Part shown: positions 1-54,644 of the stretch, one piece after another
How positions within the stretch are numbered: the stretch's first letter is position 1
How the letters are laid out: every line of letters begins with the position of its first letter
DNA from: Octopus bimaculoides
Lineage: Eukaryota
Assembly (NCBI RefSeq): GCF_001194135.2
Contig: NC_068982.1
Location: 69,848,097 to 69,902,740, forward strand
Direction: 5' to 3'
Length of the DNA stretch: 54,644 nucleotides
The notes under the pieces: generated by a model
Seen by the model: only the letters and a program-made list of their open reading frames with translations
Databases searched by the model: none
What the model was told of the DNA's origin: nothing
Made by a program: the position numbers and the translations under genes

Positions 1-6
1 AGATGT

Positions 7-450
7 GTGCGGCTTTCCAGCAGCACTTTGCGCGGCTGTTTGGGGAGGGAGCTGGGTAGACACGGTAGCGAACTTTACTTCGTACCTAGACGGCCTACCA
101 CGGCCTCGGTGATGGACGCGAGATTCTGCGAAAAGCCGATTACCACCTCTGAAATGCAAGAGACGATGAGCGATTGCACAAGTCGCAAATCACCCGGTTT
201 GGATGGTCTGCCCTTCGAATTCTACGTTTTCATGCTAGATTTGTTTGGCAGCCTCTTGGCAGATGTCTACAGTAACTGGCAGCAGAACGAGAGAATTCCT
301 AGTGCTGTTAGCTGGGATGTAGTAACACTGCTGAGAAAGAACGCTGACAATTGGGACGTGTTTCAGCACAGAGTTTAAGATTTTGGCCAAGGTGTTAGCG
401 AAAAGGTTGGCGCTTGTTGTTGGTAGTCTGGTCAGGGAAGGCCAACAAGA
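7..450 (+). mobile_element. Tx1/L1-clade LINE reverse-transcriptase fragment, frameshifted
   Basis: ORF 7-378 contains KSPGLDGLPFEFY...IPSAVSWDVVTLLRK. After a frameshift near 370 it reads FKILAKVLAKRLALVVGSLVREGQ. Both are typical N-terminal RT motifs of L1/Tx1 elements. Confidence 0.8.
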
Positions 451-510
451 TTACAAATACTTTCTCAACTTACGGAGAACCAAATTTCAGTGACTTCACA
501 GTATGGCGGC

Positions 511-511
<1 letters not shown>

Positions 512-566
<55 letters not shown>
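512..566 (+). repeat. (AAT)n microsatellite
   Basis: Pure AAT tract read directly; it explains the poly-Tyr of ORF 470-682. Confidence 0.95.
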
Positions 567-568
<2 letters not shown>

Positions 569-834
569 TATAAAGGATTGAGATAACTCCTCCTGAAGAT
601 ATAGAGTCAAAATTAAAAGAAGAGTGCCATTGTTATCTAGTGAACGATATTTCGACATCTTGTGTACCTTCAACTGGTTCAAAAAATAAATTTGTCAATC
701 TACTTCATTTTAGTTAATATATAAAGGATTGAGGTAACTCCTCCTGAAGATATAGAGTTAAAATTAAAAGAGGAGTGCCATTGTTATCTAGTGAAAGATA
801 TTTCGACATCTTGTGTATCTTCAACTGGTTCAAA
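564..834 (+). repeat. 151-bp tandem duplication (1.8 copies)
   Basis: TAATATATAAAGGATTGAG...CAACTGGTTCAAA starts at 564 and again at 715, with about 5 substitutions. Confidence 0.9.
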
Positions 835-859
835 TAGTAATAATCCTTCCTATTATAGG

Positions 860-1060
860 CACAAAGCCTGAAATTAGCGGGGGAGGGGGTAAGTCGATTA
901 CAGGGACCCCAGTGCGTAACCGGTACTTATTTAATCGACCCCGAAAGAGTTAAAATGCAAAGTCGACCTCGGCGGAATTTGAACTCAGAACATGAAGACG
1001 GACGAAATACCACTAGGTATTTCGCCCGGCGTGCTAACGATTCTGCCAGCTCGCTGTGTC
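860..1060 (-). mobile_element. SINE family B (~200 bp, B-box GTTCAAATTCC)
   Basis: Reverse complement matches the abundant ...GTTCAAATTCCGCCGAGGTCGACTTTGC...CGGGGTCGATTAAATAAGTACC element. Other approximate copies: 5070-5245, 6715-6930, 14180-14420, 15725-15985, 19260-19470, 21410-21645, 29965-30180, 43715-43850, 44930-45100. Confidence 0.8.
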
Positions 1061-1082
1061 CTAACAACAATAATAATAGTCA

Positions 1083-1345
1083 ACAACTCAACATCAAGAG
1101 GGGAAACTTTCAAGGAGACTGTATCACCCTTGCTGTTTATTGTTAGTATGTTACCACTCTCCCTGGTTTTGAAGCAGATTAGAGCTGGTTACAAACTGCT
1201 AGAGAGCATATGACCAATTAATCACCTGTTGTTTACGGACGATTTGCTGCTGATATTGCTGTTGAAGGCATTTAAGACCTGCCCTGTAATATGTAAACTC
1301 TACAAGGTAATGTGTGGTGATTCACCATATCACGGAATCATGAAC
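1083..1345 (+). mobile_element. R4/Dong-like (RLE) non-LTR retrotransposon RT fragment
   Basis: Frameshifted translation NIKRGNFQGD / SPLLFIVSMLPLSLVLKQIRAGYKL / INHLLFTDDLLL gives the RT QGD and (Y/F)xDD motifs in an R4-like context. Confidence 0.7.
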
Positions 1346-2215
1346 TAATCCCAATGATGCAAGAAAGTTAATTTGTACTTTTAGTGTCCATTGTATTAAC
1401 ACAAATATGCTGAATAATATATAACTCCTTTTCAGTAAACTAATCGATATTAACGATGTTGTCCACAATTCTCACGGGCGTTTACTGTATAACAAGGTCA
1501 TCCGTTTCTTCTATACATAAACAATCTCAAAATAAACTTTCGGTTTTAAAGAAAAACATTCTAGTGTCGTTCATTGCTTATTTAGTCAAGTTACAGAACA
1601 TTATTTTACTTTCATTTTATGATGCCAATTTCTGCCGACTTCATTAGTTACTTTTTCTGGGTCATAAAACGAAACATCACCCTGAAATACTTTTAGAAAT
1701 ATATTTTTCTCACAAACACTTACTAAGTTCCGCACAAACAATGTCGTGTACTGTCCACAGATGGAAAATTAAAGCGAAGATGAAAATTTTCCACTTTGTA
1801 AATAAGTAAGATTAAAAGTTATCTCCCTTGGCAACAATTCTTCGAAAAATACAAGTTTTTCTTATTTTCTTTCCGTATCTAATTCAAATTTAGATGAAAA
1901 TCTTATCCATTTCCTTAATCAGACTCTGATGGAATAGAATGTTCTTCATTTTTATAACCTCTGCATGATCTCTTCGCTTTAAAAAAAAAAAAGATATGAT
2001 GCTGGAATTATTGGCGAATAATAAGACTTGTGAGAAAGACATAAGGGTAGATAACTCAGAAAGGAGATTTGATACTTGTCTATATCTCTGTGCGTGCGTG
2101 TTTTGTTTTTGTTTGTTTGTTTTTTTCTCTCTTTTTAATTTAGAGTTACTTTCAACCGGCCTCCTGCTAGATAGCGAGCTTGTGAAGGAAAGCATCTATC
2201 TTTGTTCATTATCCT

Positions 2216-3110
2216 TTAAATCTTAAGACGGTCTTGCAGACTTTTATAGTTCCTGATATGATTATTTGTAGTGGTATGAATTGAGAAGTTATATTCTCTC
2301 CCCAAGAACCCAGTTTCAGCCATAATTTGTTCCAGGCGGGTTTGTATATACCCTGTTACTCCAATAATAATAGGTACGAAACTGAAAGTATATTTTGGGT
2401 ATTGAATTTGCAAATTCTTTATCAATAGTCCTTTCTACTGTATTTTTCTAACCACATTGGCAGCTGATTTTCACAACAGAACATATCTTTTCCTTGCAGT
2501 ACCAGAATATCTGGCTGGTTGTATTTTTACTTGGTAGCTGTTTTAATTCTTAAATTTCACAAGCCCTCTTTTGACTCACCAGTCTTAATATAGCCAACTT
2601 CGTTAATTGATGTTTTCTTCTTTATTATCCTGTTCCAGGCTGTTCCACTGCAATATGCCTCATGGGAAGATAATTTCAGAAAGACATTCTCTTTCTGTTG
2701 GCAATAATGTAGTTGATGTCTTCAGTCATGGTTTTACATTTGTTGTCTATCAATATTTTCTGCCTGGTGGAGAACTCTTGTTCTTGAATTGCATGGAGGT
2801 AGCACTTCAAAATGGGATGTGATAAACTTGTCGTTACTCCAAAATGGGATGTGATAACTTGTCGTTACATAATCAATTCCTTCTTTGGTTTGTGTCTTTC
2901 ATGCCAAGTACTTATGCATTATCTTCTCAGTGAACTGGCTCATTCTTTTTTCTTTTTTTGTTCTTTGCATAAAGAGAATTTATCAATGCTCCTTTGGGAG
3001 AGATCTGTATCTGCTTTTATTCCTTGCCTTTCCTCAAGATCATTAGCTGTTCTAATTATAGAGTAGCAAATTTCAGTGAGATAGTTACTGGTCTCCTTCC
3101 TCTGCTGAAA
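2216..3110 (-). mobile_element. Degenerate RLE-type non-LTR retrotransposon, 3' part (copy 1)
   Basis: Translates to IQYPKYTFSFVPIIIGVTGYIQ... Nucleotide-level similarity to 34790-35660 (for example GATACAGATCTCTCCC..AGGAGCATTG) in the opposite orientation. Confidence 0.7.
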
Positions 3111-4151
3111 ATGCTACTTCAGCATCACAATATGTACTACACAATATGTACAGATTTGAGATCACAGCCACCATCCTTGCATAAGAAATATAGCCTCAAC
3201 ACACAACACTCAACACTCACTGGAACTGAACTTGCCAGACAAGACAAGGCTTGCAGAAGAAAAACCCTGTGAATGAGGTAGAGATCAGAAGTCCTTCAGG
3301 ATCAGGCATGATTCCAAAAAGAGATGCAAAGGCCTGAGTTGACTCCACAGTGAAAACATGATTTGGTAGTAAGCTGACTGCCCCCACATATATATGTACA
3401 TCTACTCTGAAAGGAATGAGCAATCATTTGATGATGATGAAGCTTTTGATTTCTAGTAGACAGAAGTTTACCACTAATGTCAGCACTTTCACCTCCACCA
3501 AAACCAGTCTGGACAAGGTCAAGTACAAATTATTCTATGAAGATTTGAATATTGTCATCACCTCATCATCACTGTATTTACGCCTGCTTGAGCCCCACTC
3601 CAGCTTTCATGATCCACCACCTTTCCTGAAGCTTCTCTATCCACACTTTCATTTCTTGGACATGTTACCATAAGGGTATGTTGTGGTACGTTGTCATCAC
3701 TGTATTTACTTGTTTGAGCCCCACTTCAACCTCCTCCGTCCACCCATGTAAAATACGAATCTCTTCCACAAATATTAATCTATTCCTGCTTTCCCTCATC
3801 ATACTTTAACTTCTCAATACCTTGCTTAAAGCAACCACTTATTTGAGGAGCACTCTGAAGAAGAACCCAATACACATGGTAAAATGGTTGGCATTAGGAA
3901 AGAACATCCAGCCATAGAAATCATGCCAAAATTGTGACACTGGTAGACCAACTATGCTGGAATCCCTGAGCCAAGATAGATGATAGGATAAAGGTATAAT
4001 GAATAAGATGGATTGGAGATGGCTGTGGGGAGGAGGACGAAAGTTTGAAGGAGAGATAAGGATAAGAAGGGATAAGATATACATTAGGTAGCTCAACTGA
4101 CCACGATTGTTAATCAGTTTATAGGAATGTTAAAAGACTGTTGAATCACCT

Positions 4152-4186
<35 letters not shown>

Positions 4187-4189
4187 AAG

Positions 4190-4590
4190 TGTATATATAT
4201 TCTTTTATTCTTTTACTAGTTTCAGCTCAAAAACTGTGACCATGCTGGATCACTGCTATTAGATTTGCTACGCTTTTGTTATTTGAAAAACTTCCTCTGA
4301 TATGTGGAATTTGGTGAATGAGGGAGTTTGATGTTGCTTCCCTCATTTGCATTTCCTGCCATGAGATAGGTTCATCTGCAACACTTGACAAGAGGAGATC
4401 CACCCCATGTACATCTCTCAAACTTTTTGGGAAGATACTGAAATGCCATGGACACTTGAAACCCAAACTGTAGCATTATCTGTTCCTGTATCTTGATAGC
4501 AATGTTGGGATCTTTGGCACTATGCAGTAGCGCCCTGTTCTGATGTTTGTGTAACTTTCAATACTGAAGTTTGGTACAAATCCTTCCACG

Positions 4591-4596
<6 letters not shown>
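4190..4596 (-). mobile_element. CR1/L2-type LINE 3' end with SINE-like tail
   Basis: KIVEGFVPNFSIESYTNIRTGRYCIVPKIP...SLGFKCPWHFSIFPKSLRD...VADEP resembles a CR1/L2 ORF2 C-terminus. It ends in CAGCATGGTCACAG...GAAACTAGTAAAAGAATAAAAGAATA. Confidence 0.65.
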
Positions 4597-4656
<60 letters not shown>

Positions 4657-4959
4657 NNNNNNNNNNNNNNNNNNNNNNNNNNNNNNNNNNNNNNNNNNNN
4701 NNNNNNNNNNNNNNNNNNNNNNNNNNNNNNNNNNNNNNNNNNNNNNNNNNNNNNNNNNNNNNNNNNNNNNNNNNNNNNNNNNNNNNNNNNNNNNNNNNNC
4801 AAAACTATTTAATTCCAAGATTCATTTATGTTTAACAACTGAATGAATTTAATAACAACATCTAAATATGAAACGGCATGAAAATTGTTCAAACTGAAGT
4901 CCCTCTTGCGCAGCAAATTTCTCCCTTCGAGTCAATACAGAATTATAGATAGTATTTAT

Positions 4960-5002
4960 GGAAGTTTGAACTACTGTCGGGTGACTTTTGGCCACCCCTT
5001 TA
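4960..5002. mobile_element. Probable Tc1/mariner terminal inverted repeat remnant
   Basis: AACTACTGTCGGGTGACTTTTGGCCACCCCT followed by TA, which resembles a mariner end with a TA target. No partner end found. Confidence 0.35.
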
Positions 5003-5389
5003 TATATAAAATACACATACATTCACATATATACATACATACACACATATATAATCTTTTCTACTCTAGGTACAAGGCCTGAAATTTTGGGGGAACGGGC
5101 CAGTCAATTAGGTCGACCCCAGTACGCAAATAATACTTAATTTATCGACCTCGAAAGGATGAAAGGCAAAGTCGACCTCAGCGGAATTTGAACTCACAAT
5201 GTAAATACCACTAAGCATTTCGCCCGGCGTGCTAACGTTTCTGTCATACGTACATATGTATGTATGTATGTATGTAGAGGTGCATGGCTTAGCAGTTAGC
5301 ATATTGTATTCATGATCATAGGATTGCGGTTTCAATTCCTGGACCAGGCAAAACTATGACTCAGGAAGGACTTTTAATCCTTTGATGCA

Positions 5390-5810
5390 TCTATACTCTT
5401 TTACTCTTTTACTTGTTTCAGTCATTTGACTGTGGCCATGCTGGAGCACCGCCTTTAATCGAGCAAATCGACCCCAAGACTTATTCTTTGTAAGCCTAGT
5501 ACTTATTCTATCGGTCCTTTTTGCTGAACCGCTAAGTAACGGGGACGTAAACACACCAGCATCAGTTGTCAAGCAATGTTGGGGGGACAAACATAGACAC
5601 ACAAACATATACACACACATATACATATATATATACATATATACGACGGGCTTCTTTAAGTTTCCGTCCACCAAATCCACTCACAAGGCTTTGGTTGGCA
5701 GAGGCTATAGTAGAAGACACTTTCCCAAGGTGCCACGCAGCGGGACTGAACCCAAAGCCATGTAGTTGGTAAGCAAGCTACTTACCACACAGCCACTCCT
5801 ACACCTATGT
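5390..5810 (-). mobile_element. SINE family C (~420 bp, bipartite with internal (TA)/(CA) microsatellite)
   Basis: Conserved blocks GGCACCTTGGG...AAGTGTCTTCTACTATAGCC and AAGGCGGTGCTCCAGCATGGCC...TGACTGAAACAAGTAAAAGAGTA. Other approximate copies: 16511-16765, 24475-24870, 28790-29180, 31600-31995, 52550-52850, 53640-54005. Confidence 0.8.
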
Positions 5811-8564
5811 GTACATATATATGAAATAGACAGTTTATGGTTTCCAGGTCAATGCCTGTCATTTCAGTCTTCCCCAGTGTTACTAGAACAAAAAAGAAAT
5901 TCACTCAAAATATCGTAATCTTCCTTCTACTGATAAAATAGATTAATCAACTATAGACAAGTTAAAAGATATATCTGAAGTCAGGGGAAAGTAACGTAAA
6001 ACGGCATTATTAGAAAAAAAAATAGTTCCATATGTTACAAATCAGTCGGTAAATGTCTGAAAGCAGCTTTTGGCAAAGTTGTAAATAAATAAATAAAAAT
6101 ACATATATAAGATAAGATAAAAAAAAATTGTGAATTTGTGAAATAAATATGAAAGCAAGATAGCTAGAGTTATGTCCCTTGTAACAGGTGATCGTGTGGA
6201 ATATTCGACTAGTTTTGTGCGTGGCTCTCTCTCTCTCTCTCTCTCTCTCTGCGTGCGTGCGTGCATAGATTGCCGGCTAGACAAGCAAACAGACGTAAGT
6301 AAAATGTTATCATCATTATTATTTAACGTACGTTAATTGTATTTATTTATGAAAGCACACAAAAAAAACTGTGCAGTATATACACACAAACACACATAAC
6401 TATCTATCTAGTGAACTAGCTGCGGATGCACAGACAAAAACAGATAACTGTGCACCTTAGTATGTATTTATGAAGACTAAAAATTTATAGGTATGTGTGT
6501 ATGTGTGCATGCCCACACATATACATAAATGCAGACATGTATAAGTGTATGGATGCTTGCCCACATAAATACTACATGCATTTAGCATATGACAAGGCCC
6601 TAGGTCTATCATATTTTAACCCTGATGAAATACACTGCCTTTGTTTCAATTACTTTTGAAACTAATGAAGAATTTAGTCAAATAAGTTCATCACTATTAA
6701 ATCTCGTGTGAAAGCAGCAAGCTGACAGAATCATTTGGATGCCAGGCAGAATGCTTAGTAACACCTCACCCATCTTTATGTTCTGGGTTCAAATTTTGCT
6801 GAGGTCAACTTTGCCGTTCATCCTTTCAGGGTCGATAAAATAAGTACAAGTGAAATACTGGCACCAATGTGATTGACTAGCACTCACCCTTGAAATTGCT
6901 GGCCTCATGCCAAAATTTGAAACCAATATTAACAGGAAATTCTAATAAAGGGTTTTAATCCTTTACCATTTAAACTGTCCATATCCAACTCAAATGTTCT
7001 CCCTTTTCTATGTTCAAACTGGCTATATCTGGCCACTCACACCTACCCCCACAATGTCTTTCTAACAAATAAAAAACCAAACCATTGAAATCTTGAAGCT
7101 GTGAATAATGCATGATTAATTCAAAACAATGGGAATAGATAAGCATTATATTTGACAAAGGAATCATCATCATCATCGTCGTCGTCATTTAACATTTGTT
7201 TTCCATGTTGGCATGGGTTGGACGGTTTGACAGGAGCTGACCAGCTGAAGAGCTGTTCAGGCTCTATGCTAAAAGGTTAATTTAGATCACCTCAAAACAG
7301 GAGGCTTGTCTCATAGAACCAAAGTTAGCCTCAAGCAGGTTTGTAGCAAAAGGGTCAAGCTGGGTTCATTTTCATATATTGTCATTAATCTTTTTATTTT
7401 TTGTTTAAGAACAATAACTTTTCAAGATCCTTTATCATTTTAAAATCTTCCTGGGCTTATCCATTGGATGGAATGATCATATCAGCAGGCAGCATCATTA
7501 TCATCATCATTATATGCAGTCCATTTAACATGCTGGTATAGGTTGGACAGTTTGACCAGATGTGATGAACCAGAGAACTGTATCAAGCTCCAATTTCTGC
7601 CCTGGTAAGATTTTTATAGCTGGTGACACTGGCTTACGCTTGTTGTCTGATCCCCATATACTGCATTAATATTCCTCACATTTTCTGTTGCGTTGTTGCC
7701 ATTATTGAACTCATAAAACTAAATATGCTGAATATGCTCCTTTGTCACTTCCATTGTAGCTTTGAAAAAATAACTGTTAAAATCGAACTGCATTCTTCAA
7801 AACTTGCACTAAGAATAAGTACAAGGTAAAATTACTACCTGCTTTTATAGCAAGTTGATGCAGGTAGTTTATCCCATCCCCTCCAACTTTTGGTTCATGC
7901 AACTGAAAAAAAACGCAATATTTATGGGATGACCCAATAAATAATGGTTTCAGTGTCTAGGTTTGTTTTGCAATATAATGTGCTGGTGTAATAGTTTCTT
8001 GTTGTACCCCAGCCAGTGAAAACGTGTCGAACTCATATGTCAATTATAACAAATGTTACAATTTTTGTATTTTATATCTAAATTTGGAAACTGCTAAATG
8101 CTGGTGAAGACTTCTATCCCTCAAGTCATCACATCTTTGGTATTCCACTGGGTCAAGACTGGGGAAACCAAGAACATGTTTATGTCTGCTTGTGACTATA
8201 CAGGCTTCTAAAACAATTAGTAAAGATATGGTACAAGCTACCAAGTCATGCTTGCTTGTGAGTGACAGCTAAGCATACCTGTATGAGATACTTTCAAAAA
8301 GTATCCAATTTTACTTCTCGCCAAAACTAATGCCACATGGGCAAAATCCTTTAGGTGGGAAGTGACATCTCCCTTCCTGCGAAGAGAGGACTGATATCAA
8401 TAGAAGACTGCATAGAGAGTGGATGCACATGGCTTAGTGGTTAGGGTATTGGACTCATGATCGTAAGATTGTGGTTTCAATTCCTGGACTGGGTAACGCA
8501 TCATCTTCTTGAGCAAAACAATTCATTTCACATTACCCTGATCCACTCAGCTGGAATACTTTTT

Positions 8565-9472
8565 ACTGTATAGAGATGGCAGAACATGATATAGAAGTGA
8601 ATGTGAAGAATGGTACCAAAAGACTGTTTTCAGCTACCAGAGGAGAGAAGGAAGCTGTGGAGACTGCAATGGAATACAAGAAAAAAGAAAACAGGTGCAA
8701 GAAAGAACTATCTGGGGAAAAGAACTGCATGGTCAGCATCTTAGACAAATGCAAGATGAGTTTAGGATATGGCTGAAGAATGGAAACCTTAAGAAAGAAA
8801 TGGAAGCACTTATAAGGGCTGCTCAAAACCACTTATTGTGGATGAATATCAGTAAGGCAAAAATAGACAAATCTGAAAAAAAGTGCAAAGTGCAGAATAT
8901 GTAATGAGAAAGAGGAATCAGTTATGCACATAAGTCCCTGTAGTCTTTTGGTACAAAAGGGAATAAAGACATAGACATTATTCTGTGGCCAGGACATTAT
9001 ACTGGCACATATTATGATAAAGAGAATTTGAGGTAGGAAAAAATGGTACAAACATCAAACAGAGAGTACAATCAGGATAAGACTTTATGGGATTTTAGTG
9101 TACAGACTGATCAGGAACTTCATTCAAGGTAACCAAATATTATTGTTCTGGACAAGGGGAAAAAAGAGTGCATCATCATTGATGCGTCTATGTCTGCAGA
9201 CATGAGTGTAACAGTTAAAGAACAAAAGAAAATAGGAAAATACCAGGATTTAGCTAGGGAAATACGGAAACTGTGGAGGGTGTGTACAAAAGTAATCTTG
9301 GTCATCATAAGTGCCCTAGGTACATTCACCAACAGTTTGGCAGTTTTCTCATTGAGATTGATGTAACTATGAGAGTTGCGTTAATTCAGAAATCTGCTCT
9401 GTTGGCAACAGCAAGAATTGTAAGAAAGGTCCTTCATATCTAAGGTAACTGGTTGTGGCCTGGTACACACCA

Positions 9473-9527
<55 letters not shown>
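8565..9527 (+). mobile_element. 5'-truncated R4/Dong-like retrotransposon ending in an (AAT)n tail
   Basis: WLKNGNLKKEMEALIRAAQNHLL..SKAKIDKSEKKCK (zinc-knuckle region), then LWDFSVQTD...IIVLDKGKKECIIIDAS...KEQKKIGKYQDLAREIRKLW (restriction-like endonuclease region). A short 3' UTR runs directly into (AAT)n at about 9475-9527. Confidence 0.8.
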
Positions 9528-9530
<3 letters not shown>

Positions 9531-9798
9531 TGATGATGATAAATTAATATTTTATTTATGCACCCTTTTCAAGCCTAGCCAGGCTCATGGGCCCGGTTTC
9601 CCGGTTTCTATGGCATATGTGTTCCCCCCAGCTGGACAGGACGCCAGTCCATCGCAAATAAATTAATAAGTTGATTAATATTAATACAAATGGAATTAAT
9701 ATGCCTTCTCAAGAAACATAGAAAATCAGAAGAAACATTTAAGCTAAACACTTGATCCAAAGACAAACTGTGAAGACAATTATAATAGTGCAAATTAC

Positions 9799-9930
9799 CT
9801 CAAGCTGGTCAACTAATTGCATCTCATATGTCAGCTGTTTGTCATGCAGTTCCTCAAGTTTTTTGCGAAATTCAGCCATTTTGCTTTCATACTCTGACAT
9901 TTCTGTGACAAAGGTGAGGTCCTCAAACGT
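9799..9930 (-). CDS. DRC3: DRC3 coding exon (TFEDL...LTYEMQLVDQLE), 132 nt, phase 0-0
   Basis: Acceptor TTTTACAG and donor GTAATT. 44 codons, open. The end matches the vertebrate DRC3 motif MTLEMQLVEQLE. Confidence 0.9.
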
Positions 9931-10214
9931 CTGTAAAATATGAGCAAAAGCTAAATATAAATTTTAAATTTTGTCCCATTCATTTATGGGTTTTCCTTGT
10001 CAAGCAAAGAAGCAAAAAAAAAAAGAATCCCAGAAGTAAGTTTTGAAGGAATATTGAACCTTATCATAAACAAGATGTTGCATGGCAGAGGAGAAAGGAA
10101 ATATGCCACAGGTATATTTCTTCACATCCATGCATCTTATATAAAAAGAGGACAATGATGATGATGATGATGATGAGAACCATTATAATAACTATGATGA
10201 TAATGATGATTTTT

Positions 10215-10593
10215 GCTGGCACTTTGTCGCTTGCGACGTCGAGGGTTCCAGTTGATCCGATCAACGGAACAGCCTGCTCGTGAAATTAACGTGCAAGTGG
10301 CTGAGCACTCCACAGACACATGTACCCTTAATGTAGTTCTCAGGGATATTCAGCGTGACACAGTGTGACAAGGCTGACCCTTTGAATTACAGGCACAACA
10401 GAAACAGGAAGTAAGAGTGAGAGAAAGTTGTGGGGAAAGAGTACAGCAGGGTTCGCCACTACCCTCTGCCAGAGCCTCGTGGAGCTTTTAGGTATTTTCG
10501 CTCAATAAACACTCAACGCCCGGTCTGGAAATCGAAACTGCAATCCTATGACCACGAGTCCGCTGCCCTAACCACTGGGCCATTGTGCCTCCA
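10215..10593 (-). mobile_element. SINE family A (~380 bp, tRNA-derived head, (CAA)n tail)
   Basis: Head GGAGGCACAATGGCCCAGTGGTTAGGGCAGCGGAC...GTTTCGATTTCC carries A/B boxes. Highly similar to 13601-13998, 18387-18767 and 25958-26358. Confidence 0.85.
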
Positions 10594-11149
10594 CTAATGA
10601 TGGTAACAATGACAATAATAACAATACAGATGCTGTTGCTACCACTGCCCATGCTGGTAATAATAATGATGATGACAAAAACAGCGATGGTTATGATGAC
10701 AACAACAACAATGCTGACAATGACAATGATGACAACAATATTCACTTTTCCATGCCAGCATGGGTCAGACAGACTTTGTGGAGGTAGATTGTTTATGGCC
10801 AGATGCTCTTCCTGTCACCAACACTCACCATTCCCCAAGCAAAGTGATACTTTCCCTGGCAAGACAGGATTCTCAAGGAAGACTAAAAATGAACAATAAC
10901 ACTTGTATAACAATGAAGCTCACTTACAAGCAACACATGATGTCAAGACAAGGGTACATGGAGACACAAATACAACACATACACACATGTGTACACATGT
11001 ATGTATACATACGTATGTGTATATACATATAAATATAAATATATATTTATATATATATATATAATACAAATAATATATGAGTATATGCATATATACGTAC
11101 ATGTATGTACATACCTACATCTACATGTATATATAGATGCATATCTGGG

Positions 11150-11510
11150 TACAGGACGTTGCAAAAAAACGTGGACAAAATGATAAACAGAGTACAGAAA
11201 ACACACAGGCCACATAGAGAACATTTCCTTCATCAGCTGCCACCATTCTAAAACTAAGCGTTTCGAAGAGTTAGGGCAGGACGCATTGTTAGAATGGCTC
11301 TTCCCACGGACCACAAATTAAATTTGTACCATGGAGGAATGTAGTGGCGGACATAAAACAAGACAGGAAAACGAAACAGTGAAAATAAACAAGAAAGACT
11401 ATACGGCCAGACGTGAAAAAATATGTGTATACTGAACGCTGTGAAGCAACGAACTGGAAGGAAGAGGGACGAAGAATGTTCGTGCAAGCTTGGCGATGGC
11501 CAAGATATGA
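11150..11510. mobile_element. Possible Penelope-like terminal-repeat remnant
   Basis: CpG-retaining block with TTCCTTCATCAGCTGCC...CGTTTCGAAG motifs reminiscent of Penelope pseudo-LTRs. A loosely similar block lies at about 23380-23480. Confidence 0.3.
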
Positions 11511-11775
11511 AAGGAAGTAGTAGCCGGACACAAGTGACCATCGAGTGGTAAGGAGAAAGAGTGGTAGAGGGAGAAAAAGGGGAGGAAGTAGAATATAGGT
11601 GAGCAACGAGAGACAGGGAGAAAGAGAGAGATATAGTAGTGAAGGGGAGAGGTGAAGGAAAGGCATCTAGCTGTAGAAACCATGCCAAAACAGACAACTG
11701 GAACCTGGTACAACTCTCCAGCTTGCCAGTCCAACCCATGGCAGCATGGAAAATGGACATTAAAAGATGATGATG

Positions 11776-11819
<44 letters not shown>

Positions 11820-12799
11820 GGTGGTGGTGTGTGTGTGTGTGTGTGTGTGTGTACACATGCATACAGTGGACTTTTTTCAGTTTCCATCTAACATATCTGC
11901 ACTCATAAGGCTTCTGCTGGCCCAGGCTATCATAGAAGATACTTGTCCAAGATGCCATGCAGTGGAATGGAACCCAAGAGCATATGGTTGGGAGGTGAAC
12001 TTATTAACCACACAGTTCTCTGTGGCTAATACCTATTAGATTCTCCACATATAAATCAGTCAATCAGAGGTAATGATTTAAAAGCACTGAATAGCCTGCC
12101 TGATTACCTTAGATACTGATCATAGGAACACATTGCCAAATCTATGATTCTAGATTGTACTGGCAATGTTTGGTACTATTTCAGCTGAATGTTTTTATTA
12201 CTTAAGACAACCACAAGTGAAATTGTAATCTGTAGTCACTAAAAAGCAACAAGCAATCTTTGTATGTGTCTATAGCTAAAATTGGACCACTTCTTTTATA
12301 TTTACCTTCCTGTAAACTTGAAAGTATGCTCCAATACCTCTTCACCACTACTTAGTCTCTTTTTCCAACTAGGGTAGCCATGCATCTCCTCTGCCGCAAG
12401 ACATCTCCCCTCCTATCATACTTTAATCTCTCATCGCCTGGTACAAAGTCACCTCTCTCAGTACTACTCTCACCTCAGTTGAGGTGGTGGGGAGGTCTTG
12501 TCTTGCAAGTTACTTGGTGACTCACTCATCCTAGTGCCATATAAAAATCACCCTGTACACACTATAAAGTAGATTGGTGTAAAAGGGGTATCCAGCCAGA
12601 GAAACCATGCATACACAGACATTGGAGTTTGGTGCAGTCTCCTGTCAAATTGTCCATTCGAAGTCAGCATAGGAAAGAAACATTAAAAGATGTTTATGAT
12701 GATGATGATGATGACAGAAGTGGAGCCACTCATATACAGGTACAGGATGAGTTTTATGTCTCCTTTTTTTTCAGGAAGATCTTGATGTGTTGGTGAACA

Positions 12800-13590
12800 G
12801 TCTACAGTGTTGGAGAGCATAAAGATTAAAGCTGTAGTTAAGAAATAGTTAGCTGACATAGAGGGCTTGAAGCTATCTGAACATTGGGAAAGATTTACCT
12901 GTATCATGATGATTTGCACCTACTATCAAAATGCTGACATCATGATTGCTGCTCAATGCTCTGTAAACACTGTAATGGATGTAGAGCATGACATGGACAG
13001 CTGCAACAGAGACTACAAAGCTATAGCCAGCAAGAAAGGATTCATCAGTCATTGTGATTACATATGCATGCCACCCACACCTCTGAACAGAGCCTTAGGC
13101 TCAGCTCAGATGGCTATGTGAAGCTGCTGAGGACTATGGTCAAACTCTGGTTGGAAAGGGTTGCTGCCAGAAGCACCAGGATTCACTTCCTAGCCATACC
13201 TCTGGAAAGAGTCAGAAGTGGTTATAGGAGAATTTCTATGACTTCACCAATCCCAATTTCTGACCTCCCAATTCCTGTTGTTGTGATCCCATGGATTACC
13301 AAGTGTGGGACATGGTTGAAAAAGACACCAACCGCTTTGTCTGTAATGTTTAGACCAAGCTGGTAGCAAACATCAAGGAGGTGTTCAAAGATCTTCCCAG
13401 AGACACAGTGAGTAACATATGCATCAGGCTGTGGAATTGTCCTGAGGCCATGGTGGAAGCTGACATTGGCTACTTTGAGTAAACTGTTATCTCCCAGCTA
13501 TAATCTAGTTGAAATTTTGATTTTTTTGAATATTTTTATTCTTGGATGGGATATTGTGTTTTCTTTTTCTTTTATGCAAACTGTCAAATT
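12800..13590 (+). mobile_element. Internally deleted Tc1/mariner-superfamily transposon (copy 1)
   Basis: Frameshifted transposase C-terminus WLERVAA...HTSGKSQKWL.ENFYDFTNPNF.PPNS...MDYQVWDMVEKDTN...IKEVFKDLPRDTV...EAMVEADIGYFE. Homologous to 39680-40420 in inverse orientation. Confidence 0.75.
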
Positions 13591-13600
13591 TTATACATAT

Positions 13601-13998
13601 GTTGTTGTTGTTGTTGTTGTTGGCACTCCGTTGCTTACGACGTCAAGGGTTTCAGTTGATCTGATCAACAGAACAGCCTGCTCATGAAATTAACGTGCAA
13701 GTGGCTGAGCATTCCACAGACACGTGTACCCTTAATGTAGTTCTTGGGGATATTCAGCGTGACACAGTGTGACAAGGCTGACCCTTTGACTTACAGGCAC
13801 AACAGAAACAGGAAGTAAGAGTGAGAGAAAGTTGTGGTGAAAGAGTACAGCAGGGTTCGCCACCATCCCCTGCCGGAGCCTCATGGAGCTTTAGGTGTTT
13901 TCGCTCAATAAACACTCACAACGGCCGGTCTGGGAATCGAAACCGCGATCTTATGACTGCGAGTCTGCTGCCCTAACCACTGGGCCATTGCACCTCCA
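13601..13998 (-). mobile_element. SINE family A copy
   Basis: Full-length match to the 10215-10593 element, with a (GTT)n tail at 13601-13620. Confidence 0.85.
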
Positions 13999-16510
13999 CT
14001 TTTATACATATATACAATATCTTATTTACCCAGAATGACCAACAGTAGTAAGACTTGAACTCAGAGATCTAGCAAGGTATTTAGTCCAATACTGTTCTAC
14101 TTGCTATTCTCTTCCTGCAATAAATTGTATTATTTATAGAAGCCTAAACTATTCATAACTTCATGTGAGAAACATGTTTGGCGAGCTGGCAGAATCGTTA
14201 GCACGCCGGGCGAAATGGTTAGCGCTATTTCCTCTGCTGCTATGTTCTGAGTTCAAATTCCGCCGAGGTCAACTTTGCCTTTCATCCTCTCCGGGTCGAT
14301 TAAATAAGTACCAATTATGCACTGGAGTTGATATAATCAACTTAATCCATTTGTCTGTCCTTGTTTGTCCCTTCTGTGTGTAGCCCATTGTGGGCAGTAA
14401 AGAAATAAGAAACATGTTTGGCCATGAGGAAATATTACCTTACTTGGAAACAGGTTGAGGGCTACTTCAATAAATTCCATCTAACCCATGCAAGCATAGA
14501 AAAGTGGACATTAAATGACAATGATGATTGTGGTGGTGACGATGATGATGATGATGATGCCATTAAAGGTACTTGTCTGTCTTGAGATTTTAAAAACCAT
14601 GAAATAAAACAATGAAAAAATAATGAATTACATAAAATAGTGAAAAGTGACCAAAATCTAATTGGAATCAATTGCCATCAATTCTGTTCAATTTCAATAA
14701 GATAGATAACAAGTAAAAATAATAAAAAATCAATGACTTGCAAATGTGATAATGCAGTCAATAATTCCTTTGAACGCTGTAACTTATTCAACCAAATCTT
14801 TAAATAGTTTCTCTTGTTTAAACTCACATATTTATTTTTGTTTTTTTTGTCTCTTTACTATCATTTACCTCGCAATCAATAGTGCAATAGTATGTTACAG
14901 TACATTTATCAGAATATAATACCTATTAATTACCAAAATAAATCAATACTGTTCAATACTAGGATCCCAATCCCATATAAAAAAAGAAAATCAAAGTGTA
15001 TTAATGTAGAATCAATTCCAGTTAGGCAGCATGGAATGCGATGACATTTCTTGTTTGTGTATTTTTCTTTTTCGTTTTCTTTGCCATTGTCCTCCTGTGA
15101 CATTGATATAAGTATAATGGGTTACTAGAATAGAAACATCAGTTGTCTGAATTTCTTTTGATAGAGGAAGGAATATTAGATTTCCAGATTAGATAGGGGG
15201 AGTCATTGTCATCATCATCACCACCACCACCATTATTACCATCCTCCTCCTCATCATCATCATTATCTTCTTTTCACACCCTCTTTTCTATACTGGTGTG
15301 GGTTGGATGATTCAACAGAAACCGGTGAGCTAGAAGAGTGCATTGCACTCCCAATGTCTGCTTTGGTATGGATTCTGCAGCCCCGACACCCTTCCGCATG
15401 CTGACCACTTCACAGTGTGTACTGAGTGCTTTTTTTTCATGTCACCAACACTGGTGGTTACCAAGTACTTGCAAAATAAAATCCCCACCTCCTCAAGTGA
15501 GCAGGGTAATCTATTAAGGAATGGGTAAAAAAAATGATTGAAGGACAGGAACAGGTTTCTTGCTGAAGAGGTAAATAAATACCTGCCCCCTCTAAGTTGG
15601 AAAATGAAAGAGAAAGAAAGACATGAGAAACTAAGGTTTTCATAAAAAGGCATAGTCTACCAAACAACATGACATCTCTATCTCTTGTCTTGAAAACCAT
15701 ATCATTATTACTATCACTATGTAAGGCAGCAAGCTAACAGAAGATAAAGGCATGAAGGAAAAACAGATGAAATGCTTAGTAGCGTTTCATCTGTCTTTAC
15801 CTTCTCAGTTCAAATTCCACTGAGGTCGACTTTACCTTTCATCCTTTTGGGGTTGATAAAATAAGTATCAGTTGAGTCCTGGGGTCGATGTAATCAACTA
15901 GCCCCCCCCCCCACCACCACCACACACACACACACAATTCCCTAAAATTGCTGACCTTGTGCCAGAATTTGAAACCATTGCTATCATCACCATTACTATC
16001 TTGCCACTCTCCCTCACTCTCTTCTACATCCTTCTACTTTCCCCAGCTCATGTGTCATTGGTTATCTATCACTTATTATATCCACCCTTTTCCTACCTCC
16101 CATCAGCCACNNNNNNNNNNNNNNNNNNNNNNNNNNNNNNNNNNNNNNNNNNNNNNNNNNNNNNNNNNNNNNNNNNNNNNNNNNNNNNNNNNNNNNNNNN
16201 NNNNNNNNNNNNNNNNNNNNNNNNNNNNNNNNNNNNNNNNNNNNNNNNNNNNNNNNNNNNNNNNNNNNNNNNNNNNNNNNNNNNNNNNNNNNNNNNNNNN
16301 NNNNNNNNNNNNNNNNNNNNNNNNNNNNNNNNNNNNNNNNNNNNNNNNNNNNNNNNNNNNNNNNNNNNNNNNNNNNNNNNNNNNNNNNNNNNNNNNNNNN
16401 NNNNNNNNNNNNNNNNNNNNNNNNNNNNNNNNNNNNNNNNNNNNNNNNNNNNNNNNNNNNNNNNNNNNNNNNNNNNNNNNNNNNNNNNNNNNNNNNNNNN
16501 NNNNNNNNNN

Positions 16511-16553
<43 letters not shown>

Positions 16554-17109
16554 ATGTGTGTACATGTTTGTCCCCCCAACATCGCTTGACAACCGATACT
16601 GGTGTATTTACGTCCCCGTAACTTAGCGGTCGGCAAAAGAGACAGATAGAATAAGTACTAGGTTTCCAAAGAATAAGTCCTGGGGTCGATTTGCTCTACT
16701 AAAAGTGGTGCTCCAGTATGGCCACAGTCAAATGACTGAAACAAGTAAGAGAGTAAGAGAGTAACTATGCAACTCCTCTGCAGTAAGAACCTGCTCCTTC
16801 CCTTCTTTCATACTTTCATCCCTCATTTCTTTGCACGAAGCTACCCCCTATCACCCTTGAGGTTTTAGTCTTGCAAGCTACAAGAAAAACTCACCAGCAC
16901 CAGTGGAACAAGAAAAGCACTCAGTATATGCATTAAAGGGGTTGACATTAGGAAAGACATTGAGCTTCAGAAACCATGCCAAAATGGATACTGAAATACA
17001 GTGCAGCCCTTGGATCCATCAGACCCTGTCAAACAGTCTGACACATGCCAGCATGCAACATGGATGTTAAATGATGTAGTAGTAGTAGTAGTAGTATCAC
17101 AGTATTAAA

Positions 17110-17373
17110 GCAGCTCACAGTATTAAAGATCCGCTTTGACTGAGTGGAAGTAAAGTAGAGATAGGGGAGGTTTTACCACATAAAAAGCACCCAATGCACT
17201 TATTTAAGTGGTTGGTGTTCAGAAGGGCATCCAACCAATAGAAACCCTGCCAAAGCAGACACTGGAATTTGGTACAGTCCTCTGGCTTGCCAGCTCCTGT
17301 CAAACTGTCCAAACCATGCCAGCATGTCAAATGAACATTAAATAATGACGACGATGACCATCATCATCATCAT
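17110..17373 (+). repeat. Direct repeat, copy 1 (~260 bp, ~96% identical to 19902-20165)
   Basis: Manual alignment gives about 10 substitutions in about 250 bp. The match includes the non-SINE flank GCAGCTCACA.TATTAAAGATCCGCTTTGACTGA. Confidence 0.9.
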
Positions 17374-17424
<51 letters not shown>

Positions 17425-17956
17425 AAATCCTTAGCTGGCAACCAGAAAGGGATGCCATACTCTCAACCAAAACACTGCAGTGGTCACCATTGGATGACAG
17501 ACTGGTGATGATGTTAATCCATGCTTTCAGATCCATGGCACTAACCTTAGCAGGCTTGAGGTTGAGGTGCTGTGACTTCAGGCCTTCTTCAGTTTGTTTC
17601 ACCTGTGTCTTCTTTGGTATACTGCGCTGGATTCTCCAGTGCATGGGTCACTACCACCACCACAAAAGTTGGTAGTCTTCTGGTGCTCATCCTACAGATG
17701 GTTGGTTGCTGCCATCTTTGCTCTTGGGTGTTAAATGATGATGAGTAACAAGTAAGAAGTTTGTTTTGCAGTCATGTGGTTCAAGGTTTCATTTCACATT
17801 GCCTCACGCCATTATTTTCTTTCAGGTTCTCCAACCCAAAATTTGTGAGTGAAACTTAATTGATGCAAACTTTGTTAGCAGTAATATAAAGTTGGGGGGG
17901 GGGGGAGAAAGAAAAAAGAGAGAAAAGAAAGAAAGAAAAGAGGAAGAATTTCTTAC

Positions 17957-18131
17957 CTTGTCTTTGTATTCAATGAATTCATTGAAAGCTTTAGTAGACA
18001 AATCCTTGTTCTCTGCTTTCGCATCTTCTACACATTGCCAAAATGTATCCACTTCATCTTTTATTTTGATGTGTTCCACAGTGCCAAAATTGAAGATTTG
18101 ATTAGACAAAGCTAATATTTTTGCTTTGAAA
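17957..18131 (-). CDS. DRC3: DRC3 coding exon (FKAKILALSNQIFNFG...FIEYKDK), 175 nt, phase 2-0
   Basis: Donor AAG|GTAAGA at 17956. 1 nt plus 58 open codons align to vertebrate YKDKFVIICVNIFEYG...ELDTF. The acceptor is non-canonical (..CTCCAT|) and follows a U12 branch point. Confidence 0.88.
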
Positions 18132-18286
18132 ATGGAGAAGTTAAGGAAATGTCAACATGGTCTCACAAATAAAAAAAAACTGGTTTCTAGCCCATTATAT
18201 GTAAACAAACATAAGTTGGTTTTGAAGTGCTGAAATGTATTGTAGAACAAGTAGAAAGATATATTTTTCAACGCATAAATACTGAC

Positions 18287-18382
18287 AGAACAGCATATAT
18301 AGGATAAAATCCTTTTAGAGCATGGCTGGTCACTGACAAATTTTTCTGCTCTAAAAGGATTTTATCCTATATATGCTGTTCT
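18287..18382. repeat. Perfect 36-bp inverted repeat with 24-nt loop
   Basis: AGAACAGCATATATAGGATAAAATCCTTTTAGAGCA (18287-18322) is the exact reverse complement of 18347-18382. Confidence 0.95.
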
Positions 18383-18386
18383 ATTG

Positions 18387-18767
18387 TGGAGGCGCAATAG
18401 CCCAGTGGTTAGGGCAGCAGACTCACGGTCATAGGATTGCAGTTTCAATTCCCAGACCGGGCCTTGTGAGTGTTTATTGAGCGAAAACACCTAAAGCTCC
18501 ACCAGGCTCTGGCAGGGGATGGTGGCGAACCCTGCTGTACTCTTTCACCACAACTTTCTCTCACTCTTACTTCCTGTTTCTGTTGTGCCTGTAATTCAAA
18601 GGGTCAGCCTTGTCACACTGTGTCATGCTGAATATCCCTAAGAACTATGTTAAGGGTACACGTGTCTGTGGAGTCCTCAGCCACTTGCACGTTAATTTCA
18701 CAAGTAGGCTGTTCCGTCGATCGGATCAACTGGAACCCTTGACGTCGCAAGCGACGAAGTGCCAACA
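18387..18767 (+). mobile_element. SINE family A copy with 10-bp target-site duplication
   Basis: Full-length element. GCTGTTCTAT occurs at 18376-18385 and 18769-18778. Confidence 0.88.
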
Positions 18768-19901
18768 AGCTGTTCTATCAGAATTTACATGTTGAAAAAT
18801 ATAGCTTCTATTCATTGTAAATCAAAAATGTGAAGAAACAATTGAATGTTTTATCTATGAACACATTGACCTTCCAATAAGACTCAAGTAACTATGCATC
18901 TGGGGAGGAGATTCCACAATGGTACAGTCATCATCATTATCATCACTTAATGTTCCCTTTTCCATGCATGCATGGGTTGGACAGATTTGATTAATTATAA
19001 TTTTTTTTTCCTTACAAATTACAAGTTTATCTTTAGCTAATCTGTATTTAACCCTTTAGCATTCAGATTACTCTGACAAATGTAATGCTTATTTATTCAC
19101 ATTGCTTTTGAATTAATCATGCATTATCTCATGGCTTTGAGATTTCAATGATGTGGTTGTTTATTTTTAAAATAGAATAACATTGTAGGGGAGGTGCAAG
19201 AGGCCAGATCAGGCCAGTTTGAAAATAAAACAGGTAAAATATTTGGGCTAGATATACCTTTCTACTCTAGGCACAAGGCCCGAAATTTTTTGGGGAGAGT
19301 GCCAGTAGATTAGATCGATCCCAGTATGCAACTGGTACTTAATTTATCGACCCCAAAAGGACGAAAGGCAAAGTTGACCTCAGTGGAATTTGAATTCAGA
19401 ACATAAAGACAGACAAAATACCACTAAGCATTTCCCCCAGCATGCTAACATCTCTGCCAGCTCGCTGCCTTTATTTGGGCCAGATATAGTCAGTTTAAAT
19501 GCTAATCAGAAAACATTGGTATTTATTTAACCAGCAAGCAGCAGTTTTATTAATATCTAGTTTTCTATGCTTGGGTGAGTGTATACTGAAGCAGAGATTC
19601 TATGACCAAATGCCCTTCCTGTCACCAACTCCCACTTGTTTCCAACTAGGGTAATTATCTCCCACTCTACTGAACAATCAACAACCTGAACATGTTATGT
19701 GTAAAGAACTGAAATCAAATGACTCTGTATGAATGAGCCCTTTGTTAAAAAGATCACTCAACAAGTCAAGAAACCCAAACATGCTTTCATGGTGGACTAC
19801 AAGCAGATGATACTGACAGGAAGTCATAGTTTACAAACCAGTGAAAATGAGGATGCTCTGTCCCCACCTTCTCATAGTTCAATCCCTTAGTATGATGCTA
19901 C

Positions 19902-20165
19902 GCAGCTCACAATATTAAAGATCCGCTTTGACTGAATGGAAGTAAAGTAGAGATGGGGAAGGTTTTACCACATAAAAAACACCAAATACACTTATTTAAG
20001 TGGTTGGTGTTCAGAAGGGCATCAAACCAATAGAAACCCTGCCAAAGCAGACACTGGAATTTGGTACAGTCCTCTGGCTTGCCAGCTCCTGTCAAACTGT
20101 CCAAACCATGCTAACATGTCAAATGAACATTAAATAATGACGACGATGACGACCATCATCATCAT
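19902..20165 (+). repeat. Direct repeat, copy 2
   Basis: Near-identical to 17110-17373, offset by 2792 bp. Confidence 0.9.
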
Positions 20166-20697
20166 CGTCATCATTTAAAGTATGAAAGAATGGGCCCAAA
20201 CAGGTTTCTTACGGTAGAACCACATGGCTACTCAACTTACAGAAGAGAGAGTGAGAGTAACTAAGATGGAACTGGAAAGAGAAATGAAATATCCAAGAAG
20301 GTGAATAAAAGTTGAGTGGGGACAAAAGAACAAGAACTGTGGACAGGTAGAGGTCACAAGAATGTACAGGGAGAGTGGGAGATGAATAGGGGTAATGGGG
20401 TGGATATAATGAATGAAGAAGAAGGGTTTAGAGGTGGTTGATAATAAATATGAGTTAGAGGGAGTGCAGGGAAGAGTAGGTGGTGATTGTATAGATTAGG
20501 TGAAAATGGAAAAGGAAGAATGGACTCAGCTTCCTAAAGACTTGCTTCTACTATGTAATGCTTACTACAAAAATTCCACATTAAAGAATAAATAAGTCAC
20601 TTTTTACCTTTGTACTATGTGATTTACCTATGGATCAATTTGTTAAAATGGTATATATGAAAATGCATCAAGAGATATACGATAAAGTCATGGATAT

Positions 20698-20810
20698 TAG
20701 ACCATTTCTTCTGCAATACCAGGCATTTCATTCAGTTTCCTGCCTTCAACATCATCTGCATACAAGCTTGTAAAAAGAAGATCATCTTTGAAGCTTTCTA
20801 CATATGCCTC
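20698..20810 (-). CDS. DRC3: DRC3 coding exon (EAYVESFKDDLLFTSLYADDVEGRKLNEMPGIAEEMV+TA), 113 nt, phase 0-2
   Basis: Acceptor ATTTTGCAG. Aligns to vertebrate TAFVEHLNGSFLFDSMYAEDSEGNNLSYLPGVGELLE. Ends at the U12 donor ATATCC. Confidence 0.9.
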
Positions 20811-21731
20811 CTGCAAAATGGAGAAGAACAATTTCTTTAATACAAAATATAACATAACAAGCAAAATGTGTATGTGTGTGTACATATATATCAGATTTAT
20901 GTTAGAAAAACAAAGAAAAGAAGATGCTTTTGAGAACTTTTGAGAACTTAATCAAAGATAAAAGTAAGAAAGTATTGTTTTATCAAAATATGCAACCAAT
21001 TTCAATCACTTTCAAAAGATTATTTAGTAAGGCTTAAATAAAAGGAAAAATAAATTAAAATAAATTAAACTAATATTTTATGATATCAAGTTCACCACAA
21101 GCAGCAGGAGTGCCTATCAGCATGACTAAATCCTCTTAAAATGACTGAAACTGGTTGCATATTTTGGTAAAAATTGTAAATACTTTCTTACTTTTATCCA
21201 TGATTAAGTTCTCAAAGCATTTTCCTCTTTTTGTTTGAGCCAAAAGCTAATCTTTATACTCTATGGTTGTGTACACAGAGATTTCAGTGCATTGCTTTGT
21301 TATTTTTTGCTGTTAAAATGGCTCTGTCGCTATCACAGAAGCAACAACGCTAAAATAGACACCGGAACATGACACAATCCTCTGACTTGTCAGATCCTGT
21401 TGAACTGTAAGGTGGCAAGCTGGCAGAAACGTTAGCATGCTGGGCAAAATGCTTACCGGTATTTCATCTGCCGTTATGTTCTGAGTTCAAATTCCGCCAA
21501 GGTTGACTTTGCCTTTCATTCTTTCGGGGTCGATAAATTAAGTACCAGTTACGCACTGGGGTCGATATAATCGACTTAATCCCTTTGTCTGTCCTTGTTC
21601 ATCCCCTCTATGTTTAGCCTCTTGTGGGCAATAAAGAAATAAGATCCTGTTGAACTGTTTAACCAATGCCAGTATGGAAGATGAATGTTAATGATAATAA
21701 GGATATCTCTGTGTATGTGTGTGATGTGTGA

Positions 21732-21768
<37 letters not shown>

Positions 21769-23907
21769 AGGCAATGGCCCAGTGGTTAGGGTGTTGTACT
21801 TACAATCACAAGATCATGGTTTTGATCCCCAGACCAATAGTGCATTGTGTTTCTGGGCAAAGCACTTCATTTCACATTGCTCCAGTCCACTCATTTGTAA
21901 ATGGGTAACCCTGCAGCAGACTGGTTTTCCATTCAAGGGAAATGTTGGCCTGCCTGCTTAGCCAGTCAGGTCACATCATTCAAAAGCTATCAAAATTTGA
22001 GGAAGCACATTGTGACCAGCAGTGTAGGACAACATCTGATAGGCTGGTCAATACAGTGATATATTATCATCATCATCATTTAACATCCGTTTTCCATGCT
22101 GGCATGGGTTGGTTAATGGCTTGACAAGAGCTTACTAGTTGAAGGACTGTTCAAGCTCTCTGTTTGTTTTGGCATAGTTTCTATGGCTGGATGCCCTTCC
22201 TAACACCAACCACTTTACAGAGTGTACTGGGTGCTTTTATGCAGCACCGGCACAGGTGCTTTTTACATGGCACCAGCACCTATGAGCCCATGAGATTAGG
22301 GATGCTCAGCTGGAGAGGATTGCAAGGGGTGAGCCTGTCTGCAATTTAAATACACAACTGAAAGAGCTACCAATAGTTTCATACTCTTATGATACTTGAT
22401 CAAGAATATTTATAAAATATGCCATGTATCTTAAAGCAAGCACAGTGCTTGTTTATATGTTTGGTTGGTTTAGAATGGCATAAGTGGCCTTGGGCCACTT
22501 ATATATGCTACTTCTCCATACTTTTACTTTTTATTTTTATTTACTTTTTCATTTACATCTACCCCTATAATAGTCTAAGCTTGCCCTTGGTTTTTAAATT
22601 TAACTGACCAATTATATTGATGGCTGGGCTTTGGTCAATCCCATTATGGACAACAGGTGGTTGGTCTTTAAAATATATCAGTAAGTATATTAATGTAATA
22701 ATTTTATGGGCATGTTATTTGGATAAATATTAATTAGTACTATTTACAAAATCTTAAGTACTATTCTTTTTCTAAACCTATTGGCGAATCCCATTATACT
22801 AAAGTACTTGTTTTATTTTTATATTATTTATACACCCTGGTACCCCAAAAGAAAGATTGATCCACCAATTAATTTTCTAGTTTAGTCATTTGCTCATCGA
22901 CTTCAAGCATTACACTGCAAAATGGTATGATTCAAATATATTAAGCCTTCTTTCCTAATCTTGAGACCCTGTTCTTTTCTCTTCTCTTCTTTTATTTTAT
23001 GTATTTGTCTACACTCTGATGAAGTTCAGATGTGCTATAGTATATGATGAATATTATTCACAGAATTTTCTTTGGCAGCAGTGACAGACATTGGAAGCAG
23101 AAATGGTAGTCAATTTATTTGTTGATCAAGAATTTTCTCCATTTTCCTGCTTAATTTAAATCTGATTCCTGATAAACTCTTGTTTATTTTGTTATTGCCT
23201 GTATCCTATGAACATAGTATGCTTGCATATCCATGCCCAGGGTTAACATAGGTAATTTATTCTGGTTGTAAAAACAGATATTCTTATCCCTTAGACAGTT
23301 ATTCCAACTACTAACTCTACTAACCTGTATATTATATATATATATATATAGTTGAAATTTACAGAAAAACAAAAGACGAAGACAGGTGTATAAACAAACA
23401 AGCAGGTGTATTAATTTGACACATGGGAAGGTGACAAAGCCGTTTATGTTTTGAGCCTATGCTCTTCGACAGAAAGGAACAGAAGGAAATAAACAGAGAG
23501 AGAATTAAAAAAAGTTGTGGATTTAGCAGTCAATCATGGTGACTGGTTGGAAAAAAGGTAGTTGGACAGGAGAGCTAGGAAGAAGGGGAGATAACAAAGT
23601 ACTGGTGATCCCAAAATGAAAGTGTGCATGTGTGTGTGTATGTGAGAGTGTGTAACTGTGTGCATGCTAGTCAGCCATCCCTATACTTCAGTAGCTGAAT
23701 AATTTTCAGTGTCTCCAATGTGTTAATTAATGAAGGTAAACATAATATGAGGTCAGTGTCATCAGTATGTCTGCTAGGGCTTAATACAGATTGTCAGTAA
23801 GGTCACAAGATGATTTCAAAATGTGTCTCAACAACATCTACTCAGATGCATAAAGCTTTTGTTCTCAAGTTAGTCACCTGCTGTTCATGTGAGGGCATCT
23901 TTTTTAT

Positions 23908-23909
<2 letters not shown>

Positions 23910-23948
<39 letters not shown>

Positions 23949-24260
23949 TGCACACATATAGCTTGTTTCTCTCTCTTTTTCATTTCTTCCTTCTTTTTCT
24001 TCTTCCACCACCTATCTATTGTTCTGTCTGTCTGTCTGTCTCTCTCTCTATCTATCTATGTATCTATCTAGCTATCTATCTGTCTGTCTATCTCTCTCTC
24101 TCTTTCTATCTATCTATCTATCTATCTATCTATATCTTTATCTATCCGTCTCTCTCTCTCTCTCTCTCTCTCACCATATCTCTCTCTCTCTCACCATATC
24201 TCTCTCTCTCTCTCACCATCTCTCTCTTTCTCTCTATCTACCTATCTATCCACTCTCTAT
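23910..24260. repeat. Compound (CA)n/(TCTA)n/(TC)n microsatellite
   Basis: Read directly; it generates the spurious ORFs 23810-24280 and 24019-24375. Confidence 0.9.
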
Positions 24261-24704
24261 TTATCTGTCTACTTGTCTAACCCTGCACATATTGTTTGTT
24301 ATTTCACATCTTGGTGCCGCTATTCTTAGCAGAATAAAAATTCCAATGCATTTGTTATTGCTGTTGCTGCTGTGATAGTACTGTTTACACTGGTTGAGAC
24401 AGAGGTAGTTGTGTGATGTTTGTGTAGTGTCTATATTTTGTGATGGCCAATGTCAGAGTAGTGATTGTGATATATCTTTTTATCCTTCACTTGTTTCAGT
24501 CATTAGACTGCGGTCATGCTGGAGCACTGCCTTGAAAATTTTTAGTCAAATGAAGTGATTTCAGTACTTATTTTACCCTTTTTACTAGCACATATTCTAT
24601 CAGTCTCTTTGCTGAACTGTTAAATTATGGGGACATAAACACACCAACGTCAGTTGTCAAGCAATGGCACAAAGACACACACACTAGCAAATATATAAAT
24701 ATAC

Positions 24705-25245
24705 AAGCTTCTTTTAATTTCTGTCTACCTAATCCTATCACAAGACTTTGGTCAGCCTGAGGCTATAGTAGAAGACACTTGCCCAAGGTGTCGTGCAGTA
24801 GAACTGAACCCAGAACCACGTGGTTGGGAAGCAAGTTTCTTACTATACAGACACAGTTGCACCTATAATATCTATTCTTGTTTATCATGGGAGTTTGGTC
24901 TTAAAGAAGCACAGTGATAAATGAATCATCTTCATGTAGTTTGTAAAGGAAATGAATGGCAAATTCATTGACATGACAAGCTTCTTTCAGTTTCTGTCTG
25001 CCAAATCCAATCACAAGGCTTTGGTCAGCCCAAGGCTATAGTAGAAGACATTTACCCAAGGTGTCACACAGTAGGACTGAACCCAGAACCATGTGATTGG
25101 GAAACAAGTTTCTTACCACACAACCACAGCTGTGCCTATATATCCATTCTCGTTTATCATGAGAGTTTCGTCTCAAAAAAGCAGTGATAAATGAATCATC
25201 TTCATGCACTTTGTGAAGGAGACATATGGCAAATTCATTGACACC
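24705..25245 (+). repeat. Old ~273-bp tandem duplication (SINE-C half plus unique flank)
   Basis: AAGCTTCTTT...CAGTGATAAATGAATCATCTTCATG...TGGCAAATTCATTGACA occurs at 24705 and at 24978. Confidence 0.85.
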
Positions 25246-25957
25246 AAACTGCAGCACACAGCAGTGAAACTTCTATCATCACATATTTTCTTGATCATCT
25301 CTACCTTTCCTTGTACAAAAAACATTTGTCTACATCATTTATTAGGACCAGGTGCCTTTGTATTTTCACTTTTCATTGTTGATGGGTGCCAATATGTAAT
25401 TAATTATAAAAATGACACAGCCTTGCTGCACAGTCATGTAAACACAAGTAATAGTGAGTGCATTCTGGGTAGCTAACGACTGTTGGTAATTGTTAGGGTG
25501 CGTTCTTGTGGTACAAGTAGAATTTCCAATGGATTGCTGACTCATGTTACCACAGATCACTCTATGATATGTGTAACATGTTTCCGTGTTTCACAATTGA
25601 GTGTTCCTTGTTATCTTAGATCAGAGATGAATGAATTAATGACAACTGCTGTTGGATTATTTACATCCCCCATAACTTAGCAGTTTGGCCAAAAGCAAAC
25701 AATAGAACAAGTACTAGACTTAAAGGAGAAATACTGGGGACTAAATCTTTCAAGATGGTATCCCAACATGGCTGCAATCCATGAGTGAAACAAGAAAACA
25801 AAGAAAAAATACGTCTCAAGATTTATGAAAGTCATCATTGTCATAGTCGTCGTTATCTAACATCTGTTTTCCATGTTGGCATGGGTTGGACAGCTTGACA
25901 GGAACTGGCAAGGCCAGGGGCACACCAGGTTTCATAGTCTGTTTTGGCTTAGTTTCT

Positions 25958-26358
25958 TAGTGGAGGCGCAATGGCCCAGTGGTTAGGGCAGTGGACTCGT
26001 GGTCATAGGATCACGGTTTTGATTCCCAGACCGGGTGTTGTGAGTGTTTATTGAGCGAAAACACCTAAAAGCTGCATGAGGCTCCGGCAGGGGATGGTGG
26101 CGAACCCTGCTGTACTCTTCCACCACATCTTTCTCTCACTATTACTTCCTGTTTCTGTTGTGCCTGTAATTCAAAGGGTCAGCCTTGTCACACTGTCTCA
26201 TGCTGAATATCCCCAAGAACTACGTTAAGGGTACACGTGTCTGTGGAGTGCTCAGCCACTTGCACGTTAATTTCACGAGCAGGCTGTTCCGTTGATCGGA
26301 TCAACTGGAACCCTCGACGTCGTAAGCAACGGCGTGCCAACAACAACAAGAACAACAA
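25958..26358 (+). mobile_element. SINE family A copy nested in another repeat, 15-bp TSD
   Basis: TTTGGCTTAGTTTCT at 25943-25957 and 26359-26373 flanks a full-length element. Confidence 0.9.
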
Positions 26359-27174
26359 TTTGGCTTAGTTTCTACAGCCGGATGCCCTTCCTCATGCCAA
26401 CCACTTTACAGAGTGTATTGGGTACTTTTTTACAAGGCACCAGCAGCCACATCAACGTTTTTTTGCACAAAAGTACATAAAATATATGTGCTGACTCACT
26501 GAATATCAAGCAATAGGGTCTGTCATCTTTCAGTACCATCATTTTAGGTCAGTGATTCCTATAATAGACAATGCTGCACCTTGGTATGGAACAATGGCAT
26601 TTCCTAAGTGAGTATCACAAGTAAAAGTATTCCTGAGGGGCAGGGTTATAGAACTTAGGGTTACTCAATGTAAAATTTTCCACATTATTTTACTGCGTTT
26701 TTCTACTGAATAAATTTTGGGAATCTCTCAAAGAAATGGAAACTCAAAAGCAAAAACCACAATTCCTGTGAAAGGAAATGCATTGATTTTGAAAAGATCC
26801 TTCTCTAAGAGAGAACACACTACAATTCTTGAATCATGTCATGAAATAAATGTAGGAATTGCAGCACCACAATCAGACTGTTGAGAATTTTACACCAAAG
26901 TTTGGTGAGAGAGAAGAATCCCATTCTCATAATCAACAAAAAAGAAAAAAAAGCTACTAAATTTGAACTATTTTTCTTTGATTTCCTTTAACTTTATATC
27001 ATTTCATTTTACTTCTTCTTTTAGTCAATTCTTCATTCTTTAAGAATAATCAATTTTATACTAATAATAGAATCCTTTCCATAGTTAAACCCGAGACACT
27101 AATTCTCTCTCATCTATAGCTGTTGAACTTTGACTTTATAAGTCTCACATACACCCAGAAAACACATACACATG

Positions 27175-27226
<52 letters not shown>

Positions 27227-28649
27227 GAAAACACATGTTCATACACCCAGAAAACACACACATACACAATACTTTCTCTTCCTCTCAGATTTTTCAGATA
27301 GAAATTTGAGAACAAGATATCAATACTCAACAGAAAAGAAAAGAGAGTAGGGAGAGAGAGAGAAATAAGAAAACACCTTGGAAAAGAATAACAATAACAA
27401 CATCCACAATATTAAGCATTTCGGAAAAATAAATTCCAAAGGGGTTTCTTTTGCATTCTAAAGTTGTTTGCTAATTTTTTTGTAATATAACAGTTGTAGG
27501 TAACTTCATACAGTAACAGCATACACCACCTGCTGGCTGTGATTCAGAGTTGTATGACATAACTTCATTTTCTAATTGCAGCCAAGACACTTTTCTTGTG
27601 TTGTTAATGTCCTTGAGAAAAGCATGAAGACATAGACCTCTAAAAGAGACTAAAGGAAGTGGTGAGTTGTCGAGTACAGAGGTAAGACTCTAGCAAGGCT
27701 CCAAATAATGAACCAGTTTTGATTCCTTAACATCTGACCCAAATATTCTTCCTGTTTTATATTCAAACTGGACAGATACGGCCTTCACACTATCCCTACA
27801 ATATCATTCTAAAAATTAACAGTTATATCTTAAAAATCTGAAAGCCATAATATAATGCATGATCAATTCAAAACAACGTGAATGAATAAGCTTTACATTT
27901 GACAGAATAATCTGAATACTAAAGGGTTAATTTAGACATAGCTTTTCATTTTCAAAGCCATTGTATGTTAAGCAGCATCATTTTTGCTTTCCTCTTTTTT
28001 TCCCCTTCTATTTCTAATTTAGGACATTGTGGCCAAGTGGTTAAAGCAATGGACTAGAAATCTACTGGAGTTTTTCCTGCTTAGGTTCGAAAACTTAGGT
28101 AACAGATAATCTATTTTTTAATGGTAGTGCCCCAGCATGGCTACAGCTTCTGAAACCAATAATAGAATGATAGAATAATGTCCACTTTCCATACTGTCAT
28201 GGACCCGATGGGTCATTACAATCTGAGTTTTTGTTTAAGCTGTGGCCCTCTTAAGTGTAGCCAGTGGGCCATGCCTCTTTTATCCATATTCATTCGACAT
28301 GGTTTCATCCAACTTGATGTCCTTCCTAATGCCAACCACTTTATAAAGTGTACTGGAATAATTTTTTCTGACACCAGCTCTAGAGAGGTTGCCATACCCT
28401 CAACAAGACTAAACTAAGAGTTCTCTTGGCTCTATGGTATCTCCATTAGTTCATCTACCACTTCATAAATGGCACTTGAAGCACTCTATTGCAACACTAG
28501 TGCTTCTGAGTCTGCCTTGCCCAAGGATCCTCTTAAATCTAAATAGTCTCCACCGATTCTGAGCACTGTGAGCATTAGTGGGTAGAATAAAGAGTAAATG
28601 CAGAATGACCAGGATGAGATGCAGAGAAAGAGAAACAGATTGCGATTAC

Positions 28650-28769
28650 CTTATCTTTCTCATATTCTTCTCTCATAAGTCGTTGTTCTTCTTCTTTCTG
28701 TTGGATTTTTATCTCAGACTCAACAAGCGCATCAAGAGATGTTTGCATTTTCTTGAGAGCATTTTCTCG
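28650..28769 (-). CDS. DRC3: DRC3 coding exon (RENALKKMQTSLDALVESE...REEYEKDK), 120 nt, phase 0-0
   Basis: Acceptor CATATTTTTTAG and donor AAG|GTAATC. 40 open codons with coiled-coil character, matching in length and position the vertebrate segment ending REELEKHK. Confidence 0.82.
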
Positions 28770-28935
28770 CTAAAAAATATGAGAAAAAAATGGCTGTGTG
28801 GTTAAGAAGTTCACATTGCAAATATGTGGTTTTAGGTTCTGTCTCATTGCATGACACCTTGGGCAAGTGTCTACTACTGTAGATCCAAGACATGTGATTG
28901 AATCTGGTGGATAGAAACTGTGTGGAAGCCTGTTG

Positions 28936-28971
<36 letters not shown>

Positions 28972-29404
28972 TGTGTTTCCCCATCACCCACTGTTTGACA
29001 ACTGGTGCTGGGTTGTCTCTATCCCCATAACTTAGAGTTTGGCAAAGAAAAAAAATACCACCAGAGTAAGTACCAGAAAAGAGAAGTAGTGGGGTCAGTT
29101 TGTTTTACAAAACCCTTTCAAGGCAGTACCCCAGTATGGGCTGCATTCCAATAACAGAAGCAAGTAAAAAAAAATAAAAGCTAAAAAGATGACTACTGAG
29201 AAACAGTTTGCTATGAGGGGAAAATTAACTACTTTGCAAAGACCTCTCTGCAAACTTCAGAGAATCATACCAAATTCTTTACCTCTCTCTTGACATCTCT
29301 CACAATTGGTAGCAGATGGAAAATATTTCCAGCTTTCTTAGCTAGGGATAGTGACATAGCTAAGGAAAAAGTATATATTAGCAACAGAGGCAGTATTAAT
29401 ACCA

Positions 29405-29542
29405 AGAGATAATATTTATTTCCACTTAAACATGGCTGTTCTGTTAGAACAAACTTTATGAGAGTTTCTCTTGTGTTCCCTACTGCAGTGAAGTTTGTTC
29501 TAATAGAACATCCACATTTAAGTGGGAATAAATATTACCTCT
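29405..29542. repeat. Inverted repeat, 52-bp arms (6 mismatches), 34-nt loop
   Basis: 29405-29456 aligned by eye against the reverse complement of 29491-29542. Confidence 0.9.
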
Positions 29543-30717
29543 AGCTAAAGAAAGATGCCAACAAACAGTGCACCATTGACAATTTCCAGCACATAACTCT
29601 GCAGACTGCAGAGTTTTAAGATTTTGGTCAAGGTGCTCATGAAGAGGTTGGTGCTTTTCATTAGTAGTTAGGTCAGCAGTGCACAGATAGAACTACTGTG
29701 TGATTTCTGGCTAATCTATTTATGATACCTTCAACTTCATGTGATGTGTGACAGAGAGGGTGAATAATAACCTGGATTTGGTGGGCTGCTGACCCACTTA
29801 GGTCAACTCAAAGCATTTTATAAAACTGTATGTAGAACTACATGTCTAATATGTTCTCCAATTCATTTTTAAGATGGTAGGTTGTGATTTATGCTATTTC
29901 TAGCATGTTTAGCAACTGCATAGACGCCCCTTTATTGGCTTGTAATAATTATTTTTAATTTTGGCACAAAGCCAGGAATTTTGATGGGAGAAGTAAATTG
30001 AATACATCAACCCCAGTGCTCAACTGGTACATATTTTGTCAAACTCAAAAGGATGAAAAACAAAGTCAGCCTTGGTGGCATTTGAACTCAGAATGTAAAG
30101 AGCCAGAAGAAATGTCACTAAATATTTTGTCCAATGTACTAATGATTCTGCCAGCTCACAGTCTTGTGATGTTTCAAATTTTGGTACAAAACCAGCAATT
30201 TTAAAGAGAGGAAGTTAGTATATCAACCATAGTGGTTGACTGGTACTTTATTCTATCAATCTATGGAGAAAGAGTTGACAAGAAGGGAGAGGTAGTGACA
30301 TCACAAAGGGACCGGAAGGGGGATGACATAATGTCACAACTGCAAGCAGACAGCCTCTTTCTTACGAGGGTCTGTGGTGAAGCAAATTGTGTGCTGCAAG
30401 CAGTCATGGTGTAGTAGTCCTTGTTGGCGAGGAATCGGCAGAGTCGACATGTGGTTATAACTGTGAGGTTTGGTTGGCTTTCCCATGATCCGACATTTGA
30501 AGTGATTGTCACCAGTTGCAACTTGAGGTAAGAGCAAACTTTATTTCATGCCTTACAAAAATGCATTCACAAAAGGATGAAAAGGTAAAGTCGACATTAG
30601 CAGCATTTGAACTCAAAACATAAATTAGCCAGAAGAAATGCCAAGTACTTTGTTCAACATGCTAATGATTTTGCCAGTTCACTGCCTGTGTTGGCATATA
30701 ATACTGATAATGATTAT

Positions 30718-30741
30718 GGTAGTAGTAGTAGTAGTAGTAGT

Positions 30742-30780
<39 letters not shown>

Positions 30781-30875
30781 GGTAGTAGTAGTAGTGGTAG
30801 CAGCAGCAGCAGCGGCAGTAGTAGTAGTGGTAGTAGTGGTAGTAGTGGTGGTGGTAGTGGTAGTAGTAGTAGTAG
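30718..30875 (+). repeat. (AGT)n/(AGC)n/(GGT)n trinucleotide tract running into an assembly gap
   Basis: Read directly; N run at 30876-31595. Confidence 0.95.
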
Positions 30876-33760
30876 NNNNNNNNNNNNNNNNNNNNNNNNN
30901 NNNNNNNNNNNNNNNNNNNNNNNNNNNNNNNNNNNNNNNNNNNNNNNNNNNNNNNNNNNNNNNNNNNNNNNNNNNNNNNNNNNNNNNNNNNNNNNNNNNN
31001 NNNNNNNNNNNNNNNNNNNNNNNNNNNNNNNNNNNNNNNNNNNNNNNNNNNNNNNNNNNNNNNNNNNNNNNNNNNNNNNNNNNNNNNNNNNNNNNNNNNN
31101 NNNNNNNNNNNNNNNNNNNNNNNNNNNNNNNNNNNNNNNNNNNNNNNNNNNNNNNNNNNNNNNNNNNNNNNNNNNNNNNNNNNNNNNNNNNNNNNNNNNN
31201 NNNNNNNNNNNNNNNNNNNNNNNNNNNNNNNNNNNNNNNNNNNNNNNNNNNNNNNNNNNNNNNNNNNNNNNNNNNNNNNNNNNNNNNNNNNNNNNNNNNN
31301 NNNNNNNNNNNNNNNNNNNNNNNNNNNNNNNNNNNNNNNNNNNNNNNNNNNNNNNNNNNNNNNNNNNNNNNNNNNNNNNNNNNNNNNNNNNNNNNNNNNN
31401 NNNNNNNNNNNNNNNNNNNNNNNNNNNNNNNNNNNNNNNNNNNNNNNNNNNNNNNNNNNNNNNNNNNNNNNNNNNNNNNNNNNNNNNNNNNNNNNNNNNN
31501 NNNNNNNNNNNNNNNNNNNNNNNNNNNNNNNNNNNNNNNNNNNNNNNNNNNNNNNNNNNNNNNNNNNNNNNNNNNNNNNNNNNNNNNNNNNNNNNTATAT
31601 ATATATGTATATATATTCTTTTATTCTTTTACTGGTTTCAGTCATCTAACTGCAGCTTTCTGGGGATTTATCAAACAAATTGACCCTAAGGTTTATTTTT
31701 TAAGCCCAGTACTTATTCTATCAGTCTCTTTTGTTGAACTGCTAAGTTACAGGGATGTAAACATACCAACACTGGTTGTCAAGTGATGATGGGGGGGGGG
31801 ACAAACATAGACACAAAGATATATACATATATAGACAACAAGCTTCTTTCAGTTTCTGTCTACCAAATCCACTCATGAGGTTTTGGTCAGCCTGAGGCTA
31901 TAGAGGAAGACACTTGCCCAAGGTGTCACACAGTGGGACTGAACTTGGAACCATGTGATTGGGAAGCAAGCTTCTTACCACACAGCCATGCCTAAAAAAT
32001 AGATGGATTGTGGTTCACTACAGCTGTTTCAGACATGTTTTTTATTGATGGGCAGAAGTGTTGCATCGCACAAAAAAAGTGTTTTCATCAGGTAAATATT
32101 AGAACTTCTCAAGAACACGTACATAGTGCCAAATGACTCAGCCCACCCAAATGTGGTCAGAGAGTGAAAAGTTCAAGTTAGTATCAAGTTTATAATGAGG
32201 AAATCATTAAAGGTAAAGGGGTAAAGCAGGGTAAAGGTCCTTCCCAAGTTATACAGAATCATAGGGCTGGTTTCTTGGTTTCTCCAGTGTATATATTCCC
32301 ACTGGATAGGACGCTGGTCGATTGCAGGATTACTCATTTTTGCCAGCTGAGTGGACTGGAGCAATGTAAAATGAAGTGTTTTGTTCAAGAACACAACACT
32401 TCACCTGGTCCAAGAATTGAAACCACAATCTTACAATAATGAGTCCAGCACCCCTAACCACTAAGCCATACACCTCCACATTCATTAAAGAGCCTGGATC
32501 AGAAAGGGAAATTGATGAAGTATGTAGAAGCAAGTGAAGAGAGAAAGACTAAAATGAAGAGAGAGAAGACAGTACATGATCTTGTTTGACCTCGTAAAGG
32601 GTTATAAATAAAATTAATGTTGTTTCTAAATAGTTGACAGGGTCTTTATATTGATAAACAAGAGTAATCATTTAATATACATAATTACAGAATAGCTACT
32701 ATTAGTTTCACACTTTTAAGATACATTAAATTAACAGATTTATATGACATGCCATGTATCTTCTCCAAGCAGTCTTTCAGGCTCAGTTCATCATATGTCA
32801 GATATGTTTAAAAACCAGGACACTGGGCAATGAGAAAACATGAGAGAAGAACGAGAAGAAAAAAATATAATGCGAAGAAGGTTGATGCAAAATGTGAAAC
32901 AAAAATAAAGGAAAGAAAAGTAAAAATAACCAAGATCATCCTCTTTGCTTGTAGAAATCATAATTAATGTAGTTTATGCAGAGTCTGTGAGAGAGCAACT
33001 CAATATGAAGCAGGCAGTATCTTCTAGTTATATTATGATGATGAAAATGATGACGACGACAATGATGGTGACAATGATGATGATTTTCTTTATTATATAT
33101 GTAGTGAATATATATAGTGAGAACTACAGGGATAAGTCTTGGTCTTGAAAAGTTTGATGTTGCAAGTAACAAGAGAAATATATAATTAGAAAGTGTTTTG
33201 TTAGCTCTCAGTATTGATACTTCTCTGCAATATGACCAAAGATTAACATTGACTCAGTCACCATGACAATGATGTCTTTGTTGTCATTGTCACTGATGTC
33301 ATCATCACCATTATCATCACTACCAACACCAATACCACAATCATCATCACCACCACCACCACCATCACCAGTACTATTATCATCATCTTTTAGCATGCAT
33401 GTTCCATGCTGGCATAGAGTGGACAGTTTGGCACCTAGAAATGCATTGTGCTCCAATGTCTGCTTTGGCATGGTTTCTATGGGTGGATACACTTCATGAC
33501 ATCAGCTACTTTACAGTATTGGGCACTTTTTTTTTTGTGGAACCAGCTCTAGTGAGATCACCATGCAGATCACAAGACTAGTAGGTAGGCCAAAATACAA
33601 AGAGAGGCAATTTTATGCCAGGAGATCAGAAGTGAAAGTATGAGAGGAAAGACCAGAACAGAATAGATTTGTTGCTGTAAAGGCATTACATGGCTACTCA
33701 CAAAGAGAGAGTAAGAGTTAGTAGGATGGAACTTGAAAGAGAGAACGTTCTCTTACTCAC

Positions 33761-33927
33761 CATTCGGAGATCATTAATATCATTATTTCCAAGTGAAAGA
33801 ACTTCCAAGTCCATTAAAGTATCCATGTTTGCAATGGTTGATATTCTGTTATTATACAGAGAAAGATCAGTCAATTTTGTTAGGTTATCCAGCCCTTCAA
33901 TTTCTTCAATATTGTTAAAGGACAAAT
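33761..33927 (-). CDS. DRC3: DRC3 LRR exon ([29 protein letters not shown]...[13 protein letters not shown]), 167 nt, phase 1-0
   Basis: SDS22-like LRRs closely matching vertebrate [29 protein letters not shown]. Acceptor AAATAG and donor ATG|GTGAGT. Confidence 0.95.
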
Positions 33928-34789
33928 CTATTTAATAAAGAGAAAATGGTTAAATGTTATTGGTCTTTCTCTTCCACAGTAGGAATGGTAACTAGTTACT
34001 CTACCACTATAACAATAACAACAAAATCCTCTTAAAACCAAAGCACCCCGTATATTTTGCAAAGTGGTTGGCAATAGGAAGGGCATCCAGCTCCATAGAA
34101 ACTTTGCCTAAACAAGCATTAGAGTCTGATGCTGCCATCTAGCTTGTCAGATTTGGTCAATCTATCCAACCCATGGCAGCATAGAAAATAAACATTAAAA
34201 GATGATGATGGTGACGACCACGATGCTGCTGCTGCCGCCAACAATGACGATGACGATGATCTATGCAATCCCACTTTACAAACATTTTACATTGTTATTT
34301 TAGTTTGGTATATCAACAAATCAGTAGAAGTATTTTTTTCTATATTAAATTTGATATTAGAGTGAAGAAAAAGGAACACAGAACAGAGACTAATTAAACG
34401 AGATAAATTCTCAGCTGAAGAATCATCAGGTTATATTTTTGCCATTGATGCCTTGCTATAGTCAATGCACTGAAATATTCTACCTCCATTTACTCAAATG
34501 CAAAGAGCCAATAATTGTATTTGATCAACTCAGTAAATTTTTACAAATTAAATCAACCAAATTAATGAAGGAACTAAATTTTCTTTAACAAATTACTCAC
34601 CAGCTTTAAAATGAGGCTATATGTTTTTGGATACTGAAATACACAACAGCATGTATTCTTCCAATTATGACATGGTGGTTGTGGATACAATGATGATTAA
34701 CCCTTTTATATCAACCTGCATGAGACTACCCTTAATTCTGTGATACTAACTTCTTGTTGAAAATGATCTCAATTAAAAACCATAATTAG

Positions 34790-35660
34790 GATAGTTAATG
34801 AATTTGAGAAGAGGTGTGAAATAAGAGCTGATACAGATCTCTCCCCCAAGGAGCATTGGTAAAGTCTATTTGTCAGGAAAACCAAGTATCACAATGGAGC
34901 AGTTCACTAAGAAGATAGTACTTGGATACTTGGCATGAAAAACATGAACCATAGAAGGGATTGATCGTGTCATGAGCTTGGCATGGAGTACAGACAAGTT
35001 TATGACATTCTACTTTGAAGGCTACCTCCATACAATTCAAGAACAAGTGTTCCCCACCAAGTACCTACAGCATAAGAAGCAGAAAACATTAACAGGCAAC
35101 AAATGTAAGCTGTGTAAGACCAAGACTGTAGATACTAACTACATTATTGCCAACTATGAGAGAATGTTTTCCCATGAAGTATGATGTTGTGGCCAGAACA
35201 GTCTGGAACAGGATAATAAAGAAGAAAACACCTACAGACCAATTTGACTATTTTGAGGCTGTTGGGTCAAAAGAATATTGGTGGCACTTAAAAATTAAAT
35301 CAACCACCAAGTTAACACACAACCAGCCAGATGTAGTTGCATGAAATCAGAAGGGAAAGGTAAGTTCTGCTTTGGAAATCAGCTGCCCTCTGGACACCAA
35401 TGTGGTTAGAAAAATACAAGGAAAAGAGGAATCATTAATAAAGAGTTTGCAAATCCAGTACCCAAGGTACGCTTTCAGTTTCATACCTTATTATTATTGA
35501 AACAGCAGGATACATACAAAACTACCTAGAGCAAAGTATGGCTGAACTTGGGATCCTAGGGAGAGAATGCAAATCTTTAATTCATATTCAACAAATGATC
35601 ATGATATCAGGGACTATAAAAATCTACAGGACCTTTTTCAGATTTAAATGGAAATGGTTA
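34790..35660 (+). mobile_element. Degenerate RLE-type non-LTR retrotransposon, 3' part (copy 2)
   Basis: EGYLHTIQEQVFPTKY...NKCKLCKTKTVDTNYII (Cys knuckle), HNQPDVVA...EISCPLDTN (restriction-like endonuclease PD..D motif). Same family as 2216-3110. Confidence 0.75.
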
Positions 35661-35844
35661 AAATGTGATGCTTTCCTTCACAACCTTACTACCAAGTACT
35701 CTAAAATTAAAAAGAGAAAGTGAAAGAGAACAAATGAATGAGCAGGCAGGTGGGTGAACAAACAAACAAATGAATGTACATACATACATACATACCAAAC
35801 CATCAATGGAACTGTAAAGATATGTAAAACTTTCCAAAAGTTTA

Positions 35845-36009
35845 GCACATAAATACATATGCATGCATCTAGACATGAAAATATATACATAAAAACGTAT
35901 CCATAAAACAAACATACAAATCTGCACATAAATACATATGCATACGCCTAGACATGAAAATATATACATAAAAACGCATCCATAAAACAAACATACAAAT
36001 CTGCACATA
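35845..36009 (+). repeat. 79-bp tandem minisatellite, about 2 copies
   Basis: GCACATAAATACATATGCAT...CATACAAATCT units start at 35845 and 35924, with a partial unit at 36003. Confidence 0.9.
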
Positions 36010-36375
36010 CACTAACACCAAATACTGCACACACACACATATGCACAAATACCTAGATGATGTTGATAAAAGTTCCAATGAAGGAGCCTTGAATCTGTGT
36101 TAGAGTCCGGCTCTTTCTCTATTGACAAGAAATACAGAAATGAAACTGATCGATAACATACATACATACATACTATGGGCTTCTTCTAGCTTACGTCTAC
36201 CAAATCCATTCTTAAGGCTTTGGTCAGCTAAAAGTGCTCCAGCAGTATGGTTGGGAAGCAAGTCTCTTAACCTCACAACCATGCTGGCACCTTTAACTGA
36301 ATGAATAAAAACTGCTGAGTGAATGTCAGTGGAATGGGGGAAAAAGAATTTCAAATGTAAAAAAATATGTCTTAC

Positions 36376-36492
36376 CAAGCCACACAAGGTTTACAAGTAG
36401 ATCCAATCCTTCTATTTTTTCAATCACATTATTATCAAGTTGTAGTTTGGTCAGTTTAATGAAGCACCATAAGTTGTCGATCTTCAGAATAT
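36376..36492 (-). CDS. DRC3: DRC3 LRR exon (NILKIDNLWCFIKLTKLQLDNNVIEKIEGLDLLVNLVWL), 117 nt, phase 1-1
   Basis: Near-identical to vertebrate NILRIDNLWQFENLRKLQLDNNIIEKIEGLENLAHLVWL. Acceptor TTTGTCAG and donor G|GTAAGA. Confidence 0.95.
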
Positions 36493-36829
36493 CTGACAAA
36501 TAGCATATATGCTGCATTTTAATTAACATTGAAAGCAGTAAATCATTAACAACATACTATTTCATTAACAACATATAAAATATGGGAACCAAACCAGCAG
36601 CAGCAACAACATTATTTTAATGTTCACTTTTCCATGCTTGCATGGGTCAGACAGAATTTGTTCAGCCAGGTTTTCTATGGGCGGATACCCTTCCTGTTGC
36701 CAATCCTCACCTGTTTCCAAAGAAATATTTTCCCATGGCTGGACAAGTTTACATGGAAGATTGGGAACAAAGGACACTGCTTGTATGATGGTGAGATTTG
36801 TTTACAATAATCATGTATCATCAAGGCAC

Positions 36830-36864
<35 letters not shown>

Positions 36865-36939
36865 CAAACATCTCCAACAGACTTCTTTCAGTTTCTGTCC
36901 AGCAATTTCATTCACAAGATTTAGTCGACCATTGCCGGG

Positions 36940-37082
36940 TCTTCTCACACACTGCATATTTCCAAAGGTCTTGGTCACTAGACGCTGCCTCGGTGAGGCC
37001 TAATGTTCGATGGTCATGCTTCACCACCTCCTCCCAGGTCTTCCTGGGTCTACCTCTTCCACAGGGTCCCTCAACCGCTAGG

Positions 37083-37085
<3 letters not shown>
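36940..37085 (-). mobile_element. RTE-clade LINE 3' end fragment
   Basis: TLAVEGPCGRGRPRKTWEEVVKHDHRTLGL...LWKYAV matches the RTE ORF C-terminal GRPRKTW motif. A related fragment lies at about 40855-41060. Confidence 0.75.
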
Positions 37086-37124
<39 letters not shown>

Positions 37125-37757
37125 NNNNNNNNNNNNNNNNNNNNNNNNNNNNNNNNNNNNNNNNNNNNNNNNNNNNNNNNNNNNNNNNNNNNNNNNNNNN
37201 NNNNNNNNNNNNNNNNNNNNNNNNNNNNNNNNNNNNNNNNNNNNNNNNNNNNNNNNNNNNNNNNNNNNNNNNNNNNNNNNNNNNNNNNNNNNNNNNNNNN
37301 NNNNNNNNNNNNNNNNNNNNNNNNNNNNNNNNNNNNNNNNNNNNNNNNNNNNNNNNNNNNNNNNNNNNNNNNNNNNNNNNNNNNNNNNNNNNNNNNNNNN
37401 NNNNNNNNNNNNNNNNNNNNNNNNNNNNNNNNNNNNNNNNNNNNNNNNNNNNNNNNNNNNNNNNNNNNNNNNNNNNNNNNNNNNNNNNNNNNNNNNNNNN
37501 NNNNNNNNNNNNNNNNNNNNNNNNNNNNNNNNNNNNNNNNNNNNNNNNNNNNNNNNNNNNNNNNNNNNNNNNNNNNNNNNNNNNNNNNNNNNNNNNNNNN
37601 NNNNNNNNNNNNNNNNNNNNNNNNNNNNNNNNNNNNNNNNNNNNNNNNNNNNNNNNNNNNNNNNNNNNNNNNNNNNNNNNNNNNNNNNNNNNNNNNNNNN
37701 NNNNNNNNNNNNNNNNNNNNNNNNNNNNNNNNNNNNNNNNNNNNNNNNNNNNNNNNN

Positions 37758-37974
37758 GGGCCACTCCAAAACTGTGATTTTCTTGCTAGAAAACCAAGCT
37801 TTAGTGCTTTTTGACACATGCTTGGGATCATTATCTTGTTGAAACTTTAAATTGCGACCCTAGCGCAGAGCAGTTTTGGAGTGGCCCAGCCAGTCTCCAG
37901 ACCTCAATCCTATAGAAAATTATACAAAATATATAAATTTTCAAAGGGGGTGTAGACTTTTGCAAGGCACTGTA
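37758..37974. mobile_element. Rearranged Tc1 (DD34E) transposon remnant with one terminal repeat
   Basis: The minus strand reads [18 protein letters not shown]...VLEWP. The plus strand at 37873-37920 reads VLEWPSQSPDLNPIEN. The end TTTTGCAAGGCACTG-TA is a Tc1-type terminus. Confidence 0.8.
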
Positions 37975-38847
37975 ATAAGAGTAACCTGATGGATGAAACT
38001 AGTAGTGCATGCATATCTCTGAAGGTTACGAAATAAACCCAATGTAAAATCTCTGTCATCAGTGATGTAGCAGCAGAAGTCCCACTGATAATATTGTATA
38101 TACATGTATATCTAAAGCAGTCAGCAAGTGTTCTGTCAAACTGGTATTTCATCTGACTGATATTTTCTTTTGAAAGTGGCAAAGGTTGTCTGCAAGTTTT
38201 CTGTTGGACTGATATTTTATCTGGTGTTTTCTTTTGAAAGTGGAAAAAAGTTCATTGTTGTTTAGATGTAACTTTGAAGGTAAATAAATACATTTTCCAT
38301 CATTATATACTGTGTTTTATTACTCTATGGTGATTTTTTAATCATTTATTAAAAAAGTTCTTAACATACACTTTATTAAAAGATATCAAGTAGCCTAATA
38401 GGTTCTCAAAAAAAATTGGCTGGCATGTGGAAGAATTTTGTATCAGAGATTTTGCCAGTTTTGGCACGCACTCTCAAAAAGGTTACTCACCCCTGGACTA
38501 GAGTGTTAGAAACACCTTCTTTGCTAGAAATAAGAGCTAAAATGCTCTAATGCCATAGTCAAACCACATAATTGTATACATATATATTGACACGGATTAT
38601 AATCATCTGAAAACACCATTCAAGAATTCCTAATACTGACCAGTCAGTTTCAGCAATTTCTGTTGCCTCATCAGTAAGGACTGGCTGGAATTTGGCAGAT
38701 TCCAGACTTAATTCTGAGAATATATATTTTCACCATAGAAATCTCTGGATGATTTAGCGAATCACTAATGTGTATACAGAAAATTAATATAGACAGCGGT
38801 TTGAAATGTTTTACCAAAAAGGAAAACTATAATTATCACTAAATATG

Positions 38848-39110
38848 ACTAGAGTGTTAGAAACATCTACATTGCTAGAAATAATAGCTAAAATTCTCTA
38901 ATGCTGTAATCAAAACACATAATTGTATACATATATACAGACAGGGACTATAATCATCTGAAAACACTTCGAGAATTCCTTATACGGACTGGTGTTTTTG
39001 GACGATTATAGTCCCTCTGAGTAAATATGAATACAATTATGTGCTTTGACTACAGAATTAAAGCATTTTAGCTTTTATTTTAGCAATGCAGATGTCTCTA
39101 ACACCCTAGT
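38848..39110. mobile_element. Foldback/MITE-like element with ~107-bp inverted arms, plus a direct partial copy at 38496-38640
   Basis: ACTAGAGTGTTAGAAACATC...ACAGGGACTATAATC pairs with GATTATAGTCCCTCTG...CTAACACCCTAGT. Spacer about 48 bp. Confidence 0.75.
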
Positions 39111-39547
39111 GTTAGAACTTCCTCCACCCAATTCTTATTCTTGAAACAATACTTTCAGAGCATCCTCCACCATTGCTAATTTGGTTGCCTAGGTAACAGA
39201 AACTATCTACAACCTCAAGAGAGCCTACTGGGCATTTGAGAGAATCTAATTCTCATGTGCTCTTAGTGCTTATTGTTCCTGCACATCTGCCACATATAAA
39301 GACTACTTTATCTGTTAATCTACCTGTGATTCCACTGCACCTCTAATGTATCTATAGTTTACACTGGGTACAGCGAATGGAATTTCTTCCAACTCCTTTC
39401 CTACATATTCAGCAGGGCCATTTTGCTGATGGAGAGAGAGTTTTATCTTCTTTCTTACTAACACTTTTGTCTTAGCTAGGTTAACTTTAAGGCTCTTTGA
39501 TTCCAGGTTTTGTTTTCATATCTGGAATTTCTTCTCAAATTCTGCTA

Positions 39548-39578
<31 letters not shown>

Positions 39579-39579
39579 T

Positions 39580-39618
<39 letters not shown>

Positions 39619-39679
39619 CACACACACACACACATGCAAACACATATTTTGCATGTGTGTTTGTGTATGTGGTACAGGG

Positions 39680-40420
39680 TATTTCGGCTAAATTTGACAG
39701 TTTGCACCAGAGGCATCCAAAAATAGAAGTATTTTTTAAAAAATAAAAAAATTTCAACTAGATTATGGTTGAGAGATAACAGTTTACTCAAAGTAGCTGC
39801 ATTCAGCTTCCACTATGGCCTCAAAATGGCTCTAGAACCTGGTGCATGTGTTCCTCACTGTGTCTCTGGGAAGATCTTCAAAGACCTCCCTAATGTTGGC
39901 CACCAACTCAGCCTTGGAGTTGCAGACAGAGCAGTCAGTGTGCTTCTCAACCACACTCTACACATAGCAATCCATGGTATTACAGTTGGAGGAATTAGGA
40001 AGCTGGAAATTGGGACTGATACAGTGATAGAAATCCTCCAACAATGACTTCTGAATTTTCCTAGAGTTATGTATGGTAAGGAGCTGAATCCTACTGCCAC
40101 ACATATAGCCTTCCAACAGAAGCTCTCTCCAGTCAGAGTTTGACCACAATCTCCAGCATCTTCACAGAGGTATCTGAATTGAGCTTAAAGCCCTGTTCAT
40201 AGGTGGGATCAGCATGCTGTCACTCTCACAAGCGACACACTTAAAGACCATCATAATCTGGAGGAACTTGGTTTTTGTGATACATGGGACACATCTTACA
40301 ACCTTTACAGTGTTCACAAAACATTGAGCAGTTGTCATGGTGTCAGTATTTTGACACTCGGCATAAATTAACACAATACAGGTAACTCTTTTCCAATATC
40401 CAGATGGCTTCCAATGTCAG
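39680..40420 (-). mobile_element. Internally deleted Tc1/mariner-superfamily transposon (copy 2)
   Basis: Reverse complement matches 12800-13590 (CCAACATTAGGGAGGTCTTTGAAGATCTTCCCAGAGACACAGTGAG...). Confidence 0.75.
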
Positions 40421-43390
40421 CTATGTCAGCCAACTTTTATCTCTATGCTCTCCAACACCATTGACACTTCATCAATATATCAAGATGTTCCTGAAAAAAG
40501 GAGACGTAAAACATAATGCTAAATTTAGCCCAAATACCTGGTACTGTCATCATCATCGTCGTCGTTGTCATCATCATCATCATCATCATCACTCTTTAAC
40601 ATCCGTTTTCCCTGCTGGCATGGGTTGGACAGTTTAACCAGAGCTGGCAAGCAGGAGAGCTGCACCAGGTTCTAGTCTGATTTGGCCTGGTTTTTATGGT
40701 TGGAAACCCTTCTTCATGCCAACCACTTTACTGGGTGCTTTTATGTGACACTGGCACTAGTGTTTTTTATGTGGCACTGGTACAAGACTCTTGCAGGCCA
40801 ATCCTCTTCACTAGGGAATGTGGCCTTAACACTTCTGCTGTGGAGGATGTGTCTTCTTGAGTAGAGCAAGTTGTCAGATATCCTGGTCTTTTGTCATTTT
40901 CTCTGAAAAGTTCAGTGTCCTGAGGTTGTCTTTCAGTTCTTCATTCCATGTCTTCCTGGGTCTCCCTCTTCCACAAATTTCATCCACTTCAAGTGATCAG
41001 CACTTCTTTATGGAGCTGTTGACATCCATCCACATCACATGACCAAACCAGCACAGTCTTCTCTCTTGCACAAGTACTCTCCATTCAATCAGTTCCCATT
41101 TCATGTCACCCTCCTCTTCACACATATCATCCACTGCTCTTCCCCGCCATCCTGATACCCCTTTTCTCTCTTGCTATCCAGATCCATCTCACTTGTTAGC
41201 CAGTCTTCATCCATTAATATTCTTCTCCATACCCATGTTACAGTGGGCCATCCCCGCTCCCTGGACCACCAAATTGTCTCTCCTCATGCATTACACCAGT
41301 TTATCTCACTACTCTGCTTCTACAGCCGACCCAAACACATCATCTCTCTTCTCCCTTCTACTGTCAATAATATCATGACCACTCTGCTGCCAGCATTCCT
41401 GTAGTCTCCCAAACTTGTGCACCCCCTACCCTCAACCCTTCCTCAATCTCTACAGATGTTACTGACATCTTTCTCCCACTTCCGGCTGGAGAAACCATGT
41501 CAAAGCAGATATTGGAGCACAATGCAATCCTTCAGCTCATCAGATATCCTTGTCAAACCATCCAACTTATACCAGCATGGAACATGGACATAAAATAATG
41601 ATGATGATTTCAGGCTACAGATAGAAAAGGCAATGGACTTTTGTATTATGACAACAGTACAATATCACTGAATTCTCTCGGTCATGTTCAGAATTCCTAA
41701 CTGTATAAACATGTTCTATACATAATGAAACTTTTCCATACTAACACATATTTTCTCAAAACACTAAGTAAAATAAAACAAATGAAATATATCCAAACAG
41801 AGAGGAACAACTATTTCAAACTTTAGATTTGGCTGATCAAGAATTTGTATCTGCATTATGTCACTGCTTATCTCCATTACAATTGTTTTAATTTTTTTTT
41901 TTTTTTCAAGTGTTTTACAGAAAAAATAGACCAGACGTAAATAGGATACTTTTGAAGAAGTGTCCACATGATTCACAGTAAAACAAAACTTCATTCCTCA
42001 ATGTTGACTCACACTAGATTCCATGTCATCAGACATGACAAAAGATAAAACTTTTATTGAGAGAAATTCTTCAATGCATTTCACACTCACACACTGTGTA
42101 CCATGTATAGTGCCATTCCATTATCTATTGAATGAATAAAATGGTCTCATTCTTCCATTCTAATGTTATACTGCTGAATTTAAAAAAAAAAAAAAGCTGT
42201 AAATCTTGAAGCTTTTGTAGTTAATATTTAATACTGCAGGGTGCAGGCATGGAAGGTGCAGGCATAGCTGTGTGGTTAAGAGGTTTGCTTTCCAACCATG
42301 TGGTTTCAGGTTCAGTTCCACTGCATGACACCTTGGGTAAGAGTGTTCTACTATAACCCTAGGCTAACCAAAAGTTAGTGGATTTGGTAGATGGAAACTG
42401 AAAGGATCCCATTGTGTGTATGTGTGTGTGTGTATGTGTGTGTGTGTGCATGCATGCGTATGTGTGTTTGTGCCTCCTCATCTCGACACCATGTGACAGT
42501 TGTAAATAAGTTCCACCATCATACAAGCAGTGTTATTCATTTCCAATCTTCCATTAAAACATGTCCAGGCATAGGGAAATACTCCTGCATTTGAAAAGAA
42601 ATGAGTTGGCAACAGGAGAGGTTAACTGACTATAGAAAAATCTGCCTCAACCAATTCCATCTGATCTATGCAAGTATGGAAAAGCGTACGTAAAGGATAA
42701 AAAGGGACATTAAGGATAAATGATAAAGTCAATCCTGTAAGTATACTGGTCTCATAGACAAGTGACGTTTGTCTATATGAGACTTGAAACGGGAGGAGGC
42801 AATGATGTATACTACCTAAAGTGTTAACAGGTTATACTTTATATACATCAAAAACTAGAATAAAAAACTCACTATTCTCTTTTTCTCTTTTGAGTCAGGA
42901 AAGGACAGTACATATCGCACTTTACAGAGCCTCTGAGACTGATGAGAAGGATGGTGAAAGATATCCACAAACCAGAGACCTTATCTATATTCTTGCAGCA
43001 CAGTGGACTGTATGGAAAGTAATTTAAAATGCCATGAAGTGGTGTTAAACTGGATAGTGGATTGACCCTTTACCTGTCCTGTGTATCACATAGGATACAC
43101 ATGACATATTCCCCTGGTGTCCACACATTCCCAGTTTTCTTCAACCACTAGAGTAACTTGGGACTTATGGAAGGAATGCTTTATATTACCCAGAACACAT
43201 ATTACTCAGAACGTATGAAGCAAGGGCTAGCTAAAAGTCTGAAAACAAGCATGGACATTTAGAACAAACTTATGGAAATGCTTTGGACAGGCAAAGGGTT
43301 AAGTCAACCGAATTCCATGGTGGAATTTTAACCTTTCATGGTCTACTTCAGTTATAGGCTTAATCTGTCTAGATTATTTACATTCTAGAT

Positions 43391-43687
43391 CAGGGGTTTT
43401 CAAACTTTTTGACTTGCGGACCCCTTTATCTTTCAGGCTTTACCTTAGGGACCCCCCTTATAAACACTTATGAAATTTATACATAAATATTTGCTTAAAA
43501 TAACATATTTTTACATTTATTTATTTAACAGTATTTAACAAATAGGTTTATTGTCAATTAAAAGATTTTGATTAAAAAACATATATAAAATCAAGTTGCC
43601 CATAAAAAGTATTTGCTGTCTACGGACCCCCCTGTCTTGTCTTTGTGGACCCCCTGTGGTCCACAGACCACAATTTGAAAACCCCTG
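43391..43687. mobile_element. hAT (Charlie/MER5-like) MITE, 297 bp
   Basis: Perfect 14-bp TIRs CAGGGGTTTTCAAA / TTTGAAAACCCCTG. Perfect 8-bp TSD TTCTAGAT (43383-43390 and 43688-43695), fitting the hAT NTCTAGAN target. Repeated GGACCCC subterminal motifs. Confidence 0.92.
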
Positions 43688-44090
43688 TTCTAGATGGATG
43701 GACAAAATGCACAGCAGCATTTCTTCTGAGTTCAACTGCTGCTGAGGTCAACTTTGCCTTTCATCCTTTTGGAATCTATAAAATAAATACCATTGAGTAC
43801 CAGGGTCAATGTAACCGATCATCCCCCTCCACTCCACAAAACTTCAGGTTTTGTGTTTATGGTAAAAAGATTTACATTCTGAATGCTAATAACCAAAATA
43901 AATACTGCAAGGCATCTTGTCTTATCTAACACTTAGTACTTTTTTTACCGACCCCAAAAAGATAAGTAGCAAAGGATTTGAACTCAAATACTGTGAGAAG
44001 TTCTATGTGATGGTCTAATGACTCTGGCAATTTGTCATCTTTAGTGAATGAAAGGGAAATAAAGGAGAGAAAAATTAATGCATGACTTAC

Positions 44091-44250
44091 TCTTGAAATC
44101 TAATCTGAGATGCAGAACATAATCAAAATCAATGCCCTCTTTTTTAACAATTTCTCCAGCCTCATACTTTGGTCCTTGTTCTTCAACTGCTTGAAGTAAC
44201 ATACCTTCCTCAATAACTGCTGGTTCAATGGAATCATAGAGGCGGCTCAT
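44091..44250 (-). CDS. DRC3: DRC3 first coding exon (MSRLYDSIEPAVIEEGML...VLHLRLDFK), 160 coding nt, phase 1; exon starts at 44255
   Basis: Matches the DRC3 N-terminus (vertebrate EPRVMDDDMLKLAVGDQGPQEEAGQLAKQEGI..VLSLQLDFR). Acceptor TTTATTTCTTAG lies 5 nt before the ATG; donor A|GTAAGT. Confidence 0.95.
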
Positions 44251-46143
44251 TGTATCTAAGAAATAAAAACATATTTTTTAAATGTCAAATAGCATAAATC
44301 TTATAAAAGAAATATGGCAGATGAGTAGTTAAGGTGCTAAAGGTAAACACTGCAAAACAACTTACTGCAAATATTATATTGATGCCTTAAGTAAGGTCTT
44401 TGAAGCAGTCTGCTGAAAACATAACTCCCTGACACTTTATAGTTAGCTTCCCTTTTTTCGGAAACATTATCTTTTTTTATAAGAACTGCATTTCACTGCA
44501 GAACTATCTAGCATTAATTGATGTAATGCAAATATAGCAAATCTTTGACTTAGGTAATCCCTTGTGATGTTAAAAACAAGATTTAAACTCTCTGTCAATC
44601 TAGTGTCTTATAAAGAAGTTTTTTTTTTATCTGGATCACAAGACACTCAGCACAGAATCAACAATACAAATGCAGATCCAATGGACTGATGTTTCTCAAA
44701 CCATGCCCAGGGTAATTTTAGCCTTCTATTTCTTTAGATTGAAAAAACAAAATGCCAAATTGACTAAAATTGTGGACCTACTTATAGTGGGACCATCAAC
44801 TCATAAATGTTCTGTATTCAATGCCCATTTTATTTATCATATAAAGTAGTATAACTAGAGTTTGTACAATTTGGGTTGTCTTTGACTTTGGCCCCAACTC
44901 ATGAAAAACACATGATAAAGATTTCTAATTTAGGTACAAGGTGAACAATTTTTAGGGGAGGGGTTTAGTTGATACCATCAGCCCTAGTACTTGATAGGTA
45001 CTTTATTTTATCAACCCCAGAGGGATGAAATACAAAGGTGACTATGGCAGAATTTGAACTCAGAACATAAAGAAAAGAACTGGAACAAATGCTACAAGGT
45101 ATTTTTTTCTGATGTTTTTGTGATTCCTTTGCAGCCCACTATCTGATATAATACACAATGTAATACTCATCAAAAGTGCCATTATCCCAAAAATGCCACC
45201 CACAGTGGGCCACACCCTTTAGCTTGCTTTTATTATTAATAAATTTCACTTCAATGCAGATGATATCACTTTACCCCTTCCTTATCTTCCTACGTACAAG
45301 CTTTGTCCATGTGCAGCCTAGACACTTCATGTCAAACCTATCTCCAATGGGTACACAATAAACTGGTCTCCTTCACTGCATATATCAAAGAAACAGTATT
45401 GAACCTCTTCCTTTCTAGTCTTGAAGAACAGACAATTAAACTCCTCAAAGTAGCAATGTATTCAATGCATTACAATTACAAGCAACCTTTCCAACATAGT
45501 AAACACTTTACCCTAAATACTAACCTTCCTCTTCAAAACCAGAAAGATGATTCAATTCTGAACACCTTTTGAACCTCAATAATGCTCAAATAAGACCCAA
45601 ATTGAAAAGTCCACAACTAAAAGGAAATCATTTGACCAATAGACAAGGACTCTTTCACCAATTCATTTCAACCACTAGTACACTGATGTACTGATCCCAG
45701 TCTTCCTTTTCTCTAATAACAACAGCCTTTGCTCCTTACAGATAACTATCTGCATACCATCCCCACTAAAACTCTTTTTATCCCCCATACTGTATCTACC
45801 CTCCCAGGCCCACAGCCCATTTTTATTTCCAACTGTTTCTTTCTTTCTTCTTATACTGTCAACCATCTGGAATTACTGGTGGACTTTTGGAATAGCTATG
45901 ACTACCTTCCTCATGGGCAAGGAACTAGGTGGCTGTTTGTTTCTTCCTTCAGTATTCCACTGTTTCTTGCAATGGGAATTACAATGGTGAAAGAATTTTT
46001 TTCTAAAAATTCCATTTTTACATTTTTGCTTCTCAATTCCTTGCCCTTTTTCTTTTCTTTTCCATGATTTTAGCTATTCCTAAACTCTGCCGAATTCATT
46101 TCCTGCAACAGTTTTTTTTATTTCCCCAAGTCATTGATACATA

Positions 46144-47390
46144 CCGTAAAAACTCATGTAATTTACACACTTTTTTTTGCAAAAATAAAAATAAACTTTA
46201 GGAGGTGCGTAAATTACATGAGTTGATCATTTCCAGAATTTATTTTGTACAAAACAAACATTCATATTGGAAATTGACTCACTTCATGTCAGAATAGGTT
46301 TTGACAGAATAAATAATGGCTTAAATATAATGAAGTTAACTTTTATTTATGCTGGATGATATAATACTTACTTTTTCAATATAAATTTACTAAAACCATT
46401 AAATGGTTAACTACTTTTTGAAATCTAAGGTTCATGCTGGTAAACACAGTCCAGGCCATATTTTACATTGCTTGGAGTATTTTACATATTTTACATTGCT
46501 TGGAGTTTCTACCTGTCACAATGACTGAAAAAAATGTAATGATATGGATAATCTTGATTGTATGTTTTTATTTTTGTCTGTTTATTACTAGGCACAGTTT
46601 TAAGTTTGTTGTATTGTTTATGCCAATTTCAAACATTAGCTTCGTTAACATTAAAATGCCTTCTGGCAGCTATATTGCCACATTCAAATGCATATTCAAT
46701 ATATTTAATTGCTCCTTTTCAATAAACAATTCATAAGTTCTGCCCATACGAACAATAATGGTAATGACTAATTTTAAAGTTTGCTTGACATTTTATAAAT
46801 GTGAAAGGGACTAAAATTTCGATACTCCATATCAAAGGTTCCGACAAGAATAAGCAGAAAAGAATTCTGTTTGCATAATCAGTTTGATCAGTCGCCTTCC
46901 TCTGCTAGTTGAGTAAAGAGTCATCCAAGCTGATGTTTATTGGTAGTTAAACTTAATTTGCAACTCCTGTACATAATTATCGGCTTTGTTTTTGTTGATA
47001 ATTCTTATCAACAACTTTTCCTGTGATCGTGATTTGAGACAACATACAGCAGTATGCTAAAGATCAGACAATCGGTTGTGGGCAAGAAATGTAAAATAAA
47101 GTTCATTATAAACAACACAAACACTTTGTAATTTAATAGTTTTCAATATGATACCTGTTAAATAGAAATTACTTTTATTCAATGAAAATTTTATAAAATC
47201 TAATCAAAAGTAAGTGAAACTATACTAAATACAAATAAATTGAAAACATTCTTCCCTTGGCCATATTGGCAATTCTGAAAACATTTGGATGTGAATTTTA
47301 CATGAGTAGAAGCTTTTTTTTTAACAAATTTTATCCTGAAAATTACCAGCGTAAATTATACATGTGTGCAAATTACATGGGTTTTTACGG
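46144..47390. mobile_element. Non-autonomous Tc1/mariner-superfamily (pogo-like) DNA transposon, 1247 bp
   Basis: TIRs CCGTAAAAACTCATGTAATTTACACAC / GTGTGCAAATTACATGGGTTTTTACGG (2 mismatches), with TA duplicated on both sides. Subterminal GCGTAAATTA motifs. No intact transposase ORF. Confidence 0.8.
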
Positions 47391-47487
47391 TATATAAAAC
47401 TACAAAAAGGGAAAACTGAGATGAAAGGAAACATTTCAATTCAGCTTTTCATTTAATATCATTATTATTCAGAACTGTAATTGCATC

Positions 47488-48838
47488 AGCCAAAATGCTA
47501 AGTAGCATTTCTTCCACTTTATGTTCTGGTTCAAATTCCACTGAAGTCAACTTTGCCTTTCATCCTCTTGAGATCAATAAAATAAGTACCAGTTGAGCAC
47601 TGAGGTCAATGTAATTGACTAGCCTCCTACCCACAAAAATGTCAGGCCTTGAGCCTACAATAGAAAGGATTTAAAGATAGTGAGCTGACAGAATGGTTAG
47701 TATGTTAGCCAAAATTCTTAGAGGCATTTCATCCATCTTTATATTCAAATTCTGCTAAGGTCAACTTTGTTTTTCATCCCTTTGGAGTTGATGAAATAAG
47801 TACCAGTTGAGCACTGGAGTTGATATAATTGATTAGGCCTCTTACTTGAAATGTCAGGTCTTGTGCTTATAGAAGAGAAGAAACAATTATTATTATTATT
47901 ATTATTATCATTAAGACACAAAGCTGGCAGAATCATTAGCACACCAGGCAAAATACTAAGCGGTATTTCACCTGTTGCTATATTCTGAGTTCAAATTCCG
48001 CTGAGGTCAACTTCGTCTTTCATCCTTTCAGGCTTGATAAATTAGGTATCAGTGAAACACTGAGGTCGATGAAATCCACTAGTCCCCTACCCACAAATTT
48101 CAGGCCTTGTGCTTATAGTACAAAGCATTATTATTATTATTATTATTTTGTTGTTGTTGTTGTTGTTATTGTTATTGTTATTATTATGATGATGATGATG
48201 ATGATGGTAGAGAGCTGGCAGGACCGTTAGCGCTATTTCGTCTGTCATCACATTCTGAATTCAAATTTCACCAAGGTCGACTTTGCCTTTCATCCTTTTG
48301 GGGTCAACAAAATAAGTACCATTTGAACACTGGAGTCAATGTAATCAACTACCTCTACCCAACAGATTTCAGGCCTTGTGACTATAGTAGAAAGGATTAT
48401 TATTATTATTATTATTATTCAAAATTGTTACCACACGAAACAAAATGCTTAGCAGCATTTCTCCCACCTTTACATCCTGAGTTCAAATTCTGCTGAGGTC
48501 GACTTCGCCTTACATTTCTTTGGGGTCAATAGAATAGCGTACCTGCCAAGTACTGGAGTCAGTGTAATCAACCAGATCCCTCCCGCAAAAGTTTAGGTCT
48601 TGTGCCTTACAGTAAAAAAGGTTTGTTATTATTCAGAAACATTACCACGTTGAACAAAATGCTTAGCGTTGTTTCATCCAGCTTTACGTTCTGAGTTCAA
48701 GTTACGCGAGGTTGACTTTGTCTTTCATCTTTTGGGTTCGATGAAATAAATAACAGTTAAACACTGAGATGATATAATCGACTAACGCCCTCCCTCAAAA
48801 ATTCAGGTTTTGTGTCTTTAGTAGAAAGCATTATTATT
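47488..48838 (+). mobile_element. Head-to-tail array of about 6 family-B SINE copies separated mostly by (ATT)n tails
   Basis: GTTCAAATT..TGAGGTC.ACTTTG..TTTCATCC repeats in the same orientation, starting at about 47490, 47680, 47915, 48210, 48440 and 48650. Confidence 0.85.
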
Positions 48839-49107
48839 CCACATTTTCCACAATAATATACTAGTTTTTTTTAAACATACACGTTTAATTATATTATGTC
48901 ATTTTCGACATTATTTATATATATATATAATGAAAACTATTTGAAATAAATAAAATGAAAAGACGTTCTGAAAGTGTTTATCGAGGTTTTAACAACATAA
49001 CAGAAAATGCCATTATTTACATAGCACGTGTTTTAAAATAGAAATGACAAACCATATTTGATAGCGGAATATTCATATTAGTGTAGGTGTTTGCTAGTAA
49101 GACTTAC

Positions 49108-49200
49108 TGCTGATATTTCGGGCCTATTTTAATTCAGAATCGAGCTTTTCTATACAAATTTTGATGATGCTATTCACTTTTCTCGGTAATTTCACCGCGT
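49108..49200 (-). other. DRC3: Probable non-coding first exon of DRC3 (left boundary firm, TSS approximate)
   Basis: The ATG exon has an acceptor at 44256, so an upstream exon is required. A perfect donor GCA|GTAAGT lies at 49107 in a CpG-retaining region. The segment has no upstream ATG. Confidence 0.6.
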
Positions 49201-49422
49201 CAAGCTGTTGTCAAGGTTACGGGCATATCCGTAGAATATATTTAGGTTAAAATTTAATTCTTAATAGTTATTTTAAAATTTCATTTTCATAAACTATAAT
49301 TTATTGTTTTAATTTTAAATAATAATAATTGGTATTTAATGATTTGTGAAGAAAATATACATTGCTAAAAATAAAAATCAGCAAAACTTAGTGACGTCAT
49401 TGTATGGAAGTCAAAAATCAAA
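49200..49422. promoter_or_regulatory. Compact bidirectional promoter (DRC3 <- -> TOM1/TOM1L2)
   Basis: RFX X-box-like GTTGTCAAGGTTAC (49207-49220), palindromic CRE TGACGTCA (49392-49399), ETS-like GGAAGT (49406-49411) and YY1-like AAAATGGC overlapping the ATG (49420-49427). Confidence 0.7.
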
Positions 49423-49480
49423 ATGGCAGCTCTGTTTGGACACGGAAATCCTTTGAGTACTCCTGTCGGACAGTTAATCG
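49423..49480 (+). CDS. TOM1L2: TOM1/TOM1L2 family (VHS-domain endosomal adaptor) first coding exon: MAALFGHGNPLSTPVGQLI+G, phase 1
   Basis: GNPLSTPVGQLI(E) matches the TOM1-family N-terminus (MEFLLGNPFSTPVGQ..E). It is followed by G|GTAAAT at the same phase-1 position, with a strong start context AAAATGG. Too short for the ORF track. No second exon found in the window. Confidence 0.85.
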
Positions 49481-52400
49481 GTAAATTTTCTTAAATTTTA
49501 TAGGTCTTATTCTATTATTCTTGTATTGACCTTAGTACGCACTTCAACTGCTTCAAAATAAGCCAATATGTCTTACTGACATGTTTTTTCATCGTTATTT
49601 TATTCAATTTCAATGCTAACGACATATAAGAATTTGTCCACAAATTGGGGGATTTATTTTACTATAAAATTCTTATTATTAATGGTACCTGAGTTTATAA
49701 TCATTTTTTTTTATTGAATCTGCCTACTTTCTCTGATTAATTCTGTCACGCACTAACAGATGGTTTTGGTTGTGGATTCTTGTATTTCACTATTATTATC
49801 ATTACTAGTATTATTTCTTTATTGATACTCATATTGCAATTCATTAAATCAGAGCGATTTAATGTTGTTATATTCTAAAGCTATTTATTTACTTGTTTCT
49901 GATCACCGTAAAAAATGGGTTAGCCTGCTTTTAACTTTAATGACAATAACATGTCAGTTATATGGAATCTGCGCATTTTAAAGAGATACTTTCGACTTCT
50001 AAAGCTACACTGTGTATGTGATTTATTGTACTAACCCATATATATAATTTCGATCATCAAATGATGAACCTTCGATCGTATATTTGTACTTTGATTTCCT
50101 TCTTAAATTCTCGAAACATCTAATTCTAAATTCCATCCGATCCTTTCAGTTAATATAAAAATGAAGAAAAAAAAATTGATAACGCATCGTAGTTATGCTT
50201 TCTTGTTTAACGTAGAACCTAAATCGCTTGTGGGAATTTTAGCATGCCTTCAAAAATGTAATTGGATAGTCTCAGTAAAAGAAGGCGATATTTGAGTATA
50301 ACGTACCAGTTTCACTTTCCCAAACTTCAACTGGTATCAGGTTTGTTTGACGGCCACGGAAGGGTTATTTTTTTCATCTTTATTGATACTATGCTGTGGC
50401 CAGCTCGTTTATCTCAGGAGATATTTTAAGGTTTTGTTGTTTAAGACGGAAGGGTGTGATTCTATCATTTCAGACTGTTTAATAGTTGTTGTTGTTTCCA
50501 TTTAGCTTTCAGTTTGTAAGTACTACTCCCCCTCAGTTATGTTTGCCGACCACTAGTTGTCATCGTTATCTGTTTACTACTACAAGTACCTGACTGTAGA
50601 TAGGCGGATTCTCCTTGGAAATTTCTCTGTATTTCTCCATAGCTGTAGATAATGGTCCTATTATCACGCAGGACATTTCTACAGAAATACCGAACATATT
50701 TATACATTATACGCTATAACGCCATATTGAATGGTGTAGCATTATTATACACTCCCCCTTTAAGGTTTCTGAAGAGACACACACCATGTTTTGAACACAT
50801 TTGGTGCGGTTTCTCAGAAAAAGGGCTCTTAAGAAAAGAAAAGGTTTTGAGATATGTCAAACTAATTGCAAATTGACAAAATATCTTTAAGGTTTGGATG
50901 ACTATCATTGGCAACGCCGTTTACATCATAAAACGGTTTCAATAAGGAAAGTATGTTTGTTTTTGTTTTCTAAGGGCACTTTTTATTGATACAGTTGTTT
51001 GATGCGATTTATTTTGAGGTTTATTTAGTTACGATTAAACGAAAATTACTGAAGAATGCACACTGCACAAGACCAGAACAATTATAGGCGGAGTTTTGGA
51101 ATAGCATTCACTACATGTGGAAGGAAAAGGGCAAGGAAATTGGGTATTTTTCCCCCTTCGTTTTCTTTCTTTCTCCTTTTTTTTCTTTTTAGTATTCTTG
51201 TATTTCATATAACAGGAATTGTGATAGTGAAAGTATTTTTTTCAAAAATTTCAATTTTTTTTTTTACAATTTTGCTCCCTAAATTCGATGCCCTTTTCCT
51301 TCGCCATGAGGTGGTCGCGATAGCTATTCCGAAACTCCGCCCAGTTTATAAACTGATTATGTTGTATAAGGCATGTGTGTTGTTGGATTCAGAGCAGTCC
51401 GATTGTTATCGATGGAATCAATCTAGATTAGATGAATATCTTATGGTGAAAATAGACGAAATATAGTATTTCCACATAAGGTATATCAGAAGCCAGTGGA
51501 GGAGAGACCACCACTTGAAGAAGTGTAACATTGAAGGGCGATATATTGTTCGTAGATCAAATTATACTCTGGAGATTGATGTTTGTATGATGGAAATATA
51601 ATTATTAGTCCATGTATTTGACCACTATATTGTAAACCGCACTAAGGATTTCATAAATCCGGCTAATTGTCCTGCACACAAACACAAGGTTTGGCCTTTA
51701 GGTTTAATGCGAAGAAAAATTGAATTAAATGTATTGGTACCTCTGATGAATAGTTACCTGAAAGAATTAAAGTGTATGCGGCGCATATGAGCATGGTGAT
51801 GGCCAAAGCATTGGAAAATATTGTGACTGCTAATTCTGGAATATGATCCGTAAATTGTTTATTCATTTCATGAATTAGCTGTTCTGCAATATAAAATTAC
51901 TTCGATTTACTGTAAATTACAACGGTCGAGCATTGACCGAAAAATTCCTTTCGTTTGTGTTAATTGCCATAGCGGTATTATTTTCATTTGTTTCTAATTC
52001 ATATTGGTAAAGTATTATTGCGAAACTGGAACGAATGCTGAAGAAGATCGCCGAGACTAGATAGGGAAGTGGCAATTTGCGTGAATAATTTATCTGGTAT
52101 TTTTACCTTTAAAAAAGAAGACTATAAACAAGTCAATTATTTACATATTAGAACTCATAAAAACAAACAAAAAAATATCATAACTATTTCTTACATTGGA
52201 GCCTCCATGTGATTACTCGACATGCTAAAAATAGCAACCAAGTTACAGTACAAAAACAACAAACAAGAACATGTCATTTCAAGACATTCTGATACAATCA
52301 TACACTCCAATAATAACAATACAAAAAAAAAAAAAAATTATGGATTGAACCAGTTTGTGCAATTCATTATTTTGTGCACAAAAAAATGTGGTTTCCTTAG

Positions 52401-52668
52401 AACACAGAAAGCACATGGTTTCAGGTTCAGCCCCATAGCGTGACACCTTGAGCATCTTACTGTAGCGCTATCAACCAAGCCTTGTTAGTAGATTTGGTAG
52501 AGGGAGCCTGGAAAAAGCCTGTCATATATGTGTGTGTATCCTTGTTTTGACACCGTGTGGGTTCAGTCCCACTGCATGGCACCTTGGGCAAGTGTCTTCT
52601 ACTATAGCATCGGGCCAATCAAATCTTTGTGAGTGGATTTGGTCGCCGGAAATTGAAAGAAGCCCATC

Positions 52669-52722
<54 letters not shown>

Positions 52723-54644
52723 ATGTATGTAGTTGTGTACATGTGTTTGTCCCCCCACCATCACTTGACAAGTCTTGGGGGTCAATGTGTTCGACCAAAG
52801 GCGGTGCTCCAGCATGGCTGCCGTCAAATGACTGAAACAAGTAAAAGAGTAATAATCACCATCATGCAAGTAGTGTTCTTCATTTCTAATATGACATGGA
52901 AACATGTTCAGCATGACACCTTTAGCAAATGTTCTGCTACTATAGAACTAGGCCTTGTGAATTGATTTGGTAGATGGAAACTGAAAGAAGCCTATTGTGT
53001 GTGTTTGCATCTCTTTGTCTTAATTTGACATCATAGGGAAATATTGTTTTGTTTGGAAACAGGTGAGGGTTGGTGATAGGACATCCAGCTATAGAAAATC
53101 TACCTCTATGAATTCTGTCTGATCCATGCAAGCATAGAAAAGTGGGGCATTAAAATGATGATATATACCTTCATTTATACACACATAATTTACCACAAAT
53201 ATTTGAATTTTTGAAAACTTCATATAAGTATGTGAAGTAACTGTGATGAACAATATCGAAAAGCTGTTACCATATCATAATTATTTACCAGTAAATATAT
53301 TTACATACAAGTCAATAACTGTAAATAGCTTTTCTTTTTGAGAGTGGTACATTCATTCATTCATTCATTCAAAATAGATTTTTTTGACAGTATGTAATTG
53401 ATGAAATCAAACCATAAAACTGCTTTATTGATTTTAAAATGGAGCATGTGAAAGAGGTAAAACTGAGGAAGCTGGGATGAAGTAGTGAAGATTGATTTTG
53501 AAGAGGTTGCATCTAGTGAAGGAAATGATAAAGGAACAGGTCAGCTGGTTGTACACAGTGCAAGAGAGGACATGCCTACCCATGCAGAAATGGTGAAATA
53601 AAAATTAATAGAAATGGAGGCTGCAGTGCTTTGTATGTGTATGTAGCTCTGTGGTTAAGAAGCTTACTTTGAAAACTGTGGTTTTGGATTCAGTCCCACT
53701 GCACAGCACCTGGGGCAAGTGTCTTCTACCACAGCCCTAGACTGACCAAAGTCTATGAGTGAATTTGATAGACAGACTAGAAATCCATCATACACATATG
53801 TTTGTGACACCTGCCACTGGTTGACAGCTAGTTTTGGTTTGTCTATGTCTCTATAACTTAGTGATCTGACAAAAAAAAAAAGAGCAATAGAATAAGAGCC
53901 AGACTTAAAAATAAGTACTGGGGTCAATTTGTTTGACTAAAACCTTTCAGTGTGGTTCCCTAACATGACTGCCGTCCAATGACTGAAACAAGTCAAGGAT
54001 TAAAGATGTATGTAATGCCTTATGAGTGTAATTCATTGATGGAAACTGTAGAAAACCATTGCATGTATGTGTGTGTTTATCTACATATATACATGAATGT
54101 TGACACTACTGCTTCACTTGTCACTGTCTGAGTGAAATAGCAATGTAATGTTTACTTTTCCTGTTCACATTACAACTAGTTGCTCTGCACTCTTGAAGCC
54201 AGGTAGAATGAAAAAAAACGTCTCTGACATTGTTATTGAGTTAGAGTTGGCAACCAAATGTTATCTGGTCATAAAACTCTGCCTCAAATAACACCCATTT
54301 ATAAATGGACATTTATAACATGAGTGTATGTGTGATCATCATCTTTTAACACCTACTTTCCCATGCTTGCATGGGTCAGACAGATTTTGTTAAGATAGAT
54401 TGTTTATGGCTACGTGCTCCCTCCTGTCACCAACCCTCGCCTGTTTCCAAGTAAGATAGTATTTCCCCATAGCTAGATAGGTTTTCCATACAAGACTGGA
54501 AACTAACAATCTCGCTTGTATGGTGCTGATGCTTATTTACAACCATCACAAAATGTTCAGACAAGGGTACATTCATACACGCATGCAACATGTGTGTGTG
54601 CGTGCACACCTTTATATGTCTGTGTGTGTGTGTATATATATATA

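What the first reader, a model, noticed from the sequence alone, without database searches (positions are those of the whole stretch)
18132..20697. Minor-spliceosome intron in DRC3 with rare AT-AT ends
Seen: the upstream exon ends GTC TA followed by ATATCCATG. The downstream exon is preceded by TTTCCTTAAC-TTCTCCAT. Joining TA to T TTC AAA GCA gives EEMVYFKAKIL, which aligns without gaps to vertebrate ELLETYKDKFV. The nearest AG (TTCAAAG|C) shifts the frame into a stop. Established: ATATCCT(T) and TCCTTAAC are the U11 and U12 recognition motifs, and most U12 introns are GT-AG or AT-AC, with AT-AT a rare subclass. Inference: this is a U12 intron whose AC terminus became AT by a C>T change. Standard gene predictors would probably mis-annotate it.
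Basis: partly seen in the sequence, partly recalled or inferred. Interest (0 to 1): 0.85.

Follow-up and report, generated by a model that had tools for sequence, protein, structure and literature searches.

The report
Octopus DRC3 minor intron, AT-AT ends
One intron of the octopus cilia gene DRC3 is an ancient minor-spliceosome (U12) intron whose last base has changed from the usual C to T, a rare but already catalogued variant that the public RefSeq gene model for this species already splices this way.

Summary
The window is Octopus bimaculoides, and the minus strand carries DRC3/LRRC48. The intron at 18132-20697 (2566 nt) starts ATATCCATG and ends TTCCTTAAC-TTCTCCAT. Removing it is the only splice with recognised terminal dinucleotides that gives a product of orthologue length. 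That product is exactly RefSeq XP_014770374.1. The orthologous intron sits in the same codon and phase in Nematostella, Xenopus, amphioxus, Lingula, abalone, a chiton and a bivalve. There it has textbook U12 signals (ATATCCTTT, TCCTTRAY) and AT-AC ends (AT-AA in the chiton). O. sinensis and O. vulgaris, both independent assemblies, carry the same terminal T, so it is not an assembly error. Argonauta has GTATCCTTT and the same CCAT|TTTCA 3' context. AT-AT is a known class: about 0.95% of conserved animal minor introns. About 17% of annotated DRC3 orthologues, including O. vulgaris, are mis-modelled at this junction, but this species' RefSeq model is not. I could not obtain direct transcript evidence for Octopus. 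Verdict: a real, correctly read new member of a known rare subclass, of modest interest.

The parts
20698..20810 (-). DRC3 exon upstream of the intron (EAYVESF...GIAEEMV + TA of the Tyr codon). The acceptor is ttgcag|GAG. The exon ends in phase 2.
   Evidence: It aligns to vertebrate DRC3 residues about 238-275. It is an exact match to XP_014770374.1.
20689..20697 (-). U12-type 5' splice site ATATCCATG. Positions +1 to +6 match the consensus RTATCC. Positions +7 (A) and +9 (G) depart from ATATCCTTT.
   Evidence: The sequence is identical in O. sinensis and O. vulgaris. Orthologues have ATATCCTTT or GTATCCTTT at the same codon and phase.
18132..20697 (-). The intron itself: 2566 nt, phase 2, termini AT...AT.
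   Evidence: It is the unique donor/acceptor solution that reproduces the protein. It is the only one of the enumerated terminal-dinucleotide classes that gives a product of orthologue length.
18140..18148 (-). U12 branch-point sequence TTCCTTAAC, a perfect match to TTCCTTRAY. The branch A (18141) is 9 nt from the last intron base.
   Evidence: The distance is within the 8-12 nt range seen in the orthologous introns. The published optimum is 11-13 nt (PMC3584512).
18132..18133 (-). 3' terminal dinucleotide AT. The T at 18132 replaces the ancestral C.
   Evidence: T is present in three Octopus assemblies. AC lies a similar distance after the branch site in Solemya, Haliotis, Lingula, Branchiostoma, Xenopus and Nematostella.
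17957..18131 (-). DRC3 exon downstream of the intron (T + FKAKILALSNQIFNFGTVEH...IEYKDK). The donor is AAG|gtaaga.
20718..20719 (-). Cryptic in-frame U2-type donor CCTG|GTATTG. The O. vulgaris gene model uses it, but it is probably not the main site.
   Evidence: Paired with the AG at 18112-18113 or at 18124-18125, it deletes 14 or 10 conserved residues.
18112..18113 (-). Cryptic acceptor ATATTAG|CT inside the downstream exon, the partner of the cryptic donor in the O. vulgaris model.
   Evidence: The other nearby AG (18124-18125) is not conserved: it reads AAT in O. sinensis and O. vulgaris.

Best explanation
Window 18132-20697 (minus strand) is the one minor-spliceosome (U12-type) intron found among the six Octopus bimaculoides DRC3 introns mapped in this window. 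It descends from an AT-AC intron that was already at this exact codon position in the cnidarian-bilaterian ancestor.

How it most likely works (inferred from established U12 biology, not shown here):
- U11 and then U6atac recognise the 5' site /ATATCC.
- U12 snRNA pairs with TTCCTTAAC and bulges the branch adenosine.
- The 3' cut falls a fixed short distance downstream (9 nt here), largely regardless of which dinucleotide is there.
- Cleavage therefore falls after ...CTCCAT and joins TA to T to make a Tyr codon (EEMV-Y-FKAK).

In the octopod lineage the terminal C became T, giving AT-AT. In Octopus the 5' site also drifted at +7 and +9. The intron is therefore probably spliced less efficiently than its AT-AC ancestor (inference).
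For: - Gene identity. Exons 1-3 hit DRC3 chains at E about 1e-50, and the junction fragment hits at E = 2.6e-15 without a gap.
- Annotation. The seven window exons, joined with this intron removed, give a 984-nt ORF equal to residues 1-328 of XP_014770374.1. All other boundaries are GT...AG.
- Uniqueness. The boundaries are the only solution for that protein. No GT-AG, GC-AG or AT-AC pairing gives a 96-residue product for these two exons.
- Orthology. The intron is at the same codon in phase 2, with ATATCCTTT plus TCCTTRAY, in Nematostella, Xenopus, Branchiostoma, Lingula, Haliotis, Liolophura and Solemya. Argonauta has GTATCCTTT plus TTTCCTTGAC.
- Not an error. The same ATATCCATGAC...TTTCCTTAACTTCTCCAT|T is in O. 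sinensis and O. vulgaris.
- Spacing. The branch-A to 3'ss distance of 9 nt lies within the orthologue range of 8-12 nt.
- Conservation of the product. 104 of about 125 orthologues have the same spacing across the junction, and none of the disturbed models comes from a Logan transcript-length contig.
- Literature. The 5'ss and branch site define U12 introns, and non-canonical termini are spliced, often less efficiently (PMC3584512). AT-AT makes up 0.95% of conserved animal minor introns (PMC10639083 Table S1). Human and mouse examples include ERCC5 and Gpaa1, where the other species has AT-AC (PMC1557818). Molluscs are relatively rich in minor introns, and O. sinensis was among the species surveyed.
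Against: - No Octopus transcript or RNA-seq junction could be examined. The junction rests on protein homology and on RefSeq models whose supporting evidence I could not see.
- The 5' site has two mismatches to the consensus (+7 A, +9 G).
- The 9-nt branch-to-3'ss distance is shorter than the published optimum of 11-13 nt.
- The pyrimidine-rich stretch CTTCTCCATTTTC followed by AG (18124-18125) resembles a U2 acceptor in O. bimaculoides.
- An in-frame cryptic GT-AG pair exists, and one annotation pipeline chose it.
- intronIC could not be run.
Confidence: 0.9

Rival explanations
1. The real splice is an ordinary U2-type GT-AG intron that uses the cryptic donor CCTG|GTATTG (intron starts at 20719) and the acceptor ATATTAG|CT (exon starts at 18111) or TTCAAAG|CA (exon starts at 18123). 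The protein would then lack 14 or 10 residues, as in the O. vulgaris annotation CAI9717620.1.
For: Both pairings are in frame. The O. vulgaris model reads ...NDMP|AVSNQ.... The TTAAC and pyrimidine stretch upstream of AG 18124-18125 could serve a U2 branch site and tract.
Against: The deleted residues (GIAEEMVYFKAKIL) are present at the same spacing in 104 of about 125 orthologues, and no Logan transcript-length contig is among the disturbed models. They also align to the solved vertebrate DRC3 chains. The donor GTATTG is weak. AG 18124-18125 is not conserved in O. sinensis or O. vulgaris. Two RefSeq models use the AT-AT junction. The U12 signals sit exactly where the ancient U12 intron lies in other phyla. 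This pairing could exist as a minor mis-splice product.
Confidence: 0.04
2. The intron is an ordinary AT-AC U12 intron, and the terminal T at 18132 is a sequencing or assembly error.
For: The window comes from a gapped draft assembly with four runs of N. A C>T miscall would be a single-base error.
Against: Two other independently sequenced Octopus genomes (GCA_006345805.1 and GCA_951406725.2) carry the same ...CTTCTCCAT|TTTCAAA. Argonauta has ...GACCAT|TTTCAGA.
Confidence: 0.01
3. The intron is U12-type, but the degenerate 5' site and the AT terminus make 3' cleavage imprecise or inefficient. A large share of transcripts would then retain the intron or use the downstream AG (frameshift to a stop, then decay), and the AT-AT product would be only one of several outcomes.
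For: Non-canonical termini usually lower U12 splicing efficiency, and U12 3'ss choice is error-prone (PMC3584512). There are two 5'ss mismatches. The AG 8 nt downstream in O. bimaculoides gives a premature stop.
Against: The reading frame is intact and the exons are conserved across three Octopus species and Argonauta, so a functional product must be made. The downstream AG is absent in O. sinensis and O. vulgaris. This rival concerns efficiency and does not change what the intron is.
Confidence: 0.05

Closest known systems
U12-type (minor-spliceosome) AT-AC introns: the orthologous DRC3 intron in Nematostella, Xenopus laevis, Branchiostoma, Lingula, Haliotis and Solemya
   Same: The codon and phase (2) are the same. 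The /ATATCC 5' site, the TCCTTRAY branch site and the short branch-to-3'ss distance (8-12 nt) are shared, and none has a distinct polypyrimidine tract.
   Different: The last base is T, not C. The 5' site is ATATCCATG, not ATATCCTTT. The intron is much longer (2.6 kb, against 0.2-0.6 kb in the other invertebrates).
Known AT-AT U12 introns, e.g. human ERCC5 and mouse Gpaa1, Zc3hdc6 and Slc9a8 (Sheth et al. 2006, PMC1557818), and the 701 AT-AT cases among conserved animal minor introns (Larue & Roy 2023, PMC10639083 Table S1)
   Same: U12 5'ss and branch-site signals come with an AT 3' terminus. The intron differs by one nucleotide from an AT-AC orthologue in related species, the pattern those papers describe.
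   Different: The gene and the lineage differ (DRC3, octopods). As far as my searches show, this specific intron has not been described in the literature.
Other non-canonical states of the same intron: Liolophura (chiton) AT-AA, and Argonauta GT-AT (my reading) or GT-AC (as annotated)
   Same: The position and the U12 signals are the same, and the terminal nucleotide varies while the rest of the signal is kept.
   Different: The terminal bases differ. Argonauta has also switched the first base from A to G and keeps a consensus GTATCCTTT.

Membership tests
U12-type (minor) spliceosomal intron | 5' splice site matching /RTATCCTTT | tested here: met
   The site is /ATATCCATG. Positions +1 to +6 are exact and +8 matches; +7 (A) and +9 (G) do not, so 7 of 9 positions match. 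Orthologues have 9 of 9 at the same site. No PWM or intronIC score was computed.
U12-type (minor) spliceosomal intron | Branch-point sequence TCCTTRAY close to the 3' end | tested here: met
   TTCCTTAAC lies at 18148-18140. It is the only TCCTTAAC on this strand in the window.
U12-type (minor) spliceosomal intron | Short, constrained branch-site-to-3'ss distance (published optimum 11-13 nt) and no distinct polypyrimidine tract | tested here: met
   The distance from the branch A to the last intron base is 9 nt. That is within the 8-12 nt seen in the nine orthologous introns but below the published optimum (PMC3584512). Only 8 nt separate TTAAC from the exon.
U12-type (minor) spliceosomal intron | Positional orthology with U12 introns in other species | tested here: met
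   The intron is at the same codon, in phase 2, in all 11 other loci examined, from cnidarian to vertebrate.
U12-type (minor) spliceosomal intron | Removal depends on the U11/U12/U4atac/U6atac spliceosome | not testable with these tools
   This needs a splicing assay. The literature indicates that molluscs carry minor introns, and O. sinensis was among the species surveyed (PMC10639083).
AT-AT subclass of U12 introns | Intron begins AT and ends AT, with boundaries placed unambiguously | tested here: met
   Only one donor/acceptor pair reproduces the protein. By inspection, shifting the boundaries by one base in either direction changes the mRNA.
AT-AT subclass of U12 introns | The terminal T is real in the genome | tested here: met
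   It is identical in the O. bimaculoides, O. sinensis and O. vulgaris assemblies.
AT-AT subclass of U12 introns | The junction is observed in RNA | not tested
   No Octopus transcript contig was retrievable. Support is indirect: RefSeq models XP_014770374.1 and XP_029658548.1 use the junction, and homology supports it.

The most novel reading that the evidence does not exclude
The octopod DRC3 intron may preserve successive intermediates of a U12 subtype switch at a single ancient intron. The series would be AT-AC (ancestral, most Metazoa), then AT-AT (Octopus, with a decaying 5' site), then GT-AT (Argonauta, if its true 3' site is the conserved CCAT| and not the annotated GAC|). The chiton's AT-AA would be an independent terminal change. 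That would be a natural series showing that the last base of a U12 intron can drift first, with the first base following, at one locus.
Probability: 0.45. Interest if true: 0.35.

Novelty: new member of a known kind. Interest (0 to 1): 0.27.

Why it matters
There are three modest reasons.

1. It is a clean case in which the terminal base of an ancient U12 intron has changed while its position and branch site stayed fixed. It can be followed across several metazoan phyla, from cnidarians to vertebrates. This fits the view that the 5' site and the branch site define minor introns, and that the terminal dinucleotides do not.
2. It has practical value for annotation. About one in six annotated DRC3 orthologues is wrong at exactly this junction, through deletions, read-through into the intron or split models. 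These include O. vulgaris, Pomacea, Lottia, Pinctada and Trichoplax.
3. DRC3 is a structural subunit of the ciliary nexin-dynein regulatory complex. A weakened minor intron could make its expression sensitive to minor-spliceosome activity, though that is speculation.

None of this overturns current knowledge. AT-AT introns are catalogued, and this species' RefSeq model is already correct.

Tried and rejected
- Homology search with the 96-aa junction peptide found nothing. The tool appears to return only proteins close to the query's length: a 148-aa query returned only hits of 260 aa or less. A 521-aa chimeric query was needed.
Run with exon 1 alone, it returned mostly single-exon fragments.
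- Exon 4 was not found by tblastn. It turned out to lie in the assembly gap.
- C-terminal exons (residues 329 onward) were not found in the window, so the gene probably continues beyond the window.
- The Limulus (P0031) and Mya (P0288) loci were not on record.
- The Solemya locus L001 looked at first as if its AC 3' site was out of frame. This comes from homopolymer frameshifts in that copy, so its frame cannot be used.
- Conservation of the splice signals between O. bimaculoides and O. sinensis is not significant on its own at about 5% background divergence.
- Rfam found no RNA family in the window.
- Literature and supplement searches for DRC3/LRRC48 as a listed minor-intron gene found nothing usable. 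Human DRC3 was therefore not checked directly.
- An assembly error and a pseudogene were both considered and rejected.

Full report
**What is in the window.** The finding lies on the minus strand. Searches confirm each quoted string:
- the upstream exon ends ...GAA ATG GTC TA at 20698;
- the intron starts ATATCCATGAC at 20697;
- it ends ...ATTTCCTTAACTTCTCCAT at 18132;
- the next exon starts T TTC AAA GCA at 18131.

The intron is 2566 nt. The joined exons translate to EAYVESF...GIAEEMVYFKAKILALSNQIF...EYKDK.

**Gene identity.** The N-terminal exons match solved DRC3 chains (9fqr_Qv and 8j07_3) at E about 1e-50. The junction fragment matches them at E = 2.6e-15 and 1.9e-13, with no gap across the junction (GIAEEMVYFKAKIL against GVGELLETYKDKFV).

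I mapped seven exons:

| Exon | Window coordinates |
|---|---|
| 1 | 44250-44091 |
| 2 | 36492-36376 |
| 3 | 33927-33761 |
| 5 | 28769-28650 |
| 6 | 20810-20698 |
| 7 | 18131-17957 |
| 8 | 9930-9799 |

Joined, they form a 984-nt ORF. Its 328 residues are exactly the N-terminus of NCBI XP_014770374.1, "dynein regulatory complex subunit 3 [Octopus bimaculoides]". Every other boundary is GT...AG. Exon 4 is missing because it falls in the N gap at 30876-31595. The exons for residues 329 onward were not found in the window.

**Is the splice forced?** Given the protein, only one donor/acceptor pair is possible. I listed all in-frame, stop-free pairings of the classes GT-AG, GC-AG, AT-AC, AT-AG, AT-AA, AT-AT, GT-AC and GT-AT around the two exons. 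Only AT(20697)...AT(18132) gives the 96-residue product of orthologue length. The only GT-AG pairings within about 25 nt of the exon-7 start use the weak donor CCTG|GTATTG and delete 10 or 14 conserved residues; the other in-frame GT-AG pairings delete more. The nearest AG combined with the TA| donor gives a stop. That AG is also not conserved: it reads TTCAAAT in O. sinensis and O. vulgaris.

**Is it U12-type?** The branch site TTCCTTAAC is a perfect consensus and the only TCCTTAAC on this strand in 54.6 kb. It ends 8 nt before the exon, which puts the branch A 9 nt from the intron end. The 5' site has ATATCC at +1 to +6 but A at +7 and G at +9.

The decisive evidence is comparative. The orthologous intron lies in the same codon, in phase 2, in every locus I could fetch.

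| Species | 5' site | Branch site and tail | Termini |
|---|---|---|---|
| Nematostella | AA\|ATATCCTTTT | TTCCTTAAC-TCTGTATAC | AT-AC |
| Xenopus laevis | TC\|ATATCCTTTA | CTCCTTAAC-CAGAGTCTTAC | AT-AC |
| Branchiostoma | GG\|ATATCCTTTA | TTCCTTAAT-TCTTGCCCCAC | AT-AC |
| Lingula | GT\|ATATCCTTTT | CTCCTTGAC-TCATTTGTAC | AT-AC |
| Haliotis | GT\|ATATCCTTTT | TTCCTTAAC-ACGTTAC | AT-AC |
| Solemya | AC\|ATATCCTTTG | GCTTTAAC-AAGATTAC | AT-AC |
| Liolophura (chiton) | AG\|ATATCCTTTG | GCCTTAAC-AGGGGTTAA | AT-AA |
| Argonauta | TA\|GTATCCTTTT | TTTCCTTGAC-GTTTGAC(CAT) | GT-AC as annotated, or GT-AT |
| O. bimaculoides, O. sinensis, O. vulgaris | TA\|ATATCCATGA | TTTCCTTAAC-TTCTCCAT | AT-AT |

Branch-A to 3'ss distances in this set are 8-12 nt. 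This is an ancient minor intron, and Octopus carries a derived form of it.

**Is the terminal T real?** O. sinensis (GCA_006345805.1) and O. vulgaris (GCA_951406725.2) are independent assemblies. Both have the identical ATATCCATGAC...ACATTTCCTTAACTTCTCCAT|TTTCAAA. Argonauta has ...GACCAT|TTTCAGA at the homologous place. An assembly error is excluded, and the C>T change most likely predates the Octopus-Argonauta split.

**Argonauta.** Its annotated protein (EEMKYIFRTK) has one residue more than every well-modelled orthologue and implies GT-AC, a combination described as disfavoured (PMC3584512). Cutting 3 nt further on, after CCAT, gives EEMKYFRTK. That restores the universal spacing and implies GT-AT, a catalogued class (0.43% of conserved animal minor introns). 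I consider GT-AT more likely, but this is unverified.

**Annotation behaviour.** Of about 125 DRC3 orthologues retrieved, 104 have the standard 15-residue spacing across the junction, and none of the disturbed models comes from a Logan transcript-length contig. The other 21 are disturbed exactly here, through deletions, translated intron sequence or insertions. They include Pomacea, Nucella, Pinctada, Lottia, Bulinus, Trichoplax, Branchiostoma belcheri and O. vulgaris CAI9717620.1 (NDMP|AVSNQ). It does not apply to the RefSeq models of O. bimaculoides and O. sinensis.

**What is known.**
- Turunen et al. (PMC3584512) state that the 5'ss and the branch site define U12 introns. Non-canonical termini support U12 splicing, often with reduced efficiency. 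The branch-to-3'ss optimum is 11-13 nt.
- Sheth et al. (PMC1557818) list 6 human and 6 mouse AT-AT U12 introns. Several are AT-AC in the other species.
[quoted passage not shown] They note that molluscs are relatively rich in minor introns and list O. sinensis among the species they surveyed.

I found no paper or supplement that names DRC3/LRRC48 as a minor-intron gene. This specific intron therefore appears to be undescribed, although it is annotated.

**Mechanism.**
- Shown: the signals, their positions, the orthology, the reality of the T, and the uniqueness of the junction.
- Inferred from established U12 biology: U11 and U6atac recognise /ATATCC, U12 pairs with TTCCTTAAC, and the 3' cut is set mainly by distance, so AT is tolerated.
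- Inferred further: the two 5'ss mismatches, the AT terminus and the 9-nt distance probably lower efficiency.

The gene is not decaying. The frame is intact in all octopods examined, and O. bimaculoides differs from O. sinensis at 25 of 984 exon bases, 9 of them in synonymous codon changes and 16 in nonsynonymous ones.

**Limits.** I could not examine any Octopus RNA. The junction rests on homology and on RefSeq models whose evidence I could not see. intronIC was not run. Human DRC3 was not checked directly; Xenopus stands in for vertebrates.

**Verdict.** It is a new member of a known rare subclass, already spliced correctly in the reference annotation, and of modest interest.

Noticed in passing
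window 30876-31595 (N gap): DRC3 exon 4 (about 49 residues, ILYLRKFKKL...KEEF in O. sinensis) is missing from this assembly. O. sinensis sequence flanking its exon 4 aligns up to 31596 on one side and from about 30818 on the other. This is why RefSeq XP_014770374.1 is 472 aa while the O. sinensis protein is 521 aa.
   Followed up: yes
window 49423-49512 (+ strand): The first coding exon of a TOM1-like (VHS/GAT) gene (MAALFGHGNPLSTPVGQLIGK) lies head-to-head with the DRC3 start at 44250. The same neighbour lies upstream of DRC3 on the opposite strand in Solemya (L001) and O. vulgaris (L010), which suggests conserved microsynteny.
   Followed up: partly
L003 (Argonauta hians) about 9837-10301: The same intron begins GTATCCTTTT. 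The annotated 3' end (TTTGAC|C, giving GT-AC) adds one residue relative to all well-modelled orthologues. Cutting after the conserved CCAT (giving GT-AT) restores the spacing, so the annotation is probably 3 nt off.
   Followed up: partly
L004 (Liolophura sinensis) 2610-3113: The orthologous intron in the chiton is AT-AA (ATATCCTTTG...GCCTTAAC-AGGGGTTAA|T). This is the unique solution for the RefSeq protein, so the terminal base of this one intron is C, A or T in different molluscs.
   Followed up: partly
L001 (Solemya velum) 19258-20125: This DRC3 copy has frameshifts at homopolymer runs inside the exon (for example TGGGGAG near 20035), and its gene model is split into a 243-aa and a 113-aa gene at the U12 intron. 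A second full-length Solemya copy (P0305) is also mis-modelled at the junction. The cause could be assembly error or a decaying duplicate.
   Followed up: partly
L010 (O. vulgaris) about 35251-37960; proteins P0379, P0187, P0173, P0272 and others: Of about 125 annotated DRC3 orthologues, 21 are disturbed exactly at this U12 junction (deletions, translated intron, insertions). O. vulgaris CAI9717620.1 splices CCTG|GTATTG...ATATTAG|CT and loses 14 conserved residues.
   Followed up: yes
window, many places on both strands (e.g. 24699-24914, 24972-25184, 52525-52947, 53667-53936): A recurring ORF motif ...VEDTCPRC[HR]AVGLNP(E/K)P... and abundant (CA)n/(TG)n microsatellites indicate an interspersed repeat family scattered through the DRC3 introns and flanks.
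   Followed up: no
window exons compared with L002 (O. sinensis): Exon divergence between O. bimaculoides and O. sinensis is 25 of 984 nt, with 9 nt differences in synonymous codon changes and 16 in nonsynonymous ones (16 amino-acid changes, mostly conservative). That is a fairly high nonsynonymous share for a conserved axonemal protein, but the sample is small.
   Followed up: partly
window 1-9798: tblastn found no DRC3 exons for residues 329 onward (for example the conserved FVDKDT...SHD.HLLKIDN block). The 3' part of the gene appears to lie beyond the window's low-coordinate end.
   Followed up: partly

Follow-up and report, generated by a model that had tools for sequence, protein, structure and literature searches.

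The closest described counterpart of the octopus locus analysed here is the human TOM1L2–DRC3 (LRRC48) pair at 17p11.2, where the two genes are divergent neighbours less than 1 kb apart and are followed by ATPAF2 and GID4; this adjacency can be seen in any genome browser. Human TOM1L2 and DRC3 are listed together at 17p11.2 in published work (PMC5527106). Both gene families and their head-to-head orientation recur in Octopus bimaculoides, in a stretch of 54,644 nucleotides referred to throughout as the window. Octopus differs from human in that its start codons are 5.2 kb apart, since DRC3 has a long (predicted) 5′-UTR intron. The spotted gar has TOM1-family / DRC3 / ATP12 (ATPAF2) / Vac_ImportDeg (GID4), matching the human order, and the starfish has TOM1 / DRC3 / ATPAF2, whereas in Argonauta, the one octopod examined beyond the 3′ end of DRC3, a glycosyltransferase gene and not ATPAF2 is found there. 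In gar the promoter, GC-rich and carrying CCAAT-type motifs, differs from the octopus one in having no CRE near the ATG.

Three broader classes of genome organization invite comparison. The 5′–5′ pairs of Irimia et al. 2012, exemplified by HSPD1–HSPE1, resemble TOM1–DRC3 in that two unrelated genes have remained divergent neighbours across animal phyla and are separated by a short conserved gap, a signature that those authors ascribed to shared cis-regulation (PMC3514665). Co-expression is strong for HSPD1 and HSPE1 but not uniform for TOM1L2 and DRC3. In the RFX/X-box promoters of cilia genes there is a likeness in that a 13–14-nt X-box-like palindrome lies near the predicted DRC3 start at a conserved position, and conservation of site together with position is a published criterion for real X-box targets (PMC2375033). 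The octopod site differs from typical X-box promoters, however, in deviating once from the consensus and in occupying a gap common to a second gene. Genomic regulatory blocks, composed of a developmental gene and its bystanders, likewise have their linkage kept by regulatory sequence, but they span tens to hundreds of kb with enhancers in bystander introns, as opposed to a promoter region of ~0.3–0.7 kb. No paper on the evolutionary conservation of the TOM1–DRC3 pair or of its promoter was found among the papers searched. TOM1–DRC3 is a well-documented addition to the known class of conserved bidirectional pairs and no new kind of genome feature.

Gene identities at the octopus locus

The TOM1-family gene enters the window by a single exon.

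49423–49480, + strand: first coding exon of the TOM1-family (VHS+GAT) gene, ATG at 49423–49425, encoding MAALFGHGNPLSTPVGQLI plus 1 nt

This exon is of phase 1, reads ATG GCA GCT ... ATC g|gtaaat and has the GT of its gtaaat donor at 49481–49482. Later exons lie past the window end; exon 2 was found neither in the window nor in the O. sinensis and Argonauta flanking sequence examined, and the VHS and GAT domains are not encoded in the window because exon 2 is beyond its end. Exactly this peptide, MAALFGHGNPLSTPVGQLI, opens two annotated genes with Pfam VHS and GAT domains, one of 545 aa in O. sinensis and one of 552 aa in Argonauta, the first exons of which align to 49423–49480. Assignment of this exon to a TOM1-family gene, made by a first-pass annotation of the locus, is thus confirmed by octopod VHS+GAT annotations that begin with an identical exon, and these same two genes answer, as far as annotation goes, the concern raised there that the exon might be joined to a gene of another family. 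The TOM1-family N-terminus M..F/L..GNPFSTPVGQ.IE, with a phase-1 intron after 'GQxI', appears in the window as MAALFGHGNPLSTPVGQLI|g. Close variants with an identical exon boundary occur in TOM1-family genes of clam (Solemya, MASLFGHGNPLATIVGQLV), annelid (Owenia, ..GGNPFSTPVGQ), amphioxus (MSFFGGSPFSTQVGQRI), starfish and gar (MEFLLGNPYSTPVGQCI), and the neighbours of DRC3 in amphioxus, starfish, gar and Owenia match the VHS and GAT regions of TOM1L2, their first exons ending alike (tblastn).

A protein search with octopus exon 1 joined to starfish and amphioxus TOM1 exons was dominated by vertebrate TOM1L2, with no cephalopod among the matches listed. Invertebrate deuterostome genes carry the name TOM1-like 2 in this search, and the named proteins among the 120 best vertebrate matches are all TOM1L2, which suggests TOM1L2 as the most conservative vertebrate paralogue. 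"TOM1L2" is not strictly the right name for the octopus gene, which is probably the one undivided invertebrate relative of the three vertebrate genes TOM1, TOM1L1 and TOM1L2. Protein P0314, considered as the octopus TOM1 product, has the same length as the Argonauta product and was rejected as non-octopod.

On the opposite strand, the DRC3 start codon is located at 44250 in an exon opening MSRLYDSIEPAVIEEG..., and the exons run leftwards from there (tblastn), those below exon 2 with boundaries good to ~3 nt.

44091–44255, − strand: DRC3 exon 2, with acceptor tgtttttatttcttAG, ATACA and ATG 44250; 53 codons plus 1 nt; donor 44090–44089
36493–36377, − strand: DRC3 exon
33931–33761, − strand: DRC3 exon
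28769–28650, − strand: DRC3 exon
20813–20700, − strand: DRC3 exon
18130–17957, − strand: DRC3 exon
9933–9799, − strand: DRC3 exon

Protein P0122, the DRC3 of O. bimaculoides, is matched with 100% identity by every DRC3 exon of the window, which places the window in that species. Used as a database query, the first three retrieve DRC3 of annelids, molluscs and vertebrates, no near-identical short protein being among these matches. A longer query finds DRC3 of Octopus sinensis, O. bimaculoides and Argonauta hians best, and the named proteins among its top matches across animals are DRC3. The 328 aa encoded in the window contain Pfam LRR_4 and LRR_8 above cut-offs, and the coiled-coil region of DRC3 is matched by the later exons. 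Best among solved structures are DRC3 chains in axoneme cryo-EM models (9fqr, E 1e-76; 8j07, E 4e-73); the next structural family is PPP1R7 (E 3e-36). Judged by these matches, the − strand gene is DRC3 / LRRC48, a subunit of the nexin–dynein regulatory complex of motile cilia, and not a member of another LRR family. Four N-gaps interrupt the window, a draft scaffold, and the one DRC3 exon absent from it (aa 149–197 of the O. sinensis protein) probably sits inside the N-gap at 30876–31595. The C-terminal third of DRC3 (last ~145 aa) lies beyond the left window end.

Distribution and age of the gene pair

The DNA around DRC3 was compared in octopods, Solemya, Owenia, amphioxus, starfish, gar, Nematostella, Ciona and Batillaria. 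Gar, amphioxus, starfish, Owenia, Solemya and three octopods, representing six independent bilaterian lineages, all have a VHS+GAT gene in head-to-head orientation to DRC3, with these distances from start codon to start codon:

Spotted gar: 1760 bp
Branchiostoma lanceolatum (amphioxus): 795 bp
Acanthaster planci (starfish): 2137 bp
Owenia fusiformis (annelid): 2545 bp
Solemya velum (protobranch clam): 2634 bp
O. bimaculoides (window): 5172 bp

Upstream of the DRC3 ATG, and on the other strand, the VHS+GAT gene of O. sinensis begins at a distance of 4.8 kb and that of Argonauta at only 1.45 kb. The divergent orientation and deep conservation proposed in the first-pass annotation are both borne out by the pair's presence in deuterostomes, an annelid, a clam and octopods, the last with genomes that are heavily rearranged. 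Occurrence in deuterostomes and in spiralians places the pair in their common ancestor; by this distribution, it predates the protostome–deuterostome split. Of the lineages suggested for a survey, amphioxus, the annelid Owenia and the bivalve Solemya have the pair, whereas the cnidarian Nematostella lacks it and has a PDZ+Arfaptin gene upstream of DRC3, consistent with either an origin in the bilaterian stem or a loss in that cnidarian. Ciona is also without the pair, an RGS gene being found upstream of its DRC3, and at the locus examined in the snail Batillaria DRC3 is present as three intron-poor copies in tandem, no VHS gene lying within 10 kb of them. Given the loss in Ciona and the lack of TOM1 within 10 kb of the Batillaria copies, the constraint on pairing is not absolute.

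Candidate control elements in the gap

The intergenic part of the locus and the adjoining intron sequences contain the following features.

44256–49107, − strand: predicted DRC3 5′-UTR intron of 4.85 kb, with SINE clusters at 44912–45073 and 47453–48838
49108–49200, − strand: predicted non-coding DRC3 exon 1 (5′ end predicted), suggested by the conserved donor and the Owenia layout
49207–49220, − strand: X-box-like site of the RFX type, GTAACCTTGACAAC (+ strand reading GTTGTCAAGGTTAC), at 202 nt from the TOM1 ATG, invariant in three octopods
49364–49383, + strand: TATA-like, AT-rich block GCTAAAAATAAAAATCAGCA, immediately 5′ of the CRE
49392–49399, palindromic: CRE/ATF-type site TGACGTCA, its end 23 nt short of the TOM1 ATG, invariant in three octopods
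49481–49796, + strand: conserved start of TOM1 intron 1 (~320 bp), with perfectly conserved 25–32-nt blocks (alignment A2)

The 5′ end of DRC3 is predicted from two splice signals. A strong 3′ splice site, tgtttttatttcttAG|ATACA-ATG, has its acceptor 5 nt ahead of the DRC3 ATG, and such a textbook acceptor immediately before a start codon leads one to expect an upstream non-coding exon. A GTAAGT donor for it is present at 49107–49102 of the − strand (ACTTAC at 49102–49107 on the + strand), and the last exon base, 49108, is 315 bp from the TOM1 ATG. This GTAAGT is the sole GTRAGT on the − strand within the first 520 bp from the TOM1 ATG. It is kept in O. sinensis and in Argonauta, in the latter 319 bp from the TOM1 ATG, and the acceptor is found 5–6 nt before the DRC3 ATG also in Argonauta and Owenia, and ~60 nt before it in Solemya. 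Owenia mirrors the layout as a whole, having an X-box, then ~100 nt, a GTAAGT at +305 and an acceptor 6 nt before the DRC3 ATG. The acceptor near the ATG and the donor, conserved in Argonauta and mirrored in Owenia, give good support to a predicted non-coding exon 1 of DRC3 with its end 315 bp short of the TOM1 ATG; the stretch 49108–49200 is without ATG. The spacing of 315 bp put forward in the first-pass annotation stands, in that GTAAGT is at the site and conserved in octopods, with the exon itself predicted; the figure refers to the donor of the predicted exon, the start codons being separated by 5172 bp. Octopus DRC3 sequence clusters comprised genome contigs only, and no octopus transcript contig with an RNA-level trace of exon 1 was found among them. 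A search of 43.5–51 kb for structured RNA gave no Rfam match.

The gap is conserved among octopods. In the three-octopod alignment (A1), mean column identity is 85% across its whole length, and the TGACGTCA site, the AT-rich block, the GTAACCTTGACAAC site and the GTAAGT donor are invariant; the first 19 bases of GCTAAAAATAAAAATCAGCA (49364–49382) fall in an invariant 23-nt run, 49361–49383. When the window was compared by BLAST with the 34-kb Argonauta locus, the best non-repeat match paired Argonauta 8176–8808 with window 49796–49178 (78% over 639 bp, 491 bits), which outscores every DRC3 coding exon. Apart from this promoter block and the 19 nt directly preceding the ATG, the predicted intron gave no alignment with Argonauta. 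Absence of transposons from the gap, to which the first-pass annotation had drawn attention, is true by self-BLAST (36% of the window is repeated; 49108–49423 is not) but not unusual: comparable repeat-free stretches, such as 48839–52408 and 45074–47452, are common in the window. It is weak evidence for that reason, and we rejected it as a sign of constraint.

The palindrome TGACGTCA occurs once in the 54.6-kb window, compared to 0.29 copies expected, and has a background of 0.039 per kb in all sequence examined. Measured from the TOM1 ATG, it is positioned at +23 in octopods, +9 in Solemya, +31 in Owenia and +46 in amphioxus, hence 9–46 bp before the start codon in four of the six lineages; none was present near the TOM1 ATG in the gap sequences compared from starfish and gar. 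The probability of four in six lineages having the site within ~50–60 bp is ~4e-10, or 6e-7 at the highest local density, both values being indicative since the windows were chosen post hoc. The adjacent GCTAAAAATAAAAATCAGCA is possibly a core-promoter element of TOM1.

For the X-box, the C. elegans-style consensus GTHNYY-N2-RRNAAC was fixed as the search pattern before the other species were examined, and spacers of 1 and 3 nt were added for their scan. It matches the window at 7 positions, 49207–49220 among them, compared to 5.9 expected, which is no more than chance; its background is 0.27 per kb in all sequence examined. The gap site, situated ~100 nt upstream of the DRC3 donor, has counterparts at similar distances from the TOM1 ATG: +202 / +214 in octopods, +189 in Owenia (GTTACCACAGCAAC), +218 in amphioxus (GTTGCTAGACAAC) and +175 in starfish (GTTCCTTGACAAC), so that four of the six lineages have an X-box-like site at 175–220 bp. 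Gar has sites at +493 and +570, and Solemya has the half-site GTTGCC only, at ~+192. Four of six lineages in one 100-bp window correspond to P ~1.5e-5, or 3e-4 corrected for 20 windows, again indicative only with windows selected post hoc. Against the published consensus RYYNYY N1-3 RRNRAC (PMC2375033), the sites of Owenia, amphioxus, starfish and gar are full matches and the octopod site has one mismatch. Nematostella and Ciona, in which DRC3 has a different neighbour, also have X-box-like sites ahead of the gene, at −103 and −52 respectively, and we assign the X-box to DRC3 on this ground; the findings fit an RFX element associated with DRC3. A perfect X-box at 39184–39197, within a DRC3 intron, was dismissed as a regulatory candidate. 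It falls in a reading frame, ..VDSFCYLGNQ.., that resembles a LINE reverse transcriptase, and in O. sinensis it is matched only by a diverged repeat copy oriented the other way.

Probable divergent transcription from one region, and alternative explanations

The observed gene identities, orientation, splice signals, motifs and phylogenetic distribution of the pair are in our judgement probably explained by two genes divergently transcribed from one short conserved region (~49100–49425), their adjacency held by the promoter arrangement. We infer the start sites, the binding factors and promoter sharing as the cause of retention from the arrangement of these elements. On the TOM1 side, the TATA-like block and the CRE/ATF site TGACGTCA, both within 60 bp of the ATG, would direct initiation; on the DRC3 side, the X-box ~200 bp away would be followed by a ~60–100-nt non-coding exon ending at 49108, which would be spliced across the 4.85-kb SINE-filled intron to the acceptor 5 nt before the DRC3 ATG at 44250. 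The donor at 49108, the X-box at 49207–49220 and the TOM1 ATG at 49423 predict TOM1 and DRC3 start sites at most 250 bp apart. One promoter would be CRE-driven and broadly active, the other RFX-driven and active in ciliated cells, and, placed back to back, they would be too close and probably too interleaved for a chromosomal breakpoint to fall between them without damage to one. The adjacency would thereby have survived from before the protostome–deuterostome split, and such a lack of room for a breakpoint has been put forward for conserved 5′–5′ pairs in general (PMC3514665).

How far the regulation is held in common is a separate matter. The first-pass annotation had paired an endosomal adaptor with a motile-cilia gene, which is right as regards the gene families; TOM1L2, however, has ties to cilia too. 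As the ubiquitin adaptor of the BBSome, it links K63-ubiquitinated receptors to that complex so that they can leave the cilium, and in tom1 mutants of Chlamydomonas ubiquitin builds up in cilia (doi 10.1101/2022.09.23.509287). With this published role, a common ciliary input via the X-box is conceivable. Mouse osteoblasts express Tom1l2 but not Lrrc48 (PMC5527106). As the two genes are not strictly co-expressed in mammals, "shared" may mean adjacent, not common, regulation.

Passive survival is an unlikely alternative. It holds that a few hundred bases present a tiny target for breakpoints and that the motifs are each gene's own promoter, with neither shared regulation nor selection for linkage. 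Loss of the pair in Ciona, its not being seen at the Batillaria locus, the discordant expression in mouse osteoblasts (PMC5527106) and an ATG-to-ATG spacing ranging from 795 to 5172 bp would all be compatible with it. Yet the pair has been kept in six independent lineages, octopods included, CRE and X-box retain their order and spacing from one phylum to another, and short-gap divergent pairs are a class shown to be kept by regulatory constraint (PMC3514665).

A reading in which the adjacency is real, DRC3 starts just upstream of its ATG exon or elsewhere in 44.3–49.1 kb, and the conserved block is solely a promoter or enhancer of TOM1 appears quite improbable. In its favour, the DRC3 start within the gap is a prediction, the Argonauta BLAST block stops at 49178, short of the donor, and the X-box could serve TOM1, since TOM1L2 itself acts in cilia. 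Hard to reconcile with it are the conserved acceptor, which precedes the DRC3 ATG by 5–6 nt in octopods and in Owenia (~60 nt in Solemya), the GTAAGT donor at a matching distance in Argonauta and mirrored in Owenia, and the retention by DRC3 of an X-box-like site where TOM1 is not its neighbour; in addition, similarity between Octopus and Argonauta upstream of the ATG exon ends after 19 nt. An artefact of assembly or annotation, or a chance TOM1 match of the 58-nt exon, is scarcely credible: the window is from a draft scaffold with four N-gaps and the lone exon matches human TOM1L2 weakly (tblastn, E = 0.18), but no N-gap occurs from 37758 to the window end, and the independent assemblies of O. 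sinensis and Argonauta have the same arrangement, with VHS+GAT genes starting at this exon.

Divergent transcription from one short region, to which we return as the preferred explanation, can be extended to a more specific proposal that we advance tentatively and regard as doubtful in its full form. The gap would be a single interleaved control unit, the layout of which (CRE within ~50 bp, X-box at ~200 bp, short non-coding DRC3 exon) pre-dates the protostome–deuterostome split and was kept as both genes serve cilia, RFX at one X-box raising both in ciliated cells. If true, a rare promoter "grammar", and not just gene order, would be conserved across phyla. Few non-paralogous adjacencies persist from the bilaterian ancestor, and fewer are tied to a control region small enough to dissect. 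Within ~320 bp, molluscs, an annelid and amphioxus share two recognisable motifs that keep their position, one of which, the X-box, is shared by an echinoderm as well, and with simple dual-reporter constructs of this region the locking of gene pairs by shared or overlapping promoters becomes testable. Linkage of DRC3 to the cilia-acting TOM1L2 may reflect common ciliary regulation. Under the single-unit proposal, TOM1(L2) would retrieve ubiquitinated ciliary cargo and DRC3 would regulate beating.

Conserved blocks, repeats and an X-box-like site in the octopus introns

The ~320 bp with which TOM1 intron 1 begins (window 49481-49796) show conservation with Argonauta equal to that of the promoter. 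Rfam returned no match for this block; it could be a downstream promoter element or an enhancer within the intron, or else represent an alternative exon. Perfectly conserved stretches lie within it:

49481-49796, read on the - strand: perfectly conserved blocks, e.g., ATCCCCCAATTTGTGGACAAATTCT and AAAAACATGTCAGTAAGACATATT

On the DRC3 side, the intron following the ATG exon holds a block of ~115 bp (window 41981-42094) with 73.5% identity to the corresponding Argonauta intron, containing TGAGTCAACAT, an AP-1-like core, together with ATGAAGTTTTGTTT.

A DRC3 intron also harbors an X-box, and the predicted 5'-UTR intron of the gene carries clustered SINEs:

39184-39197, within a DRC3 intron: X-box, perfect palindrome GTTGCCTAGGTAAC
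44912-45073 and 47453-48838, within the predicted DRC3 5'-UTR intron: clustered copies of an abundant octopus SINE

The intronic X-box is probably a decoy and not an enhancer. The reading frame that it falls in encodes ..VDSFCYLGNQ.. and looks like a fragment of a LINE reverse transcriptase, and the site's counterpart in O. sinensis is only a diverged repeat copy. The SINEs contain the sequences ..tcatcc.tc.ggggt.gataaaataa.. / ..cccctccc.aaaaatt.., and up to 15 related copies were found elsewhere in the window.

A DRC3 exon and the assembly gaps

Residues 149-197 of the O. sinensis DRC3 protein have no corresponding exon in the window, and the 472-aa O. bimaculoides protein model also lacks it. 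The assembly is interrupted at four places:

4657-4799: N-gap
16111-16510: N-gap
30876-31595: N-gap
37125-37757: N-gap

The absent exon most likely sits in the gap at 30876-31595, with the consequence that the public O. bimaculoides DRC3 model would be one exon short.

DRC3 copies and X-box surroundings in other lineages

In the locus of the snail Batillaria attramentaria (L002), DRC3 occurs as an array:

L002 6812-15911, one strand: three tandem DRC3 copies

Each copy has at most one intron, TGACGTCA sites occur in pairs upstream of copies 1 and 2, and no TOM1 gene is present within 10 kb of the copies. The array looks like a retrocopy that was later duplicated in tandem; an intron-rich parental locus, should there be one, did not turn up.

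Solemya velum has a second, full-length DRC3 protein (P0171, 526 aa), whose chromosome-scale contig is not the one that carries the DRC3 gene adjoining TOM1 (locus L001). The latter is annotated at only 243 aa and is followed directly by a 113-aa gene. Either DRC3 is duplicated here or the gene model has been split. The Solemya TOM1-DRC3 gap contains a long inverted repeat (L001 8340-8900) with arms of ~240 bp and several ACGT-core sites in the central segment between them; the repeat resembles a MITE insertion within the predicted DRC3 5'-UTR intron.

The octopod and starfish X-box sites are without an adjoining GCGCCAT(A/T)TTG, a YY1-type motif (CGCCATnTT) that follows the X-box within 1-2 nt in Owenia (L009 7644-7670) and amphioxus (L006 9423-9448).
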